The translations under genes and the position numbers were made by a program. Of a DNA stretch of 64,000 nucleotides, positions 1-64,000 are shown piece by piece. Each line of letters opens with the position of its first letter. Position 1 is the first letter of the stretch. The stretch is from Hymenobacter sp. (lineage in GTDB: Bacteria; Bacteroidota; Bacteroidia; Cytophagales; Hymenobacteraceae), in the NCBI RefSeq assembly GCF_036387835.1, contig NZ_DASVSY010000065.1, positions 12,322-76,321 of the forward strand, given 5' to 3'. Under the pieces are notes generated by a model. It saw only the letters and a program-made list of their open reading frames with translations, had not been told where the DNA came from and searched no databases.

Positions 1-916
1 CCACGGCCATGTGCAGCACGTGGTCGACCAGGCCCGAGAGCCGCTGCAACTCCTGCTGGGAAATAGCAAGGTAGGTCTGGGTTTTCTGTGGATTCTGCAA
101 AGCCCCGAAGTGCTGCAGAGCCTCCACCGCGGCCGATACCGTGGCCAGGGGAGTCTTCAGCTCGTGGGTCATGTTGTTGATGAAGTCTTCCCGAATTTCA
201 GAGAGCTTTTTCTGCCGCAGAATCGTGGACAGCATCAGTACAAAGCAGGCCGTAGTGATGCCAAGCAAGCCAAGCGAACCGGCTAGCAGGCCCCCCATGC
301 GGCGCAGCGCGTAGGGCCAGGGCGGCTGGAAACTGGCCCGAACAGCAACGCCGGGCAGCGCTGGCAGTGCCACCGGCGGCGTTTGCACAGCGTAGCCCGA
401 CGGCAGCGGCCCGGGATGCAAGCGCTGGTCGGCCACGGTGGCCACGGTATCGAACAGAAAAGCGGCCTCGGCGCCGCGCTGCCGCAGCTCGGCCTGGTAG
501 GCGGTAGCCAGGCGCGTCAGGTTGAGAGTAGGCGAGCTGCCGGCGTTGCGCAGTAAAAACTGCCAAAACGCCTGGGCCACACTGTCTTCCTGGCGGCGGG
601 CAGCGAAGCTGTTGGCGGGGTACCGGCTGCCCACCCGCAGCAGCTGCCGCAGTTGCGTGCGGCCCACCGCATCGAGGCGCTGTATGGGCAGGGCCACCTG
701 ACCGTAAGTTTGGCCGGGCCCGGTGGGTTGAAGCAGGGCCCGGACTTCGGCCAGCTGCTGCTGCTGGGCTACGGCCAGCAGCGCCTCGTGCGCCGTGCGG
801 GTAAACTGCGTGGCGGTTAGCTGATAGGTGGTGTAAAGCCAGTAGGCCTGAAACCCGTTGATGCCGAGCATGCACAAGCTCATCAGCCAGAAGATAATAC
901 GCAGGCGGCTTTTCAT
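1..916 (-). CDS. sensor histidine kinase, N-terminal part (3' end lies beyond the window)
   Basis: Not in the ORF track because there is no stop inside the window. Hand translation of the minus strand from the ATG at 916 stays open to base 1. It reads MKSRLRIIFWLMSLCMLGINGF (TM1), then MGGLLAGSLGLLGITTACFVLMLSTIL (TM2), then LSEIREDFINNMTHELKTPLATVSAAVEAL, a canonical HisKA H-box (His codon at 164-166). Confidence 0.8.
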   Translation of the reverse strand, partial: MKSRLRIIFWLMSLCMLGINGFQAYWLYTTYQLTATQFTRTAHEALLAVAQQQQLAEVRALLQPTGPGQTYGQVALPIQRLDAVGRTQLRQLLRVGSRYPANSFAARRQEDSVAQAFWQFLLRNAGSSPTLNLTRLATAYQAELRQRGAEAAFLFDTVATVADQRLHPGPLPSGYAVQTPPVALPALPGVAVRASFQPPWPYALRRMGGLLAGSLGLLGITTACFVLMLSTILRQKKLSEIREDFINNMTHELKTPLATVSAAVEALQHFGALQNPQKTQTYLAISQQELQRLSGLVDHVLHMAV

Positions 917-1090
917 AAACGAGGGGGCAGCGGATGGGCAGGAATCGAAAGTAAGGGGCTACTGCTACCCGATCAAGCCATTAACAATCATTAACACAAA
1001 ATAACAGTCGTTTACATCCCGCTGGCGGTCCTTTGCCAACGCAGCCTCAATCCGGCTGCCCATGCTTGGCGTGGTTTTCTGCTGTTTGGT

Positions 1091-4090
1091 ATGCGTTTGT
1101 ATTCACGTTGGAATAATCTGGTGGGCTGGGTGGTGTTTGCGGTGGCGGCCGTGGTGTACCTACTCACGCTAGAGCCCACCGCCTCGTTCTGGGACTGCGG
1201 CGAGTTCATTGCTTGTGCCTATAAGCTGCTCGTACCGCATCCGCCCGGCGCCCCCACCTTCCTGCTGCTCGGCCGGGTGTTGTCGCTGCTCTCGTTCGGC
1301 GATACCAGCAAAGTAGCTGTGCTGGTGAATACGCTCTCGGCCTTGAGTAGCGCGTTTGCGGTCTTGTTTCTGTTTTGGAGCATTACGCTGCTGGCGAGCA
1401 AGCTGGTGCTGGCTGGTGCCAGCCATCCCGAGCACGCTCGGCCCGCTCCTACCCGCGGGCAGGCGCTGCATATTCTGGGGGCGGGCGTGGTAGGGGCGCT
1501 GGCTTTCGCCTTCTCCGATTCGTTCTGGTTTAATGCCGAAGAAGCCGAGGTGTACGCCATGTCGGCTTTGTGCACGGCCACGGTGGTGTGGCTGATGCTG
1601 AAGTGGAGCAACCGGGCCCACGAGCCCGACAGCGACAAGTGGCTGGTACTGATTGCCTATGTTATTGGTTTGAGCATTGGGGTGCACCTGCTCAACTTGG
1701 TGGCAATTCCGGCGCTGGGCCTGCTCTACTACCATCGTCGCCAGGCGGTGCCTACGTGGCGGGGCAGCGTGCTGACTTTGCTTGTTAGCAGCCTGTTGGT
1801 GGGCGTGGTGCTGGTGGGTATCATTCCGGGGCTGCCGACGCTGGCTAGTGGCTTCGAGGTGTTCGTGGTCAATTCCTTGGGCTTGCCGTTCAACTCGGGG
1901 CTGATTGCTTTTGTGCTGCTCGGACTGGGCTTGGTGTATCTGGGATTTCGACAGTCGTACCGGCGCGGTTCGCGGCTCTTGAACACGGCTATGCTGTGTT
2001 TGGTGTTCATCCTCATTGGCTACTCGTCTTACCTCATTGTACCGATTCGCAGCTCGTATCTGCCCACCATCAACCAGAACGCGCCCCGCGACGTGCTCAA
2101 TTTTGTGAGCTACCTCAAGCGCGAGCAGTACGGCTCCCGGCCCTTGCTATACGGTCCGCACGTTTTTGCGCAGCCTATTGCCCAGCAAGATGTCGGCCCC
2201 CGCTACGTGCGCGGCACCGATAAGTACGTGGTGGCCGAGCAGCGGCAGGAGCTGGTGTACCGCGACGAAGACAAGATGCTGCTGCCCCGCATCTACGCTG
2301 ATGGCAGCAGCACCGTGGCGCAGCGCACCGCCTCGTACCAGCAATGGGTGGACATTCAGGAAGGCGTGAAGCCCACGATGGGCCAGAATCTGAGTTTTCT
2401 GTTCCGCTACCAGATGGGCCACATGTTCTGGCGCTACTTCTTGTGGAACTACGTAGGCCGCGAAAGCGACGTGCAGCACGCGGGCGTGCTCTGGCCCACT
2501 ACCAGCCAGGAAAACCTGCCCGACCGGGTGACTACCAGCAAAGCCCACAATAACTTTCTGGCCCTGCCCCTGCTGCTAGGCTTGCTGGGTTTGGTGTATC
2601 AGGTGCGCCGCGACTCAAAGAACGCGCTGGTGGTGGGTTTGCTGTTTCTGTTCACGGGTCTGGCCATTATCGTGTACCTCAACCAGCCGCCCGTCGAGCC
2701 GCGGGAGCGGGACTACACCTTCACCGGCGCCACCTACGCCTTCGCCATCTGGATAGGCTTGGGGGTATTGGCGCTGGCCGAGGGGTTGCAGCGAGTGATA
2801 AAGGCTGATGCCGTTCGGGCCACTGGGGCGCTGCTGCTGGGCTTGGTGGTACCGGGCATTATGCTGGCGCAGGGCTGGGACGACCACAACCGGTCCAACC
2901 GGTTTAGCTCGGTCGATTCCGCCAAAAACCTGCTGAACTCCTGCGCGCCCAACGCCATCCTGTTCACCAACGGCGACAACGATACCTTTCCGCTCTGGTA
3001 CGCGCAGGAAGTGGAAGGCATACGCACCGACGTGCGGGTGGCCGTGCTTAGCTACCTGAACACCGACTGGTACGTGGAGCAGATGCGAAACCGCGCCTAT
3101 AAGTCGCAGCCGCTGCCTATCTCGCTGCCGACCGACCGGTACGCGCAGGGCACCAACGACTATCTGCCCTACACCGAAAACCCCAACGTACGTGCGGTCA
3201 ACTTAAAGGACTTCATGCAGTTGGTAGGTGAAAACAGCGACTTGCTCAAGGTCAGCTACGGCGACGGGGGCCCCACGCTGCTTTCGTTTCCTTCCCCTAA
3301 ATTCTACTTGCCCGTTGATACGGCGGCCGTCAAACGACTCGGAATCATTCCGGCCGACCGCCAACACCAACTCGTATCCCGCATGGAGTTCAACCTGGGC
3401 AAGGGTGCTATGGAGAAGCGCAGCCTGTTCGTGCTCGATGTTCTGGCTACCAATCAGTGGAAACGGCCCGTGTACTTTGCCACCAGCGTTGCGCGGCAGG
3501 AAGACCACCTGGGCCTGGAACCTTATTTTCAGCTGGAAGGCTTAGCCTGGCGCGTTCTGCCGCTAAAGGATCCGGCGTATGACCCGCGTGGGGAAGCGGG
3601 ATACGTGGAGAAAGACCTGCTCTACCGCCGGCTGATGCAGCAATTCGCGTACCGCAGCTTAAACGACCCTAGGGTTTTCCACGACGAGAACAGCTTGATG
3701 TTCCCGGCCAACTACCGCGACAAGTTCGCCCGCCTGGCCAACGCCTACCTCGCCACCGGCGACACCACCGCCGCCAAGAACCTTGCCGATAAGTGCTTGG
3801 CCGTGATGCCCGACCAGGCTATTCCGTACGACTATTACACCCCTCAACTGGTGCCGGCCTTGGTGGCAGGCGGGGAACGAAGCCGGGCCAACCGCCTGAT
3901 GGATCTGCTGCTCGACCGAAGCCGGCGCAGCATCATCTACTACAGTTCGCTTCCCAATAACATCTTCGAACGCGAACTAAGTCAGCACCTCGCCACTGCC
4001 CAGCAAATCTACCTGGTGGCGCAGCAAATTGGCGACCAAGCGCGGGCCAATCAGGCGTATGAATTACTGCGGCCCTATCTGCGGCAATAA
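1091..4090 (+). CDS. DUF2723 family large integral membrane protein (GT-C-like)
   Basis: 999-aa ORF with an ATG start. The N-terminus WNNLVGWVVFAVAAVVYLLTLEPTASFWDCGEFIACAYKLLVPHPPGAP, many TM helices and a long soluble C-terminal half match the Bacteroidota DUF2723 family as I remember it. Confidence 0.8.
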   Translation: MRLYSRWNNLVGWVVFAVAAVVYLLTLEPTASFWDCGEFIACAYKLLVPHPPGAPTFLLLGRVLSLLSFGDTSKVAVLVNTLSALSSAFAVLFLFWSITLLASKLVLAGASHPEHARPAPTRGQALHILGAGVVGALAFAFSDSFWFNAEEAEVYAMSALCTATVVWLMLKWSNRAHEPDSDKWLVLIAYVIGLSIGVHLLNLVAIPALGLLYYHRRQAVPTWRGSVLTLLVSSLLVGVVLVGIIPGLPTLASGFEVFVVNSLGLPFNSGLIAFVLLGLGLVYLGFRQSYRRGSRLLNTAMLCLVFILIGYSSYLIVPIRSSYLPTINQNAPRDVLNFVSYLKREQYGSRPLLYGPHVFAQPIAQQDVGPRYVRGTDKYVVAEQRQELVYRDEDKMLLPRIYADGSSTVAQRTASYQQWVDIQEGVKPTMGQNLSFLFRYQMGHMFWRYFLWNYVGRESDVQHAGVLWPTTSQENLPDRVTTSKAHNNFLALPLLLGLLGLVYQVRRDSKNALVVGLLFLFTGLAIIVYLNQPPVEPRERDYTFTGATYAFAIWIGLGVLALAEGLQRVIKADAVRATGALLLGLVVPGIMLAQGWDDHNRSNRFSSVDSAKNLLNSCAPNAILFTNGDNDTFPLWYAQEVEGIRTDVRVAVLSYLNTDWYVEQMRNRAYKSQPLPISLPTDRYAQGTNDYLPYTENPNVRAVNLKDFMQLVGENSDLLKVSYGDGGPTLLSFPSPKFYLPVDTAAVKRLGIIPADRQHQLVSRMEFNLGKGAMEKRSLFVLDVLATNQWKRPVYFATSVARQEDHLGLEPYFQLEGLAWRVLPLKDPAYDPRGEAGYVEKDLLYRRLMQQFAYRSLNDPRVFHDENSLMFPANYRDKFARLANAYLATGDTTAAKNLADKCLAVMPDQAIPYDYYTPQLVPALVAGGERSRANRLMDLLLDRSRRSIIYYSSLPNNIFERELSQHLATAQQIYLVAQQIGDQARANQAYELLRPYLRQ

Positions 4091-4193
4091 GGCCGTGTGA
4101 GCGGAAATCACCACCTTCCTCGATATCCTCTCGAAAAAGAGTAACGCTTTTCAACTGCTGAGTTAAGACGTATGCTCTGGCCGTCAGAGCTGC

Positions 4194-4250
4194 TTTCACG
4201 CAGGGATTCGCAGTGGTTCCTTGAATGACACTGCGAATCCCTGCGTGAAA
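4194..4250 (+). terminator. long perfect hairpin downstream of the DUF2723 gene (putative terminator)
   Basis: 22-bp perfect arms TTTCACGCAGGGATTCGCAGTG / CACTGCGAATCCCTGCGTGAAA with a 13-nt loop, about 100 nt after the stop at 4090. There is no obvious U-tract. Confidence 0.5.
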
Positions 4251-4488
4251 GATTTCACTTAGCGTAAGTCTTCGTTTTGTGCGCCACAGATAAGGAGTAT
4301 CCGCGTAAGACTAAAGGCGTGCTGCAGTCCATCAGAGCGCTAGCGGCTAGAAGTGAAAGGACGTGTCGCCGGGAGAGTACAGGAAACTTTAGAAGTTAAG
4401 AAAACGCTACTTTAAAGTCTGCGTTGACCGTAAAGCTTCCTACTCCCTGCGGGCACGTCCTTTTCCTTTTCTGCAATACACCGTCTCT

Positions 4489-5157
4489 ATGTCCGAGCGT
4501 TCCCCTTCCAGCCTCGTTATTCAAGCCATTTTACGCCAGCAGGTGGTACCCGTTTTCCACCACGACGATGCCGCCTACGCGCAGCAAATCGTTGATACTT
4601 GCTATCAGGCGGGTATTCGGGTCTTTGAGTTTGCCAACCGCGGTACCAATGCTTTTGCGGTGTTCACGAAGTTGCGTGAATACGTAAGTGCCCGCTACCC
4701 TGATCTGTTGCTTGGGAGCGGCACTATCTACAACGCCAAGGAAGCAGAAGTCTTCCTGGAAGCGGGAGCCGACTTTATAGTGCAACCCATTACCACCGCC
4801 GACGTGGCCGCCGTTTGCCGCCACCACGACGTGCCCTGGATTCCGAGCGCCCTTACTCCCAACGAAATTTTTCACGCCACGCGGTTGGGGGCGGCACTGG
4901 TCAAGATATTCCCTGGCAGCATTGTAGGGCCTGATTACGTGCGGGCCGTGCTGGCCCCAATGCCCAACGTTAAGGTTATGGTGACGGGAGGAGTAGAACC
5001 CACCGAGGAAAGCTTGCGTGCTTGGTTTGAGGCTGGCGTAAGCGTGGTGGGCATGGGCTCTAAGCTGTTCATCGACGGTGAGGATCAGGCCGCATTAGGC
5101 GCCCGTATTGCGCAGGTCGTGCAGCTAGCCGCAACATATCAGCAGAACCGGAGTTGA
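4489..5157 (+). CDS. eda: 2-dehydro-3-deoxyphosphogluconate / 4-hydroxy-2-oxoglutarate aldolase
   Basis: 222 aa with an ATG start. VFEFANRGTNA, GSGTIYNAKEAEVFLEAGADFIVQP, IPSALTPNEIFHATRLGAALVKIFPG and MVTGGV are typical KDPG-aldolase blocks. Confidence 0.8.
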   Translation: MSERSPSSLVIQAILRQQVVPVFHHDDAAYAQQIVDTCYQAGIRVFEFANRGTNAFAVFTKLREYVSARYPDLLLGSGTIYNAKEAEVFLEAGADFIVQPITTADVAAVCRHHDVPWIPSALTPNEIFHATRLGAALVKIFPGSIVGPDYVRAVLAPMPNVKVMVTGGVEPTEESLRAWFEAGVSVVGMGSKLFIDGEDQAALGARIAQVVQLAATYQQNRS

Positions 5158-5395
5158 CCGGGTGCAAGCCGGTTGAACGGGAAACATGGATGGCACGTTT
5201 GTCGCTCCCCCCACCTGGTGCACGACATAGCAAAGCCGCGGCATCGACCTTGAATTCTGGCCTTAGCAATCAGGAATTGGTTCTCTCTGTCCTTGTTGCG
5301 CATCAGGCAAAAGAAGGGAACGAGGCAAACGCAGAGGAAGACGTTCATCGTGCAACATCTTCTTGTAACTTGGGCGGCCCAATCTTCGCTTGCCT

Positions 5396-5821
5396 ATGAA
5401 AACCAGCCTTCGATTTCGCCACTGGACCGCGCCCCACACCAGAGGGTGTATGTGCTACAACCTGACCGTGGGCGACACCATCGAATATGAAGGACAGCCC
5501 TATCAGGTGACAACTCAGGACTTGAAAGACTACCGCGCCAAGCGCAAGTACCGGCTGATGCTAGCCAGCGGCGTGTTCGATCAGCAAGGCCAGGAATTGT
5601 ACGAGGCCGACATCGTGCAAGTATTTCAGCGGGGCAGCAGCAGCATTTCTTACTTCGCTTACGTGGTGTGGGATGCCGCGCGAGGCTTTCTTTACCGAAA
5701 TGCGCAGGACCTGCCGCTCACAGCAGACTGCTCCACGCTGGTATGGACAAATTTCTATGCCCAACCCCACTGGGTAGACCAGTTCGGCTACCACCGAAAC
5801 TTCATTCGGGAGCACTGGTAG
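5396..5821 (+). CDS. hypothetical protein, YopX-like (phage-derived?)
   Basis: The track ORF 5390-5821 starts at TTG; the first ATG is at 5396. LRFRHW near the N-terminus and DQQGQELYEADIVQV resemble the (K/R)FRAWD and D.NGKEIYEGDIV motifs of YopX-family proteins. Confidence 0.45.
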   Translation: MKTSLRFRHWTAPHTRGCMCYNLTVGDTIEYEGQPYQVTTQDLKDYRAKRKYRLMLASGVFDQQGQELYEADIVQVFQRGSSSISYFAYVVWDAARGFLYRNAQDLPLTADCSTLVWTNFYAQPHWVDQFGYHRNFIREHW

Positions 5822-6219
5822 CGCTTAGCACTAGGGGTTTGTCAGGGCTTCGTATTCCCGAGCAGACAGCCTGCTTCCAACCACTATTCGCTGGTCTGGC
5901 TCATGTGGTTGAAGTTATATTCAACAGCATTTACGCAAGAATTATTTAGATTGCCACAGCATCCGCTAAAACGATTTAGCGAGTCTTATACTTTACTGCT
6001 ATTTCAGTTCATGCCGGATGGAGCGCCTCTTCGCATACGGTTCGCTTTCAGCGCAGTCGGGCCAGCATTCCAACCTAGCTCACTTAGAAACACATAGGCT
6101 GTCTAAAGCGGCCACGAGCTTTATATAAACGCTGGAGCTTGATTTAAACTTGTCTTTCGCTTTATGTTCGGCCACGCCCGGCAGCTTACTCGCTCTTCCT
6201 ACCAAATCCCACCCTTGAA

Positions 6220-8637
6220 ATGCCTACGAAACTTCTACCTCCTAGCTCGGGTGTTATCAGATGGCTGGTTTTTATTGCCCTGTGCTTGCCTGGCGCCCGC
6301 ATAAGTCAGGCTGCCGTGGTTTCCTACAGCCAAAGTGGTGATAAGGTCACGTTTAAGCTCGACAAGGGGCTGATGAGCGTGCGCCTGTGCAAATCCGACG
6401 TGGTGCAGGTGCAATACACGGTGTTGGCCGCATTCCCACAGAAAACCTCCCTGGTAGTCAACAACCCCTGGACCGAGAAGACATCGTTCAAGGTGGAGGA
6501 CAAGAACGGGCGCATCACCATCACCACCGCCAAGCTGAAGGTGCTGGTTGATAAAGCCACCAATGCCCTCACGTACACCAACCTCAACGGCACCGTTATT
6601 ACGGCGGAGGCAGCGAGCAACAAGAAGATGAAAGCAGCCACCATTGCGGGCATTCAGACCTACAAGTGCGAAACGCAGTTCAAGTCGCCCGCCGATGAGG
6701 GCTTGTTTGGGCTAGGCTGTCACCCCGAAGATTCGTTGTCGATCAACTACAAGGGCCGCAACCAGGACATGCTCATCAAGTACCTGACCGGGGCTATTCC
6801 GGTGCTGTTGTCGACCAAGGGGTATGGCCTGCTCTGGGACAACTACTCGGCGTCCAACTTTTACGGGTCCGAGGCCAACAAAACCGAGTTTAAGTACGTG
6901 TCGGAGAGCGGGCAGCTGGTGGATTACTACTTTTTCTACGGTCCCGAATTCGACCGGATTATTGACCTGTACCGGACGGCCACGGGCAAGGCCCCGATGT
7001 ACCCGAAATGGGCGTTTGGGCTGTTTCAGTCGCAGGACCGGTACAAAACGCAGGCGGAGGTGCTGGCGGTGAAGGATGGGTACCGCCGAAACCACATTCC
7101 GGTGGACGTGATTGTGCAGGACTGGTTTTACTGGGAGCCGCTGCCCATTGGCTCGCACATCATGAACCCCACGCGCTACCCCAACCCCAAGGCCATGGTG
7201 GAGGAGCTGCACCAGGCCAACCTGCACGCCATGATTTCGATCTGGCCGGTGTTCGGCAAGAACACCACCAACTTCGAGGCCATGCAGAAAGCCGGCAACC
7301 TAACCAGCATCACCTGGGACAACTTCGTTACCAAAACCTTCGACACGTACTACGACGCCCACAGCCCCAAGGCCCGCGACATGTACTGGCAGCAAGCCCG
7401 CGACAGCCTGGTGAAGAAAGGCAACTGGGACGCCTGGTGGGTGGACCAGTGTGAGCCCGACAACGGTGCCTTGCTCGACGAGCGGCGCAAGGCGGTGTTT
7501 GCTACCGGCAAAGGCATCGACTATTTCAACAGCTACTCGCTCGAGCACACCAAGGGCCTCTACAAAGGCTGGCGCGCCGATATGGGCGACAAGCGCCCGT
7601 ATTTCCTGGTGCGGCAGGCCTTCGCTGGCCAGCAGCGCAACGCCACCACGCTGTGGTCGTCGGACATTACGAGTACGTTCCAATCGTTGCGCAACCAGGT
7701 GCCGCAGGGCCTCAACGCCTGCGTGTCGGGCATTCCGTACTGGACCTCGGATATTGGGGGCTACAAGTCCAACACCGCGCCGGAGGGTATTCCGAACTGG
7801 AAAGACCCGCAGGCCCGGGAGCTGTTTACGCGCTGGTTTCAGTTCGGCACGTTCAGCCCGATATTCCGCATTCACGGCAAAGGCGAGCGGGCCTTGTTTT
7901 CCGACAATTGGGACGCGCCCACCAAAGCCATTCTGCTGAAATACGACCAGCTGCGCTACCGTTTGCTGCCCTACATCTACTCGTTGGCCGGCCGCGTGAC
8001 CCGCGAAAACTACACCTTCATGCGGGCCCTGGCTTTCGACTTCCGCAAAGACCCCAAGGTGTACAGCATCCCCGACCAGTACATGTTCGGCTCGGCATTT
8101 CTGGTGAACCCCGTGACGCAGCAACTGTACACGGGCTCGAAGGCGGCGGCCAAGGTCAGTACCCGCAAGGTGTATTTGCCGGCCAACACCAAGTGGTATG
8201 ACTTCTGGACTGGCGAAACCCTGAACGGCGGCCAAACCATTGATGCCGCCGCGCCCATCGACATCATGCCGCTGTACGTGCGGGCAGGCGCTATCATCCC
8301 GATGGGCCCCAACGTGGAGTACGCCACGCAGCCCACTACCGCGCCCCTGGAGCTGCGCATCTACCCCGGTGCTGATGGCGAATTCACGTTCTACGAAGAT
8401 GAAAACGATAATTATAATTACGAGAAAGGCAGCTTCTCCACCTTTAAATTCCGCTGGAACGACAAGCTGCGGCAGTTCACCATCACCGACCGAAACGGCA
8501 AGTTTGCGGGCATGCAAGCCAGCCGCACGTTCAACGTGGTGCTGGTGAAGCCCGGCAACGGGTCGGACGTAGCGGCCGCCGGCAAACCCGATAAGACGGT
8601 GGTGTACGCCGGCCAGGCAACCACCGTCAAATTCTAA
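6220..8637 (+). CDS. glycoside hydrolase family 31 (alpha-glucosidase/alpha-xylosidase type), secreted
   Basis: 805 aa with a signal peptide. KWAFGLFQSQDRYKTQAEVLAVKDGYRRNHIPVDVIVQDWFYW, WWVDQCEPD and IPYWTSDIGGY are GH31 catalytic-domain signatures. Confidence 0.85.
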   Translation: MPTKLLPPSSGVIRWLVFIALCLPGARISQAAVVSYSQSGDKVTFKLDKGLMSVRLCKSDVVQVQYTVLAAFPQKTSLVVNNPWTEKTSFKVEDKNGRITITTAKLKVLVDKATNALTYTNLNGTVITAEAASNKKMKAATIAGIQTYKCETQFKSPADEGLFGLGCHPEDSLSINYKGRNQDMLIKYLTGAIPVLLSTKGYGLLWDNYSASNFYGSEANKTEFKYVSESGQLVDYYFFYGPEFDRIIDLYRTATGKAPMYPKWAFGLFQSQDRYKTQAEVLAVKDGYRRNHIPVDVIVQDWFYWEPLPIGSHIMNPTRYPNPKAMVEELHQANLHAMISIWPVFGKNTTNFEAMQKAGNLTSITWDNFVTKTFDTYYDAHSPKARDMYWQQARDSLVKKGNWDAWWVDQCEPDNGALLDERRKAVFATGKGIDYFNSYSLEHTKGLYKGWRADMGDKRPYFLVRQAFAGQQRNATTLWSSDITSTFQSLRNQVPQGLNACVSGIPYWTSDIGGYKSNTAPEGIPNWKDPQARELFTRWFQFGTFSPIFRIHGKGERALFSDNWDAPTKAILLKYDQLRYRLLPYIYSLAGRVTRENYTFMRALAFDFRKDPKVYSIPDQYMFGSAFLVNPVTQQLYTGSKAAAKVSTRKVYLPANTKWYDFWTGETLNGGQTIDAAAPIDIMPLYVRAGAIIPMGPNVEYATQPTTAPLELRIYPGADGEFTFYEDENDNYNYEKGSFSTFKFRWNDKLRQFTITDRNGKFAGMQASRTFNVVLVKPGNGSDVAAAGKPDKTVVYAGQATTVKF

Positions 8638-8833
8638 ACTTTTTTCTTCCCTGAAAACCTATTGAATAAGGTTTCATGCTAAGCGCACCTACCCTGCTAA
8701 GCTGATTTTCAAACGTGAGGCCGAAGCGTTAGCGGTGCTTCGCTCGGCATGATAAACCGGTTTCGATAGAACATTTTTCCAAATAACCTACCTCACTCCC
8801 ATTTTCTCATCCCCCCGAACTACTTGCCCCAAA

Positions 8834-11413
8834 ATGCCGATGCATTCATTGAAAAAGAACTACTTGTGGGTGCTGCTCTGCCTGCTGTTTTACTCCAACG
8901 CCATGGCCGAACAGCCCATTCAACTACCCGGTAAGTGGGAATTCCACAAGGCCGGTGACAGCAAATGGGGCGCGGCCACCGTGCCCGGCACCGTACACAC
9001 TGACCTGTTGGCCACCAAGCAGATCCAAGACCCCTTCTACCGCGTCAACGAGAAAGAGCAGCAGTGGATCGGCAAAACCGATTGGGAATACAGAACCACG
9101 TTTGCCGTTGATGCCAACCAACTCAAAAACGACAAGCTATACCTGGTTTTCGAAGGCCTCGACACCTACGCCGACGTGTACGTGAACGACGTGAAGGTGC
9201 TGGTGGCCGACAACATGTTTCGGCAGTGGAAAAAGGACGTGAAGCCGCAGCTTAAAGCCGGCAACAACGCCTTGCGGGTGTACTTCCACGCGCCCATGGT
9301 GAAGGGCGAAGAGCTGTTCAAGAGCCTACCATTCCAGGTGCCCGCCAGTGACAACGACCAGGCCGGGCCCGGCGAAAACAAAGTGAGCGTGTTCACCCGC
9401 AAGGCCGGCTACCACTACGGCTGGGACTGGGGCCCGCGCCTGGTTACTTCCGGCATCTGGCGCCCCGTGTACCTAGTGCCCATGACCGGAGCACACATTC
9501 AGGACCTGTTCATCAAGCAAAGAAAACTCACCCCCGAGCAGGCCGACCTGGAAGCCCAATTGGAAGTGGAAAGCCTGACGGCCGGTTCCAAGCAGCTGGA
9601 AGTAACCGTGGACGGTTCCAGCACGCCGGTTTATTCGAAGCCGGTGTTCCTCGACAAAGGCGTGAACCACTTGGTATGCAGCTTCGTGCTGCCCAACCCC
9701 GAGCTGTGGTGGCCCAACGGCTATGGCGCCCAAAAGCTTTACACGTTCCGGGCAGTACTGAAAGACGGCTCGAAAACGCTGACTGACAAGCAGGTTCGCC
9801 GCGGTATGCGGACGGTGGAAGTGGTGCAGGAGACGGGCCCGAAAGCCAACTCGTTCTACTTTCTGGTGAACGGCGTGAAGATGTTCATGAAAGGCGCCAA
9901 CTACATTCCGCAGGACAACTTCCTGCCCCGCGTCAACAAGGCCCGCTACGAGCACGTCATCAACACGGCCGTCACCAGCAACATGAACATGCTGCGGGTG
10001 TGGGGCGGCGGCATCTACGAAAACGACCTGTTCTACGACCTCTGCGACGAGAAAGGCATCATGATCTGGCAAGACTTCATGTTTGCCTGCGCCATGGTTC
10101 CCCCACTGGAAAACCACAAGCAGAACATCTACGAGGAAGCCGTAGAAAACGTGAAGCGCCTGCGCAACCACCCGGCCATTGCCATGTGGTGCGGCAACAA
10201 CGAAATAGCGGCCTACATGGGCTCCAACTATTGGGGTACGGCCAAGAACGCCTTCCGCAACCGGCAAGACTCTATGACCATCGTCAACACCTACAAGGAG
10301 GTGTTTCACAGCATCCTGCCGGCCGTGGTAAAAGGCTACGACGACGAGAAGTTCTACTGGTCAACCTCGCCGCAGCCCACTAACTGGTCGCACACCAACC
10401 GCGACATCCGCACCTCCGGCGACGTGCACTACTGGGAAGTATGGGGTGGCAAGAAGCCTATCGAACTCTACCTGAAGAACATCGGGCCGTTCATGAGCGA
10501 GTACGGCTTCCAGTCGTTCCCCGATATGCAAACCATCAAGGGTTTTGCCACGCCGCAGGACTACGACATCAACTCCGAGATTATGAAGTCGCACCAGCGC
10601 TCCTACGTGGGCAACGGCGCTATTCTGCAGTACATGGAGGCTTGGTACAAGGTCCCGAAGGCCTTCCCTAATTTCCTGTACACCGGCCAGGTGCTTCAGG
10701 CCGAAGCCATCAAGCTCGCTATCGAGGCGCACCGCCGGGCCAGGCCCTATTGCATGGGCTCATTGTACTGGCAAATCGACGACTGCTGGCCTGCGGCCTC
10801 GTGGTCGAGCATGGACTACAACGGCTACTGGAAAGCGCAGCAGTACGAGTCGAAGCGCGCTTTCGAGGCCATGCTGGTTTCCCCGATTGTCACCAATGAT
10901 TCCGTGCAGGTGTTTGTGGTATCCGACCAGCTAAAACCCATGGATGCCCAACTGCAAATCCGGTTGCTGGACTTCAGCGGCAAGGTGCTCAACGAAAGCA
11001 AAGTAAGCGTGAACGTGCCAGCCAACACCAGCACCAACGTGCACCGGGTAGCCGTGAAAGATTTGCTGAAAGGCGCCGACCGCAACAGCGTTATGCTGGA
11101 CGTAACCCTACTTGGTCAAAACCAGGAAGTGGCGCAAAACTGCCTGTACTTCGAGTTGCCCAAGAACCTGAAGCTTAACAAGGCTGCCATCAACTACACG
11201 CTCACCAAGGAGAAAGACCAGTACGTGCTCAAACTCAAGAGCACTCAACTGGCCAAAAATCTGCGCGTGTCGGCCGGTGACGATGCCATCATCTTCTCGG
11301 ATAACTACTTCGACCTGATTCCGGGCAAAGAGAAAACTGTGACTTTCCGGTCCGGCAAAGCCCTGAAGAAAAGCGGCATCACCTTTATGAGCATCAACGA
11401 GGCGGCTCTTTAG
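8834..11413 (+). CDS. glycoside hydrolase family 2 beta-mannosidase, secreted
   Basis: 859 aa with a signal peptide (LLFYSNAMA). GYHYGWDWGPRLVTSGIWRPVYL, MLRVWGGGIYE, WQDFMFACA and WCGNNE are characteristic of GH2 beta-mannosidases. Confidence 0.85.
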   Translation: MPMHSLKKNYLWVLLCLLFYSNAMAEQPIQLPGKWEFHKAGDSKWGAATVPGTVHTDLLATKQIQDPFYRVNEKEQQWIGKTDWEYRTTFAVDANQLKNDKLYLVFEGLDTYADVYVNDVKVLVADNMFRQWKKDVKPQLKAGNNALRVYFHAPMVKGEELFKSLPFQVPASDNDQAGPGENKVSVFTRKAGYHYGWDWGPRLVTSGIWRPVYLVPMTGAHIQDLFIKQRKLTPEQADLEAQLEVESLTAGSKQLEVTVDGSSTPVYSKPVFLDKGVNHLVCSFVLPNPELWWPNGYGAQKLYTFRAVLKDGSKTLTDKQVRRGMRTVEVVQETGPKANSFYFLVNGVKMFMKGANYIPQDNFLPRVNKARYEHVINTAVTSNMNMLRVWGGGIYENDLFYDLCDEKGIMIWQDFMFACAMVPPLENHKQNIYEEAVENVKRLRNHPAIAMWCGNNEIAAYMGSNYWGTAKNAFRNRQDSMTIVNTYKEVFHSILPAVVKGYDDEKFYWSTSPQPTNWSHTNRDIRTSGDVHYWEVWGGKKPIELYLKNIGPFMSEYGFQSFPDMQTIKGFATPQDYDINSEIMKSHQRSYVGNGAILQYMEAWYKVPKAFPNFLYTGQVLQAEAIKLAIEAHRRARPYCMGSLYWQIDDCWPAASWSSMDYNGYWKAQQYESKRAFEAMLVSPIVTNDSVQVFVVSDQLKPMDAQLQIRLLDFSGKVLNESKVSVNVPANTSTNVHRVAVKDLLKGADRNSVMLDVTLLGQNQEVAQNCLYFELPKNLKLNKAAINYTLTKEKDQYVLKLKSTQLAKNLRVSAGDDAIIFSDNYFDLIPGKEKTVTFRSGKALKKSGITFMSINEAAL

Positions 11414-11432
11414 TAGCTACTTTAACTGACTT

Positions 11433-11505
11433 ACCGCCTGCGCTAATGCAACAAGAGCCTCGTCGTACGACGAGGCTCTTGTTGCATTAGCGCAGGCGGT
11501 TTTTG
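11433..11505 (+). terminator. rho-independent terminator: 68-nt perfect palindrome plus T5
   Basis: ACCGCCTGCGCTAATGCAACAAGAGCCTCGTCG TA CGACGAGGCTCTTGTTGCATTAGCGCAGGCGGT is followed by TTTTT and begins 20 nt after the GH2 stop. Confidence 0.8.
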
Positions 11506-11698
11506 GTGTAGCTCTAACCTGATTTCATGATTATGGTATTTACATCAGCACTATGCAGCTAAAAAGTAGCAATGTGGATCTGGCCTAGAAGTATTGTGTT
11601 GAAATAAAATTAATAAATATTACTTGATACCTGTATTATACACAGTTATTCATTAATTTTATGCTATATAAATTTCTGCCTCTCTCAACTTCTCACCT

Positions 11699-11926
11699 AT
11701 GCAGTTCTTTAAAAGCTTACTGTTAAGCTTAACCGCTTATTTTATTCCTACTGATCCTATTCCGCCCTATCCTCATGAGTCGTGGAGTGATTTGCCACAC
11801 GAGCATTGGCCCGCCGGGTATGACCCTGAGTCCGATTCGTTTTTAAGGGTTGAGTCCAACCGCTATCCTTATCCCCACCAAGAATCGAGTGTCTCGCAGC
11901 CAACCAACGCGCTGTTGGCATGCTAG
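11699..11926 (+). CDS. hypothetical small secreted protein
   Basis: 75-aa ORF with an ATG start and a hydrophobic N-terminus, preceded by a very AT-rich stretch (11510-11700). The Pro/His/Tyr/Glu-rich sequence matches no family I recognise. Confidence 0.25.
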   Translation: MQFFKSLLLSLTAYFIPTDPIPPYPHESWSDLPHEHWPAGYDPESDSFLRVESNRYPYPHQESSVSQPTNALLAC

Positions 11927-11995
11927 ACCAGAGGGAACCAGCATGTTAACTCCACAATATTAGCTCTTGGACAACAGATTTTGGAAGGTAGTCAA

Positions 11996-13185
11996 CTAGC
12001 CGACTAGCAACTGAGAGGGCTCGTTGTGGATTTTCAGAATCAACTCCTCAAACAGCGTATTAGCCCAGGCAAACCACTTGCCCGAGAACTTAGCTGGGTC
12101 GTCCTGGTCGAAGCTTTCGTGCATGAAACCGGTGCCAGCATGGGTGGTACGCAGCCACGTGAGGCACTGCTGAATTTCGGCGGCATCGGTACTGGTAAGG
12201 GCCCGCAGAATAATACCCATGGGCCAGATAGTGCCAGCCCCGGTGTGCGGCCCTCCGATACCGTTGGCGGCTTTTCCTTGGCAAAACCAGGGGTTGTCGG
12301 CACTCAGGGCGAAGTGGCGGGAGCCTGGTACACCGGGTCTTGCACCGGCACGGCGCCTAGGTAAGGCAGGGACAACAAGCTAGGCACGTTGGCATCGTCC
12401 ATGAACAGCTGATTGCCATAGCCGCCTACTTCGTAGGCGTAGAGGCGGCCGTGGGTGAGGTGCTCGGTTTGGGCGTACTGACGAATGGCGGCTTCTACTT
12501 CCTGCGCCAGGGCGGTGCATTCGGTGGCAAAAGCGGCGTCGAGCTTGAGTGCTGTCCAGAGTGCGGTTAACCGGCGCTGGCTACGGCAAATAGGTTGCTC
12601 GGGGTAAAGTAGGCGTAAACCGTGGCATCGTCGGAGGGCCGGAACATCGAGCAGATCAGGCCACCGGTCGGACGGGGTTGCCGTAGCCGCCGGCCAGAGT
12701 GTCGCTTTGCCACTCGGTGCGGCGCCCGAAGTGGTACGGGCCGCGGCCGGTTTTGCGCCGCTACTCTTTGAAGGTGGCCACCATGAGGCAGGCCGCCTGT
12801 TGCCACTCAGCATCGAAGGGCGTTAGGTCATCGGTGGTTTGCCAGTAGCCGTGGGCCAGGCACAAGCAGTAGCAGAGTGAGTCCACTTCCCACTTGCGCT
12901 CGTGCACGCCGGGCTTCATGTCGGTGCTGTCGTCTTTCCACTCGCTGACTTTACTGGCGTCGGCGTAGAAAGCGTTGGCGTAGGGATCGAGCAATACGCA
13001 GCTGGTTTGGCGGTGAATGACGCCGGCCAGCAGAGTTTGCAACTTTTTATCTTGCCTGGCCAGCGGCAGATAGGTCCACACTTGCGCCGAAGAGTCGCGC
13101 AGCCACTGTGCAAGCACTTACTAGTTGCTGGTAAAATAGGCCCATTGGGGCGAGCAAGCATCTGCCAGCAGCAGCTAGAGCTTAG
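11996..13185 (-). pseudogene. glycoside hydrolase family 125 (exo-alpha-1,6-mannosidase) pseudogene
   Basis: GH125-like blocks are spread over at least four frames. They are AQWLRDSSAQVW and HERKWEVDSLCY (ORF 12761-13117), GLICSMFRPSDDATVYAYFTPSNLFAV (12567-12806), YEVGGYGNQLFMDDANVPSLLSLPYLG (12304-12813) and FMHESFDQDDPAKFSGKWFAWANTLF (11996-12220). Tandem in-frame stops TAG TAA (13118-13123) lie immediately upstream of AQWLRDS. The N-terminal/signal region is missing. Confidence 0.8.
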
Positions 13186-13233
13186 TTCTACCTAATTTAT
13201 TCAATAAACACCGCCCGCTTTAAAGAAATAACA

Positions 13234-15705
13234 GTGAGGCTATTTACCTTATCAGATGCCGGTTTTCCTGCACCAGCGGCGGGCATCCGTTTAGTTAAAT
13301 TTGCCTTGCTTGTCAATCATCAAACTCCATCTCCTGCCCTACGCTCTTCACTTGTGCAACCCACTCCTATTCTACCTTCCTACGTGCAGCGTTTACAAAC
13401 CGCCTCCTCGTGGTGGAGAATTGCCATCCAGTTGGAGCTGCTGTTTTTGCTTTTCCAACTCCTGCTTTCAACAAGCGCTTGCTCGAAGCTAGAGGCCCTG
13501 CTGGCCAAGAGCTTCCAACCTGACCAACCGGCTGTGCTCTCGGGTCCACCCGCGCCCCCGCCGGGCCCCTACCAATGGGCGGGCGTCATTGGGACTACCA
13601 GCGACAATTTCTCGGTGAACCCGTGGCGGGGTCTCTCGTTTGTTCGATCTGTGGCGTATGGCCCGGCGGGCGGCATTGTGGGCGTGGGTTATGGCGAAAC
13701 AGCTGAAAACGTGTGCACTTTCACCGATCAAACCCGGAACGCGCGGGTGGCGCTGGCCAATAACATGCTATCCGTAGTCGACCATGTCGACACCGATGGT
13801 ACCCTGTACTACATCGCCAGCAACAACAACGGCTGGGACAAGAACAACTCGGTGTACGTGGTGGCCCGCCGCTGCTCAGACCGGGAATTGCAGCCTTTCC
13901 CACGAGGAGTACGAGCCAATTTTGCCGGCGACAAGGCCCACGACAATGACGCCGGCTACGATGGGGCCATTAGCCTAACGCAGAAAATTGGGGGCTGGGA
14001 CCCTGCCGTTGTGAGTGCTCAGCACATCAGCGGCATGCGCGTAGAACGAGGAAATAGCCTGCTGGCGGTATGCCGCAAAAACCAAAGCACGGTTCAGTTC
14101 TACCACAAAACCAGTGGTGCCCTGCTCTCGACCCTGCGCCTGCCCGCGCCGGAAAAGTGCGTTTTCTCCCCGTCCGGCGACTTTTGGGTGATAACTGAGC
14201 GTACCGTAAGGCGCTACGTTAACCGCAGTACCCGCGCTACTCCGGCCTTCGAACTACAAACTACTATCACCGGCTTGCAAGAACCAGTAGCTCTCGCCAT
14301 GCGGCCCAATGGTACACTATTGGTGCAAGACGGGGGCAATCATCAGCAGGTGAAAGAATTCCAAGCCAATGGCCAACCTGTGGGCGTGTTCCCGAAAACA
14401 CCTGGCGGCAACAAGCTAAGCCCTGATGTTACGCTGTCGAGCTTTTTATTTGTGAACCGTGAAAGTCTAGGAACCCAGAATCCAGGCGGCAGCGATTATG
14501 ATAAGCCCCTCGGCTCCCTCGATGTTGCTCCCGACGGTTCAATCTGGCTGCTTGATGCCGGCAACTACCGCGTCATGCACTTCAGCCCGACCTGGAAGTA
14601 TCTGGGGCAGTTCGGCTGGCTGCCCTGCCACTACAAAATCGCCGTCGACCCCAACAACATCAAACGCGTGCACTCCGACTACATGGAGCTGGAAGTGGAC
14701 TGGACGCGCCCCATCCGGGGAGGCGACCAAACTCAGCTAGCTCACCCCACCTGGATCCTAAAAAAGAACTGGACCGCGCAGCTTAGCCGCACGCTCAGCC
14801 CGTTCCTGCACGTGGTAACCTATACCAGCAAGGGCGTGAAGCGCACCTTTGCCCAGTGCCACGACTCGGATTTCAACAAACAGGGCTGGCAAACCGAAAT
14901 TGTGGAACTCCCCCCTGCTGGCGTGGCGCGGCGCACCGGCATCCACATCGATTACGGCCCGAATACCGGTCGCAATAAGATCTTGTATCCCGAAGGCATC
15001 CGTTGGTGGGAAATTACCGACGACGGCGCTGGCAACAAGCGGCAATGTGGCTACTTTCAGCCCTTTGCAGGCTTTGACCGCCGCAACAACCCTGTGTTTG
15101 GGCCAGTACAGAAAAAAGTGGATTTCATAGCGCAGCAAGCCAAGCAAAACAACAAACCGCTTAGCTACGGCGGCTGGAACCAGCAGGATGAGTGCCCGGT
15201 AACGGCTGATGGCACCTGGATCAGCTTTCGAGCTCCCCAAATGAAAGTGGGCGCTTTCCAATTGGGCGGCATCAAGCCCGGGCAAACCCGGTGGGCTTGG
15301 CTGGCCTTGCCCAACAAGCTGATGACCAACAGCCAACAAATGGTAACGGGATTCTATCCGGCGGAAGGTTCGGGGTCTGATTTCGGTGGGCACGCCGGGG
15401 TAGCGGTACACGCCGTGGGAAAATACGTGGTGTGTAGCTACGACGGCCAGAACGGCTTTTTCTCCAACCAACATTGGCTGTATCGGCAGGACGGCAAGTA
15501 CCTAGGGCAGTACGGACGCCCCAGCCGCGACCAGCCCGAGTTTACGGCCCTAAATGCCGCTCCTACTGGTTACGCCAACAACACCGGCTACAGCTGCCTG
15601 CTACAATCTGGCCCCACGCTGTTCGAACTCACCACCGACGAAGCTTACTTTGGTGGTATTCACGTTCACCGGCTTGAGGTGCCCGCTCAGAAGTTGAAGC
15701 AGTAG
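13234..15705 (+). CDS. hypothetical protein with NHL-like beta-propeller repeats; start uncertain
   Basis: 823-aa ORF opening at GTG, with no internal Met for ~170 codons. A possible lipoprotein-like segment is LLFLLFQLLLSTSAC. Two NHL-repeat-like segments are PVALAMRPNGTLLVQDGGNHQQVKEF and GSIWLLDAGNYRVMHFSPTWKYLGQFG. I recognise no catalytic family. Confidence 0.6.
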   Translation: MRLFTLSDAGFPAPAAGIRLVKFALLVNHQTPSPALRSSLVQPTPILPSYVQRLQTASSWWRIAIQLELLFLLFQLLLSTSACSKLEALLAKSFQPDQPAVLSGPPAPPPGPYQWAGVIGTTSDNFSVNPWRGLSFVRSVAYGPAGGIVGVGYGETAENVCTFTDQTRNARVALANNMLSVVDHVDTDGTLYYIASNNNGWDKNNSVYVVARRCSDRELQPFPRGVRANFAGDKAHDNDAGYDGAISLTQKIGGWDPAVVSAQHISGMRVERGNSLLAVCRKNQSTVQFYHKTSGALLSTLRLPAPEKCVFSPSGDFWVITERTVRRYVNRSTRATPAFELQTTITGLQEPVALAMRPNGTLLVQDGGNHQQVKEFQANGQPVGVFPKTPGGNKLSPDVTLSSFLFVNRESLGTQNPGGSDYDKPLGSLDVAPDGSIWLLDAGNYRVMHFSPTWKYLGQFGWLPCHYKIAVDPNNIKRVHSDYMELEVDWTRPIRGGDQTQLAHPTWILKKNWTAQLSRTLSPFLHVVTYTSKGVKRTFAQCHDSDFNKQGWQTEIVELPPAGVARRTGIHIDYGPNTGRNKILYPEGIRWWEITDDGAGNKRQCGYFQPFAGFDRRNNPVFGPVQKKVDFIAQQAKQNNKPLSYGGWNQQDECPVTADGTWISFRAPQMKVGAFQLGGIKPGQTRWAWLALPNKLMTNSQQMVTGFYPAEGSGSDFGGHAGVAVHAVGKYVVCSYDGQNGFFSNQHWLYRQDGKYLGQYGRPSRDQPEFTALNAAPTGYANNTGYSCLLQSGPTLFELTTDEAYFGGIHVHRLEVPAQKLKQ

Positions 15706-15838
15706 GCGTGGGTACAATTCGCGTATCGAGGGCCAGTCTGCTCGCCTGCGCACAGCAAGGCCTTTGAAAAGAGGTGGCACAACTATTTCCGGGCGGGTGA
15801 GTAGGCATAGAAATCCTACCCACTTTGAGGTGGTCTGA

Positions 15839-16738
15839 TTACGCTGGACAGTTTAGGGTACTAAGTGGAAGAAGCTGTTGATGAGTGTGATACGGCGTCT
15901 GGTAACCAATACTGGAGTGCAGGCGCTCGTAATTATAGTAATCAAAATAGTCGGCGACGCTGCGTTGAGCGTCGGCTAGGTCGGCAAAAACGGGCCGCTC
16001 GCGGACTTCGAGCACTTCGGTTTTGAGGCGGGACCATAGGCTTTCGGCCTGCGCATTATCATAGCAGTCGCCGCGGCGGCTCTGTGAGCGCACGGCCTGG
16101 TGGTCGCGTAGCAGTTGCCGGTAAGCGTTGCCGCAATACTGCCCACCGCGGTCGGAGTGCACGAGCAGGCCTGGAGTAGGCGGTTGCGCCCAAAAAGCGC
16201 GCTGCAAAGCCGTGGTAATCAGTTCCTCGGGCATCGCAGCGCCCACTTGCCAGCCCAGCACCTGCTTGCTGGCCACGTCCTGAAAAGCGCACAGATAGGC
16301 CCAGCCGCCGTTGGCCAACGGCAGATACGTAATATCGCTGACCCAGACCTGATTGGCCTGCGTCGGCTTGGGCTGGTGGAGCAGCCGGTTGGGCGCGCAG
16401 CGCCGTCCGTGGGTCGAGTCGGTGGTGCGCGGGGTAAAGGCCTTGGGTTGCAGCGCGTGCAGACCTCGGCGACGCATGGCCGCGCGCAGGCGCTGGCGCC
16501 CGACGTGGTAGCCCTTGCGGCGCAAAGCGACCTGCAGCCGGCGCGTGCCGTAGCGGCGCTTATGCCGGCCGAAGACCTTGACCAGCGCCTCTTCCCAAGC
16601 AGGCGCCTTCTCGCTACCAGCTTGCTCTTGAGTTTGTTGCCACGCATAATAACCGCTGGCTGGCACCGCCACCACCTGGCAAAGCAAGCGCACAGGATAC
16701 TGACTCCGCTGCGCTTCGATAAAGCGATAACGGCTCAT
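15839..16738 (-). CDS. IS3-family transposase OrfB (DDE integrase core)
   Basis: 299 aa. WVSDITYL, HSDRGGQYCG and YDNAQAESLWSRLKTE are the D, D and E regions of rve-type transposases. Confidence 0.9.
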   Translation of the reverse strand: MSRYRFIEAQRSQYPVRLLCQVVAVPASGYYAWQQTQEQAGSEKAPAWEEALVKVFGRHKRRYGTRRLQVALRRKGYHVGRQRLRAAMRRRGLHALQPKAFTPRTTDSTHGRRCAPNRLLHQPKPTQANQVWVSDITYLPLANGGWAYLCAFQDVASKQVLGWQVGAAMPEELITTALQRAFWAQPPTPGLLVHSDRGGQYCGNAYRQLLRDHQAVRSQSRRGDCYDNAQAESLWSRLKTEVLEVRERPVFADLADAQRSVADYFDYYNYERLHSSIGYQTPYHTHQQLLPLSTLNCPA

Positions 16739-16765
16739 TGGTTGTCGGTCACGGAGAGCCTGCGC

Positions 16766-17062
16766 TTACAGCAGGCAACTGGCAATGGCTTTTTTTAAAA
16801 TCTCCAGTTCCTGCGCTTGCCGCCGATTGGTGGCCCGCAACTGGCGCAATTCAGCCGCTGTTGCCGGGTCCAACTCCGCTCCACGGGCGGCCGCTACGGG
16901 GGTAAGCGCCTCTTTTTGCCACTTGTAGAGTAGCTTGACATTAATGTTCAACGCCCGGGCGGCAGCTTGGGTCGAGCGGCTTTCACCGGCTAGCCGCAAG
17001 GCCTCGGCCCGAAAGGCGGCGTCATAACGCCGGCGTTTAATAGGTTGAGGGCTGTCTTTCAT
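16766..17062 (-). CDS. IS3-family transposase OrfA (HTH)
   Basis: MKDSPQPIKRRRYDAAFRAEALRLAGESRSTQAAARALNINVKLLYKWQKE plus a leucine-zipper-like tail LRQLRATNRRQAQELEILKKA. The track ORF extends to 17095, but the ATG at 17062 fits typical OrfA starts. Confidence 0.8.
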   Translation of the reverse strand: MKDSPQPIKRRRYDAAFRAEALRLAGESRSTQAAARALNINVKLLYKWQKEALTPVAAARGAELDPATAAELRQLRATNRRQAQELEILKKAIASCLL

Positions 17063-17137
17063 GACGTTCGAAAGATAAGACCCTATTCTGTCCACTTTTA
17101 CCCGACCACCTCACTTCACCCTCCCAAGCCTCTTCCT

Positions 17138-17812
17138 ATGCCGCGTCTTCCCTCCTCTCCGCAGTACTATTTGTCGTTGTTCATCATGGGCTTGGTATTC
17201 CTGTTAGGGTTGGGCTCTTGCGGTATCAGCGAACAGGCGCAACAGGCCAAAGCCTTCAAGGACGCTGATATTCGTCTCGCTTCCATAGAACAGGCCACTG
17301 TGGCGGGCATCAACGTGCTTCGGATCCGCAAAATTAGTGACTTAAGCACGCTAGATCAAGCTCGTCTGGCGGCGGCCTACGCAGCCGGCAATGTGCCGCT
17401 GCGCATGCTTGTAAACCTGGAAATCCGCAACCCCAACGACGAAATGGCCGCCCTCAATGGCCTAGACTATATTGCCCTAATTGATGGCAAGCAGATAGCC
17501 ACGGGGCGGACCACCCAGCGCATTGAAGTTGGCCCCAACGGTGGCGTGGCCTTGGCTCCGGTTACGCTGGAAAGCAACCTGCGAGATGCATTGGCAAACC
17601 AATCGGGCGAGAGCTTGTCCAACTTTGTTATGGGCTTGTCCAACGGCAGTCAGGAAGCCCTGCACTTAACGCTACGCCTTAAGCCAACCTTCGTCACCAG
17701 CGGTGGACGCTCTATTACCCCACCCGGTTACATAAATGTCACCAAAGATTTCACGGCTCGGCAGGTGATCAATGCTGTTGATAAGCAAGACACGCTTAAA
17801 ACCCGCCCCTGA
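17138..17812 (+). CDS. LEA type-2 (LEA14-like) family lipoprotein
   Basis: The ATG at 17138 lies just outside the IS end; the track ORF start at 17045 lies inside the IS. The signal/lipobox is FLLGLGSC. LVNLEIRNPNDEMAALNGLDYIALIDGKQIATG matches the LEA_2 pattern (NPN ... l.y.l..g..ia.G). Confidence 0.6.
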   Translation: MPRLPSSPQYYLSLFIMGLVFLLGLGSCGISEQAQQAKAFKDADIRLASIEQATVAGINVLRIRKISDLSTLDQARLAAAYAAGNVPLRMLVNLEIRNPNDEMAALNGLDYIALIDGKQIATGRTTQRIEVGPNGGVALAPVTLESNLRDALANQSGESLSNFVMGLSNGSQEALHLTLRLKPTFVTSGGRSITPPGYINVTKDFTARQVINAVDKQDTLKTRP

Positions 17813-17894
17813 CTTTTACCTGCGTAAGCGGCTTCTTACCTCACGCGGTAACGAAAACAAACCCATCAACACCTGACGAGGAACGTGTCTTGTC

Positions 17895-19112
17895 TTACCC
17901 TTTTTTCACCACCCACTTTGTTCCCTGGGTGTCTATTTCCACCGCAAAACCCTGGTCGAGATAAACAGTTTGAAAGTGCTCTTCGAAGCTGGGAACCTTC
18001 GTCAGGTTTTTACGCACCATGGTTTGGTAAATGGCAGGCAACTCATCGAGCCGATAGCGAACTTCCGTTGATTCTTGGAGGGTGGGAGCTTGTTTCTTGG
18101 CTGGGGCGCTAGCACGCCGTTGCGCCTCTTTGTATTCGGCGCTTAAATGCTGTTTGGTGATAGCGGCAACAATTGAACCGGCCAAGCTCTTGACTTTGCC
18201 GTCACGCTGCCGCTCCCGTTGCTGCTGCACCACAAATTGCACGTAGCCGGGCTCTACTTCGCCTCGCTCAATTAGTTCGCCTACCGCCGCAATGCTGGCT
18301 GTTGCCACTCCAACTTGCAATAGCGCGTCTTCCCAAGCACTACTAGCAGCCAACAAAGTCTCGCCTTCTCCGGCGGCCAACGAGGTGAACCGAAACTTGA
18401 TTTCCGAAACACCTTTTCCTTCCCGGATTAAGTCATACTCGAAGGGCAGATCGGTTTTAGCTAACTCGAATTGCGCTCGGTCCAACACCCGCAAGCGAAA
18501 CAAAGGAAACTGCTTGTACTGCCCTTCCAAGTTCAACAGTGCTTTCAGTTGTTCGACGGCAACCGTGCGCGTGCCAAAAGCGCTGTATTCCTTAAGCAGC
18601 CAGTAAATCCGATACGAATGGGGACTCTTGAGCTTGAGCAGTTGCACCACCTGCGCCTTCGTGAAGTTGCGCTGCAGCTGCAACAGATAGGGCATCACTT
18701 CGTCATTGAAGCGTACGTGCAGGGCTCCCTCCTCTCCGCGGTACTTGGCGTAAGCCATAAGCGGAATTTTATCGAAGTCAGGGTCGGAATTTCGACGGGT
18801 GGCTCGCCGCACCGGATTAGGCCGCTCGATGTGCAGAATCCTGCTAACTAACTGATTGCACATCCCCGCCACCTGCTGGTAATCCTTGCTACTCGGCCGC
18901 CGTCCCGACAAGGCCACCACCTCCGTCAAAGGAATACGCATCTCCCGAAACTCGCTGTCGTCCCGACCAATGCGTGAGAGCATCGCCATGAATAAGCGCA
19001 TTTCAACCGTAGAAAGGTCGAATCGGGCGTTAACCAGCGCGTTGTGCTGAACCACAATCTTGCTGACGGGTGGTTCGGGCGGCGGCGTAGGATCGAACAA
19101 GTTTGTTTGCAT
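17895..19112 (-). CDS. plasmid replication initiator, Rep_3 (RepB-like) family, copy 1
   Basis: 405 aa with an ATG start. VVQHNALVNARFDLSTVEMRLFMAMLSRI and the winged-helix-like region KLKSPHSYRIYWLLKEY are typical iteron-binding Rep_3 initiator features. The gene lies next to the iteron array. Confidence 0.85.
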   Translation of the reverse strand: MQTNLFDPTPPPEPPVSKIVVQHNALVNARFDLSTVEMRLFMAMLSRIGRDDSEFREMRIPLTEVVALSGRRPSSKDYQQVAGMCNQLVSRILHIERPNPVRRATRRNSDPDFDKIPLMAYAKYRGEEGALHVRFNDEVMPYLLQLQRNFTKAQVVQLLKLKSPHSYRIYWLLKEYSAFGTRTVAVEQLKALLNLEGQYKQFPLFRLRVLDRAQFELAKTDLPFEYDLIREGKGVSEIKFRFTSLAAGEGETLLAASSAWEDALLQVGVATASIAAVGELIERGEVEPGYVQFVVQQQRERQRDGKVKSLAGSIVAAITKQHLSAEYKEAQRRASAPAKKQAPTLQESTEVRYRLDELPAIYQTMVRKNLTKVPSFEEHFQTVYLDQGFAVEIDTQGTKWVVKKG

Positions 19113-19161
19113 GCGTAGTATACCTGATGGCTACTGGCAGTAAGTTGGTTACAACCAGCAA

Positions 19162-19198
19162 CTATTACAAGCCAACTGCCTTGTAATAATTATCCACA
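19162..19198. promoter_or_regulatory. inverted half-iterons plus a consensus DnaA box in the rep copy-1 upstream region
   Basis: CTATTACAAG (19162-19171) and CTTGTAATAA (19180-19189) form an inverted repeat of the iteron core TGTAATAG. TTATCCACA at 19190-19198 is a perfect DnaA-box consensus. This lies 50-86 nt upstream of the rep start at 19112. Confidence 0.6.
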
Positions 19199-19212
19199 CA
19201 ATTAAGGGCTTT

Positions 19213-19372
19213 CGTGCTTTTGTAATAGGTGTTCGTGCTTCTGGTAATAGGGCAACGTGGTTTCTGTAATAGATGGGTCTTAATTCGTCGTGGTTTCTGT
19301 AATAGCAGATTCGTGCTTCTGGTAATAGGGCTGCGTGGTTTTTGTAATAGATGCTCGTGGGTTTTGTAATAG
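19213..19372 (+). repeat. array of 7 direct iterons (consensus CGTG[C/G]TTTYTGTAATAG)
   Basis: Copies are at 19213-19228, 19234-19250, 19256-19272, 19289-19305, 19312-19328, 19334-19350 and 19356-19372. Start-to-start spacings are 21, 22, 33, 23, 22 and 22 bp. Confidence 0.9.
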
Positions 19373-19559
19373 ATGGGCCTCTCAACTCTCTATGATACAA
19401 GGAGTTACAGCACCCGTAAACCTTATAAAGGTTATTAATAAAGGAAACAACTAGTTTAAACAGGTCGTTTCTTTTGAAGAAAGGGTTTTTGAAAAGAAGG
19501 AAATACCACCAAGACGAAGCCAAGTAGCGGGTAAGGGCAAGGGCGGCCCGGCGCGCCGT

Positions 19560-19869
19560 CGTGGTTTTTGTAATAGATGCCATATTACAGCGAGGCATTC
19601 GACCACCTATTCCTAGCCTTTCAAGCTTTAAAAGCGAATGAGGTACTGCGCATGATTCATCGGGTTTCCCACATACACTTCAAAAGCTGATTCCTATTAC
19701 CAAATCCACGACATCCTAGCTTTGGTGTAGCTCCAGCCTTGTGCTTGAAGGGCCATCTATTACAGAAACCACGCAGCAAGGCTTGATCTGAGCTAGTAAG
19801 CAGGCTTTAGCGCCCTCTTAGGGTTTGAATGTCAAGTTGTGTGTATTGGCCTCGTGGTTTTTGTAATAG
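19560..19869. repeat. four dispersed GTGG-type iterons (two forward, two reverse)
   Basis: Forward CGTGGTTTTTGTAATAG is at 19560-19576 and 19853-19869. Reverse copies are CTATTACCAAATCCACG at 19694-19710 and CTATTACAGAAACCACG at 19757-19773. Confidence 0.8.
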
Positions 19870-20038
19870 ATAGAGGCTTTTGTAAGCAATGTATCCAAGC
19901 ACTCAGGAACCACTGCGCTGCTGAATAAATCTCATAAAGCCCACAAAGACAATGGATTAAATGTTAAAGAGATAGAAGTATATTACTCGCCTTACGCTTT
20001 GTGGAGCATTCATTTCTAGATTAACAACACGTCAGGTC

Positions 20039-20279
20039 CTATTACAAAAAGCACGAACGTTTGCTTGCTGCTAGGCTGCACCCTTAAATAACGCTTTCAT
20101 AATGTTCGTGCTTTTTGTAATAGGGCCTGATAAGCGAAGGTCATCCAAATGAATTCGTGCTTTTTGTAATAGCAAGAGCCGGGAACAGGAAGCTTTACAA
20201 TAATAGTAGAGCATTTGTATGCTGATTATTAGTGGCTTACGAAATAAAAAAGGCTTGTTTATTCATTACAAAAAGCACG
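20039..20279. repeat. four GTGC-type iterons including an extended inverted pair
   Basis: A reverse copy is at 20039-20055 and forward copies are at 20107-20123 and 20156-20172. A degenerate reverse copy is at 20264-20279. Copies 20039 and 20107 sit in a ~25-bp inverted repeat (AGGNCCTATTACAAAAAGCACGAAC). Confidence 0.8.
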
Positions 20280-20509
20280 AAACAGCAATCTTTTATCAAG
20301 TAAAATAGCCCTATCCTCTGTTGGAACTATCGGGTTCGTTTGATAAATGCTTGAAAGAAAATTCATCTTGCCATTTTATCTTGAAGCACCATTCCTCAGC
20401 TACACCTTTCACCTAAATCAGAAGGTATTGAGAAAGTATGCAAGTGTCTGTAATACAGATGTATAAGTGAGAATATCCTTCAGAAGCCGCAATGTATTGC
20501 TTTCAAGGC

Positions 20510-20604
20510 CTATTACTAAAAGCACGAATAGCTATTACCAAAAGCACGAATACTTTCAACTGAACAGGCGCTGTAATCTGCTATGCCCTATTACCAAAAG
20601 CACG
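20510..20604 (-). repeat. three GTGC-type iterons directly upstream of rep copy 2
   Basis: CTATTACTAAAAGCACG is at 20510-20526 and CTATTACCAAAAGCACG is at 20532-20548 and 20588-20604. All are followed by AATA(G/C). Confidence 0.85.
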
Positions 20605-20675
20605 AATAGCTATCAGCGGATTATTTTTTATAATACTATTGCCGTACTACTCTCCACCCTTCCCTCCTACTCGTT

Positions 20676-21911
20676 ATGCAAGGAGAACTTTTCGTTAGCG
20701 ATAAGCCAGAGCCCACCAGCAAGCTGGTGGTGCAGCGTAATGATTTGGTTAATGCGCGTTTTGCACTGACAACGCTGGAGATGCGGCTATTTATGGCAAT
20801 GCTTGCACGCATCAATCGGGAGGATACTGAGTTTCACGAATTGCGAATTCCCGTAACGGAAGTAGTGGCGCTGTCGGGACGGCGGCCGAGCAGTAACGAC
20901 TATCAGCAGTTAAAAGACATGTGTGCCTTGCTCGCTTCGCGGGTGTTGTACGTCGAGCGACCGAGCAAGAAGAAAACCAAACGTGCCGGCCAAGCGACCG
21001 AGGAAGCCCCGAGTTTCTCGAACACGCCCTTGATGGCTTACGCCGACTACAGCAGCGAAGAGCGGGCCCTAGTGGTTCGGTTCAACGACCGAGTTCGTGA
21101 GCACTTATTGCAGCTCAACGATGGCAACTTCACGCAGGCCCAGCTTATGCAGTTGCTGAAGCTCAAAAGCGCCCACTCCTACCGTATTTATTGGCTCTTA
21201 AAGCAATACGGCAGCTTCGGTACGCGCACCATCCGCGTAGAGGAACTGAAGCGAGTCTTGGACTTGGAAGGCCAGTACAAGCAATTTCCGCTTTTCAAGC
21301 TGCGGGTATTAGACCGGGCTCAGCAGGAACTCTCCCAGACCAACCTGGCCTTCCAGTACGAGTTGATTCGTGGGAAGAGCAACACCGTGGAAGAAATCCG
21401 ATTTCATTTCACGCCGGTCACCAGCGAAGTTCTTTTACCTTCCCTACCTGCTACCGCCGAGTGGCAGAAAGTCCTGCTTGAAGTGGGAGTATCGGCCAGT
21501 AGTATAGCGGCTATTGGCGACCTTATCGACCGCGGGGAGATGGAGCCTGGCTACGTGCAGTACGTGGTGCAGCAGCAACGCAGCAAGAGCAGCGCGGGCA
21601 AAATCAAGAACCTGGCCGGGGCTGTGTTTACAGCCCTTACCAAGGGCCATCTGGCCGATGAGTATCGTAAGGCCTTGCAGCGCCAAAAGCGCACTCCTCG
21701 CCCCTGTTCAGGCGGTTCAAGCGAAAGTGCTGCCCCACAACTTATTCGTTATCGGTTGGACGAGGCTCGGGAAGCCTATGAGCTAATGGCCCAGCAAAAA
21801 ATGGCCAAAGGGGCCACGTTTCAGGAGAATTTAACTCTGGTCTACTTGTCTCAGGGATTTCGCCAGGAGCAAGATGCCAACGGAGTGGAATGGCTGATTA
21901 AGAGTCTTTAG
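20676..21911 (+). CDS. plasmid replication initiator, Rep_3 (RepB-like) family, copy 2
   Basis: 411 aa with an ATG start. It is collinear with copy 1. In the block VVQRNDLVNARFALTTLEMRLFMAMLARI...VERP, 57 of 79 hand-aligned residues are identical to copy 1. Confidence 0.85.
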   Translation: MQGELFVSDKPEPTSKLVVQRNDLVNARFALTTLEMRLFMAMLARINREDTEFHELRIPVTEVVALSGRRPSSNDYQQLKDMCALLASRVLYVERPSKKKTKRAGQATEEAPSFSNTPLMAYADYSSEERALVVRFNDRVREHLLQLNDGNFTQAQLMQLLKLKSAHSYRIYWLLKQYGSFGTRTIRVEELKRVLDLEGQYKQFPLFKLRVLDRAQQELSQTNLAFQYELIRGKSNTVEEIRFHFTPVTSEVLLPSLPATAEWQKVLLEVGVSASSIAAIGDLIDRGEMEPGYVQYVVQQQRSKSSAGKIKNLAGAVFTALTKGHLADEYRKALQRQKRTPRPCSGGSSESAAPQLIRYRLDEAREAYELMAQQKMAKGATFQENLTLVYLSQGFRQEQDANGVEWLIKSL

Positions 21912-22084
21912 AGTGTTGCCTTTTCAAGCTGTCAGAAGCGCTACGCAGGCAGCTTGAATCTAAAAGCGTATTCTCACCGTCTTGGATCAGGCATTGATGG
22001 CTTCTCGCAAGCAATTTCGTTGGAAGCAGCAGCTTGAAATCGATGCCCTATCGGAATCCTTCAGGCTTCACACCTTTAATTGAA

Positions 22085-22500
22085 AACACGAACGTTTATA
22101 CGTATAAACGTTAGTATATACTAACGTACATACATTTATATGTAAACGCATAAGTTTGTGCTCTTTATTCTTTCTAACGTTTATACGTAAATACATAATA
22201 ACGTATAAACATAAGTACATATATACGTAATTACGTTATTATGCTCTTACACTTATATGCAACTACGTAAACTTGTCTAAGTGCGTAATACTGTGTTGCA
22301 TTGAATATATGTAAATAGCAAAACGAGTTCGATTTAGTCTTTTATCCAATATGCTACGATTAGCTCAGGTTGAAAGAAGATACAGTTAGAGGACTATTAG
22401 TATGTACGTAAAAACGTATTTACGTATCAACGTAGGTATATAAATATGCTCGATCGTTTTAACGTTTGTGTGTAAATATTCTTTACTTGCGTTTGCACAT
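22085..22500. promoter_or_regulatory. AT-rich cluster of ACGT-centred palindromes upstream of parA (candidate centromere/operator or DNA-unwinding region)
   Basis: A perfect 22-nt palindrome AACGTTTATACGTATAAACGTT is at 22091-22112 and TTAGTATATACTAA is adjacent. AACGTTTATACGT recurs at 22176-22188 and AACGTATAAAC is at 22199. ACGTAATTACGT is at 22225-22236 and TACGTAAAAACGTATTTACGTA is near 22404. Confidence 0.5.
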
Positions 22501-22516
22501 CATTGTTTACTGATTT

Positions 22517-23305
22517 ATGCAAACTCTCTGCTTTTCAAATAATAAGGGAGGGGTAGGGAAAACTACCTCTGCTCTCAACGTTGGCCTAGCGCTGGCCCGC
22601 CGCGGCTATCGGGTGCTGTTCTGTGATTGTGATCCGCAGCGTAGTCTTACTATCTCGTTCGAGGGGGCCGACATACCAGAACACGTTGGCATGCTCCTTA
22701 TGCGCAAAGGCGAGTTCACTCTCGATGACGTACACGCGGTGGTTAGGCCAGTGGGTGAGAATGTAGATCTGCTGCCGGCTAGTGCAGAAATGGAAGCCAA
22801 TGAGGCGCAGCTTCCAGGTTGGGATGCCGAGCATTCCACTCGCTTGGCCGACATCCTGGAAATGATAGCTCCGGAGTACGACTACTGCTTAATTGATACT
22901 AAAGGCAGTATCGGAACCTTAACTTGGATTGCGTTGGCAGCTACTAATCTGCTTTATATCCCTGTCGATCCGGAGTTCTATGGGTTCGAGGGCTTGACTA
23001 ACCTGATCAATACGTGCACCCGTTTGCGGCGGCGCATCAATCCAACTCTGCAGATAGGCGGTATCTTTTTCACCAAGTATTCCCCGGCTTACCGGGCCCG
23101 CCTCCGTCATGATGTGGTTGATTTGATCAAAGACCATTATGGTAAAGAGGTACCGGTCTTTGAAACTACTATCCGCCAAAGCACCGCTATTCCCAACGCT
23201 CAAATGGCGGGCACCGGCCTTTTCGACTACGCGCCGGATTCCACGGGTGCCGAAGACTACGAAGCTTTAACCGACGAAATCTTACAACACCTCCATGCCA
23301 AGTAA
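22517..23305 (+). CDS. parA: ParA/Soj-family partition ATPase
   Basis: 262 aa. It has a deviant Walker A SNNKGGVGKTTSALNVGLALA followed by CDCDPQRSLT. Confidence 0.9.
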   Translation: MQTLCFSNNKGGVGKTTSALNVGLALARRGYRVLFCDCDPQRSLTISFEGADIPEHVGMLLMRKGEFTLDDVHAVVRPVGENVDLLPASAEMEANEAQLPGWDAEHSTRLADILEMIAPEYDYCLIDTKGSIGTLTWIALAATNLLYIPVDPEFYGFEGLTNLINTCTRLRRRINPTLQIGGIFFTKYSPAYRARLRHDVVDLIKDHYGKEVPVFETTIRQSTAIPNAQMAGTGLFDYAPDSTGAEDYEALTDEILQHLHAK

Positions 23306-23774
23306 CTCCGCCAAAATCCCGTCGCGGCCTGCGCTGGACCGCTACAAAGATAAACCCCGGCCCACCCTGTCGGAGAATCCGGCTGGCACGCCGCCTCCGG
23401 TACCCGTTACCGAGGCCCTCCGCGATACGCCGCCGGCCCGCTCGGTAGTGGCTGAAGAAAGCACTCCACCCGTCCGCCCGCAGCAAGTCTCGGGTAGGGT
23501 AGGGAAGGAGCCAGCGGCAACTCCGGTAGCAAGCAATTCCGTTCCGTCGTCGGTGCCGGAGCAGGTACCATTCAACTCGCAAATAAAATTCGAGACCTAT
23601 CTGCGCATCAAGCAGGCTCAATTTTATGATCGGGTCAAAATCAAAGACTTAACCGACGAGGCACTCAACTATTATCTCGATCAATTCGAGGGGGCCAACA
23701 CGCCGTTGCCACCCAAGGTGTTGCAAGAAGTGCTCAATCAAGGAAAAATCAAGGGGTACAAGAAGCGAGGTTGA
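23295..23774 (+). CDS. putative partition adaptor / centromere-binding protein (ParG/ParB-analogue)
   Basis: 159 aa whose start overlaps the parA 3' end by 11 nt. It has a long Pro-rich, probably disordered N-terminal part and a short structured C-terminus (VPFNSQIKFETYLRIKQAQFYDRVKIKDLTDEALNYYLDQFEG) compatible with a ribbon-helix-helix fold. The call rests on position only. Confidence 0.45.
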   Translation: MPSNSAKIPSRPALDRYKDKPRPTLSENPAGTPPPVPVTEALRDTPPARSVVAEESTPPVRPQQVSGRVGKEPAATPVASNSVPSSVPEQVPFNSQIKFETYLRIKQAQFYDRVKIKDLTDEALNYYLDQFEGANTPLPPKVLQEVLNQGKIKGYKKRG

Positions 23775-23846
23775 ATTTATAAATAGGCTGGATGATAAGA
23801 AATTTTTCTGCCTGAGCTACTTACAGCTAATAGCTGCTTTAACTGG

Positions 23847-24089
23847 TCATATTTGTAGTCTCGCCCGGCCTCTACTACCTGCAGCGTAGTAGAGGCCGGG
23901 CGAAGTGGTGTATCGGCAAATCAGCTTGCCGGCGCGAATGCTTTCATAAAACGCATCTATCCTTGCTGATTGGATGGCAGTACGAACTTCTGCATCGGCG
24001 CCCGCATCGAAGGATGAAAGGCTGAGCTTCCAACTAGGTCCAGATAGAGAAACCGCTGCTGTGGGGTTGTTGCTAGCAGCGGCGCGCAT
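23847..24089 (-). CDS. hypothetical protein (doubtful)
   Basis: The first ATG is at 24089 (the track start at 24101 is TTG). The last ~15 codons are encoded by the hairpin at 23862-23902. I recognise no family. Confidence 0.2.
   Translation of the reverse strand: MRAAASNNPTAAVSLSGPSWKLSLSSFDAGADAEVRTAIQSARIDAFYESIRAGKLICRYTTSPGLYYAAGSRGRARLQI
23862..23902. terminator. 17-bp-stem hairpin downstream of the par operon
   Basis: CGCCCGGCCTCTACTAC CTGCAGC GTAGTAGAGGCCGGGCG, 88 nt after the stop at 23774. Confidence 0.5.
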
Positions 24090-24310
24090 GGCTTCAACCA
24101 ATCAATACTAAATGAATGGTGGGCAGCCGAGTTTGATAGGCGCCAGCTGGAGAAGACTAGATCCTGAGAATCTGTTGTTGCAGCCTGTACTACCGGGCTT
24201 GGGGTTGTAGTGGCGCCAGACTACCAGATATTAAGTGTAGATGAGAATGTATATCACCTACATTCCTCGCCTTAACCTGATGCCACAACTGCTGATAAGC
24301 CCGAGCCCGA

Positions 24311-25033
24311 TTAGCGTAGCCGGGACTGAGATGCCAGAACTTCTTCGTTGAGAATACGAGCAATCAGCGTTGTTTCTTCCCGGACGGCCTTGTGGTAGAA
24401 GCGTACCACTGTTGTATCAGGAATTTCATGTCGGCCACTGAGCTCGGCTAGCGTTTGCAGCCGAGCAAGTGGTGGGATAATGCGGCTGTAAATTTCCTCC
24501 CACAAGGTTTGTGCTGCCTCAGCGGCATGTGCCATGCGTGCGCGCAACTCCAACAAGTGCATTACTACCTTCGCCAACGAAGTCAGCAATTTTGTTTCCG
24601 ACGCCGAGAAGGCTCGGGCTCGGCGGTCTATTACGCACAAACTACCAATGGCGTGGCCTTCGGCAGTACGTAAAGGGTGTCCGGCGTAGAATTGTAGGTT
24701 GAGAGACTGGCCTACTCCTGGATCAACCAGTACGCACGGGTCGTCGGCGAGACTTTCAAAAACAGTGGTTTCTTCGTGCAAAATAGCCACCGAACATAAG
24801 CTTTCGTGTCGGGCAACGCGCTTAGCACCGGGTAAGCCCACATTGCCAGCAAACAGCACGGTGTCTTTTTCCACGAAGGATACCAAGGCAATTGGAGCCC
24901 CAAACAGTTTGGCTGTCAGGCATACTAAATCATCAAAGAATTCCTCGCCGAGAGTACTCAAATGTTGATATTGATGTAACGCTTCCAAGCGAAGGGCATC
25001 ATCAAAGGGAATCAATGAGGAAAATGAATTCAT
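24311..25033 (-). CDS. GAF domain-containing protein
   Basis: The ATG is at 25033. FDDALRLEALHQYQ, FGAPIALVSFVEKDTVLFAGNVGL, FYAGHPLRTAEGHAIGSLCVIDRRAR is a typical stand-alone GAF signalling domain followed by a helical tail. Confidence 0.75.
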   Translation of the reverse strand: MNSFSSLIPFDDALRLEALHQYQHLSTLGEEFFDDLVCLTAKLFGAPIALVSFVEKDTVLFAGNVGLPGAKRVARHESLCSVAILHEETTVFESLADDPCVLVDPGVGQSLNLQFYAGHPLRTAEGHAIGSLCVIDRRARAFSASETKLLTSLAKVVMHLLELRARMAHAAEAAQTLWEEIYSRIIPPLARLQTLAELSGRHEIPDTTVVRFYHKAVREETTLIARILNEEVLASQSRLR

Positions 25034-25536
25034 AAGCACGATGCACAAATAATCTAACAGAAGTAGATGCTACGAAGCCAAGGAGTCCAGCAATACACTT
25101 GTCTTGAAAACCAACACTCCAACGCCTCCACTGCAACATTTTCTTGGTTAATTCTAATTTTCTTCCTTTAATACTTTATACTACTCCGCGTAAGCTTTCT
25201 GGGTTCACTTTTGAAAACTATTTTTCGCTGCGAACAAGCACAATACCTTTTGCTGCTTAGTAGAGGCGAAATAAGTTTGCACAAGTCCCGGACCTCATAA
25301 GGGCTTCACCAATAGAAAACGGAATTCAACTCTTCCCGAAGTTCAAGCGTAATCTCGCACAAAATACTCATGCGTGGTGCAGGTTAAACCTAAGAACCCG
25401 CGGACGAGAGGAAGTGCTGTCTCGCATCGTTGAGCTACCTGTTTGAAGTAAGTGGTTCTCAGCAAGCCTAGGCAGCCGTTCTACAATTTAAACATTCCTT
25501 ACGCGCTTACAGGATGCTTTAAGCGACTTTCAAAAC

Positions 25537-26121
25537 ATGCGAACCAGACTACGTAGGCACGCCCGCCGCATTAAAGTAATTGTTTACCAGGAAACCTTAT
25601 TCGATTACAAAGAACACTTCTGGACGTTTCTGGGTGCTTTCATGGGAATAAGTATAATCGGTTTATTGAACCGTTACCTGCTCCCGGCTTCCGATGTGCC
25701 TTTGCTCATTGGCTCCTTTGGCGCTTCGTCAGTGCTGATTTACGGGGTCATCAATAGCCCGTTGGCGCAGCCGCGCAATCTGCTGGGGGGGCATGTGTTT
25801 AGCGCTATCATTGGCGTGACGCTCTACCGCTTGATACCAGGAGAGCAGTGGTTGGCGGGGGCATTAGCTGTGTCGTTGTCCATCGTTGGGATGCAAATCA
25901 CCAAAACGTTGCACCCGCCCGGTGGGGCCACCGCGCTCATTGCCGTTATTGGCTCCGCACAACTGAAGGCGCTCGGCTATTGGTATGTGCTGGTGCCCGT
26001 GCTATCAGGCGTACTGATTTTGTTGCTGATAGCTGTGCTGGTAAACAACCTAACGCCTACGCGCCACTACCCAACCAACAAAAACTGGTACCGCTTCTGG
26101 CAACGAAAATATCAAGCGTAA
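25537..26121 (+). CDS. HPP family membrane protein
   Basis: 194 aa with four or more TM helices and the eponymous HPPGGATALIAV motif. Confidence 0.8.
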   Translation: MRTRLRRHARRIKVIVYQETLFDYKEHFWTFLGAFMGISIIGLLNRYLLPASDVPLLIGSFGASSVLIYGVINSPLAQPRNLLGGHVFSAIIGVTLYRLIPGEQWLAGALAVSLSIVGMQITKTLHPPGGATALIAVIGSAQLKALGYWYVLVPVLSGVLILLLIAVLVNNLTPTRHYPTNKNWYRFWQRKYQA

Positions 26122-26206
26122 TAGCGTGGCTAGCATCAACGTACTAGCTACCAATGCGAACTGCCGGACGGAGATTCCAGTGTGCTTGCTGATTGTAGAA
26201 CAAGCT

Positions 26207-26971
26207 TTACGGCCGTTGCCATAACACATAGCAGAGGGCGGCTGTACCAGCGCCCACAAGCGTGTTGAGGGTATTGACGGCATTGTTGGAGAGCACTCCT
26301 TTCCGCTCCAGCGTTGCGCCTAGTACGGAATCCGCCAGATTGCCAACGGCGCCTGCCAGTACGACCCACCCAAAACCCTGGTACCAGCCGAGCCCCAGGC
26401 AGTAAACGCTGGCAATCAAGGTGCTGCCAACCAGGCCAAGCGCAGTGCCCTCCACACTGATTACGCCGTCTCGGCCCCGTACATCGGGCCGGAACGTAAG
26501 AACATGATAGTAGCGGCGGCCATACACATTGCCTAACTCCGAGGAAAGCGTATCGGCGGTGGCGGCGGCCAGGCTGCCGGCTACCATAAGCTGAAAAAAC
26601 GGAGCGTGTGCCGGCAGCAGCCAACTCAATAAACCAGCGGTGCTGGCCACGCCCGCATTAGCTAACGCCTGATAGGCCGTGCGGCGCCCTTGGTTGGCCT
26701 CAGCTAATCCTAACCGTTGTTTGTCGGCACGTTTCCAGGCCGAGGCAGCCGAACCGAGTAGAAAAAATACGCCCAGCAGCGCCAGGCCAGTAAAGCCAGC
26801 CCCTAAAAAAAGCAGAACGCCTAATACTCCACCCGTGGCAGCACCCGGCACAGTCAGTTTTCCGGTCCGGACACTGAAGACCATGCCCGCGCCCAACACC
26901 AACAGCACGGCAAACCAAGACAACAACGACGGCAACGGAGCAAACACAGGCAGCAAAAACAAGAGCCGCAA
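26207..26971 (-). CDS. DUF92 (TMEM19-like) integral membrane protein
   Basis: 254-aa polytopic membrane ORF. GSAASAWKRADK, RRTAYQALANAGVAS and SSELGNVYG resemble DUF92 blocks. The track start is TTG, so the true start is uncertain. Confidence 0.6.
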   Translation of the reverse strand: MRLLFLLPVFAPLPSLLSWFAVLLVLGAGMVFSVRTGKLTVPGAATGGVLGVLLFLGAGFTGLALLGVFFLLGSAASAWKRADKQRLGLAEANQGRRTAYQALANAGVASTAGLLSWLLPAHAPFFQLMVAGSLAAATADTLSSELGNVYGRRYYHVLTFRPDVRGRDGVISVEGTALGLVGSTLIASVYCLGLGWYQGFGWVVLAGAVGNLADSVLGATLERKGVLSNNAVNTLNTLVGAGTAALCYVLWQRP

Positions 26972-27109
26972 GGTAGGAGATCGGCAGCTACCGAAGCAAT
27001 GAAGGCCAGTTATAAGGCAGGGTAGGGCAGGAGGCTGCTCCTAAGGCAAGCGTAATCTTGCCTGCTGCTTTGTTACCGCTTGAATACTTGATGTCAAGTA
27101 TTGTAGCAC

Positions 27110-28084
27110 CTACCTGTTCAATTGAGGCATGGCTGGTCGTGGTAGAGCGGGCCGAGCAAATAATACCAACAGAAGCCAAAAGAAAAGTGGCGTGATCACC
27201 TGAGACAAAGACGCGGAATAAGTAACCGCAATGAAATCATTCAGGGCAGCATTGTAGAGCACATCAAGGCGAGCGGCGCCAGCCTTGATTCTGTTGTAGT
27301 CGTCTTCGTCGATGGCAATAGCCCGCTGCTGCTTATTGAATACGAAGGTGGCCTCGTAGGTGCGCAGGCCCCAGTTACGATAGCTACGATGTTGCCGACT
27401 ACGACCGTATGCATGCCAGTCCGTGTCCACCACCGTCACTTCCATTTTCACGCCTTCACGCTTTAGTTGGTCGATATATTGATAGTACTTGAAAGCGTCG
27501 TAAGTGAAAAACAGGGCGCATGCGCCGAGCCCAACTACAAACAAACTTCGGGCAATAGAGTGAATGAATTGCAGGCCCGTAAGGCGCACCAGGATATTGG
27601 CCCCAATAAAAAACAAAGCCATAGCAAGCAACAGCACGAGCCCAAGGGCCTTGGTTTCCCGAGTGAAACTGGCCACCACAGTCCAGCGAAGCAAGCGGGA
27701 AGCCACCCGGTTATTGCTGGTAAGAGGCCCTTGTTGCAGTTGCCCAAACCGATTTGACTGCGGATGATACAGCAAAGTTACCCGGTCGCCCTCCGACAGC
27801 CAGACCGTGTCATTCACACAGCGGGTTTCGTAGGTGCGATTTTGGTAAGTGAAGCGTACATAAACGGCGTTGCCCAACGCATCCCACAGCGCCCGTTGGG
27901 AACGGTCAGCCTGCTTGATTTGCACGGTTACGGGTTTGCCCTGGCTTTCGAGTTGGCTTTGAAAGTGCTCTTCCTGGTAGAGATGCCACGCTAGTACCAA
28001 GGCCACCCCCAACAAACCAGTCAGCAGAAATGACCAGATCAGCGTGTACAACTCACCCAGGAAGCGAAAGAGTTGCCGAAACAT
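27110..28084 (-). CDS. membrane protein with two DUF3592-like modules
   Basis: 324 aa with an ATG start. Two repeats of a TM helix followed by a beta-rich segment (GKPVTVQIKQADRS..YVRFTYQNRTYETR and GVKMEVTVVDTDWH..YEATFVFNKQQ) are separated by TM helices. Confidence 0.5.
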   Translation of the reverse strand: MFRQLFRFLGELYTLIWSFLLTGLLGVALVLAWHLYQEEHFQSQLESQGKPVTVQIKQADRSQRALWDALGNAVYVRFTYQNRTYETRCVNDTVWLSEGDRVTLLYHPQSNRFGQLQQGPLTSNNRVASRLLRWTVVASFTRETKALGLVLLLAMALFFIGANILVRLTGLQFIHSIARSLFVVGLGACALFFTYDAFKYYQYIDQLKREGVKMEVTVVDTDWHAYGRSRQHRSYRNWGLRTYEATFVFNKQQRAIAIDEDDYNRIKAGAARLDVLYNAALNDFIAVTYSASLSQVITPLFFWLLLVLFARPALPRPAMPQLNR

Positions 28085-28566
28085 AGGACGTTGCAGAGTA
28101 TGATGTTTTTTCCTGCTTAGACGTGGTCAGTACCCACCAGCCTGAATTTCAACTTTGCCTTACAGCTACAGAAGCGAACGGTCTTGCTTGCTGGTTCAAG
28201 CAAAGAACAGGGCAGCAGTGGCCTAGAGAGATTCTCAACCAAAGATTAGGTAGCATAACGTTTGCCATTGTCGCGAAGGCTAAAGGCGAATACCATAGAA
28301 AGTGCGAAGCTTGCTCTAAAGCCTCCAGCGCTACCCTGCAAGAGCGGAGCAGCAAAACGATTAACTAAATATATGAAATTATATATAATTGAGCTAAGCC
28401 AGTAAGCATAAAGGCTGACTCAGCTAGCAAGAAAGAGCGTTGCTTTCTTGAGAAGCAACAGCGTTGCTTCTCAGACCCACATCATGGGTGCCGATAGGGT
28501 GAGGTCAAGCTACTCGCTTGCCTACGTGCGGTTTGTGATTGTAGTACTTGTCAACCAGCACGGGCT

Positions 28567-28731
28567 TCAATGCTCGGAAAAGTGATTCAGCAGTAGAACA
28601 TCTGGCAGCAAAGCAATTAAAACCAGCGTTTGCTTTAGCTGCTTGAAACTAAGCCGATAATAATAGCTGGATAAAAAAGCGCAGCCCCCGAGGGCCAAGC
28701 AGTAAGCCAACGCAATCAGGAGGCTTTTCAT
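28567..28731 (-). CDS. small putative lipoprotein (54 aa, below the ORF-track cutoff)
   Basis: Hand translation gives MKSLLIALAYCLALGGCAFLSSYYYRLSFKQLKQTLVLIALLPDVLLLNHFSEH with a good signal peptide and LGGC lipobox. It could be a gene remnant. Confidence 0.3.
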   Translation of the reverse strand: MKSLLIALAYCLALGGCAFLSSYYYRLSFKQLKQTLVLIALLPDVLLLNHFSEH

Positions 28732-28993
28732 CTCTTCGAACCATAAACTGTTACGCCTGAAGATAAAAGCGAGGGCTATGCCCGGACCTACTCCATTCAG
28801 ACCGAGCGTAAAGCGTATAGTTGGGTCCGTGGTCGTAGAAGTAAGGAAAAACTATAACTCAGGTAAGATGCACAAGATGCCTGGTTTGGTATCAGGCGGG
28901 TTAACAGCAACCAGTTAGCCGCATAAACATAGTTGCTACTGTTTTCTGCTTTATATACTTATATGATTGTCAGACAAGTATGCTGCTCGAACG

Positions 28994-29218
28994 TTAGTGA
29001 TTAGGCAGACGCTGTGATTGTAGGCGAACAACTTGGTCCAGAGTTAATTCACCGCGCACGTAGCGCTGAAGCAAGTCTAGGGTTGCCAGACTGACTTGTG
29101 GTATTCCAGCGTCGGCAATGCCCACCAGGGTTTCGGCTTTCCTAAGCCGCTGAAGCCAATGCTCTTTCTCGCTCGATGAAAGCATAGCCGGTGGAGTTTG
29201 GAAGTATAACGGGTTCAT
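28994..29218 (-). CDS. VbhA-like antitoxin-domain protein (orphan)
   Basis: The ATG is at 29218. AETLVGIADAGIPQVSLATLDLLQRYVRGELTLDQVV resembles the VbhA/FicA antitoxin motif (S.rlEG....e...ll.ryv.GEit.de). Confidence 0.5.
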   Translation of the reverse strand: MNPLYFQTPPAMLSSSEKEHWLQRLRKAETLVGIADAGIPQVSLATLDLLQRYVRGELTLDQVVRLQSQRLPNH

Positions 29219-29550
29219 CGGCCGGTAGAGTGCAATAGAATTTCTGTGCTTTTTATAAAGATAAAACATCTAATAACAGTCTCCGTAGCTATTAAAGGTA
29301 GTTTTTAGCTTATTTATCAAACTAAATTTTAAGGCAACAAAATAGTATTTGAATGATATTTAGTAATAAATAGAGATGCCTCGCTGGCTATAGTTGAGGT
29401 CTATATTCACCGCTGCAAATCCCTTGCCATTAGGTTATGGATGGTTTCCACGTATTGAAAGCTGTTCTATAAAATATAGCCAAACCTAGTTGAGTGCTCA
29501 ACCATAAATAAGCGGTTGCCTGCCACGCGTTCTGGCCTTTAAGGCTTGCC

Positions 29551-30648
29551 TTAAGTGCTTGGTGGGGTAGAAGCAGGCAATTTCACCGTAAACGTGCTCC
29601 CCTTGCCCTCCGTGCTTACTACCGTGAGCGTGCCCTTGTGGAGAGATACAATGGTTTTACACAACGACAAGCCGAGACCAGTAGTAGGCTCACCCCGTAG
29701 GCCAGGGCGCCGCGCCTGCGTGAATCGCTCGAACAAGTGCGGCATTAGCGGCGCGGGAACACCAATACCGGTGTCGGTTACGGAGATGAGTGCGCCATCG
29801 GGCACCGACTCCACCCGTACTGAAATGAGGCCTTCGTCAGGCGTGAATTTGATGGCGTTGCCTACCAAATTCAAGACAACTTGCATAAGCTTGCTGGTGT
29901 CTACGTCGGCATAGACTGGTTCGGGGGCTAGTTCCAGGCGGAGCTGCTGGGCTTCTTGGCCCGCTAGTCGCTGCAGCGGCTCCAGGCTTTGCTGCACTTT
30001 TTCGCGCAAGTCTACCCGCTCCCGCTTCAGGGGAATGGATGCTGATTCCAGAAACTCCTGATCCACTAAGTCCCGGATAAGTTGCAGTCCGCGCTGACTG
30101 GTGCTTTGCATTAGGTGCAGCATCTCGTTTAACTGCGGATGTGTTTGGGCGCTAACTTCTTCGCGCACGTAGCCCGCCAGCTGCTGCAGCGAGACGAATG
30201 CTCCGGCCAGGTCGTGCGCTAGAATCTCGAGCACAGTGTTTTTCTTATTGCTGAATTTGAGGCTGGTTTGTTGATAGCGCTTGCCCGTCGTGATATCGCG
30301 CAGAGTGCCCCCGAGCCGCACATTGCCTTCAGTATCTTTTTCCCAACTAGGCATCAGGCACAGCCACTGATCGGGTTTGCCTGGCCGAAGTAGGCGCACC
30401 TCCACTTCATCGGAGAGCCGGCCCTGTTGCCAGAGTTGCCAGCAGCGACGCAGCCACGGCAGATCGTCGGGGGGGAGGTGGGCCAGCAGGGCGGGTAGTT
30501 CCTCGTTGACCTGCGCCTTCTTTCCGTGCAGTACCCGATCATAGGCTTCATTCACATACTCAACGCGCTGGTCTTTCAGATTGTAGATGAAGTGAACCTG
30601 AGAACTAGCTTCTGCTTGACTTAGGAAAAACGCGGCGGGATTCAACAT
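29551..30648 (-). CDS. PAS domain-containing sensor histidine kinase (cytoplasmic)
   Basis: 365 aa. An N-terminal PAS-like region is followed by the H-box LEILAHDLAGAF and then HATPase_c N/G boxes LNLVGNAIKFT, DTGIGV and GLGLSLCK. Confidence 0.85.
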   Translation of the reverse strand: MLNPAAFFLSQAEASSQVHFIYNLKDQRVEYVNEAYDRVLHGKKAQVNEELPALLAHLPPDDLPWLRRCWQLWQQGRLSDEVEVRLLRPGKPDQWLCLMPSWEKDTEGNVRLGGTLRDITTGKRYQQTSLKFSNKKNTVLEILAHDLAGAFVSLQQLAGYVREEVSAQTHPQLNEMLHLMQSTSQRGLQLIRDLVDQEFLESASIPLKRERVDLREKVQQSLEPLQRLAGQEAQQLRLELAPEPVYADVDTSKLMQVVLNLVGNAIKFTPDEGLISVRVESVPDGALISVTDTGIGVPAPLMPHLFERFTQARRPGLRGEPTTGLGLSLCKTIVSLHKGTLTVVSTEGKGSTFTVKLPASTPPST

Positions 30649-30730
30649 TGCGCAAGAGGTAGGAAGAGAAACACTAGAGCGATAGACCGTTGGCTCATTG
30701 ACTTGGTTAAATCATGTAACCCGGCCTCGT

Positions 30731-30808
30731 AAAATTGTACAGCCGGTGTATACGCTTTTAGGAGGCCAAACGACTTACTAAAAGCGTATACACCGGCTGT
30801 ACAATTTT
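30731..30808. repeat. 30-bp perfect inverted repeat (hairpin) in an intergenic region
   Basis: AAAATTGTACAGCCGGTGTATACGCTTTTA (30731-60) pairs with TAAAAGCGTATACACCGGCTGTACAATTTT (30779-808) across an 18-nt loop. It lies between the kinase start and the upstream gene's stop. Confidence 0.7.
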
Positions 30809-31198
30809 AGGGTAGAACTACCCGCTATACGGTATGCAATGCTAAATTTCTGGCTTCCTGACTGTTGCTGCCCTTTGCAACCACTTTTGGCTTGATTTCA
30901 ACTCCTTTCAGGTGGTTGACTACGACACGCGACGGGTCTCAGGTAGTAAGGTGAACATGACCCTCATCTACGTCAGTTATCGCTCTTTAAAAGCCTTGCT
31001 GCGCGGCAAAACCACAATGCCGACGGTAACTTTCCGAAGCGCTGATGTAAAAAAAGCAGGCTAAAGTTGATTATACGGTTACTGTAAGGTGTGTTTGATA
31101 GGTCGTGTGTGGGTTACAGTTTGTACATCAAGTGCCGTATACCATGCTTTATGCGGAGAACAACTGGTCTGATCTTGGCACGACTTGCGGCAATTAGC

Positions 31199-33664
31199 TT
31201 ATTCATCGTCGTCATCGTCGTCCTTGCGCTTTTGCTCTAGCTGCAGGAAGGCGCCCCGGCGAGGAGCTGGTGCCACGGCATTCTCGCCTTTGATGGCCTT
31301 CCAAATCACTTCGTTCAGCTCTAGGTCCGGAATGGCATCCTCATTGGCTAGGTTGAAGTGCTCCGACTTCTCGGCGCTTTTGTTCCAGGCCACGTTGCGG
31401 GCATTTAAATCCACCTGGGGGGCTTTGGCTTGGTAAGGCGTCAGGGTGGGCATGGGAGCGAAGCAGTCGAAGAGGGGCAGGGCCGCGGCATCATACTGGC
31501 TCATGGGCGGCAAACCTAGAATCAGCTCCATAGTACGCAGCACTCCCGAGGTGGAATAAAGGGTGTGGTTGACGCTGCCTCGGCGCGTGTAAGGGCTAAT
31601 GATGAAGGCAGGCGAGCGGTGAGCGTCTACGTGGTCGGGACCGTTCTGCGCATCGTCTTCCAGCACAAACACCGCCGACTCCTTCCAGATGGCACTTTTC
31701 GACAAGTGCTCTACTAGTTGGCCAAGGGCGAGGTCGTTATCGGCCACGGCGGCGATGGGCGTGTACTTGCCCCGGCGCTGGCCGCTGGTGTGGTCGTTGC
31801 TGAGGCGAATGGTGCTGAATTGCGGAACAGCATTGCGGGCCAGCAGTGAATCGAAATCTTGCTTCCAGATCCGGACCCGCTCCACGTCCTGGATGTCCAT
31901 GTTGAAGCCAGGCGACTTCGGGCAGATGTGGTTTTCCAGCGACTTTAGGGTGGCTTTGCCCTCGTCGGCAAACTCGCCGTAGCTGCGGTAGCTCAGGCCG
32001 GCCCGCTGGCAATAGTCCCAGATGTAGCCGTCGCGGGGGTAGGCTATTTTGCGGCTGCCCTCGTAGTCGTAGGTGCCGCCGCGGCTGCCGTAGCTGGTGG
32101 GCCAGGTTTTTTCGGTGTAGTCGGTGGCGTAGGCGGCCATGCTCCAGTTGTGGCCGTCGGCGCTTACTTCGGCATTCACATAGAAATTGTCGAGCAGCAC
32201 AAACTCGCGGGCCAGCGCGTGGTGGTTGGGCGTCACTTTCTCGGGGAACACGCACAGCGACGAATCGCCGTTGCCTTCAAGCATATCACCTAGAATCTGG
32301 TCGTAGGTGCGGTTTTCCTTGATGATGTAGAACACGTACTTGATGGGTGACTTTTCCCCGGTTCGCTGCGGAATTGGGTTACCGGCTTCCCGTTTCCCGG
32401 TGGCTTCTATTTGCCCCGTGAAGGGCGTGTTGGCATACACTTGCTTGGAGTAAGTGTTCAGCTGCGCTTCGTCGGGCTGGTTGATAAACGACAAGGTACC
32501 CTTGAACAGGCCGCCGATGTACTGCACCTCCTGCTGCCCGGTGACGCCCGCGTGCGAACCGCTATTATCGGTTTTCTTGACCGGTTGCGGGCCCGCCGGA
32601 TTCGGCAAAGAGGAAAAGCCCTTCCCGTTGGCAACCAGAATTTTGCGTCCCAACGTTTTCACGCTGGTAGGGTACCAGCCCGTTGGAATAAAGCCTCGGG
32701 ACGAGCTTTTTCCGGGGGTAGCTACATTGAATACGGCCAAGCAATTGTTGTCGGCGTTGGCGATGTACAGCGTTTTCTCATCGGGCGATAGTGCCAGCGC
32801 GTTGGTGGTCGAGCCGGTTAGCTTGGTTGGGTACAGTGCCGTGGAAATCACTTCCAGCACCTTGCGGGCGCGGGTGTCGATCAGCGAAACCGAGTTGTCG
32901 TTGGCGTTGGCCACGAACAAGTAACGGCCGTTATGGGTCTGGATCAGCTCGTTGGGGTGGCTTTCGGTGGCAACTTCACCGGTTAGCTGTCCTGTTTGGG
33001 TGTTGTAGACAGCCACTTTATCGCCGCCCCAGAGGGATACGTAGAGCGTCTTCTTGTCGGGGGAGAGTAGGCAGCCGTAGGCTTCGTGCCCGAGCGCCAC
33101 CTTCTTCACTGTGGTTTTCGAGCGGGTGTCGACTACATAGAGCGAGTTGTCTTCCTTGGTAACCACGTACAGCCGGTGCTGCTTGTCGTCGAGCGCAAGG
33201 CCGGTGGGGCTGATCTTCTCTTTGGGCCAGGCTTTACCCAGCCGCAGCGTGTCGGGCTGACCGAGCTTGTTGCCTGCCGTGCCGTACACGAGAATAACGT
33301 TATCGTTGCCCCCGGAGGCGTAAAGCTGCTTGCCGTCGGCGCTGAACTTGAGCCCGTACCAGGACTTGGCAATAGCCTTTTCATCGAGCACCTTTTCGGT
33401 ATTCGGATCGATCAGCTGGATGGTTTGCTGACTCTGGCCGTTGTTGGTAACGGCCAGCAGCTTGGCGTTGGCCGATAACTGCATGTTCAGCGGCAAATCG
33501 CCCAAGGGCAAGGATGAAGTACCCGCCGGGCTCAACGACCAGCCGTTGGGCAGCAGCACCCGGCTGGCTGGTTTGTTGGTGGGCAGCTGCGCCTGGGCGC
33601 TGTCAATAAAAAGAGTAGCGCTTGTCAACCAACATCCAACCAACAATTTATGAGCAGTACGCAT
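31199..33664 (-). CDS. bifunctional YncE-like beta-propeller / phosphoesterase (PLC-AcpA family) protein, secreted
   Basis: The ATG at 33664 gives the signal peptide MRTAHKLLVGCWLTSATLFIDSAQA. The N-terminal half has YVTN-type repeats (LYVSLWGGDKVAVYN, LFVANANDNSVSLID, LYIANADNNCLAVFN). The C-terminal half has IIKENRTYDQILGD and the DGPDHVD motif of the phosphoesterase family. The protein ends in an acidic tail KRKDDDDDDE. Confidence 0.8.
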   Translation of the reverse strand: MRTAHKLLVGCWLTSATLFIDSAQAQLPTNKPASRVLLPNGWSLSPAGTSSLPLGDLPLNMQLSANAKLLAVTNNGQSQQTIQLIDPNTEKVLDEKAIAKSWYGLKFSADGKQLYASGGNDNVILVYGTAGNKLGQPDTLRLGKAWPKEKISPTGLALDDKQHRLYVVTKEDNSLYVVDTRSKTTVKKVALGHEAYGCLLSPDKKTLYVSLWGGDKVAVYNTQTGQLTGEVATESHPNELIQTHNGRYLFVANANDNSVSLIDTRARKVLEVISTALYPTKLTGSTTNALALSPDEKTLYIANADNNCLAVFNVATPGKSSSRGFIPTGWYPTSVKTLGRKILVANGKGFSSLPNPAGPQPVKKTDNSGSHAGVTGQQEVQYIGGLFKGTLSFINQPDEAQLNTYSKQVYANTPFTGQIEATGKREAGNPIPQRTGEKSPIKYVFYIIKENRTYDQILGDMLEGNGDSSLCVFPEKVTPNHHALAREFVLLDNFYVNAEVSADGHNWSMAAYATDYTEKTWPTSYGSRGGTYDYEGSRKIAYPRDGYIWDYCQRAGLSYRSYGEFADEGKATLKSLENHICPKSPGFNMDIQDVERVRIWKQDFDSLLARNAVPQFSTIRLSNDHTSGQRRGKYTPIAAVADNDLALGQLVEHLSKSAIWKESAVFVLEDDAQNGPDHVDAHRSPAFIISPYTRRGSVNHTLYSTSGVLRTMELILGLPPMSQYDAAALPLFDCFAPMPTLTPYQAKAPQVDLNARNVAWNKSAEKSEHFNLANEDAIPDLELNEVIWKAIKGENAVAPAPRRGAFLQLEQKRKDDDDDDE

Positions 33665-34115
33665 GGAAAAATTGATTCTAAAGTGCTTGAAAAACGTGGA
33701 AAGGCGTTTGCCGGAACGCAAGTAAACGGCTTCATTTAATGCCCAACCCTAAACAGGATGCTAGCGCCTAACGAAGGCAGCGGCTAATTAACCCAAAGCT
33801 AGCGTCGCGAATCTATCCAGCTATTCATTGGGAAGTTACTATTGTGTTATGCGTCACAAGTAGCAATTTATAAGGCAGTTACAGGCCAGCTGCATTCTGT
33901 TGTCCCGACATGCCGCGCCTCAAGCGGCGAGGGGAACCAGAGTACAATCGTTGTAACAGTTTCACCCAGATTCCGCCGGCATTGGAATGAGATTCAGTAT
34001 CCAATAAACGCTCAGTGGAAGCAGGAGAGATGATGCAGTTTCAGCCGCAAAGACAAAGTGGGACAAATCCGTATCTTTTCGTCGCACTCATCCTACCCAT
34101 TCTTTCTAAACTGCT

Positions 34116-35564
34116 ATGAGCAAGACTCCTGATTCCCCGTCCCGCCGCGAGTTTATCAAGCAAAGTGCCGTGGCCGCGGCCACCTTCATGATTGTGCCGC
34201 GCTTCGTGCTCGGGGGCAAAGGCTACACCGCCCCGAGCGACCAGCTGGTGGTAGCCGGCGTAGGGGTAGGAGGTAAGGGTGAGAGCGACATAGCGGCCTT
34301 CGCCAAAACCGGTAAAGCCCGGATGGGCTACCTCTGCGACGTGGACGACCGCCGGGCCGCGAAATCGGTGCAGGCTTTTCCACAGGCCAAGTACTACAAA
34401 GACTGGCGGCAGATGCTCGACAAGGAAGGCAAGAGTATCGACGCCGTATCCGTCTCGACCCCCGACCATAACCACGCCGTAGTGGCCCTGGCGGCCATGC
34501 AGCTCGGCAAGCACGTGTACGTGCAAAAGCCTCTCACCCACGACCTATTTGAAGCCCGCGCCCTGACCGAGGCCGCCAAACGCTACAAGGTGGTGACGCA
34601 AATGGGAAACCAGGGCGCTTCCAACGACGGCGTGCGGCAATTGCGAGAGTGGTACGACGCCAAGATTATCGGCGACGTGCACACGGTATACTGCTGGACC
34701 GACCGGCCCGTTTGGCCCCAAGGCATTGCCTGGCCTACCACCAAAGCCAGCACCCCAACCGAGCTGGATTGGGACCTATGGCTCGGCACGGCGCCCTACA
34801 AAGAGTACATCGACAAGCTGGTGCCCTTCAACTGGCGCGGTTGGTGGGACTACGGCACCGGCGCCCTCGGCGACATGGGTTGCCACCTGCTCGAAGCTCC
34901 TTTCCGCGTCCTGGACCTGCAATACGCCAAGTCCGTGCAAGCCAGCGTGGGCAGCGTGTACGTCGATGAGTTCAAACGCGGTTACTTCCCCGAGAGTTGT
35001 CCGCCCTCCAGCCACGTCACGCTCACCTTCCCGAAAACCAACAAAACCAAAGGCGAAGTAACCTTGCACTGGATGGACGGTGGCATTCAGCCCGAACGTC
35101 CCGACGAGCTAGGCCCCAACGAAGTATTCGGCGACGGGGGCAACGGCATCCTCTTCGTGGGCAAGAAAGGCAAGATGATGGCCAGTACCTACTCCGCCGA
35201 CCCCCGCTTGCTGCCGACCTCGCGCACCCAGGAAGTGAAAGTGAAGCAGACGTTGGCGCGCGTGCCGCAGGGGGCCAACGGCCACTACGGCCAATGGGTG
35301 GAAGCCTGCTTGGCCGGCTACGGCAACAAGGAAGTGAGTTCGCCTTTCGAGCTGGCGGGTCCGCTCACCGAAGCGCTGCTCATGGCCAATCTGGCCATCC
35401 GGGGCTATGATCTGCAACGCCCCAACACCTCGGGCAAGGGCATGATTTATCCCGGTCGTGGCATCGAACTGCTGTGGGATAATCAGCAGATGAAAATCAC
35501 CAATCTGGATGAAGTCAACCAATTCGTGAAGCGCGAGTACCGCCAAGGCTGGCATTTAGGATAG
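34116..35564 (+). CDS. Gfo/Idh/MocA family oxidoreductase with a Tat signal
   Basis: 482 aa. It has a twin-arginine leader SRREFIKQSAVAAATF, a Rossmann motif VAGVGVGGKG and VSTPDHNHA. Confidence 0.85.
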   Translation: MSKTPDSPSRREFIKQSAVAAATFMIVPRFVLGGKGYTAPSDQLVVAGVGVGGKGESDIAAFAKTGKARMGYLCDVDDRRAAKSVQAFPQAKYYKDWRQMLDKEGKSIDAVSVSTPDHNHAVVALAAMQLGKHVYVQKPLTHDLFEARALTEAAKRYKVVTQMGNQGASNDGVRQLREWYDAKIIGDVHTVYCWTDRPVWPQGIAWPTTKASTPTELDWDLWLGTAPYKEYIDKLVPFNWRGWWDYGTGALGDMGCHLLEAPFRVLDLQYAKSVQASVGSVYVDEFKRGYFPESCPPSSHVTLTFPKTNKTKGEVTLHWMDGGIQPERPDELGPNEVFGDGGNGILFVGKKGKMMASTYSADPRLLPTSRTQEVKVKQTLARVPQGANGHYGQWVEACLAGYGNKEVSSPFELAGPLTEALLMANLAIRGYDLQRPNTSGKGMIYPGRGIELLWDNQQMKITNLDEVNQFVKREYRQGWHLG

Positions 35565-35651
35565 GCTTGTCAGGGCATGCATGGTCTTACGGTTGTTTCA
35601 GTGGCTGAAGCACGAAGCGCAACGCCTGCGCTTTGCGCTTCAGCCTGCTTG

Positions 35652-36764
35652 TTATCCGCTCTGAGCGGCGGAGCCTGGATGGCTCTCATGCAGGGTTACA
35701 CTGCCGAGCGGTAGGCCCCAAAAGTGGCAGTATTGTTCGGCTGCTTCAGTTACCTCTTGCTGCGTGACTTGGGTTTGCAGAAAGAAGTTGGCAGTAAAGT
35801 CAATAGAGCTCTTATTGATTTTCCGGCTCCATGTGCCTGCAATTTGCCCATCAACTACCACCATTGGCTTGAACACACCGTTTTGGCGAGGGCAGATTTT
35901 ATGTAAATACTCGGTGGCTACCACGGCACTACGGTCCTTGTATCCTAGGAAGTACTCATCGAAGCCGGGCAGTAAGTAAAGCCTGGCTATAGGCGAGGCA
36001 ATGGTGGGAGTTGCGGGCATCCACAGGGTTTTGCCGGCTGTTTTTTCTGCAGATAAGCTTGCATGTATGGCTTCTAGTCCTTGCCGGGCCTCCGCGACGG
36101 GTAGACCCAGCCAGCCGGCAAAGTCGTGCAGAGTGGCCGGCCCGTGGCTGGTAAAATAGCGGGCCGCAAGCTCGGCCAGTGATTCTTCCCTGGATAAATT
36201 GCGCGCATTAGGCACCCATTCTTCCAGCAACACGAACGTCTGCTCGGTTGCCTGCCGCGGGCCGAAGCACAAGAAACCTTCCAAGGCAAGGCTCCACAGC
36301 AAATGGTAGCCGCGCTGGCCGTTGGTGCGGATGCCGGCTTGCTCCAGCAACTGCATCAGCGCCGACCGGGTCAACGGCTGGCCGCCGTGCAGGGCCTCGT
36401 AGAAAAGCGCTTTGCTTTGGTTGATAACTCCTTGATCCAGCTCTAGCTGCTTGCGCCTTGTGCCTGCGGCAGCCAATAGCCGAGGACCGAAAAGCTTCAC
36501 CAGCCACATGGTGTCTTCGGCAGAGGCAAAGTGGATGGTGCCCCGCATGAGCCAAGTTAGCACGACGGTTTTATCGGCAACCGCCTGCTCAACCGCCAGG
36601 CGAGACGGGACTTGCGTGCGTAGTCCAACCGCCCACACCACCTGCCCGTAATCCTGCGCCTGCATAGCACCCATCCAGCGCACTACTGCCGCCGGATCAG
36701 CGCCCTTTTCCGCCCCAACCAGTTGATTTTGTATTCGTTGGCGAGCAATGGCTGCGTGTTCCAT
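35652..36764 (-). CDS. winged-helix DNA glycosylase-like protein (YcaQ/DUF1006 family)
   Basis: 370 aa. RQRIQNQ...VVRWMGAMQAQDY, LMRGTIHF and YLLPGFDEYFLGY are typical of the YcaQ crosslink-repair glycosylase family. Confidence 0.7.
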   Translation of the reverse strand: MEHAAIARQRIQNQLVGAEKGADPAAVVRWMGAMQAQDYGQVVWAVGLRTQVPSRLAVEQAVADKTVVLTWLMRGTIHFASAEDTMWLVKLFGPRLLAAAGTRRKQLELDQGVINQSKALFYEALHGGQPLTRSALMQLLEQAGIRTNGQRGYHLLWSLALEGFLCFGPRQATEQTFVLLEEWVPNARNLSREESLAELAARYFTSHGPATLHDFAGWLGLPVAEARQGLEAIHASLSAEKTAGKTLWMPATPTIASPIARLYLLPGFDEYFLGYKDRSAVVATEYLHKICPRQNGVFKPMVVVDGQIAGTWSRKINKSSIDFTANFFLQTQVTQQEVTEAAEQYCHFWGLPLGSVTLHESHPGSAAQSG

Positions 36765-37090
36765 ATTTGCCTTTTTAACGGTTCAGAGTGCAACTACTAA
36801 AAGTTAGACGGTTCAGTTATTCGCGGCTTGGCTTCCAGCTTTCATTTCCAGCAAAAATGCCTGCGTAGCGTACTCTTTGGCTTCGACTTGATACGGCCAA
36901 TCATGTGAAGTGCCCCTTGGCAGTGGCTTTGGGGCCAACAGAGCAATTTGTTTGCACTACAATTGAATATGAAAAACACCCTGCATCCCATCTTCTGATT
37001 CAACGCTGAATTAAAAACAAGGCTTAGAACTTCCTCCTGGCTCCTCTTTCTTTTCCGCCCCATTCGCTAATCTCTTTTGCTTCCCTCTCT

Positions 37091-37380
37091 ATGAAAGTTC
37101 TGCCTGCTCTCTTAGCCACTGCAATAGCACCCAAGTACCGTTGGCTTGGCCTGTTATTGCTAGTGATGCTTGGATTGCTATCAGGCTCAGTATCGGCTCA
37201 AGTTGCTTCGCTGTCAAAGGTATGGGTACCCGACCTGGGCAATGGCACCTACAAAAACCCTGTGCTCTACGCCCATTACTCCGACCCCGATGCCGTGCGG
37301 GGGCAACCTACCTGTCTCTTTGTGCACCTCGATGCGCCTGCACTCCCGCAGTATATACTTACAAAATGGGCTGCTTGTAA
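37091..37380 (+). pseudogene. 5' remnant of a GH43-type glycoside hydrolase gene
   Basis: A signal peptide is followed by VWVPDLGNGTYKNPVLYAHYSDPDAVR, the conserved N-terminal GH43 block (NPV..ADYSDPD.IR). Similarity then stops, possibly after a frameshift into ORF 37141-37380 (GATYLSL). The sequence runs into AT-rich non-coding DNA. Confidence 0.6.
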
Positions 37381-38746
37381 AAAACTATCGCCTTTCGTTG
37401 ATCATATGCGCTCAACGCGACAATAGAAAGGTAAGGATCATAAGAAATAACCTTGGAACATAGCAGCCGAGTTGAGAATATAGCCTACTTAATTTAATTT
37501 TTTTAAGATCAAAAAAGCTTTGGTCAACTACTGTCGGCCAGTTATTATAAAAATTTCAATGCAACAGTTCCCTGCCAATGTTAATATTGTTAATAATAAT
37601 ATTTATAAATAATCATGAAAAAGTTTTAATACCAAGCAGCATATGCAGCCACTTCCTCGCATATTATGACTCTTTTAAGTTAAAATAGAATTAAAATCAT
37701 TTGAAAATAGAATAAGTACATTATCTTCGTTTCAACAAATCTATCTACTCCAATGTGAATCGTGCCGTACGGGCGTAATGCCACGAAATCAATGTAGCCG
37801 AGTTTACATCGGTCAGCTCCTTTAGGACGCTGGATTTTAAGGTACGTCCCTACGGCATCGTAGGAGAGTGGACACGTATGCGGTTAAGTTCCCACAACTT
37901 TTAGCCTTCGGGCCTCTGCATTTCTTGGTGTGTCGTGTGTTCAGCTAGCTTCAACTGCCAAGTGTCCTGCCTACACGTAGGCTCTCTTGTACTATTAGGG
38001 CAGCTTCTACACTAGAACGGCACACTATCGTCTGCGAATGTTCAGCTCTGCCCTTCTGCTTTAGTAACATCGCTTTGGTCTTTAAACGGCTTTAGGATGT
38101 CTCTCCACGACCTCGCTATTAGGGTGCCTGCCTGCCCTTAGCAACACTTCTCAGCTTCCAACTCTTACATGCTTTTCCATGTATCGCTCAGGTTTTATTT
38201 CTGATTTACTGTCTTTCCCCGTTCCTCCATTCACGCGTGCTAATGCTTTGTGCCGTAGTCTTACTATGACTTCGACTACCTACAGAGGATGGCGCGTAGT
38301 TCTGTTTCCCATTCGTTACCGCTTAGACATCAATGTTTTGCGTCACAGCGGGTACCGGTTGGCCACTCAGTCTTATGATAGCGTGGTGAGCTGTGGTTGT
38401 AATGCGCGTTGGTTTAATGCTACAACCCGACAGTTGTCTGCCATTTGCCACGCAGCCAGTGCTTGGGGAGGGAAACAAGCAGAACGTTTTGTTGCGCACA
38501 CAAGATTTACTGCCCGGTGGTAAAGTAGGTGTGATAGTCCTTCTATGGCTGGTTACCTAATCTCACACATCCTTCTAAAGTAGCATACGCCAGCCTGGTG
38601 CTAATTTGCCTGTAGTGCTTCGTTGAAGATTTACTGTTCCGTAATTGCCCATTTATGCAATAGGTCGGTGGTGGATATACTATATGGCAGCTCGTCCCCT
38701 GCTAGCATTCATTCAACATAACTGTAGCACTTTATCATCAGATTGA

Positions 38747-38788
38747 CAGCCTGTAACCGGCGCCGTTTAGGTCGCCGGTTACAGGCTG
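38747..38788. terminator. 16-bp-stem hairpin
   Basis: CAGCCTGTAACCGGCG CCGTTTAGGT CGCCGGTTACAGGCTG. It sits 50 nt beyond the stop of minus-strand ORF 38838-39110 and at the right edge of the ORF-free block. Confidence 0.45.
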
Positions 38789-38837
38789 CTCTGTTGGGTA
38801 GCGGCTCTATTTCGTTTCTGAAATTAGTGTGGACTGG

Positions 38838-39077
38838 CTAGTGTAATTTTTGAAGGCACAAGTCGCTGAACGCTTGGCAGCACTCATTCTCTAGGCTGAC
38901 GGCGTAGCCCCCGAACTCGGGTAGCAAGTGAATGTAAGGTCGCGTGCCGTGGACTGGACACTGAACTTCCCGCAGTTTATTTTTGATTTGAACTACATAG
39001 TAAGCCTCCGCCTTTTTATCAGACTTGAGCAGGCCTGTATCAATCCCGACGGTTCGCTGGATAGAAACTCGGAGCAT
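38838..39077 (-). CDS. hypothetical small protein (doubtful)
   Basis: The ATG is at 39077 (the track start at 39110 is GTG). It has lower GC than its surroundings and matches no family I recognise. Confidence 0.25.
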   Translation of the reverse strand: MLRVSIQRTVGIDTGLLKSDKKAEAYYVVQIKNKLREVQCPVHGTRPYIHLLPEFGGYAVSLENECCQAFSDLCLQKLH

Positions 39078-39451
39078 AGCAACTAGAAAACTAAGAAGAT
39101 TACAAGCCACTAAACTAGCGCTATTGCTTGTTAACCCTTGCTTGGTCGCTCCTGCTTTCGTTGAATGCCGCTTCAGGCGTAGTGTAAGCTGCCTCTGTCC
39201 AATTGAATGATTGCCTTCAAGCTAAGAGGCCATTCGAGCTATTCCGGAAAAATGCAAAATTACTTGCGCATAATGCTAGCCGTATATCTTTAACTTACTG
39301 CCTAGTTTGCATCAGCAAACCGACAGCCCAAGGTAGCACTTAGCTGCTTAAGTCTCGTCGGGTACTCATAGCTAGTTGTTTCGCACCAGCCACACCAGTT
39401 TCGTGCTGACAAAAGAGTTTGTCTATCTGTCTGAATGCTTTACAGCTTCAT

Positions 39452-41704
39452 TTACAATAGCTTATCGGGGGTAATGGGTAAGCTGCGCACGCGCCGGCCT
39501 GTGGCATGATACACAGCGTTGGCTACGGCAGCGGCGGCGCCGGTCATGGCTATTTCGCCGGCTCCGTGGGCTCCCATAGGCGTGTGGGGGTCGGGGATGT
39601 TGAGAGCGTACGCTTCAATGGACGGCAGACCCGCCGCAACGGGTACGTGGTATTCGCTCAGGCTAGCGTTGGGAATACGGCCGTCGCGTAGGTCCCAGGC
39701 CGTATCCTCCCACAAGGCCATGCCGATACCCATGGTGATAGAGCCAAGAAACTGCGAGCGGGCGGTTTTGGGATTGAGGATGCGACCACAGTCGTACACG
39801 CCCACCCAGCGCGTAACCTGCACTTCACCGGTATCTTGGTGCACGCGCACTTCACAAAACTGCGCCCCAAACGACTGAAACGAGTAGGCTGCTTGGGTTA
39901 GCTTATCGTACCAGCCCGCGGGTGTCTGGCCACTGGCTTCGAGGCTGCTGCGACCGTGGCGAGCTAGTAGGGCAACGTAGTTTTCACCCTGAGTGGGCTG
40001 GCTTTTCAGGAATAAGCCACCCGCGCGGGCCTCAACTTCGGCCGAAGTGGCGTAGCGCAGAGGGGAGCCTTTGCCTTTCTGCGCCAGAGTAAGCACTTGG
40101 CGCTTGAGTGCTTCGCACGCTTCGGTCACGGCTGCGCCCACCGTCGCGGTGGTGGTAGAGCCATAGCTGCCGCTGGCTTTGGGCAGGTGCGTATCGCCGT
40201 ACTCGAAGCGGACGTGCGTCATGGGCAGGCCTAGCTGCTCAGCCGCATACTGCGTCATGATGGTAGAGGTGCCGTTGCCCATTTCGTGGGTACCGCACTG
40301 CACTACCGCCGTGCCATCGGCGCTAAGGATAATCTTAACTTCCGACCGGCGCTTGTTGGCCGGGTAGTAGGCGCTGGCCGTGCCCCAACCAATCAGCCAT
40401 TCGCCGTCGCGCATCGAGCGGGGCTGCGGGTTGCGCTGCTGCCAGTTGAACTTCTCGGCCCCTAGCTCGAAGCATTCCTTTAGATGCCGACTAGAAAACG
40501 GGACTCGCTCGGTGGGGTCAACGGCCGTGTCGTTGCGCAGGCGCAGCGCCACGGGGTCCATGCCGAGGGTGTAGGCCAGCTCGTCCATGGCGGCTTCCAG
40601 CGTATTCATGCCCAGGGCGTCGCCGGGGGCGCGCATGAAGGTGTTGGGCACCATGTCGAGGCGCACGAGCTGCTGCTGAATCAGTAGGTTGGGGCAGGCG
40701 TAGAGGTGGCGGGCCGGAAAGGAGAAATGCTCGGGAAAAGTGTTTTTGGTGGAGCTGGCCGTGATGCCGGTGTGGATAAGGGCCGTGAGCTTACCGGTGG
40801 CGTCGGCGCCCAAGGCGACGCGCTGCTCACTCGGCGTGCGGCCGCCGACCATGTAAAACATGTCTCTGCGCGGTAAGTCCACCTTCACTGGTTGCCCCAC
40901 CACTTTGGCCGCCATGGCCGTTAGGGCCACGTGCGGCCAGGCGCGGCCCTTGCTACCGAAGGCCCCACCCACAAAAACTGAAATCACCCGCACGTTGTCG
41001 GGAGGCAGTTGAAACATTTCGGCCAGCATCTTTTGCCCGCCGGTGATGTACTGGCTGGAATCGTACACGGTCAGGTGCTCGCCTTCCCAATACGCCAGCG
41101 TGTTGTGGGCTTCAATGGGGTTGTGGTTGTAGGGCGGGGTGTGGTAGGTGCAGTCCACCTTGTAAGGAGCCGCGGCCAGAGCTGCTTCGGCGTCGCCTTT
41201 CCGTACTTCCGGCTTTTCACCCATCACCTTTTTCGGCACGAAAGCGTGGGGCTTTTCTGCTGGCAGCGACAAACGGGCGGGTCCGCCGGGGGCGTAGCTG
41301 ACTTGCAGCCGCGCCCCCGCTTCCTGTGCCTGATCCAGCGTTTCGGCTATTACCATGGCCACCGGCTGCCCGTGCCAGAACACCTCATCGGTGTTAAGGG
41401 CCACCAGCGTAGTGGGGGCCGCGCTAGGCTCGGGCTTGCTTGGGTCGAACTCATCGGGCTGCTTCAGCCGGGGCGCGTTTTCGTGGGTGAGCACGGCCAG
41501 CACGCCGGGGTACAGCGCAACTTCCTGCGTGTTGATGTGCGTGATACGGCCCCGGGCAATAGTGCTGCGCACCAGCACGCCGTGGGTGACGTGCGGCACC
41601 GGTATTTCGGCGGTGTAGCGGGCCTGGCCGGTCACTTTAAGGGCTCCATCGACCCGGTTTAGCGGCTGACCGACCAGATGGGAATTGCTTGTTTCCACAC
41701 GCAT
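39452..41704 (-). CDS. xanthine dehydrogenase family molybdopterin-binding subunit, paralogue B
   Basis: 750 aa. LNRVDGALKVTGQARYTAE, GGAFGSKG, FMRAPG and GAGEIAMTGAAAAVANAVYHATG are aldehyde-oxidase/XDH large-subunit signatures. Confidence 0.9.
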   Translation of the reverse strand: MRVETSNSHLVGQPLNRVDGALKVTGQARYTAEIPVPHVTHGVLVRSTIARGRITHINTQEVALYPGVLAVLTHENAPRLKQPDEFDPSKPEPSAAPTTLVALNTDEVFWHGQPVAMVIAETLDQAQEAGARLQVSYAPGGPARLSLPAEKPHAFVPKKVMGEKPEVRKGDAEAALAAAPYKVDCTYHTPPYNHNPIEAHNTLAYWEGEHLTVYDSSQYITGGQKMLAEMFQLPPDNVRVISVFVGGAFGSKGRAWPHVALTAMAAKVVGQPVKVDLPRRDMFYMVGGRTPSEQRVALGADATGKLTALIHTGITASSTKNTFPEHFSFPARHLYACPNLLIQQQLVRLDMVPNTFMRAPGDALGMNTLEAAMDELAYTLGMDPVALRLRNDTAVDPTERVPFSSRHLKECFELGAEKFNWQQRNPQPRSMRDGEWLIGWGTASAYYPANKRRSEVKIILSADGTAVVQCGTHEMGNGTSTIMTQYAAEQLGLPMTHVRFEYGDTHLPKASGSYGSTTTATVGAAVTEACEALKRQVLTLAQKGKGSPLRYATSAEVEARAGGLFLKSQPTQGENYVALLARHGRSSLEASGQTPAGWYDKLTQAAYSFQSFGAQFCEVRVHQDTGEVQVTRWVGVYDCGRILNPKTARSQFLGSITMGIGMALWEDTAWDLRDGRIPNASLSEYHVPVAAGLPSIEAYALNIPDPHTPMGAHGAGEIAMTGAAAAVANAVYHATGRRVRSLPITPDKLL

Positions 41705-41769
41705 AATAGAAGAGAAATGACTAGGATAGAAAGCGCGCCGCTAGGTTGTTGAGACACAGCCCTTAGCTG

Positions 41770-41886
41770 CGCCGACCTTCGGTTCGCGTGTCGGCGTTGC
41801 TGACGTTGTGTAGACAGGTGCCAACGTGTTTATATAGGGGCAGCCCGGGTTGTTCGATGTAGAGACGCGATACTTCGCGTCTCTAC
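41770..41886 (-). repeat. MITE/REP-like element, degenerate copy in inverted orientation
   Basis: It contains GTAGAGACGCGATACTTCGCGTCTCTAC (41859-41886) and CGGCGTTGCTGACGTTGT (41792-41809). The latter is the reverse complement of the ACAACGTCAGCAACGCCG core seen at 46986-47003. The second terminal hairpin is replaced by GCCGACCTTCGGTTCGCGTGTCGGC. Confidence 0.65.
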
Positions 41887-41962
41887 AAACTGCTAAGGCA
41901 ATGAAGCAAGTAAAAAGCATTTACCATCAGCAAGGTCCGCTGCTTCAGTGTGACCATTCCAT

Positions 41963-44218
41963 TTACAGCAGCTTGTCAGGCGTGATGGGTAAACTGCGGA
42001 TGCGCTTGCCGGTGGCGTGATAGATGGCGTTGGCAATGGCGGCTGGTGTGCCGGTCACGCCAATTTCGCCGATGCCGTGGGCGCCAAGGGGCGTGGCCGG
42101 GTCGGGAATGTCGAGGTAGTGTACTTCGATGGGTGGCAGGCCGGCGGCTACGGGCACGTGGTACTCGCTCAGACTGGCATTGGGGATGCGGCCGGTGTGT
42201 AAGTCCCAGTGGGTTTCCTCCCACAGCGCCATGCCAATGCCCATGGTGATGCCGCCCAAAAACTGCGAGCGGGCGGTTTTGGGATTGAGGATGGTGCCGC
42301 AATCGAACACCCCGACCCAACGCGTAACCTGTACTTCGCCTGAATCGGCATGCACACGCACCTCGCAGAACTGCGCCCCGTACGAGCCTGTTGACACGAT
42401 TTTGTGGTTGCGGAGCTCCTTGAGCTGCGGCTTGGAGTCGCCTTCGCCCTCCATTACCACGCCGGGGTGGCGGGCCAGAATGGCGGCGTAGGTTTCGCCT
42501 TGCAGCGGGTTGGCCAGCAGCCACAGGCCGTTTTTGCGGGCGGCTACTTCGTCGTAGGCCGCCCCGCGCAAAGGAGAGTTCTTGTCTTTCTGCGCGAGCT
42601 TGAGCAGTTGCTTTTTAACGTCTTCGCAGGCCAGCGTAACGGCTGCGGCCACCGTGATGGTGGTGGCAGAGCCGCCCGTGACGGGCGTTTCCGGTAGGAA
42701 GGTGTCGCCGTACTCGAAGCGGACTTTCTCGGTGCGCAAACCCAATTGGTCGGCGGCGTGCTGCGCCTGCACGGTGGCCGTGCCCATGCCCATTTCGTGG
42801 GTGCCAGACTGCACCACAGCCGAGCCATCAGGGAAAAGCAGCACTTTGGCTTTGGCGGGGCGTTGGAGCACGTGGTAAGTAGCGGTGGCCACGCCTTGCC
42901 CAATCAGCCACTCGCCCTCGCGGCGCCGGCCGGGCCGTGGGTCGCGCTGGTCCCAGCCGAATTTTTCGGCGCCCAACTCGTAGGCGGCTTTCAGGTTGCG
43001 GTTGGTGAAGGTGATGTGCTTGGTGGGGTCCTTGGCCGGCTCGTTGGCAAAGCGCAGCGCCACCGGGTCCATGCGCAGCTGATAAGCCAACTCATCCAGC
43101 GCCGACTCCAGCGCAAACGAGCCCACCGAAAAGCCGGGCGCCCGCATAAAAGTATTGGGCACCATATTCAACTCGGTGTACCACTGCTCGATCCAGAAAG
43201 CCGGCATGTCATAGAGCATGCGCACCGGCAGCGTGAGCTCCTCAGGGTACATGTTGCTGTCGGAGCAGGCCGTGTAGCCGGTGTGGATGATGCTGGTGAG
43301 CTTGCCGTCGGTGTCGGCACCAATGGCCACGCGCTGTTCGGTCATCGACCGGCCGCCTACCATGTAAAACAGGTCTTTGCGCGGCAGCTCGATCTTCACG
43401 GGCCGCCCCACCACCTTGGCCGCGGCGGCCGTCAGCCACACGTGGGGCCAGGCATTGCCTTTGCTGCCAAAGCCCCCGCCCACAAACGGCGACAACACCC
43501 GCACGTTGTCGGGCTTCAGACTGAACTTCTCGGCCATCAAGCGCTTGATACCGTGGATGAACTGCGTGGAGTCGTAGACGGTGAGGTGCTCGTCGTCGTT
43601 CCAGTAAGCCAGCGTGGTATGCGGCTCGATGGCGTTGGCATTCATGGCCGGCGTGGTGTACAGCTGGTCGACCTGGTAGGGGGCGGCGGCCACGGCGGCT
43701 TCCGCGTCGCCTTGCTTTTCCTTGGGCTTCTCACCCGACACATCAGGAGGCTTTTTGGCATTGGGCTTCTCTTCCTCCATCGACAGCACCGGCGCCTTCA
43801 CATCGGTATACTCCACCCGAATAAGGTTGGCGGCTTCCTGCGCCTGATCTTGGGTTTCGGCTACCACCAGGGCCACCGGCTGCCCAAACCAGTGAATGTC
43901 TTTGATGTTGAGAATGCGCAGCTCGGTGCCGGCGGCGCTCGGGCTTTGCTCGCCGGGGTTGAACGCCTTGCTTTTCTTCATCCGGGGCGCGTTTTTGTGG
44001 GTGAGTACGGCCAGCACGCCGGGCGCTTGCTCGGCCGCCTTGGTATCGATGCGCTTGATGCGGCCCCTGGCAATGGTACTGCCCACCAAGTAGCCATGAA
44101 CGGTGTCGATAACCGGAAATTCGGCGGTGTAGCGGGCCTGGCCGGTCACTTTCAGCGGGCCATCGACCCGGTTGAGGGAGCGGCCCACTTCGCGGGTACT
44201 CATGGTTTTGAAAGTCAT
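41963..44218 (-). CDS. xanthine dehydrogenase family molybdopterin-binding subunit, paralogue A
   Basis: 751 aa, collinear with 39452-41704 and with very similar N- and C-termini. Its start overlaps the upstream stop in ATGA. Confidence 0.9.
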   Translation of the reverse strand: MTFKTMSTREVGRSLNRVDGPLKVTGQARYTAEFPVIDTVHGYLVGSTIARGRIKRIDTKAAEQAPGVLAVLTHKNAPRMKKSKAFNPGEQSPSAAGTELRILNIKDIHWFGQPVALVVAETQDQAQEAANLIRVEYTDVKAPVLSMEEEKPNAKKPPDVSGEKPKEKQGDAEAAVAAAPYQVDQLYTTPAMNANAIEPHTTLAYWNDDEHLTVYDSTQFIHGIKRLMAEKFSLKPDNVRVLSPFVGGGFGSKGNAWPHVWLTAAAAKVVGRPVKIELPRKDLFYMVGGRSMTEQRVAIGADTDGKLTSIIHTGYTACSDSNMYPEELTLPVRMLYDMPAFWIEQWYTELNMVPNTFMRAPGFSVGSFALESALDELAYQLRMDPVALRFANEPAKDPTKHITFTNRNLKAAYELGAEKFGWDQRDPRPGRRREGEWLIGQGVATATYHVLQRPAKAKVLLFPDGSAVVQSGTHEMGMGTATVQAQHAADQLGLRTEKVRFEYGDTFLPETPVTGGSATTITVAAAVTLACEDVKKQLLKLAQKDKNSPLRGAAYDEVAARKNGLWLLANPLQGETYAAILARHPGVVMEGEGDSKPQLKELRNHKIVSTGSYGAQFCEVRVHADSGEVQVTRWVGVFDCGTILNPKTARSQFLGGITMGIGMALWEETHWDLHTGRIPNASLSEYHVPVAAGLPPIEVHYLDIPDPATPLGAHGIGEIGVTGTPAAIANAIYHATGKRIRSLPITPDKLL

Positions 44219-45207
44219 GCGAAGCTGCGTTCGGTCAGGGTGGTAAGGGCCCGCACCAGCGTACGGGTGGCCAACTCGATCTTAAAGGTGTTGTGCTCGA
44301 AGCCAACGGCGGCCTGAAGCTCCGCTTCGGCAGCCCGCCGGAACAGCTCGGGCGTGGCCGGCGCGCCGGTCAGTATTTCTTCGGCCCGGTGCGCCCGCCA
44401 AGGCTTGTGCGCTACCCCACCCAGCGCCAGCCGGACGTTCTGAATGCGGCTGTCGGCCAGTTCCAGGGCGCCTGCCACCGACACCAGCGCAAAGGCAAAG
44501 CTCGGCCGGTCGCGCACTTTGAGGTACAGCGAGTTGCGTACCCAGGGTAGGGCCGGCAGGTCGATGGCCGTAATCAGGTCTTCGTGGCTCAGGTTGGTGT
44601 CGCGCTCGGGCGTGTCGCCGGGCAGGCGATGAAACTCGCTCATCGGAATGCTGCGTGCGCCGTTGGGTCCCTGCACCTGCACCACTGCGTCGAGGGCGGC
44701 CAGGGCCACGGCCATATCAGACGGATGAGTGGCAATGCACTGCGGACTAGTGCCCAAAACGGCGTGCAGGCGGTTGTAGCCGTCAAGCGCGCCGCAGCCC
44801 GAGCCGGGTTGCCGCTTGTTGCAGGGCGCGGTGGTATCGTAGAAATAGTAGCAGCGGGTACGTTGCAGCAGGTTGCCGGCGTTGGTAGCCATGTTGCGCA
44901 GCTGCGGCGAGGCGGCACTCAGCAGCGCCTGCGCCAGCACCGGGTACCGCTCGCGCACCAGAGGGTGGTTGGCCGTGTGGCTGTTGCGGGCCAGGGCCCC
45001 CAGGCGTAAGCCGCCATCGGGCAGCTCCTTTATTTCAGCGAAAGGCAGGCCGTTGATGTCCACCACTTCGTTGGGCCGCTCCACGTTCTCGCGCATCAAG
45101 TCAACCAGATTGGTGCCGCCGCCAATGAACTTGGCTTCCGCGTTGTGGGCTACCGCCCCGAGGGCCGTGTCGGCGTCGGTGGCGCGGGTGTAGATAAAGC
45201 CTCTCAT
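44215..45207 (-). CDS. xanthine dehydrogenase family FAD-binding subunit M
   Basis: 330 aa. FIGGGTNLVDLM and the CO-dehydrogenase flavoprotein-type C-terminus. ATGA overlaps occur at both ends. Confidence 0.85.
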   Translation of the reverse strand: MRGFIYTRATDADTALGAVAHNAEAKFIGGGTNLVDLMRENVERPNEVVDINGLPFAEIKELPDGGLRLGALARNSHTANHPLVRERYPVLAQALLSAASPQLRNMATNAGNLLQRTRCYYFYDTTAPCNKRQPGSGCGALDGYNRLHAVLGTSPQCIATHPSDMAVALAALDAVVQVQGPNGARSIPMSEFHRLPGDTPERDTNLSHEDLITAIDLPALPWVRNSLYLKVRDRPSFAFALVSVAGALELADSRIQNVRLALGGVAHKPWRAHRAEEILTGAPATPELFRRAAEAELQAAVGFEHNTFKIELATRTLVRALTTLTERSFA

Positions 45208-45815
45208 GCGCGCAAGGGGTTAGGCTGCTGCTCGTACACTTCCCGAATGGCGTTCAGGATGCCCACGTAGGCGCCGCAACGGCAGATGTTGCCGCTCATC
45301 CGCTCGCGCAGCTCCACGTCGGTCAGGTTCACTTCGGTGGCCGTCAGGTCCTCACTTACAAAGCTGGCGTCGCCTTGCGCTACTTCTTGCAGCATAGCCA
45401 CGGCCGAGCAAATCTGGCCGGGTGTGCAGTAGCCGCACTGGTAGCCGTCGTGCTCGATGAAAGCGGCCTGTAAAGGGTGCAGGTGGTCGGGTTGGCCGAG
45501 ACCTTCGATGGTGGTGATGTCTTGGCCTTCGTGCATCACGGCAAACGTCAGGCACGACTTAATTCGCTCCCCGTTCACGAGCACAGTGCACGCCCCGCAC
45601 GCACCTTGGTTGCAGCCCTTTTTGGTGCCGGTCAGGCCAATAAACTCGCGCAGCGCATCCAGCAAGCTTACCCGCGGTTCAAGCTGGAGCTGGTGTTGTT
45701 GCCCGTTGATTTGCAGGCGGACCGGAATAAGGCGCGGATCAGCGGCCTGCGGCGGCGCTTGTCCCGCATGAGGCACGTCGCCGCGCAGAATCTGCTCGAT
45801 GGTACTGCTGCTCAT
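45204..45815 (-). CDS. (2Fe-2S)-binding small subunit
   Basis: 203 aa. GCNQGACGACTV and CGYCTPGQI ... CRCGAY are the two [2Fe-2S] cysteine clusters of the XDH/aldehyde oxidase small subunit. Confidence 0.9.
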   Translation of the reverse strand: MSSSTIEQILRGDVPHAGQAPPQAADPRLIPVRLQINGQQHQLQLEPRVSLLDALREFIGLTGTKKGCNQGACGACTVLVNGERIKSCLTFAVMHEGQDITTIEGLGQPDHLHPLQAAFIEHDGYQCGYCTPGQICSAVAMLQEVAQGDASFVSEDLTATEVNLTDVELRERMSGNICRCGAYVGILNAIREVYEQQPNPLRA

Positions 45816-45891
45816 AAGTAAACCTTGGAAGTGAAATGGAGGAGGTGAAAGAGCATTGCAATCAGAAATGGCAGACTAGGCTGCGTGAACA

Positions 45892-45928
45892 GTAGCGCGG
45901 AACAGATTTCCTGTGGCTTCCGCGCTAC
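45892..45928 (-). terminator. hairpin between the SDR gene and the XDH-family operon
   Basis: GTAGCGCGGAA ... TTCCGCGCTAC is an 11-bp stem with a 15-nt loop, 40 nt downstream of the SDR stop. Confidence 0.5.
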
Positions 45929-45967
45929 CAAATTCTGGCACTGAGCCGTTGGGCGGGTCTGGGGCGG

Positions 45968-46762
45968 CTATTCCTGCTTCTCGAACTGCGATTTGCTGAC
46001 ACTTGCCAGCCAGGCGTCGGGTAGGGTGTTGGCCATAGCGGCCTTCAGCTTGTTGCTAAAGCCCGAAATAACCCGCGCCTCCCCACTCATCAGCGCCTCG
46101 TAGCCGTCTTGGGCCACTTGTTTGGGGTCGGCTTTGCTGGTTTGGCCTTCTTTGGTGTCTTCGGCGTCGGAAGCCACGAAGAAGTTGGTGTCGGTGGCGC
46201 CGGGGCACAGGGCCGTCAGCGTCACGCCCGATTCCTTAAATTCCTCGGCCAGCGCTTCGGAGAAGCTAAGCACAAAGGCCTTGGAGGCGCTGTACACCGC
46301 AAAGTTGGGGGTGGGCTGAAAGGCGGCCAGCGAAGCCAGCTGCAGAATGCGACCCTTACCGCGCTGCTGCATGTCGCGGCCAAAGTAGAAGGTCAGCTCC
46401 ATCAGGGTCGTGATATTGGTGTTGATCATCTCGACGTGCCGGTCGATGTTTGCTTCCAGGAACTTGCCCGCTAATCCAAAGCCCGCGTCGTTGACTAGAA
46501 TATCTACCTGTAGGCCCTGGCGCTGCACGGCATCGTACACCAACCGGCCGGCACCGGGGCGCCCTAAGTCTTGCGTAATCAGGGTGGGCGTGATGCCGTG
46601 GACCTGCTCCAAGTGCTGAGCGAAGCTTTGCAAGCCTCCCGGATTCTGGTCTACCAGAATCAGCTGGTACTGGTCTTTGGCCAGCAAGTGGGCCAGTTCC
46701 TGGCCGATGCCGCTGGCGGCACCGGTGACGAGGGCAACGGAGAGGTTCAAGTCATTAGCCAT
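45968..46762 (-). CDS. SDR family oxidoreductase
   Basis: 264 aa. TGAASGIGQ is the cofactor motif and YSASK is the catalytic motif. Confidence 0.9.
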   Translation of the reverse strand: MANDLNLSVALVTGAASGIGQELAHLLAKDQYQLILVDQNPGGLQSFAQHLEQVHGITPTLITQDLGRPGAGRLVYDAVQRQGLQVDILVNDAGFGLAGKFLEANIDRHVEMINTNITTLMELTFYFGRDMQQRGKGRILQLASLAAFQPTPNFAVYSASKAFVLSFSEALAEEFKESGVTLTALCPGATDTNFFVASDAEDTKEGQTSKADPKQVAQDGYEALMSGEARVISGFSNKLKAAMANTLPDAWLASVSKSQFEKQE

Positions 46763-46923
46763 GGTGGTAGTCCGGCAAATAGGTAAGGGTAGAACTTTCT
46801 CTACCAGGCTATTTCCGAGAAGGTTACTACTGTTGAGTAAAAGTCGGGGCCTGATTGCTTGCCTAGTGTTGAGCTAGAATCCTGTGCTGATGTGCTTACA
46901 ATCGCTGCACAAAAGGGGCTACT

Positions 46924-47026
46924 ATAGAGACGCGACACTTCGTGTCTCGGGGTTGAACGACCTGCCTAGAACAATTCAGTTTAAACAACGTCAGCAACGC
47001 CGAGACGCAAAGGGTCGCGTCTCCAC
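46924..47026 (+). repeat. MITE/REP-like element, copy 2
   Basis: TAGAGACGCGACACTTCGTGTCTC, then GGGGTTGAACGACCTGCCTAGAACAATTCAGTTTAAACAACGTCAGCAACGCC, then GAGACGCAAAGGGTCGCGTCTCCAC. It is collinear with 56068-56169. Confidence 0.75.
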
Positions 47027-47068
47027 AATAGTTAAAGACCAGCTTCTTTAACTAGGTTGAATCAACCT

Positions 47069-47446
47069 TTATTTCACTACTAGGATACCCCGCAGCATGC
47101 CCATGCCGCAGGTGAATTCAAACGTGCCGGCTTGCTGCGGTAGCAGTTCCACCAGCGTGGTTTTGAAGGCCGGTAAGTCGCGGCGGACGCTGAAGTCGGG
47201 CATCAGCAGTTCCTCCGAGCAACTATTTTCCTCGTCGCGGTAGAAGCTCAGTTGCACGGGCTTGCCGCGCTCCACTTCAATTACTGCCGGCGAGTAGCCA
47301 CCCTTCACCGTAACTGCCACTTCCTGCACGCCCCCCGACGACGAAACCGCCGCGGTAGTTTGGCGCGATGAAAAGAAGAAGTACCACACAACAAATACAG
47401 CTAGTGCCAAGCCGCCCACCGTCACTATAATTTCAACAGTATCCAT
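47069..47446 (-). CDS. cupredoxin-like domain protein (membrane-anchored)
   Basis: The ATG is at 47446 (the track start at 47458 is TTG, immediately after the copA stop). An N-terminal TM helix is followed by VTVKGGYSPAVIEVERGKPVQLSFYRDEENSCSEELL and FEFTCGMGMLRG. This family is commonly paired with Cu-ATPases. Confidence 0.7.
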   Translation of the reverse strand: MDTVEIIVTVGGLALAVFVVWYFFFSSRQTTAAVSSSGGVQEVAVTVKGGYSPAVIEVERGKPVQLSFYRDEENSCSEELLMPDFSVRRDLPAFKTTLVELLPQQAGTFEFTCGMGMLRGILVVK

Positions 47447-47458
47447 GAGGTAGAACAA

Positions 47459-49723
47459 TTAACGGTTGGTGAAAGCCCGTAGGCGCAGCGAATTGGTGAG
47501 CACCGACACCGAACTCAGCGCCATAGCGCCGGCCGCCAGCATGGGCGAGAGCAGCCAGCCAAACACCGGATACAGCAACCCCGCCGCAATAGGAATGCCG
47601 AGGATGTTATAGATGAAGGCGAAGAACAGGTTCTGCTTGATGGTGCGGATAGTCTGGCGCGACAGCTCAATGGCCGTCACCACTCCGTTCAGGTCGGAGC
47701 GCATCAGCGTAATGCCGGCTGCTTCCATGGCCACGTCGGTACCCGAACCGATGGCTAACCCGATGTCGGCCTGCGCCAGTGCGGGCGCGTCGTTGATACC
47801 GTCGCCAACCATGGCCACCACGCGGCCTTCGGCTTGCAGTTCCTTCACCTTACCGGCCTTGTCGTCGGGCAGCACTTCGGCGAAGTAGCGCTTGATGCCA
47901 ACTTGGCCGGCCACTTGGGCTGCTGTCTGCGGGTTGTCGCCGGTCATCATTACCACTTCAATGCCTAGGGCCTGCAGCTTCCGGATGGCGGCCGCCGACG
48001 TGTCGCGCACGGTATCGGCCACGCCGATTAAGGCCACAGCCTTACCGGCTACGGCCACGTACAGCACCGTTCTGGCTTGGTTGAGCAAGTGTTCGGCTTG
48101 GGCCGTGAGTTCCGGTGAAAGCGTAACCCCTTCATCGGCCAGCAGGCGCCGGTTGCCGATGAGCACGGCTTGGCCCGCTACCGTGGCAGCAGCCCCTTTG
48201 CCTTCCACCGCCCGAAAAGCTGTAGCGGGCACCTTATCAGTGTTTTGCGCATCGGCGTAGCGCACTACCGCTTCGGCCAGCGGGTGCTCGGATAACCGTT
48301 CCAGGGCGGCTATTAGCTGCAACAGGTGCCTGGCATTCTGGCCAGGCGCCACGAAATCGGTAACGGCGGGCTGGCCGTTGGTGATGGTGCCGGTTTTGTC
48401 GAGCAGCACCGTATTTACCTGGTAGGCCTTTTCCAGCGCCTCCGCGTTGCGAATCAGTACCCCATGCTCGGCCCCTTTGCCGGTGCCAACCATGATGGCC
48501 GTGGGCGTAGCCAAGCCGAGGGCGCAGGGGCAGGCAATGATGAGCACGGCCACAAAATTGACCAGCGCCAGCGGCAGACGGGTAGCCACCGGGGCTAAGT
48601 CAAACCAGAGCACAAAAGTCAGGATGGCAATAATCACTACCGTCGGCACGAAGATGGCGCTGACCTTGTCGGCCAGGCGTTGGATGGGTGCGCGGCTGCC
48701 TTGAGCATCTTCCACTAGCTTCACAATCTGCGAGAGCATGGTATCGGCGCCGACTTTGGTGACGCGGAAACGGAACGAGCCAGTCTTGTTAAGCGTGGCG
48801 CCGAAAACCGGGTCGCCCACCTTTTTCTCCACCGGCAGACTTTCACCGGTAAGCATGGCTTCATCGAGCGAGGAATGGCCTTCTAATAGCACGCCGTCGG
48901 TAGCCACCTTCTCGCCGGGACGCACCACCACAATGTCGCCGAGTTGCACCTGCTCGATAGGCACATCCAACTCCTGACCGTTGGGGCGGACCACACGGGC
49001 CGTTTTGACTTGCAAACCTAGCAGGGCTTTCATAGCGGCTGAGGTTTGCGTTTTGGCGCGCATTTCCATCACCTTACCAAGCAAAATCAGCGCAATAATG
49101 GTGGCCGTGGTGTCGTAATACACCTCGGGCATGATGCCGCGGCTCATGAAGAAGCCCGGAACTATTGTAGCAGCTAGGCTATACAGAAACGCCGCACCAG
49201 TGCCCACAGCCACCAATGTGTCCATGTTGGCGGCCCGATGCTTGAAGCCGTTCCAGGCCGACACGTAAAACTCGCGCCCGCTGTAGAGCAGCACTGGCAA
49301 CGTTAGCAGAAGCAAGGTGTAGTTCAGCCATTGCATGTTTACGCGCTGCAGCAGGGCAGGCCACAGCATAAGCATACTCAGCGGCATGATGACGATGGCC
49401 AGGCCTAACGCCACCCAAAAGCGGCGCTTCAGCTTCTGGTACGCCACGGCCTTCTGTTGGTCGATTTCCGCGCTGCGCTTGGCGGCGCTGGTATCCGGGG
49501 CGCGCTCGATAACGCCGTAACCGGCCTTTACCACAGCTTCTTTGAGTGAGGTGGGCGAGGCTTGGTCGGGCAGGTATTGAACGGTGGCCTTTTCGGTGGC
49601 GAAGTTGACCATGGCATTTTGCACCCCAGGCGTGCGGCTCAGCGACTTTTCCACGAAGGAAGCGCACGAGGCACAGGTCATTCCTTCTATATCGAGGGTT
49701 GTAGTTTCGGGTTCGGGAGACAT
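47459..49723 (-). CDS. copA: copper-translocating P1B-type ATPase
   Basis: 754 aa. It has an N-terminal HMA motif [12 protein letters not shown], a TM CPC motif ([13 protein letters not shown]), the DKTGTIT phosphorylation site and GDGINDAP. Confidence 0.9.
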
Positions 49724-50105
49724 GACAAATCAGCTAGAATAAGAGCGCAGAGGTACTTTCAGAGAGTCGAGTGCCACGCCCAATAACACGGCAAAGGAAC
49801 TGCGGACGGGTGCGCTATGCCGTATGTAATCTTGAACAATAGTTACATAATTTGTAGTGCCCTTGGCTTCGCTGAAACGCTTATATAATTGTGCTTTGCT
49901 TATGCATAATTCTGCTCAGCAGAGGACAGGCAAAACAGGTTGACATGGCGGGAAATGCCTTCTACAATGTCCAGAGGCAGGATTTTAACTTGATAAGGTC
50001 TACTTTCCGTCTGAGGCAGAAACTCAACTCGCCATTCCTAGGTTAAGAGACAGTACAACACTTCTGCTGAAAGCGCGCTACTTTCGCAGTTGAATTTTGC
50101 CTGTC

Positions 50106-50582
50106 ATGTTCCGTAGCCTGTTCCTGTTCCGACGCTTGCTGGCGACGACCTTTCTGGTCGTCTTCGTCAACGTGTTCGTAGGGCAGTGCTGGTGCGCAAC
50201 TACGGCTCCGGCAGTTTCTGGCAAGGCGCTGATGGCGAGCTGCCACACGAAGCCGGATAAGCCCATGCCTCCCGGCTGCAAGATGCACGGCTCGGCAAAG
50301 GACGGCACCGCCAAAGGCAAACCGGATACCTCTCACAAGTCTTCGGGCAAGCACGACTGCTGCAAAGACAAGTCGGCCTCGTTGCTCTCGTCGCTGACTA
50401 CGCCGGCCGAAAAGCACGTAGCCATTCCCGCACTGGCCCTCTTGCCGACGGCAGTGGAGTTTCAGTTCCGCCCCCTGGCGGGCCCTTGGGATTGGACAGC
50501 CAGCGTGCTGCTGGTGCCCCCGCGGCAGCTAAAACCCAAAATTCCTGACATCCGCATCTTCATTCAGTCCCTGACTGTCTGA
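50106..50582 (+). CDS. Cys/His-rich small membrane-anchored protein (possible metal-binding; function unknown)
   Basis: The ATG is at 50106 (the track start is TTG at 50097). An N-terminal hydrophobic helix is followed by CWC, SCH, GCKMHG and HDCCKDK clusters. It is transcribed divergently from copA. Confidence 0.5.
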   Translation: MFRSLFLFRRLLATTFLVVFVNVFVGQCWCATTAPAVSGKALMASCHTKPDKPMPPGCKMHGSAKDGTAKGKPDTSHKSSGKHDCCKDKSASLLSSLTTPAEKHVAIPALALLPTAVEFQFRPLAGPWDWTASVLLVPPRQLKPKIPDIRIFIQSLTV

Positions 50583-50844
50583 TTGTTTCGACGCGCCAAG
50601 GCTCGCGCCGGCATGGCTATGCTATGTCCGGGGCGGGCCTTGGCATTTTTGCGTCTGCTTGGGTAGAGGTTACCCTTACTCCTTCTCCGAAAGAGAGCAG
50701 AACTAATTTCTGGTCCTAACAGCTGGCTAGTTCCCACATCTGCTGTCATGCTCGCCCTATAAAGCTTGCGGTGCTGCCAGGGTTGCATGGCATCCGCTGA
50801 AGAAGAGCAAAAAGCCAATAGCTATTAGGCCTTTCTAGCCTAAA

Positions 50845-50885
50845 GCTAGCTCCCCTCTCCCTGAGGAGAGGAGCTAGGGGTGAGG
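50845..50885. repeat. GC-rich hairpin repeat (CTCCCCTCTCC...GGAGAGGAGC...GGGGTGAGG)
   Basis: GCTAGCTCCCCTCTCCCTGAGGAGAGGAGCTAGGGGTGAGG. A related sequence lies inside the RND pump gene at 56681-56715, and a partial copy (GGGGTGCCGGAGGGTGAGG) is at ~53069-53087. Confidence 0.6.
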
Positions 50886-50936
50886 TCACGCACGACCCTA
50901 CGGAGCCCCGTTTCCAACTTCAAAATTTCTATTTCA

Positions 50937-51881
50937 ATGAACCGCATTTTCGTTCAAATGCTGGCCGCTGCCAGCCTGTTAGCGGCTGCTAGCTGCTCAT
51001 CCGATACCTCTAGCAGCCCCACTAATACCGTGGCCGATGCCACTGAAGCCGGTGCCGGAAGTTCTGCTGAGCACGCCGGCGCGCACACCTACGCCTGCCC
51101 CATGCACCCCGAAGTGACCAGTACCAAGCCGGGGGAGAAGTGCCCAAAGTGCGGTATGGAGCTGGTGCACAACGACCAGGTTTCCAATGGCAAGTCGTAC
51201 CAGATGAAGTACGAGCCTACGCCTATGCAGCCGGTAGCCGGCCAGCCCGTTACGCTGGCTTTCACGCCGCAGGAAGTGGGCAATGAGAAAGCGCCGGTGC
51301 CGCTAGCCGTGGTGCATGAAAAGAAAATCCACCTCATTATCGTTAGCAAAGACCTGGCGCAATTCCACCACGAGCACCCGGAATTCACCGCCGACGGCAA
51401 CTACAAGGCCCCGTTCACCTTCAGCAAAGGCGGTGACTACGTGCTGTTCCAGGACTACACGCCCGACGGTAGTGGGCACCAACTAGGCCGCCAGCCCATC
51501 ACGGTGCAAGGCCCGAAATACACGCCCGTTAAGTTCACCAAAGACCAGATGCAGTGGCAGCAGGACGGCTACCAGGCCACCTTATCGTTTGGTAAGGCGC
51601 TGAAGGTTGGCCAGCTGCTCGGCATGAAAATCAACATCACCAAAGGCGGCCAGCCCGTCACCGACCTCGACAACTACCTCGGTGCCCTCGGCCACGTGGT
51701 GGTTATCAGCGAAGACACCGAGAAGTACCTGCACGTGCACCCCAACGACCAAGCCGACAAAGGTCCCAACATCGGCTTCAGCACCAACTTCGAGGCTCCG
51801 GGCCTGTACCGCGTGTTCCTGCAGTTCAACCACGCCGGCCAGATTCACACCGCCGACTTCACCATCCAGGTCAGCGCGTAA
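50937..51881 (+). CDS. heavy-metal-binding-domain (HMBD) lipoprotein
   Basis: The ATG at 50937 gives MNRIFVQMLAAASLLAAASC (lipobox). YACPMHPEVTSTKPGEKCPKCGMELV is the HMBD/YHS-like Cys4 motif. The C-terminal part is beta-rich with several His residues. Confidence 0.75.
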   Translation: MNRIFVQMLAAASLLAAASCSSDTSSSPTNTVADATEAGAGSSAEHAGAHTYACPMHPEVTSTKPGEKCPKCGMELVHNDQVSNGKSYQMKYEPTPMQPVAGQPVTLAFTPQEVGNEKAPVPLAVVHEKKIHLIIVSKDLAQFHHEHPEFTADGNYKAPFTFSKGGDYVLFQDYTPDGSGHQLGRQPITVQGPKYTPVKFTKDQMQWQQDGYQATLSFGKALKVGQLLGMKINITKGGQPVTDLDNYLGALGHVVVISEDTEKYLHVHPNDQADKGPNIGFSTNFEAPGLYRVFLQFNHAGQIHTADFTIQVSA

Positions 51882-51917
51882 CTGCTTCATTTTCACCTCC
51901 AGCCTAGACCTGCACGT

Positions 51918-52727
51918 ATGAAAATCTCGGTTTTTTCCTTTGCCGCCCTTACTTCTGGAGTTCTGTTGCTCGGTAGCTGCAACAGCAAGCAATCAACTGA
52001 TTCCAGCGCCACCACAACGACCCAGGCTATGGCCGATTCTGCTGCTCATGGCGACATGGAGCATTCAGTTATGAGCCATGGCACTGCCACAACAGGCATG
52101 ATAGCCGTCATGGCTAATATGATGGGGCTAATGAATGCCGTCAAGCCTGCTGGCAACACCGACCACGATTTTGCCCATATGATGATGGCCCACCATCAGG
52201 GCGCCGTGGATATGTCGGCGCTGGAACTCAAGGAAGGTAAGGACGCTACCCTACGGGTCATGGCCGAAAAAATCAGCGCCGACCAGAAAAAGGAAATCCA
52301 GGACCTCGAAGCCATTGCCACCCGCCTCGACGGAGCCCCCACCAACTACAAATCCACCGACCCGGCTGACCCATTCACCAGTGCAATGAAAAGCTCGATG
52401 GATGGCATGATGAAAGATATGGGCACGGGCAGCGGCAACGTCGACCAGGACTACGCCCAATTGATGGTGCCCCATCACCAAAGTGCCGTGGATATGGCCA
52501 AGGCAGAGCTGGCGCACGGCCGGGATACCAAGCTGAAGGAAATGGCGCAGAAGATGATAACCGCGCAGCAAAAGGAAATCCAGCAGTTCAAAGACTGGCA
52601 AACCAAAAACGGCGGCAAGCCCAAAGCCGAAGAGGCGGTGTACGAGTGCCCCATGGGCGACGGCGGCCAAAGCAACGCCCCCGGCAAGTGCTCGAAGTGC
52701 GGTATGGACCTAGAAAGGAAGGCGTAG
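51918..52727 (+). CDS. DUF305 family protein (two repeats) fused to a C-terminal HMBD
   Basis: DHDFAHMMMAHHQGAVDMS and DQDYAQLMVPHHQSAVDMA are DUF305 signatures. YECPMGDGGQSNAPGKCSKCGMDL lies at the C-terminus. There is a lipoprotein-like signal (LLLGSC). Confidence 0.8.
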   Translation: MKISVFSFAALTSGVLLLGSCNSKQSTDSSATTTTQAMADSAAHGDMEHSVMSHGTATTGMIAVMANMMGLMNAVKPAGNTDHDFAHMMMAHHQGAVDMSALELKEGKDATLRVMAEKISADQKKEIQDLEAIATRLDGAPTNYKSTDPADPFTSAMKSSMDGMMKDMGTGSGNVDQDYAQLMVPHHQSAVDMAKAELAHGRDTKLKEMAQKMITAQQKEIQQFKDWQTKNGGKPKAEEAVYECPMGDGGQSNAPGKCSKCGMDLERKA

Positions 52728-52792
52728 CAGCCATGCACTTCACCCTCGGCCCGACTTCAAAAGGGAAGGGGCGTGAGACGCAAGCATCGTGT

Positions 52793-52882
52793 CATTCCGC
52801 GCCTCCAGCGGCGAGAGGAATCTGAATTAAAGACGTTCAACGATTATACCCAGATTCCTCTCGCCGCTGGAGGCGCGGAATG
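52793..52882. repeat. 32-bp perfect inverted repeat
   Basis: CATTCCGCGCCTCCAGCGGCGAGAGGAATCTG (52793-52824) pairs with CAGATTCCTCTCGCCGCTGGAGGCGCGGAATG (52851-52882) across a 26-nt loop. GTCATTCCG (52791-99) can also pair with CGGAATGAC (52884-92). Confidence 0.75.
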
Positions 52883-53091
52883 TCGGAATGACAAAGCCTA
52901 GTAGGATAAACTTTTAGAATCTACCTGATAGGGCAATTCCTAATGAACGCAGCCAAAGCATCGCTCCTGCTTATTGAGTTAACAATAAAGCCATTTACCA
53001 ATTGATAATGGTGAGCCTTCATCGAAAACTAAATTGCCCAACTCGTCTGGCTCTCCTTCTTTTTTGGAGGGGGTGCCGGAGGGTGAGGTGC

Positions 53092-54291
53092 ATGGTCTTG
53101 CTGTTGTTGCTGGCCGGGCCGGCGCTGGCGCAGCGGGTGGTAGTGCGCCTGGATAGCGCCGAGCAGCAGGCCCTGCGGCTGCATCCGCGGCTGCGCCAGT
53201 CGACGCAGGAAATCGAGGAACAAAGGGCTTTGAAACGGGGCAGCTTCGCCCCGCCCAATCCGGATTTTCTGTGGTCGGCACCTACGGGTGAGCGGTGGGC
53301 GCCGGGCGTGGTGCAAACCATCGACTTGCCGAGCGTGTACCGCAACCAGGCGCGGGCTGCGCAGGCGGGCATTGTCTTGGCCGAGCGAGGGCTGGACGTG
53401 AACCGAGCCGCCGTGCGCCGCGACGTGCGCTTGGCCTACCTCACGTTGCAATTTGCCGAAGCCCAAGTGCAGCAGCTCACCTATCAGGATAGCTTGTTTC
53501 AGACGTTGCAGCAAGCCACCAACCGCCTGTATGCAGCCGGCGAAGTCACGGCCTTGCAGCGGGTGAGCACCGAAGCCGAAGCCCGGCAGGTACGCAACCA
53601 ATTGGAGCAAGCCACTGTGGACCAAGGCGCGGCGCAACGGCGGCTTGGTTTGCTGCTCGGCCAACCCAACGCCAACCTGACGGTGGAAACCGACCTGCGG
53701 CAAACCGGCCCCGAGCTGGCTCGCACTGGAGCCGAGCTATTGGGTACGCTTTCCAATCAAGACAGTGTCGCCGTTGCTTTGAGCCCCACGCTGGCCTACT
53801 ACAGCCAGAATGTGACCCTGAGCCAGTCTGGTATTAGCTTGGTGCGGGCCCGCCGGACGCCGGCCCTGACGGTGGGGTACCAGAACCAGGCCTTCGAAGA
53901 CTCGCCCTTCAAGTACCGCTTGCAGTTTGGCGTGTCGTTGCCGATCTGGTTTTGGACTTACCGCTCGCAGTTGCAGGCGGCTACGGCCCGCAGCAAAGCC
54001 GCGCAGGCGCAATTGCAAGGGCAGCGCCTCGAGCTAAGCACTCAGTACCAGCAGGCCCTGGCCGACACGCGCAAGTTTGCTTCCTCGCTCACCTACTACG
54101 AGCAAACCGGCCTGCCCCAGTCCAGTGCCATCATCAGCCAGTCGTGGCGCCTGTTTCGGGCCGGGGAAATCAGCTACCTGGTGTTGATTCAGAGTCTGAA
54201 CCAGGCTTTTACCATTCAGAATACCTACCTGACCACCATTCGGGACTACCGTCAGGCCATTGTTGAACTTAACTACCTGCGCGGACAATAA
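53092..54291 (+). CDS. TolC-family outer membrane efflux protein (CzcC-like)
   Basis: Two TolC repeats with LAYLTLQFAEAQV / YRQAIVELNYLRG-type helices. The start is uncertain: ATG 53092 gives MVLLLLLAGPALAQ, and alternatives are GTG 53083 and ATG 53008. Confidence 0.8.
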   Translation: MVLLLLLAGPALAQRVVVRLDSAEQQALRLHPRLRQSTQEIEEQRALKRGSFAPPNPDFLWSAPTGERWAPGVVQTIDLPSVYRNQARAAQAGIVLAERGLDVNRAAVRRDVRLAYLTLQFAEAQVQQLTYQDSLFQTLQQATNRLYAAGEVTALQRVSTEAEARQVRNQLEQATVDQGAAQRRLGLLLGQPNANLTVETDLRQTGPELARTGAELLGTLSNQDSVAVALSPTLAYYSQNVTLSQSGISLVRARRTPALTVGYQNQAFEDSPFKYRLQFGVSLPIWFWTYRSQLQAATARSKAAQAQLQGQRLELSTQYQQALADTRKFASSLTYYEQTGLPQSSAIISQSWRLFRAGEISYLVLIQSLNQAFTIQNTYLTTIRDYRQAIVELNYLRGQ

Positions 54292-54899
54292 TGAAGAATT
54301 TGCTTTTGCTGCTGCTCGCGTTGCTGCTGGCTACCGGCGCCCGCGCCCACGGCGGCGAAGACCACGACGCCGCCCAACCCTCGGCCGGACCCGTGGCTAC
54401 CACCTTTTCCGTAGCGGCTCTTTCTGAAAAGTTCGAGCTGCTGCTGCGCTTCGAGCCCCTAGAAAAAGGCCAGGACGCCGACATGCGGCTGTTTGTGTCG
54501 GATTACGCTACCAACGCTCCCATCAAAGGTGCCAAAGTCACCGTGACCTGCCCGGAAGCTACCAACCTGAAATTCACGGTTACTGAAAAATCGGCGGGGG
54601 CTTATCTGGTGGAGGGCGCTTTTCCAGCCAACCAGAAGTACAGCTTGGCTGTGCAAATCGTGGCCGGCGACCAAGCCGACTTGATGCTGCTTTCCAACCT
54701 GGAAGTGGGCAAAAAGCTACCCGCCGCTACTACGTCAGTAGCAGCGGTACCTTCTCTGTTTCCGTCCTGGAAAAACGTGCTGCTGCTGCTTGGGGCCTTC
54801 GCCCTCGGTATTGTCCTGACGGCTTTCTTCCTGCGGCGCCGGCGCGTGGTTGCGCCAGTCTCCACCACTTCACCTGTTGTGTATGAAAACCAAGCATAA
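54291..54899 (+). CDS. hypothetical periplasmic protein with a C-terminal membrane anchor, in the pump operon
   Basis: 202 aa whose start overlaps the TolC stop (TAATG). It has a signal peptide, a His/Asp/Glu-rich mature N-terminus (HGGEDHDAAQP), a beta-rich middle part and a C-terminal TM helix followed by RRRR. Confidence 0.6.
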   Translation: MKNLLLLLLALLLATGARAHGGEDHDAAQPSAGPVATTFSVAALSEKFELLLRFEPLEKGQDADMRLFVSDYATNAPIKGAKVTVTCPEATNLKFTVTEKSAGAYLVEGAFPANQKYSLAVQIVAGDQADLMLLSNLEVGKKLPAATTSVAAVPSLFPSWKNVLLLLGAFALGIVLTAFFLRRRRVVAPVSTTSPVVYENQA

Positions 54900-56037
54900 G
54901 CTACTTGCTGCCACGGCTACCCTCGGCTTGGCCTTGACTGTGCTACTGCCGCCGCCCGCGCCACTGTGGGCTCACGACGGCGTAGACCACGGGGCCATCG
55001 CCCAACCAAACGCTGGCGTCGCTATGACCGATGCCGTGATGTTGCCTAAGGAAAGCCAGTTTCTGTTTGGCGTACGGACGGCCCTGGCCGGGTACTCCGC
55101 CACCTACAACCGCCTGACCTTATACGGCACCGTGTCCGCCGCCAATGGGGGCGAAGGCCGGGTAGTGGTACCCCAAACCGGCCGCATTGTGAGCTTGGCC
55201 GCACGAGTAGGCCAGGCGGTACGCGCCGGCCAAGTGCTGGCCGTTGTCGATCAAACGCTGGATGCCACGCAGCAAATTGGCCTCGCCACAGAGCGGGCCA
55301 ATACCCAAGCTGAGCTACGCGCCGCTCAACAAGACTACGCCCGCCTGCAAACCATCGCCGACATTGCTGCCCGTAAAGACGTGGTAGCCGCCGAGTTGCG
55401 CTTGCGCCAGGCCCGGCAAAATGCGGCCATCCTCAACGGCCAAGCCCGCACCCGCCGCGTGAGCATCACGTCCCCCATCAGCGGCAGCGTGGATGTGTTT
55501 ACTCTGGCTGTGGGGCAGCAAGTCAGCCAGGGGGACGAATTGTTCCGGGTGCTGAACCCTGGCAAGTTGCGCGTGGAAGCGCAGGTGTTTGCCCAAGACC
55601 TGGAGAAGCTTCCCGCCAATGCGCAGTTCATGATCGAAGGCCTCCAAGGCCAGCAGGGCAATGCGCCGGCGCGGCTAGTGGTGTTCAGCAACGCCGTCAA
55701 CCCCGTGAACCAAGCGCGCCAATTGATTCTGGAGCTGGATAACGCGGGCAGCAACCTGTTTCGGGCCGGGCAGGCCGTGAACGTACAAGTAATGGGCACT
55801 AGCGGCAGTGGTAGCGGCAAGAAGGAGCTGGTCGTGCCCACCTCGGCCCTCACCGACCTCAACGGCAAGCCCGTGGTGTTTGTGCACACCGCCCCCGAAA
55901 CCTTTAAAATCTGCTACGTGCAGCCCGGCTCAGCCAATGGTCAGCAGACTGTGCTGCTCGCCGGAGATGTCAATGAAAACGACCGGGTGGTGAGCGTAGG
56001 TACCTACCAGCTCAAGTCCATCTATCTGAATCAGTAG
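54883..56037 (+). CDS. efflux RND periplasmic adaptor subunit (CzcB/CusB-like)
   Basis: The ATG at 54883 (MKTKHKLLAATATLG) overlaps the upstream gene by 17 nt. It has barrel-sandwich/hairpin features (GQVLAVVD, coiled-coil AELRAAQQDYARLQ, ITSPISGSV). Confidence 0.85.
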   Translation: MKTKHKLLAATATLGLALTVLLPPPAPLWAHDGVDHGAIAQPNAGVAMTDAVMLPKESQFLFGVRTALAGYSATYNRLTLYGTVSAANGGEGRVVVPQTGRIVSLAARVGQAVRAGQVLAVVDQTLDATQQIGLATERANTQAELRAAQQDYARLQTIADIAARKDVVAAELRLRQARQNAAILNGQARTRRVSITSPISGSVDVFTLAVGQQVSQGDELFRVLNPGKLRVEAQVFAQDLEKLPANAQFMIEGLQGQQGNAPARLVVFSNAVNPVNQARQLILELDNAGSNLFRAGQAVNVQVMGTSGSGSGKKELVVPTSALTDLNGKPVVFVHTAPETFKICYVQPGSANGQQTVLLAGDVNENDRVVSVGTYQLKSIYLNQ

Positions 56038-56067
56038 TAGTTGGCGCATCTTCTGCCAGTACACGCT

Positions 56068-56169
56068 GTAGAGACGCGACACTTCGCGTCTCGTCGTTGA
56101 ACGACCAACCTAGCACAGTTCAGGTAAACAACCTCAGCAACGCCGAGACGCGAAGTGTCGCGTCTCTAC
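56068..56169 (+). repeat. MITE/REP-like element, best-preserved copy (102 bp)
   Basis: The 25-nt termini GTAGAGACGCGACACTTCGCGTCTC (56068-92) and GAGACGCGAAGTGTCGCGTCTCTAC (56145-69) are exact reverse complements of each other. Each is also a hairpin on its own (GAGACGCGA/TCGCGTCTC). The 52-nt core is GTCGTTGAACGACCAACCTAGCACAGTTCAGGTAAACAACCTCAGCAACGCC. Confidence 0.85.
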
Positions 56170-56203
56170 ACCCCGAACCCCACCAGCTGACAGCTCCCAC
56201 ACC

Positions 56204-59200
56204 ATGCTTGATAAAATCATCCGCTTTGCCTTGCAAAACCGCCTGCTTATGCTGGCCCTCGCCCTAGGCTTACTGGTTGCGGGCTCCTACACGGCCCGTC
56301 AGCTGCCTGTGGACGTGCTGCCTGACCTTGACCGGCCCCGGGTAACGGTGTTCCTGGAAGCGGCGGGCATGGCACCTGAGGAGGTGGAAGCACTGGTAAC
56401 GCTGCCCGTCGAAACGGCGCTGAACGGCGCTACGGGCGTGTCGGCGGTACGCTCCAACTCCGCTATTGGGTTGGGCATGGTGTTCGTGGAGTTCGACTAC
56501 GGCACCGACATTTTCACCGCCCGCCAGATTGTGGCGGAAAAGCTACAAACCGTAGGCGAACAACTACCCATCGGCGTCACTCCAGTGCTCGGGCCAATTT
56601 CGTCGGTGATGGGGCAGATTATGCTGGTGGGACTGTCGTCGATTAACAGTGAACAATCAACAGTTAACAATTCGTCTGGTGCCTCCTCTCCACGGGAGAG
56701 GGGGCCGGGGGAGGCTGCCACCCGTGAGAACGATCAACTACCTACCACCCCCGCCGACCTGCGCACTTTGGCCAACTACACCGTGCGCCAGCGCCTGCTT
56801 AGCATCCCCGGCGTAGCGCAAGTCATTCCCATCGGCGGCGACAATTTGCAGTACCAGGTGCTGCTGGACATGCCGCGCCTGAATGCTGTGGGTTTGACGA
56901 TTACGCAGGTGGAAGAGGTCCTGCGCCGCTCCAACCTCAACACCACCGGCAACTTCTTCGACCGCAACGGCTCGGAAGTACTGATCCGCAACCTAGGCCG
57001 CTTGCGCTCTGTCTCGGACATCGAAAACATCATTGTGGGCTACCGCGAAGGCTCGCCCATCACCATTAAGCAGGTAGCTAACGTGGAGTTTGGGGTCCGT
57101 TTCAAGCGGGGAGATGGTAGCGTGAACGGCAAGCCGGCCGTCATTCTGAGCATCGAAAAGCAGCCTGGCACTGCCACTGTAGGGCTAACGCAGGCTGTGG
57201 AAAAAGCGCTGGTCGAGCTACAGCCTTCGTTGCCGAAAGACGTGCAAATCAACACGCGCTTATTTAAGCAGGCTGATTTCATTGAGTCCTCGATCAGCAA
57301 TGTGGAAGACGCCCTGCGCGACGGGGCTATTCTGGTGGTGATTGTGCTGTTTGCTTTCCTGCTGAACGTGCGCACCACTTTTATTTCCTTGGTAGCCATT
57401 CCGCTCTCGTTGCTTGTGACGGCGCTGGTATTCCGGGCCGCTGGCATCAGCATCAACACCATGACTTTGGGCGGACTGGCCATTGCCATCGGCGAACTGG
57501 TGGACGACGCCATTGTGGACGTGGAAAACGTGTTCCGGCGGCTGCGCGAAAATCAGCAGTTGTCTACTCCTAAACCGGCGTTGCAAGTCATTTACGCGGC
57601 CTCGTCGGAAGTGCGCAATTCTATTGTGTATGCCACCGTCATCGTGGTGCTGGTGTTCTTGCCGTTGTTCGCCCTCGAAGGCATGGAAGGCCGCATTTTC
57701 GCCCCGCTCGGCATTGCCTACATCACCAGCATCGTGGCCTCGCTGTTCGTTTCCCTAACCGTGACGCCGGTGCTGTGTTATTACCTGTTGCCTGAAATCA
57801 AACAGATTCGGCAGGCCGAGCAGGAGGGAGGTTTGGTACGTTGGCTGAAACGCCGGGATACTGGCCTACTGAATTGGGGGCTTACTCACCCGAAGGTGGT
57901 GCTGACCGTCACGGGCGGGCTGTTCGTGTTGGCGGCGGCGCTGGTGCCCTTCTTTGGCACCGAGTTTCTGCCTCCGTTCAACGAAGGCTCCCTGACCGTC
58001 AACTTCTCGGCGCCGGCCGGCACCTCCCTCACCGAATCCAACAAGCTAGGCACGCTCGGCGAGGAGCAGATTTTGCAGCTGCCGGAAGTTGCCTACACCG
58101 CCCGCCGTACCGGCCGTGCCGAACTCGACGAGCACGCCGAATCAGTAAATAACTCGGAAATTGAAGTGGCTTTCAAAACCGAAGACGAGTTAAAGAAGGA
58201 AGGCCGAACCATGCGTAGCCGCGACGAAATCCTGACCGATCTGCGCCAGCGGCTAGCCCTGATAACGGGCGTGAACGTGAACATCGGGCAGCCTATTTCC
58301 CACCGCCTCGACCACCTGCTCAGCGGTGTGCGGGCCCAAGTCGCCATCAAAGTATTCGGCAACGACCTGCTGGAGCTGCGTCGCTACGCCAACGAAGTAC
58401 GCGCCGCGGCCAGCACCGTGCCCGGCGTAGTGGACCTGCAAGTGGAAAAGCAAGTTCAGATTCCGCAACTGCTGGTGCGCCCCCGCGACGCGGCCTTGCG
58501 GGCCTACGGCCTAGAGCGTGGCCAAGTGGTAGCCACCCTGGAAACCCTGTTTCAAGGCGACGTGGTGTCGCAGATGCTCGACGGGCAGAAGCGTTTCGAC
58601 CTGATTGTGAAGCTGCCCGAAAATCAGCGCAACGACGTGACGACCATCGCCAACACCCGCATCGAAACCCCCTCCGGCGCCCTGATTCCGGTGAGTGAGG
58701 TGGCCGACGTGAGCTACGAGCCAGGTCCGAATACTGTTAACCACGAAAACACGCAGCGCCGCATTACGGTCTCGCTGAACGTAACTGGCCGTGACTTAGG
58801 CTCCACGGTGCAGGAAGTGCAGGCTCGCATAGGGCAACAAGTGAAGCTGCCGCCCGGCTACTACCTCACCTACGGCGGGCAGTTCGAGAGCCAGCAATCG
58901 GCTTCCAGCAAGATTCTTTGGCTGAGTTTGTTTTCCCTGGCGGGTATCTTTCTGGTGTTGTTCTCGCACTTCAAGTCGCCGCTGATGGTGGGCCAGATTA
59001 TGCTCAATATCCCACTGGCGCTGATTGGCTCGGTGGTGGCCGTGCTGCTTACGGGCGGCACATTTAGCATTGCCTCGCTGGTAGGCTTCATCACCCTCAC
59101 CGGCATTGCCTCGCGCAACGGCATCATGATGATTTCGCACTACATCCACCTGGTGGAGCACGAGGGCGAGAAATTCGGCAAGGAAATGATAATTCGCGGC

Positions 59201-59518
59201 TCGTTGGAACGGCTGGTGCCGGTGCTGATGACGGCATTAGTAGCGGCTCTGGCCTTAGTGCCGCTCACGCTGGCCAAGGATGCGCCCGGCAAGGAAATCC
59301 TGTACCCCGTGGCCACCGTGATTCTAGGCGGCCTGCTCTCGTCCACCTTCCTCGACATCATCGTGACGCCGGTGGTGTTCTGGCTGTTCGGCGAAAAAGC
59401 GCTGGCTCAGTACCAGCGCGGCCACCATGAGGTAAGCTTGGATTCGCGCCCCCAAGAACTGGACGCCCAACCTCTAACGCCAGCTTCTGATTTGACCCCG
59501 GCGCGGCCACTAATTTAA
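56204..59518 (+). CDS. efflux RND permease, CusA/CzcA heavy-metal family
   Basis: 1104 aa with an ATG start. MLDKIIRFALQNRLLMLALAL, 12-TM RND topology, AIGELVDDAIVDVENVFRR and GIASRNGIMMISHY are family hallmarks. It contains an extra low-complexity insert at 56635-56740. Confidence 0.9.
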   Translation: MLDKIIRFALQNRLLMLALALGLLVAGSYTARQLPVDVLPDLDRPRVTVFLEAAGMAPEEVEALVTLPVETALNGATGVSAVRSNSAIGLGMVFVEFDYGTDIFTARQIVAEKLQTVGEQLPIGVTPVLGPISSVMGQIMLVGLSSINSEQSTVNNSSGASSPRERGPGEAATRENDQLPTTPADLRTLANYTVRQRLLSIPGVAQVIPIGGDNLQYQVLLDMPRLNAVGLTITQVEEVLRRSNLNTTGNFFDRNGSEVLIRNLGRLRSVSDIENIIVGYREGSPITIKQVANVEFGVRFKRGDGSVNGKPAVILSIEKQPGTATVGLTQAVEKALVELQPSLPKDVQINTRLFKQADFIESSISNVEDALRDGAILVVIVLFAFLLNVRTTFISLVAIPLSLLVTALVFRAAGISINTMTLGGLAIAIGELVDDAIVDVENVFRRLRENQQLSTPKPALQVIYAASSEVRNSIVYATVIVVLVFLPLFALEGMEGRIFAPLGIAYITSIVASLFVSLTVTPVLCYYLLPEIKQIRQAEQEGGLVRWLKRRDTGLLNWGLTHPKVVLTVTGGLFVLAAALVPFFGTEFLPPFNEGSLTVNFSAPAGTSLTESNKLGTLGEEQILQLPEVAYTARRTGRAELDEHAESVNNSEIEVAFKTEDELKKEGRTMRSRDEILTDLRQRLALITGVNVNIGQPISHRLDHLLSGVRAQVAIKVFGNDLLELRRYANEVRAAASTVPGVVDLQVEKQVQIPQLLVRPRDAALRAYGLERGQVVATLETLFQGDVVSQMLDGQKRFDLIVKLPENQRNDVTTIANTRIETPSGALIPVSEVADVSYEPGPNTVNHENTQRRITVSLNVTGRDLGSTVQEVQARIGQQVKLPPGYYLTYGGQFESQQSASSKILWLSLFSLAGIFLVLFSHFKSPLMVGQIMLNIPLALIGSVVAVLLTGGTFSIASLVGFITLTGIASRNGIMMISHYIHLVEHEGEKFGKEMIIRGSLERLVPVLMTALVAALALVPLTLAKDAPGKEILYPVATVILGGLLSSTFLDIIVTPVVFWLFGEKALAQYQRGHHEVSLDSRPQELDAQPLTPASDLTPARPLI

Positions 59519-59579
59519 AGTTGTTTGGGCTACCGTGAGCACTTATTTAAGCTTATGCTACAGAAGCCAGGTAGAGCTG

Positions 59580-60533
59580 CTACGCCCTTGGAGCCGTAAG
59601 CTTGGAAAAGCCAGCTACGAACCGGTTAAATGGTTTGCTTTTAGCAAGCAGTAACTGCATCAGCCCCATTCCCAACAAAGCAGTGCAAACACCCGCCACT
59701 ACGTCGAGCACGTAATGGTGGCTGGTGTAAACCGCTGCAAACCAGATGCCGGCCATGATAACCCCGAAAATCTGAACGAATACGCCCGAGTTATTGCGGA
59801 TAGCATAGTACAGCACGATTACCGGATACGCGGAGTGCAACGAAGGCATGGCCGCGAAGATGTTGGAGTTTTTGGCGTAGATGGAGGCAAACACATTGAC
59901 GCCAAACAGTGCATCAAACCTCGAAAGCCCCGCCGTGCTGCCCATCGTCAGGGGTTGAAACGCGAAGCCGTGCTGCTGCACGTACCACGGCGGCGCGGCC
60001 GGGTGCAGGTAATATACCGTAAAGCCGAACAAATTTACCAGCAGAAAGGTCAGGGAGAATTCAAAAAACAACGGCCGGTTCTTGAAGAACAAATACCCCG
60101 CAAAAGCCAGCGGCACCGGCACCCAGCACAAGTAGAAAATGCCGCACACCACATCCAGCAAAGCATTGTGATTGATCAGCCAAAACTCGTTCGGCGTCAG
60201 TGACTTGCCTTGGAACGGAATGCCAAACAAGAGCTTTTCGGCATGGTAGAGTGGCTCGATGTCCACTGCCCGGTAGTTGTAGTTCGGGAAGGCCTTCATG
60301 TAGTCGTACAGAATCCAGAAGACTACGAAGATGGAGAAGCCGGTGATAAAGCGCCGCGTGGTATCCGACAAGAAATAGCACGCATTGCAAAGCCCCACCA
60401 GCACCAGCTGTTCCGGCCGAAAGCCAATCAATACGTACGATAACAACAGGTACGCACCTGATAAAAGCAAAACGAGCAAGCTGCCTTTCCGGCTGGTGTT
60501 CAATGTGTTGGTTCCTGGCAAAGAAGCGGGCAT
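59580..60533 (-). CDS. PAP2-superfamily membrane protein (AUR1/inositol-phosphorylceramide-synthase-like)
   Basis: 317-aa polytopic protein. AAMPSLHSAYP and YTSHHYVLDVVAG correspond to the C2/C3 His/Asp motifs of PAP2_C-type lipid phosphotransferases. Confidence 0.6.
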   Translation of the reverse strand: MPASLPGTNTLNTSRKGSLLVLLLSGAYLLLSYVLIGFRPEQLVLVGLCNACYFLSDTTRRFITGFSIFVVFWILYDYMKAFPNYNYRAVDIEPLYHAEKLLFGIPFQGKSLTPNEFWLINHNALLDVVCGIFYLCWVPVPLAFAGYLFFKNRPLFFEFSLTFLLVNLFGFTVYYLHPAAPPWYVQQHGFAFQPLTMGSTAGLSRFDALFGVNVFASIYAKNSNIFAAMPSLHSAYPVIVLYYAIRNNSGVFVQIFGVIMAGIWFAAVYTSHHYVLDVVAGVCTALLGMGLMQLLLAKSKPFNRFVAGFSKLTAPRA

Positions 60534-60590
60534 TGAGGTAAGCTAAACTTCAGAATGCTTAGGCACTAGTGGCAGCTGGCCACAGCGCCG

Positions 60591-61874
60591 CTACACATTA
60601 AACCGCCGTACTATCGGCTCGCGCGTAGTGGGGTTCCACCCGGTCAGTTCCACGTATTTGACATTGGGCACCCAGAACGTACCGCCTTCGATGCGCAAAA
60701 AAATACGGTCGAGCACCATTTGTTGGTTGGCAACGGTGGTATACACATGAAACGCCTTGTCGGTGCTGGACCGCATCAGGTAGAAGCGGATTTTGCCGTA
60801 GGCGAAAAACTTCAGCTCGTACTTTTCGGGGGCCAGCTTTTTAGCATTGACGCCGTAGGCGAATTTGCGTTGAATGAAATCCAGGTTCTGGCGCTGGCCT
60901 TGCTCTCCGTAGCGTATCCAGAAGATGCGAATGGGCTCGTCTTCATCTAGTTTGCCGGCCCCATTCACGTTGAGCTGATAAATAACCGTGTTTGTGTTGG
61001 GGTCGCGCTGCAAGTAGAATAGCTGGTTGGCAATGCCCTTCGGAACAGGAAAGGTGGGGTCGGGTAGCGGGAAGGTTGCGCTCCAGCTTGCTTGTGCGAG
61101 CAAAGCCCCCGTAGCCAGCAGCAGAATAGTAGCCGCCACCTTTTTGGCTGCTGCCGGCGGCGCCGAAGCTGCTTTTAATTCCAGCCCTTTCTTGGCTTGC
61201 AGCAGCCGGGAAACCGCCGTAATGTTCGACAATACGGCCAGCACAGTGATGGGCAATGTGAAGATGGACATCGTTTCGAATACGTGGAACGGCACACCGG
61301 GCACGAACAATTTGTAGTCGTCGCCGAGGAAGGCGGAGCTGATGCCGCAAACCAGCGCACTGACGCCTAGTAGCACCACCCGCTCGGGGCGTTGCATCAG
61401 CCCGCCGCTGCATTCTATTCCCAATCCTTCAGCCCGGGCCCGCGTGTAGCTCACCATCATCGACCCAATTAGGGCGATGAAAGCAAACAATGAGCTAAGG
61501 AAGTAATGATGCGCTACCAGATAGTAGCAGATACCCAAAAACGTGAACAGCTCGCTGTAGCGGTCCAACACCGAGTCGAAGAGGGCGCCGTAGTCACTTT
61601 TCATGTTGCCGAGCCGGGCCACCTGGCCGTCTAGCATATCAAAAAGGCCTGCAAACAAGATCAAAGCCCCACCCCAGCCCACGTAGCGCAAGTCGCCGCG
61701 GTTACCTTCCTCTGCCCCAATAATAAAGAGCACGGCCACCCCGATATTGAGTAGCATCCCGGTAAGGGTAACTCCATTAGGCGTAAAGCCGATTTTGATA
61801 AGCAGCCTAACAAAAGGATTTATAACCTTATAAATGCCTTGTTGGAGCGCGTTGCGGAGGATGGTTGCGTTCAT
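60591..61874 (-). CDS. CDP-alcohol phosphatidyltransferase fused to a C-terminal DUF4833 domain
   Basis: The ATG is at 61874 (MNATILRN). It has an exact CDP-alcohol motif D-MLDG-QVAR-x8-G-x3-D-x3-D (FDMLDGQVARLGNMKSDYGALFDSVLDR). After the TM region there is a soluble beta-rich domain (LFYLQRDPNTNTVIYQLN ... WVPNVKYVELTGW) resembling DUF4833. Confidence 0.75.
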   Translation of the reverse strand: MNATILRNALQQGIYKVINPFVRLLIKIGFTPNGVTLTGMLLNIGVAVLFIIGAEEGNRGDLRYVGWGGALILFAGLFDMLDGQVARLGNMKSDYGALFDSVLDRYSELFTFLGICYYLVAHHYFLSSLFAFIALIGSMMVSYTRARAEGLGIECSGGLMQRPERVVLLGVSALVCGISSAFLGDDYKLFVPGVPFHVFETMSIFTLPITVLAVLSNITAVSRLLQAKKGLELKAASAPPAAAKKVAATILLLATGALLAQASWSATFPLPDPTFPVPKGIANQLFYLQRDPNTNTVIYQLNVNGAGKLDEDEPIRIFWIRYGEQGQRQNLDFIQRKFAYGVNAKKLAPEKYELKFFAYGKIRFYLMRSSTDKAFHVYTTVANQQMVLDRIFLRIEGGTFWVPNVKYVELTGWNPTTREPIVRRFNV

Positions 61875-62023
61875 GTAGTGAGTGGCAGCAGGCGAGTAGG
61901 AGGCAAGCAGGAAGAAGGGGCAATGGGTAATAAAATGGTGCAAAGAAGGCTTTGCAATCAGACTGTGCTAGCGTTTCCAGACATGACGTGGTTGTCCTTG
62001 AATCAATATTGAAGTCTTATTGC

Positions 62024-64000
62024 TTAGAAGTCTACTTTAAAGCGGCCGCGTAAGCCCCATTCTGTCACGTTTGGGTTGTCGAGGTAATTGATTCTTTTCA
62101 CGACATCCAACCGAAAAAGCTTGAATATATTGGCTATGCCTACGCTGGCTTCGGCGTAGGGCTGCCGGCCCAGGGCAAATGTGGTGGGCCGGCCTTGATT
62201 GTCTTGCAGAAACTGGTAAAGCTCTAACTGACGAACTGGATTGTTTTCCGCCCGCAACCCGCCGTACAGCAGTTTCAGCGAAGCTACTTCGCGCAACTTC
62301 AAGTGCTTGATCAGCGGGAGTTTGTTGAAGAAGAAGCCGTTGAAATTATGGTCCACGAAGAGGCTGGCATACTGGTCGCTGGAGAATTCCAGAAAGTTCA
62401 TCAGGTTGTACGAGTTCAACTGATACGAGTACGTTTGGTTGGCCCGATGGATCGTCAGCAACGGAAACGGCACCTGCCCAAACGTGTAGCCTCCTTCCAC
62501 CGTGACATCGGAAATGCCAAATGGCGCCAGATAAAACCGCTTCTTGATGTTGAGCGCCAAGTTCTGGTACGAGTACTCACCTGCCAGCAACCCCTTCAGG
62601 CCCGCCGTAAACCGGGCCGTAATAACCGGGTAAGGCCCAATGATAGGCACCCGGTAGAGCTTGCCCTGATAGAAGGTTTCTTTGGGCGCCCAGCGCAAGG
62701 CCAGCATCAGTTCCGTGGTATGCAGCGCTGCTATATCAGTGCTGCTATCATTGGCCCCCTTACGGAAATACAGCCCCCCCGCCGGCGACTGTTGCCACTT
62801 CTTGAAGCCTAGCGTGTACGAGAAATGGCTGTCGAACTCGTGCACGTAGTCGAGCCGATAAATGTCGTTGTAAAGCCATTTATCGTTAACACCGCGCTTG
62901 AAGGAGAGCAGAAAGTTGTCTTCCTGCACAAACTCCAGTTCCTGCCCCGGAATCTTGGTGTCGCGCTGAAAACTGGCCCGCACGAAGTTCTGCGGGAAAG
63001 TGTAAACCGACTTGTTGTTAAGCGAATAGGTGGAACTGAGGTAGTACTTCCACTTTTCGTCTTTGAAGCCGTAGGCCGCATACGTCTCAAAGTAAAGCCG
63101 CTTGCTTAGCTCGGGAGTAGTACGGCCGCCCAGCCGCAGCCGGAAGCCTTCCACGGGGTTGAAGCTGTAAAAGGCGTTGGCGGGCCCAACCTCGAACACG
63201 CCAAACGACTTGTAGCCCGCCAGCAGAAACGTGTACAGCCCCAGCGTCCGCCGAAACGACGGGATGGTTTGCAGGGTGTCCACGTTCTTATAAATCGCGC
63301 TTTCCAGCTGACTGAGGCTATCGGGCCGGTTCTGTTGCCAGAAGGCGGGGCTACGGGCCGTAAGGCTATCAGCGGTGGAAGTTGCGCTTTCGTAGAAACT
63401 TTCCGGCCGCGCCTGGTTGATTTGGTACTGTTGGTAGACGACGGTCCGCTCGCCGTAAAAGCCGGAGCCTTTGCTGGAAGAGACGCCAAAGTCAATAGCC
63501 AGCTCGCTCTTGCTTAAGTGGTAGCGCTTATCCGGGTTTTCCGCGAATTGCAAGCGCGCATTCAGGCTTTTAATGAAGTTAAGATTGATGCGTCGATCTA
63601 CCGATAGCTCAGCCTGCTGTACCGCGTAATTGCCATCCAATGTCACGTAAAGCTTGCCTCTAAACAGCAAGTCTTCGCGGTTGCGGGGTGCAAAGCTTAA
63701 CTCAAGTAATTGCGGCGTATTTTGCCGCAGCGTATCGGTGATAAAGTACTGGTAGAACGAAGGCGCCGAATTGGCCAACGGGCTCAGCAACTGATTGCCC
63801 AGAATGGTAATGCGGTTATCATAGATGTCGATGTCCTGGTACATTCTATTGAAGTAGGTGCTCAGGCCCCCGTTATCAATAAAATTCCTATCGAACTGCA
63901 CCTGCTTGGTTCCGAGAGCTATGGTTTTATGCTTCTCCGGATTCTTGCTGTAGTATTCTTTGGCCAGCTTTTCTTCCAAGTAAAGCGGCAAAATATTCAC
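62024..64000 (-). CDS. DUF5686-like outer-membrane protein (5' end beyond the window)
   Basis: The frame is open to the window edge, so the N-terminus is missing. FYQYFITDTL, LLFRGKLYVTLDGNYAV and a C-terminal beta-barrel-like region ending in F resemble Bacteroidota DUF5686/CarboxypepD_reg proteins. Confidence 0.55.
   Translation of the reverse strand: MNILPLYLEEKLAKEYYSKNPEKHKTIALGTKQVQFDRNFIDNGGLSTYFNRMYQDIDIYDNRITILGNQLLSPLANSAPSFYQYFITDTLRQNTPQLLELSFAPRNREDLLFRGKLYVTLDGNYAVQQAELSVDRRINLNFIKSLNARLQFAENPDKRYHLSKSELAIDFGVSSSKGSGFYGERTVVYQQYQINQARPESFYESATSTADSLTARSPAFWQQNRPDSLSQLESAIYKNVDTLQTIPSFRRTLGLYTFLLAGYKSFGVFEVGPANAFYSFNPVEGFRLRLGGRTTPELSKRLYFETYAAYGFKDEKWKYYLSSTYSLNNKSVYTFPQNFVRASFQRDTKIPGQELEFVQEDNFLLSFKRGVNDKWLYNDIYRLDYVHEFDSHFSYTLGFKKWQQSPAGGLYFRKGANDSSTDIAALHTTELMLALRWAPKETFYQGKLYRVPIIGPYPVITARFTAGLKGLLAGEYSYQNLALNIKKRFYLAPFGISDVTVEGGYTFGQVPFPLLTIHRANQTYSYQLNSYNLMNFLEFSSDQYASLFVDHNFNGFFFNKLPLIKHLKLREVASLKLLYGGLRAENNPVRQLELYQFLQDNQGRPTTFALGRQPYAEASVGIANIFKLFRLDVVKRINYLDNPNVTEWGLRGRFKVDF

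Follow-up and report, generated by a model that had tools for sequence, protein, structure and literature searches.

The window, a stretch of 64,000 nucleotides from Hymenobacter sp., contains two replication initiator genes that point away from each other: rep1 (17895-19112, minus strand, 405 aa) and rep2 (20676-21911, plus strand, 411 aa). A sequence-only reading of this DNA had described them as full-length, diverging genes of the Rep_3 type, and the Pfam search that it proposed bears this out. Both ORFs exceed the gathering cut-offs of Rep3_N (22.4) and Rep3_C (21.1), with 112 bits (E 3e-32) for Rep1 and 103 bits (E 2e-29) for Rep2 in Rep3_N, i.e., WH1, and 39 bits (E 9e-10) and 42.5 bits (E 8e-11), respectively, in Rep3_C, i.e., WH2. 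The two proteins are 55% identical over their full length; the 57 of 79 identities that had been counted in the N-terminal block become 56 of 79 upon recounting. The WH1 and WH2 core of Rep1 spans approximately residues 13-247 and aligns there to RepE and pi, and a C-terminal extension of approximately 160 aa in these Reps matches no known family. The region, probably part of a large Hymenobacter plasmid, is a replication locus in which two related, distinct units were fused head to head long ago and both initiators are retained. Judged by sequence, only the unit on the rep1 side (module 1) still holds every part of a working origin, and the unit on the rep2 side (module 2) is incomplete.

The gap between the two genes measures 1,563 bp (19113-20675) and has a GC content of 43-44%, compared to 54-64% in the flanks. 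Beyond rep2, arrays of repeats with an 8-bp period and an ACGT core (22088-22470) lie upstream of parA and form a candidate partition site, a function assigned from position only; these repeats bear no relation to the iterons. The parA gene (22517-23305, plus strand; Pfam AAA_31/CbiA/ParA-type matches) and a small downstream gene (23295-23774, plus strand; no family match) make up a single partition cassette (22517-23774) linked to rep2. The order rep2-parA-small gene is kept in the fused loci as well as in single-rep plasmids of the Rep2 clade, with ParA being 92-96% identical. An IS3-type element is located 0.8 kb away from rep1. All 20 large ORFs scanned in the window are of the accessory type, and a scan of the window gave no tRNA, rRNA or Rfam matches. 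The closest relative with the fused locus is a complete, circular, 330-kb plasmid of H. volaticus, in the annotation of which no further replication initiator is listed. On this plasmid, the fused locus lies within a broad trough of the GC skew, the minimum being approximately 30 kb off.

A search for the iteron pattern CGTGSTTNNNKTAATA, allowing at most one mismatch, gave 17 matches, every one within 19234-20604; the expectation from shuffled sequence is 0.24 matches, and none of 100 shuffles reached 17. With a 15-nt variant at 19213 counted, the total is 18, in agreement with the at least 18 iterons reported earlier. The polarity described for them is correct as well: in the direction of the respective gene, the tandem array next to each rep reads CTATTAC..CACG. 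The gap is not the one shared iteron field that had been proposed, but consists of two discrete modules with their own iteron subtypes and a poorly conserved junction of approximately 170 bp between them. Module 1 (19113 to approximately 19870) has CGTGG-type iterons (type A) and module 2 (approximately 20040-20675) CGTGC-type iterons (type B), with seven and three proximal sites, respectively, and most neighbors 21-23 bp apart. The 25 single-rep loci of the Rep1 clade contain 221 type A sites of 16 nt (A16), 51 C-type sites of 15 nt (b15) and no 16-nt type B sites (B16), and the 20 single-rep loci of the Rep2 clade contain 163 B16 and no A sites. In these 45 single-rep loci, iteron type follows the Rep clade without exception. 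The term double replicon is therefore appropriate: two distinct initiator genes, each with its own origin module and cognate repeat set, are present on one DNA, as in a bireplicon. The comparison to a large imperfect palindrome holds for the order and orientation of the iterons but not for the rest, as a global alignment of the halves outside their iterons gives 66% identity vs 62% after shuffling. Compared to H. volaticus, all 18 iterons are kept in place and the spacers are scrambled.

Alignments reveal an operator-like inverted pair of half-iterons, CTATTACAAG...CTTGTAATAA (19162-19189), just upstream of rep1. Both arms are invariant across 14 aligned loci of the Rep1 clade, and are kept in H. 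volaticus. By analogy with RepE and pPS10 RepA, the pair is a candidate site where Rep dimers repress their own gene. It is followed by the DnaA box noted earlier in the gap, a perfect TTATCCACA (19190-19198, plus strand, 86 nt upstream of rep1), which occupies an identical position in all four fused loci and is sporadic in single-rep relatives (L014, L017); a search of module 2 found none. The proximal array (19209-19375, plus strand) comprises seven tandem iterons with a spacing of 21-23 bp and one 33-bp gap, and is conserved position for position compared to H. volaticus, with diverging spacers. A conserved A/T-rich core (19373-19556), recognized by a profile match and alignments, is the candidate DNA-unwinding element. 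Its A/T-rich part (approximately 19405-19477, 70-80% AT) has TATAAGGTT-type repeats, and a GC-rich clamp lies beyond it (approximately 19536-19556). The profile of this core, which was built from single-rep Rep1-clade loci only, scores 72 bits in module 1 of the window and 39-45 bits in the other fused loci. Four distal type A iterons (19560-19868) lie at 19560 (plus), 19695 (minus), 19758 (minus) and 19853 (plus), i.e., -,+,+,- in the direction of rep1. Among single-rep loci with sufficient upstream sequence, almost all, from either clade, share this four-site pattern and its distances; a few deviate by having three distal sites or a different pattern. By these comparisons, module 1 has all elements of single-rep Rep1-clade origins, i.e., four distal iterons, GC clamp, A/T-rich core, tandem array and half-iteron inverted repeat, plus the DnaA box.

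The junction between the modules (19872-20035) has no iterons and is the least conserved stretch compared to H. volaticus, where three extra segments of 82, 43, and 15 nt are present. Module 2 begins with four distal type B iterons (20040-20279) at 20040 (minus), 20107 (plus), 20156 (plus) and 20264 (minus), a -,+,+,- layout shared with single-rep loci of the Rep2 clade. The spacer that follows (20282-20508) is approximately 63-66% AT, without the conserved core or GC clamp of the Rep2 clade, and is not conserved compared to H. volaticus. The Rep2-clade core profile scores 85-124 bits in all 13 single-rep loci tested and matches none of the four fused module 2 regions (window, L001, L009, L010). 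The melting energy of the spacer overlaps that of presumed working Rep1-clade origins, and the spacer could still be able to open. There are three proximal type B iterons (20511, 20533 and 20589; 20511-20604, minus strand), vs four to five in single-rep relatives. In the rep2 leader (20606-20675, plus strand), alignment of fused and single-rep loci shows a half-iteron inverted repeat with a degenerate left arm, reading CTATCAGCG in the fused loci aligned (window, L001, L009) vs CTATTACAG in single-rep loci. Module 2 keeps rep2, type B iterons and the partition genes. What it has lost, in these comparisons, is the A/T-rich core along with the GC clamp, as well as one iteron and one inverted-repeat arm. 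These features suggest that module 1 can work alone and that module 2 is doubtful in this respect.

The two iteron types are not fully separated in the fused loci. From rep1-distal to rep1-proximal, the proximal array of module 1 reads A A B16 A A B16 b15, the sites at 19234 and 19312 being 16-nt iterons of the Rep2 type. Each of the four fused loci has such iterons within its module 1 array, whereas 25 single-rep relatives have none. All eight lie at two fixed positions, and they score at the 8th to 44th percentile among 165 genuine Rep2-type sites. Among C-type sites, the 16-nt form accounts for 8 of 12 in fused loci vs 0 of 51 in single-rep loci. As Rep1-clade arrays natively hold C-type sites of 15 nt, which are one base shorter, the embedded sites could be Rep1 sites that gained one base. 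A Rep1-type iteron is present within the module 2 array in three of the four fused loci. Such partner-type sites give indirect support to a putative cross-regulated origin, along the lines of the earlier suggestion of regulation by hetero-oligomers.

The layout LEA_2-rep1-gap-rep2-parA is also present in three other Hymenobacter assemblies, i.e., the 330-kb H. volaticus plasmid and two further ones. Each half of the gap corresponds, over the whole upstream origin, to many Hymenobacter plasmids with a single rep from its own clade, so that the single-rep relatives for which a search had been suggested exist for both halves. Complete circular single-rep plasmids have only one such module as their Rep_3 replicon, which indirectly favors the view that a rep and its origin can sustain autonomous replication. 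Rep1 shares 88-91% identity with its counterparts in the other fused loci and 61-72% with the products of single-rep genes of the Rep1 clade; for Rep2, these values are 91-92% and 72-86%. In the trees, each Rep falls inside its own single-rep clade, and the sub-trees of the fused loci agree between Rep1 and Rep2. Compared to H. volaticus, rep1 has a dN/dS of 0.038 and rep2 a dN of 0.056 with saturated dS; by these estimates, both genes are under strong purifying selection. The shared layout, the congruent trees and the purifying selection together point to one old head-to-head fusion, rather than a duplication in situ or a fresh cointegrate. In a single strain, H. tibetensis KACC 21982, the two Rep clades are found on different plasmids, which makes it probable that they are compatible and fits a cointegrate origin. 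Because all four fused loci belong to a single lineage, the losses in module 2 count as one evolutionary event and the embedded iterons as another, although both have persisted while synonymous sites diverged to saturation. A sister lineage (L020 and others) has a tandem two-Rep layout, a hint that paired initiators may recur in Hymenobacter plasmids.

A local inverted duplication of one replicon, i.e., a true palindrome that subsequently diverged, could explain the mirror-image order and orientation of the iterons and the 55% identity of the Reps, and the two genes had been called paralogous. This is very unlikely: Rep1 shares 67-71% and Rep2 82-86% identity with Reps from single-rep plasmids, much more than the two share with each other, the iteron subtype and A/T-rich core of each module match those of its own clade, and the halves have no DNA similarity beyond the iterons. 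The trees rule such a duplication out, since the arms are not each other's closest relatives. The idea of a cointegrate scar, raised earlier, is retained as far as the cointegrate origin is concerned. That the locus is a recent scar or an assembly artefact with one rep heading for loss, for which the IS3-type element near rep1 and the many related plasmids per Hymenobacter strain could be brought forward, is hardly credible, as the identical layout and flanking genes occur in four independent assemblies, between which synonymous sites are saturated, and both genes are intact with four to five conservative lineage-specific changes each.

Doubtful, but to be taken seriously, is a classical bireplicon, in which both replicons are independent and fully functional, each Rep fires its own origin only, and the differences in module 2 and the embedded sites are neutral or minor. 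Having two would then broaden the host range or provide a reserve when an incompatible plasmid enters. Intact rep genes under strong purifying selection, conservation of all iterons of both modules, an AT-rich module 2 and the probable compatibility of the clades, which would discriminate between iteron types, are all in line with this, as is the frequent occurrence of multi-replicon plasmids (PMC7315799; 10.1101/2024.09.03.610885). A fully working second replicon would likewise be expected to show strong selection on rep2. Against it stand the core that 13 of 13 single-rep Rep2-clade origins have but that was detected in module 2 of none of the four fused loci, the loss of the GC clamp and one operator arm, and the fixation of Rep2-type sites in the module 1 array of fused loci only. 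Moreover, the origins of RK2 and F are active only if the unwinding element contains specific repeats that the Rep protein requires (PMC4081077). Improbable is an exclusion or partition device, in which Rep2 and its iterons take no part in initiating replication of this plasmid, and instead serve, through titration and the pairing of iterons, to drive out Rep2-clade plasmids that enter the cell, or share in the regulation of parAB. Such a device would account for a module 2 that kept all iterons without an origin core and for the conserved rep2-parA-small gene unit of Rep2-clade plasmids; in addition, no single-rep plasmid of either clade was found among the H. volaticus plasmids (Rep2 search) or for the genome-scan locus of strain YC55. 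It leaves the Rep2-type iterons fixed in the module 1 array unexplained, however, and no relation exists between the iterons and the repeats of the candidate partition site.

The reading preferred here, with moderate confidence, is that of a megaplasmid replication and partition region derived from one ancient fusion of two compatible Rep_3 replicons, with module 1 as the main origin and a cross-acting Rep2. Rep1 monomers would bind the type A iterons and open the core of module 1, possibly assisted by host DnaA at the box at 19190, and module 1 would be the main or only firing origin. Rep2 would bind iterons of its own type inside and beside module 1, acting either as a co-initiator or as a governor of copy number that pairs iteron sets, like incA of P1 and incC of F. 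In this proposal, Rep2 would owe its retention to a remaining action in cis. Dimers of each Rep would repress their own promoter at the half-iteron repeats, with autorepression of rep2 probably being weakened. Tentatively, the locus may even be a two-initiator origin, in which Rep2, left after the fusion with an origin devoid of its unwinding core, came to act at module 1 through the interleaved iterons. If so, the firing or copy-number control of one origin would depend on two separately encoded, closely related initiators, and the remaining Rep2 iteron field would be a cis control locus.

The layouts of pPS10 RepA and pSC101 resemble the anatomy of the Hymenobacter modules, as do those of mini-F RepE and R6K pi, which share a WH1-WH2 initiator, tandem iterons spaced by approximately 22 bp, an adjacent A/T-rich region and a half-iteron inverted repeat at the rep promoter, the last two being incomplete in module 2. 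The DnaA box of such single replicons of the iteron type has its counterpart in module 1 only. Unlike all four systems, the Hymenobacter Reps have the extra C-terminal region of approximately 160 aa, and the origins have a distal cluster of four iterons (-,+,+,-) 400-750 bp upstream. In P1, incA is an extra iteron cluster for copy-number control. F has such an extra cluster in incC (PMC11983097). The seven type B iterons beside module 1 would be comparable if module 2 is silent, titrating Rep and pairing with origin iterons. The control iterons of P1 and F bind the single initiator of the origin, whereas those of Hymenobacter would bind a second, separately encoded initiator.

That iteron plasmids normally carry one initiator, as the sequence-only reading put it, is a rule of thumb only: Rep_3 plasmids with two or three replicons have been documented, as have F plasmids with several (PMC7315799; PMC9927589; PMC11983097). 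F combines the iteron replicons FIA and FIB with FII, and a replicon may be partly defective, retained and responsive to Rep in trans (PMC11983097). IncF plasmids and the Hymenobacter locus have in common that more than one replicon is present, each with its own initiator and iterons; IncF replicons use control by iteron pairing. However, the F replicons lie apart, whereas the Hymenobacter origins adjoin each other, back to back, in the 1.56 kb that separate the divergent reps and have arrays containing iterons of the partner type, in a host belonging to the Bacteroidota instead of the Enterobacteriaceae. The Acinetobacter plasmids pD36-4, p2ABSDF and p3ABSDF likewise have two or three Rep_3 genes, of different groups, on one plasmid, and one Rep of pD36-4 has no iterons nearby and is considered to be out of use (PMC7315799; PMC9927589). 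In Hymenobacter, by contrast, the Reps are closely related (55% identity), and their iterons are nearly identical, with one base as the main difference. Both Reps are under strong selection and keep full iteron sets, what is missing being the A/T-rich core of one origin.

The region between rep1 and rep2, including both genes, represents a fused pair of Rep_3 iteron replicons. The two divergent ORFs that the sequence-only reading had put forward as initiator genes are present at their coordinates, rep1 (405 aa) on the minus strand at 17895-19112 and rep2 (411 aa) on the plus strand at 20676-21911, and both match the Pfam domains Rep3_N and Rep3_C well over the curated cut-offs. Rep1 and Rep2 are 55% identical over their full length, and the core of each (residues 13-247) can be aligned to F RepE and R6K pi. 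Past WH1-WH2, both proteins carry a C-terminal extension of approximately 160 aa (Rep1 aa 250-405, window 17895-18371; Rep2, window 21429-21911), which is conserved in all relatives and contains the motif GK(I/V)KSLAG. Sequence searches of Pfam, NCBIfam and the PDB returned no relatives of this extension. According to a low-confidence model, it may consist of a helical subdomain and, after that, a small alpha/beta one; the AlphaFold2 model of Rep1, for which the alignment consisted of the two window sequences only, has a pLDDT of 61 and is too weak for a fold search.

Related loci were drawn from PLSDB complete plasmids, from one genome per species and from metagenome contigs. All informative loci come from Hymenobacter, and their Reps split into two clades. 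The head-to-head rep pair is found in 4 of approximately 55 informative loci, i.e., the window, the complete, circular 330-kb plasmid unnamed1 of H. volaticus, a Hymenobacter MAG (locus L009) and Hymenobacter sp. YC55 (locus L010). The order LEA_2, rep1, rep2, parA, small gene is the same in each of them; the occurrence of this arrangement in four assemblies makes an assembly artefact very unlikely. A metagenome scan for independent fused loci yielded 23 further loci, every one with a single rep. Rep1 and Rep2 of the fused loci are nested in the single-rep Rep1 clade and the single-rep Rep2 clade, respectively, and the two fused sub-trees branch in the same order. As judged from these trees, two distinct replicons fused once and have diverged together since, and an inverted duplication in situ is rejected. 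In H. tibetensis KACC 21982, both clades are present as separate plasmids in one strain, which suggests that they are compatible and illustrates how a cointegrate might form. Between the window and H. volaticus, dN/dS of rep1 is 0.038 and dN of rep2 is 0.056, with synonymous sites saturated, and every iteron is kept in place while the spacers are scrambled. On these grounds the fusion is old and selection maintains both rep genes.

The gap between the two genes measures 1,563 bp and has a GC content of 43-44%, vs 54-64% in the flanks. Allowing at most one mismatch, the iteron pattern occurs at 17 sites in the 64-kb window, all within 19234-20604, where shuffled sequences lead one to expect 0.24; together with a 15-nt variant at 19213 this gives the 18 sites that had been counted as a minimum. 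Other elements of the sequence-only reading also hold, namely a perfect DnaA box (TTATCCACA, 19190-19198) and rep-proximal arrays that run the same way when each is read in the direction of its own gene. The DnaA box is kept in all four fused loci and occurs sporadically among single-rep relatives. Two types of iteron can be distinguished, type A (CGTGGTTTTTGTAATAGAT) and type B (TTCGTGCTTTTTGTAATAGG), with an absolute difference at the fifth core base and weaker differences in the flanks. Among single-rep loci, the 25 from the Rep1 clade contain 221 sites of type A and 51 of C-type, all 51 of the latter being 15 nt long (b15) and none a 16-nt type B site, and the 20 from the Rep2 clade contain 163 of type B and none of type A. 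A 149-aa ORF (19149-19598, minus strand) lies wholly inside the iteron field, runs for much of its length through iteron repeats and has no annotated counterpart in H. volaticus; in all likelihood it is spurious.

Origins of both clades follow a common plan. Read towards the rep gene, this comprises four distal iterons in the orientation -,+,+,-, a GC-rich clamp, a conserved A/T-rich core of approximately 190 nt, a tandem iteron array with 22-bp spacing, an inverted half-iteron pair and finally the rep gene itself. The locus comparison and the iteron layouts of both clades rule out the single shared iteron field that had been proposed, as the gap contains two such origin layouts, back to back and each with its own rep: module 1 of rep1 (19113 to ~19870) and module 2 of rep2 (~20040 to 20675). 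They are separated by a junction of approximately 170 bp, the least conserved stretch, in which the window and H. volaticus differ by indels. Apart from the iterons, the halves of the gap have no real DNA similarity, being 66% identical vs 62% for shuffles. A scan of 17700-22600 for sigma-70 promoters and terminators gave chance-level counts with a consensus that is inapplicable to Bacteroidota.

The two modules have fared differently since the fusion. Nucleotide profiles of the A/T-rich core were built from single-rep loci only. The Rep1-clade profile matches module 1 in all four fused loci (39-72 bits), and module 1 is complete as judged against its relatives. The Rep2-clade profile scores 85-124 bits in 13/13 single-rep loci, whereas it has no match at the position of module 2 in any of the four fused loci, where its only matches are weak cross-matches to the core of module 1. 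In addition, module 2 of the fused loci lacks the GC clamp and has lost one proximal iteron, and the left arm of its half-iteron repeat is degenerate in the three fused loci displayed. Module 2 has been stripped of its conserved non-iteron elements, with retention of the initiator, the iterons and the partition genes. Moreover, each array contains iterons of the partner type. Two 16-nt type B sites are present at fixed positions in the module 1 array of all four fused loci (window 19234 and 19312), at positions where single-rep relatives have the 15-nt form only. On a matrix derived from 165 genuine type B sites, the embedded ones score between the 8th and 44th percentile and are clearly B-like, not A-like. 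Conversely, a type A site lies within the module 2 array in three of the four fused loci; in the window, it has decayed. Interleaved C-type sites in the module 1 array are in themselves no novelty of the fusion: single-rep loci, L005 and L011 among them, show the order A A b A A b A, and only the switch from 15 to 16 nt is particular to the fused lineage.

From this distribution, module 1 would be the main firing origin, and Rep2 would have been kept because it acts on the same DNA, either as a co-initiator or as a governor of copy number through its iterons within and beside module 1. The main rival explanation is that both origins still function independently. Module 2 is still 63-66% AT and, although the duplex in its inter-iteron spacers is slightly more stable than in single-rep origins of the Rep2 clade, it remains inside the range of the presumably working Rep1-clade origins. 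Strong selection on rep2 is compatible with either model and, as the four fused loci form one lineage, each derived feature counts as a single event. Against independent origins stands the core, which is missing from module 2 in every fused locus and present in all single-rep loci scored. This loss is given weight because the winged-helix Reps of RK2 and F bind specific repeats of the unwinding element, and altered repeats abolish origin activity (PMC4081077). The H. volaticus plasmid is annotated, over its whole length, with only one ParA and no other replication initiator. GC skew was computed for the window and for this entire plasmid; along the plasmid it is structured (block-shuffle p ~0.016), with a minimum approximately 30 kb from the rep locus, which lies inside a broad trough that does not pinpoint its position.

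The window is probably plasmid DNA, an assignment that rests on the complete relative, on parA, which adjoins the rep locus, on the 20 large ORFs scanned, whose content is of accessory type, and on the absence of RNA genes, as tRNA and Rfam scans of the window gave no tRNA, rRNA or other Rfam match. Between rep2 and parA, repeats with an 8-bp period and an ACGT core (TACGTAAA, AACGTTTA and similar) occupy 22088-22270 and 22397-22470; they probably serve ParA as partition site. As these repeats have no relation to the iterons, the idea that the latter double as partition site is rejected. Past the LEA_2 gene flanking rep1, an IS3-type element with two ORFs (HTH_Tnp_1, then HTH_21 and rve; 15839-17095, minus strand) looks like a recent insertion, since the corresponding place in H. 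volaticus holds a cupin gene. An 823-aa ORF (13234-15705, plus strand) has no Pfam match at E <= 1e-5. An RND metal-efflux cluster and PAP2, DUF4833 and CDP-alcohol transferase genes (53002-61943) recur at 4054-14207 of the H. volaticus plasmid, where their distance from the rep locus is not the same; the cargo is common to both plasmids but rearranged.

Another two-Rep layout occurs in a sister sub-lineage (L020, 6400-8881; also L017, L018, L023, L046, L050, L055 and L058). Here, two convergent type A iterons lie downstream of a Rep1-clade gene whose C-terminus is altered. Beyond these, L020, L023 and L050 have in tandem a further, distantly related Rep3_N gene (285 aa and ~32% identical in L020), which may be controlled by the first Rep; in the other five loci the downstream type A iterons alone are seen. 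A 107-kb contig of H. humi JCM 19635 (L024 and L036) carries an intact Rep2-clade replicon and, approximately 60 kb away, a second full set of type B iterons by a rep that aligns only in fragments, which may be a decaying second replicon.

Multi-replicon plasmids are common. In Acinetobacter, plasmids with two or three Rep_3 genes are on record (PMC7315799; PMC9927589), the classic case of several replicons on one plasmid is F, with a partly defective FIB replicon (PMC11983097), and in a recent survey the multi-replicon share among plasmids linked to winged-helix initiators was 14.7% (10.1101/2024.09.03.610885). The mutual influence of co-resident iteron replicons is little studied outside IncF. 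In the literature searched, no description was found of two origins abutting between divergent rep genes, of reciprocal embedding of partner iterons or of selective loss of one origin's core, and no paper was found that deals with the iterons of Hymenobacter, with a plasmid origin served by two initiators or with the origins of Hymenobacter megaplasmids, for which this is a first replication-origin map. If the cross-talk is true, the locus would be a plasmid origin governed by two related initiators and would give a handle on one iteron base setting both initiator specificity and compatibility. Taken singly, both modules are ordinary Rep_3 iteron replicons. With one old fused lineage and, for either parent type, dozens of plasmids that have a single rep, there is a natural comparison in which the changes after fusion can be read directly: one origin core has been lost and partner-type iterons have been gained.
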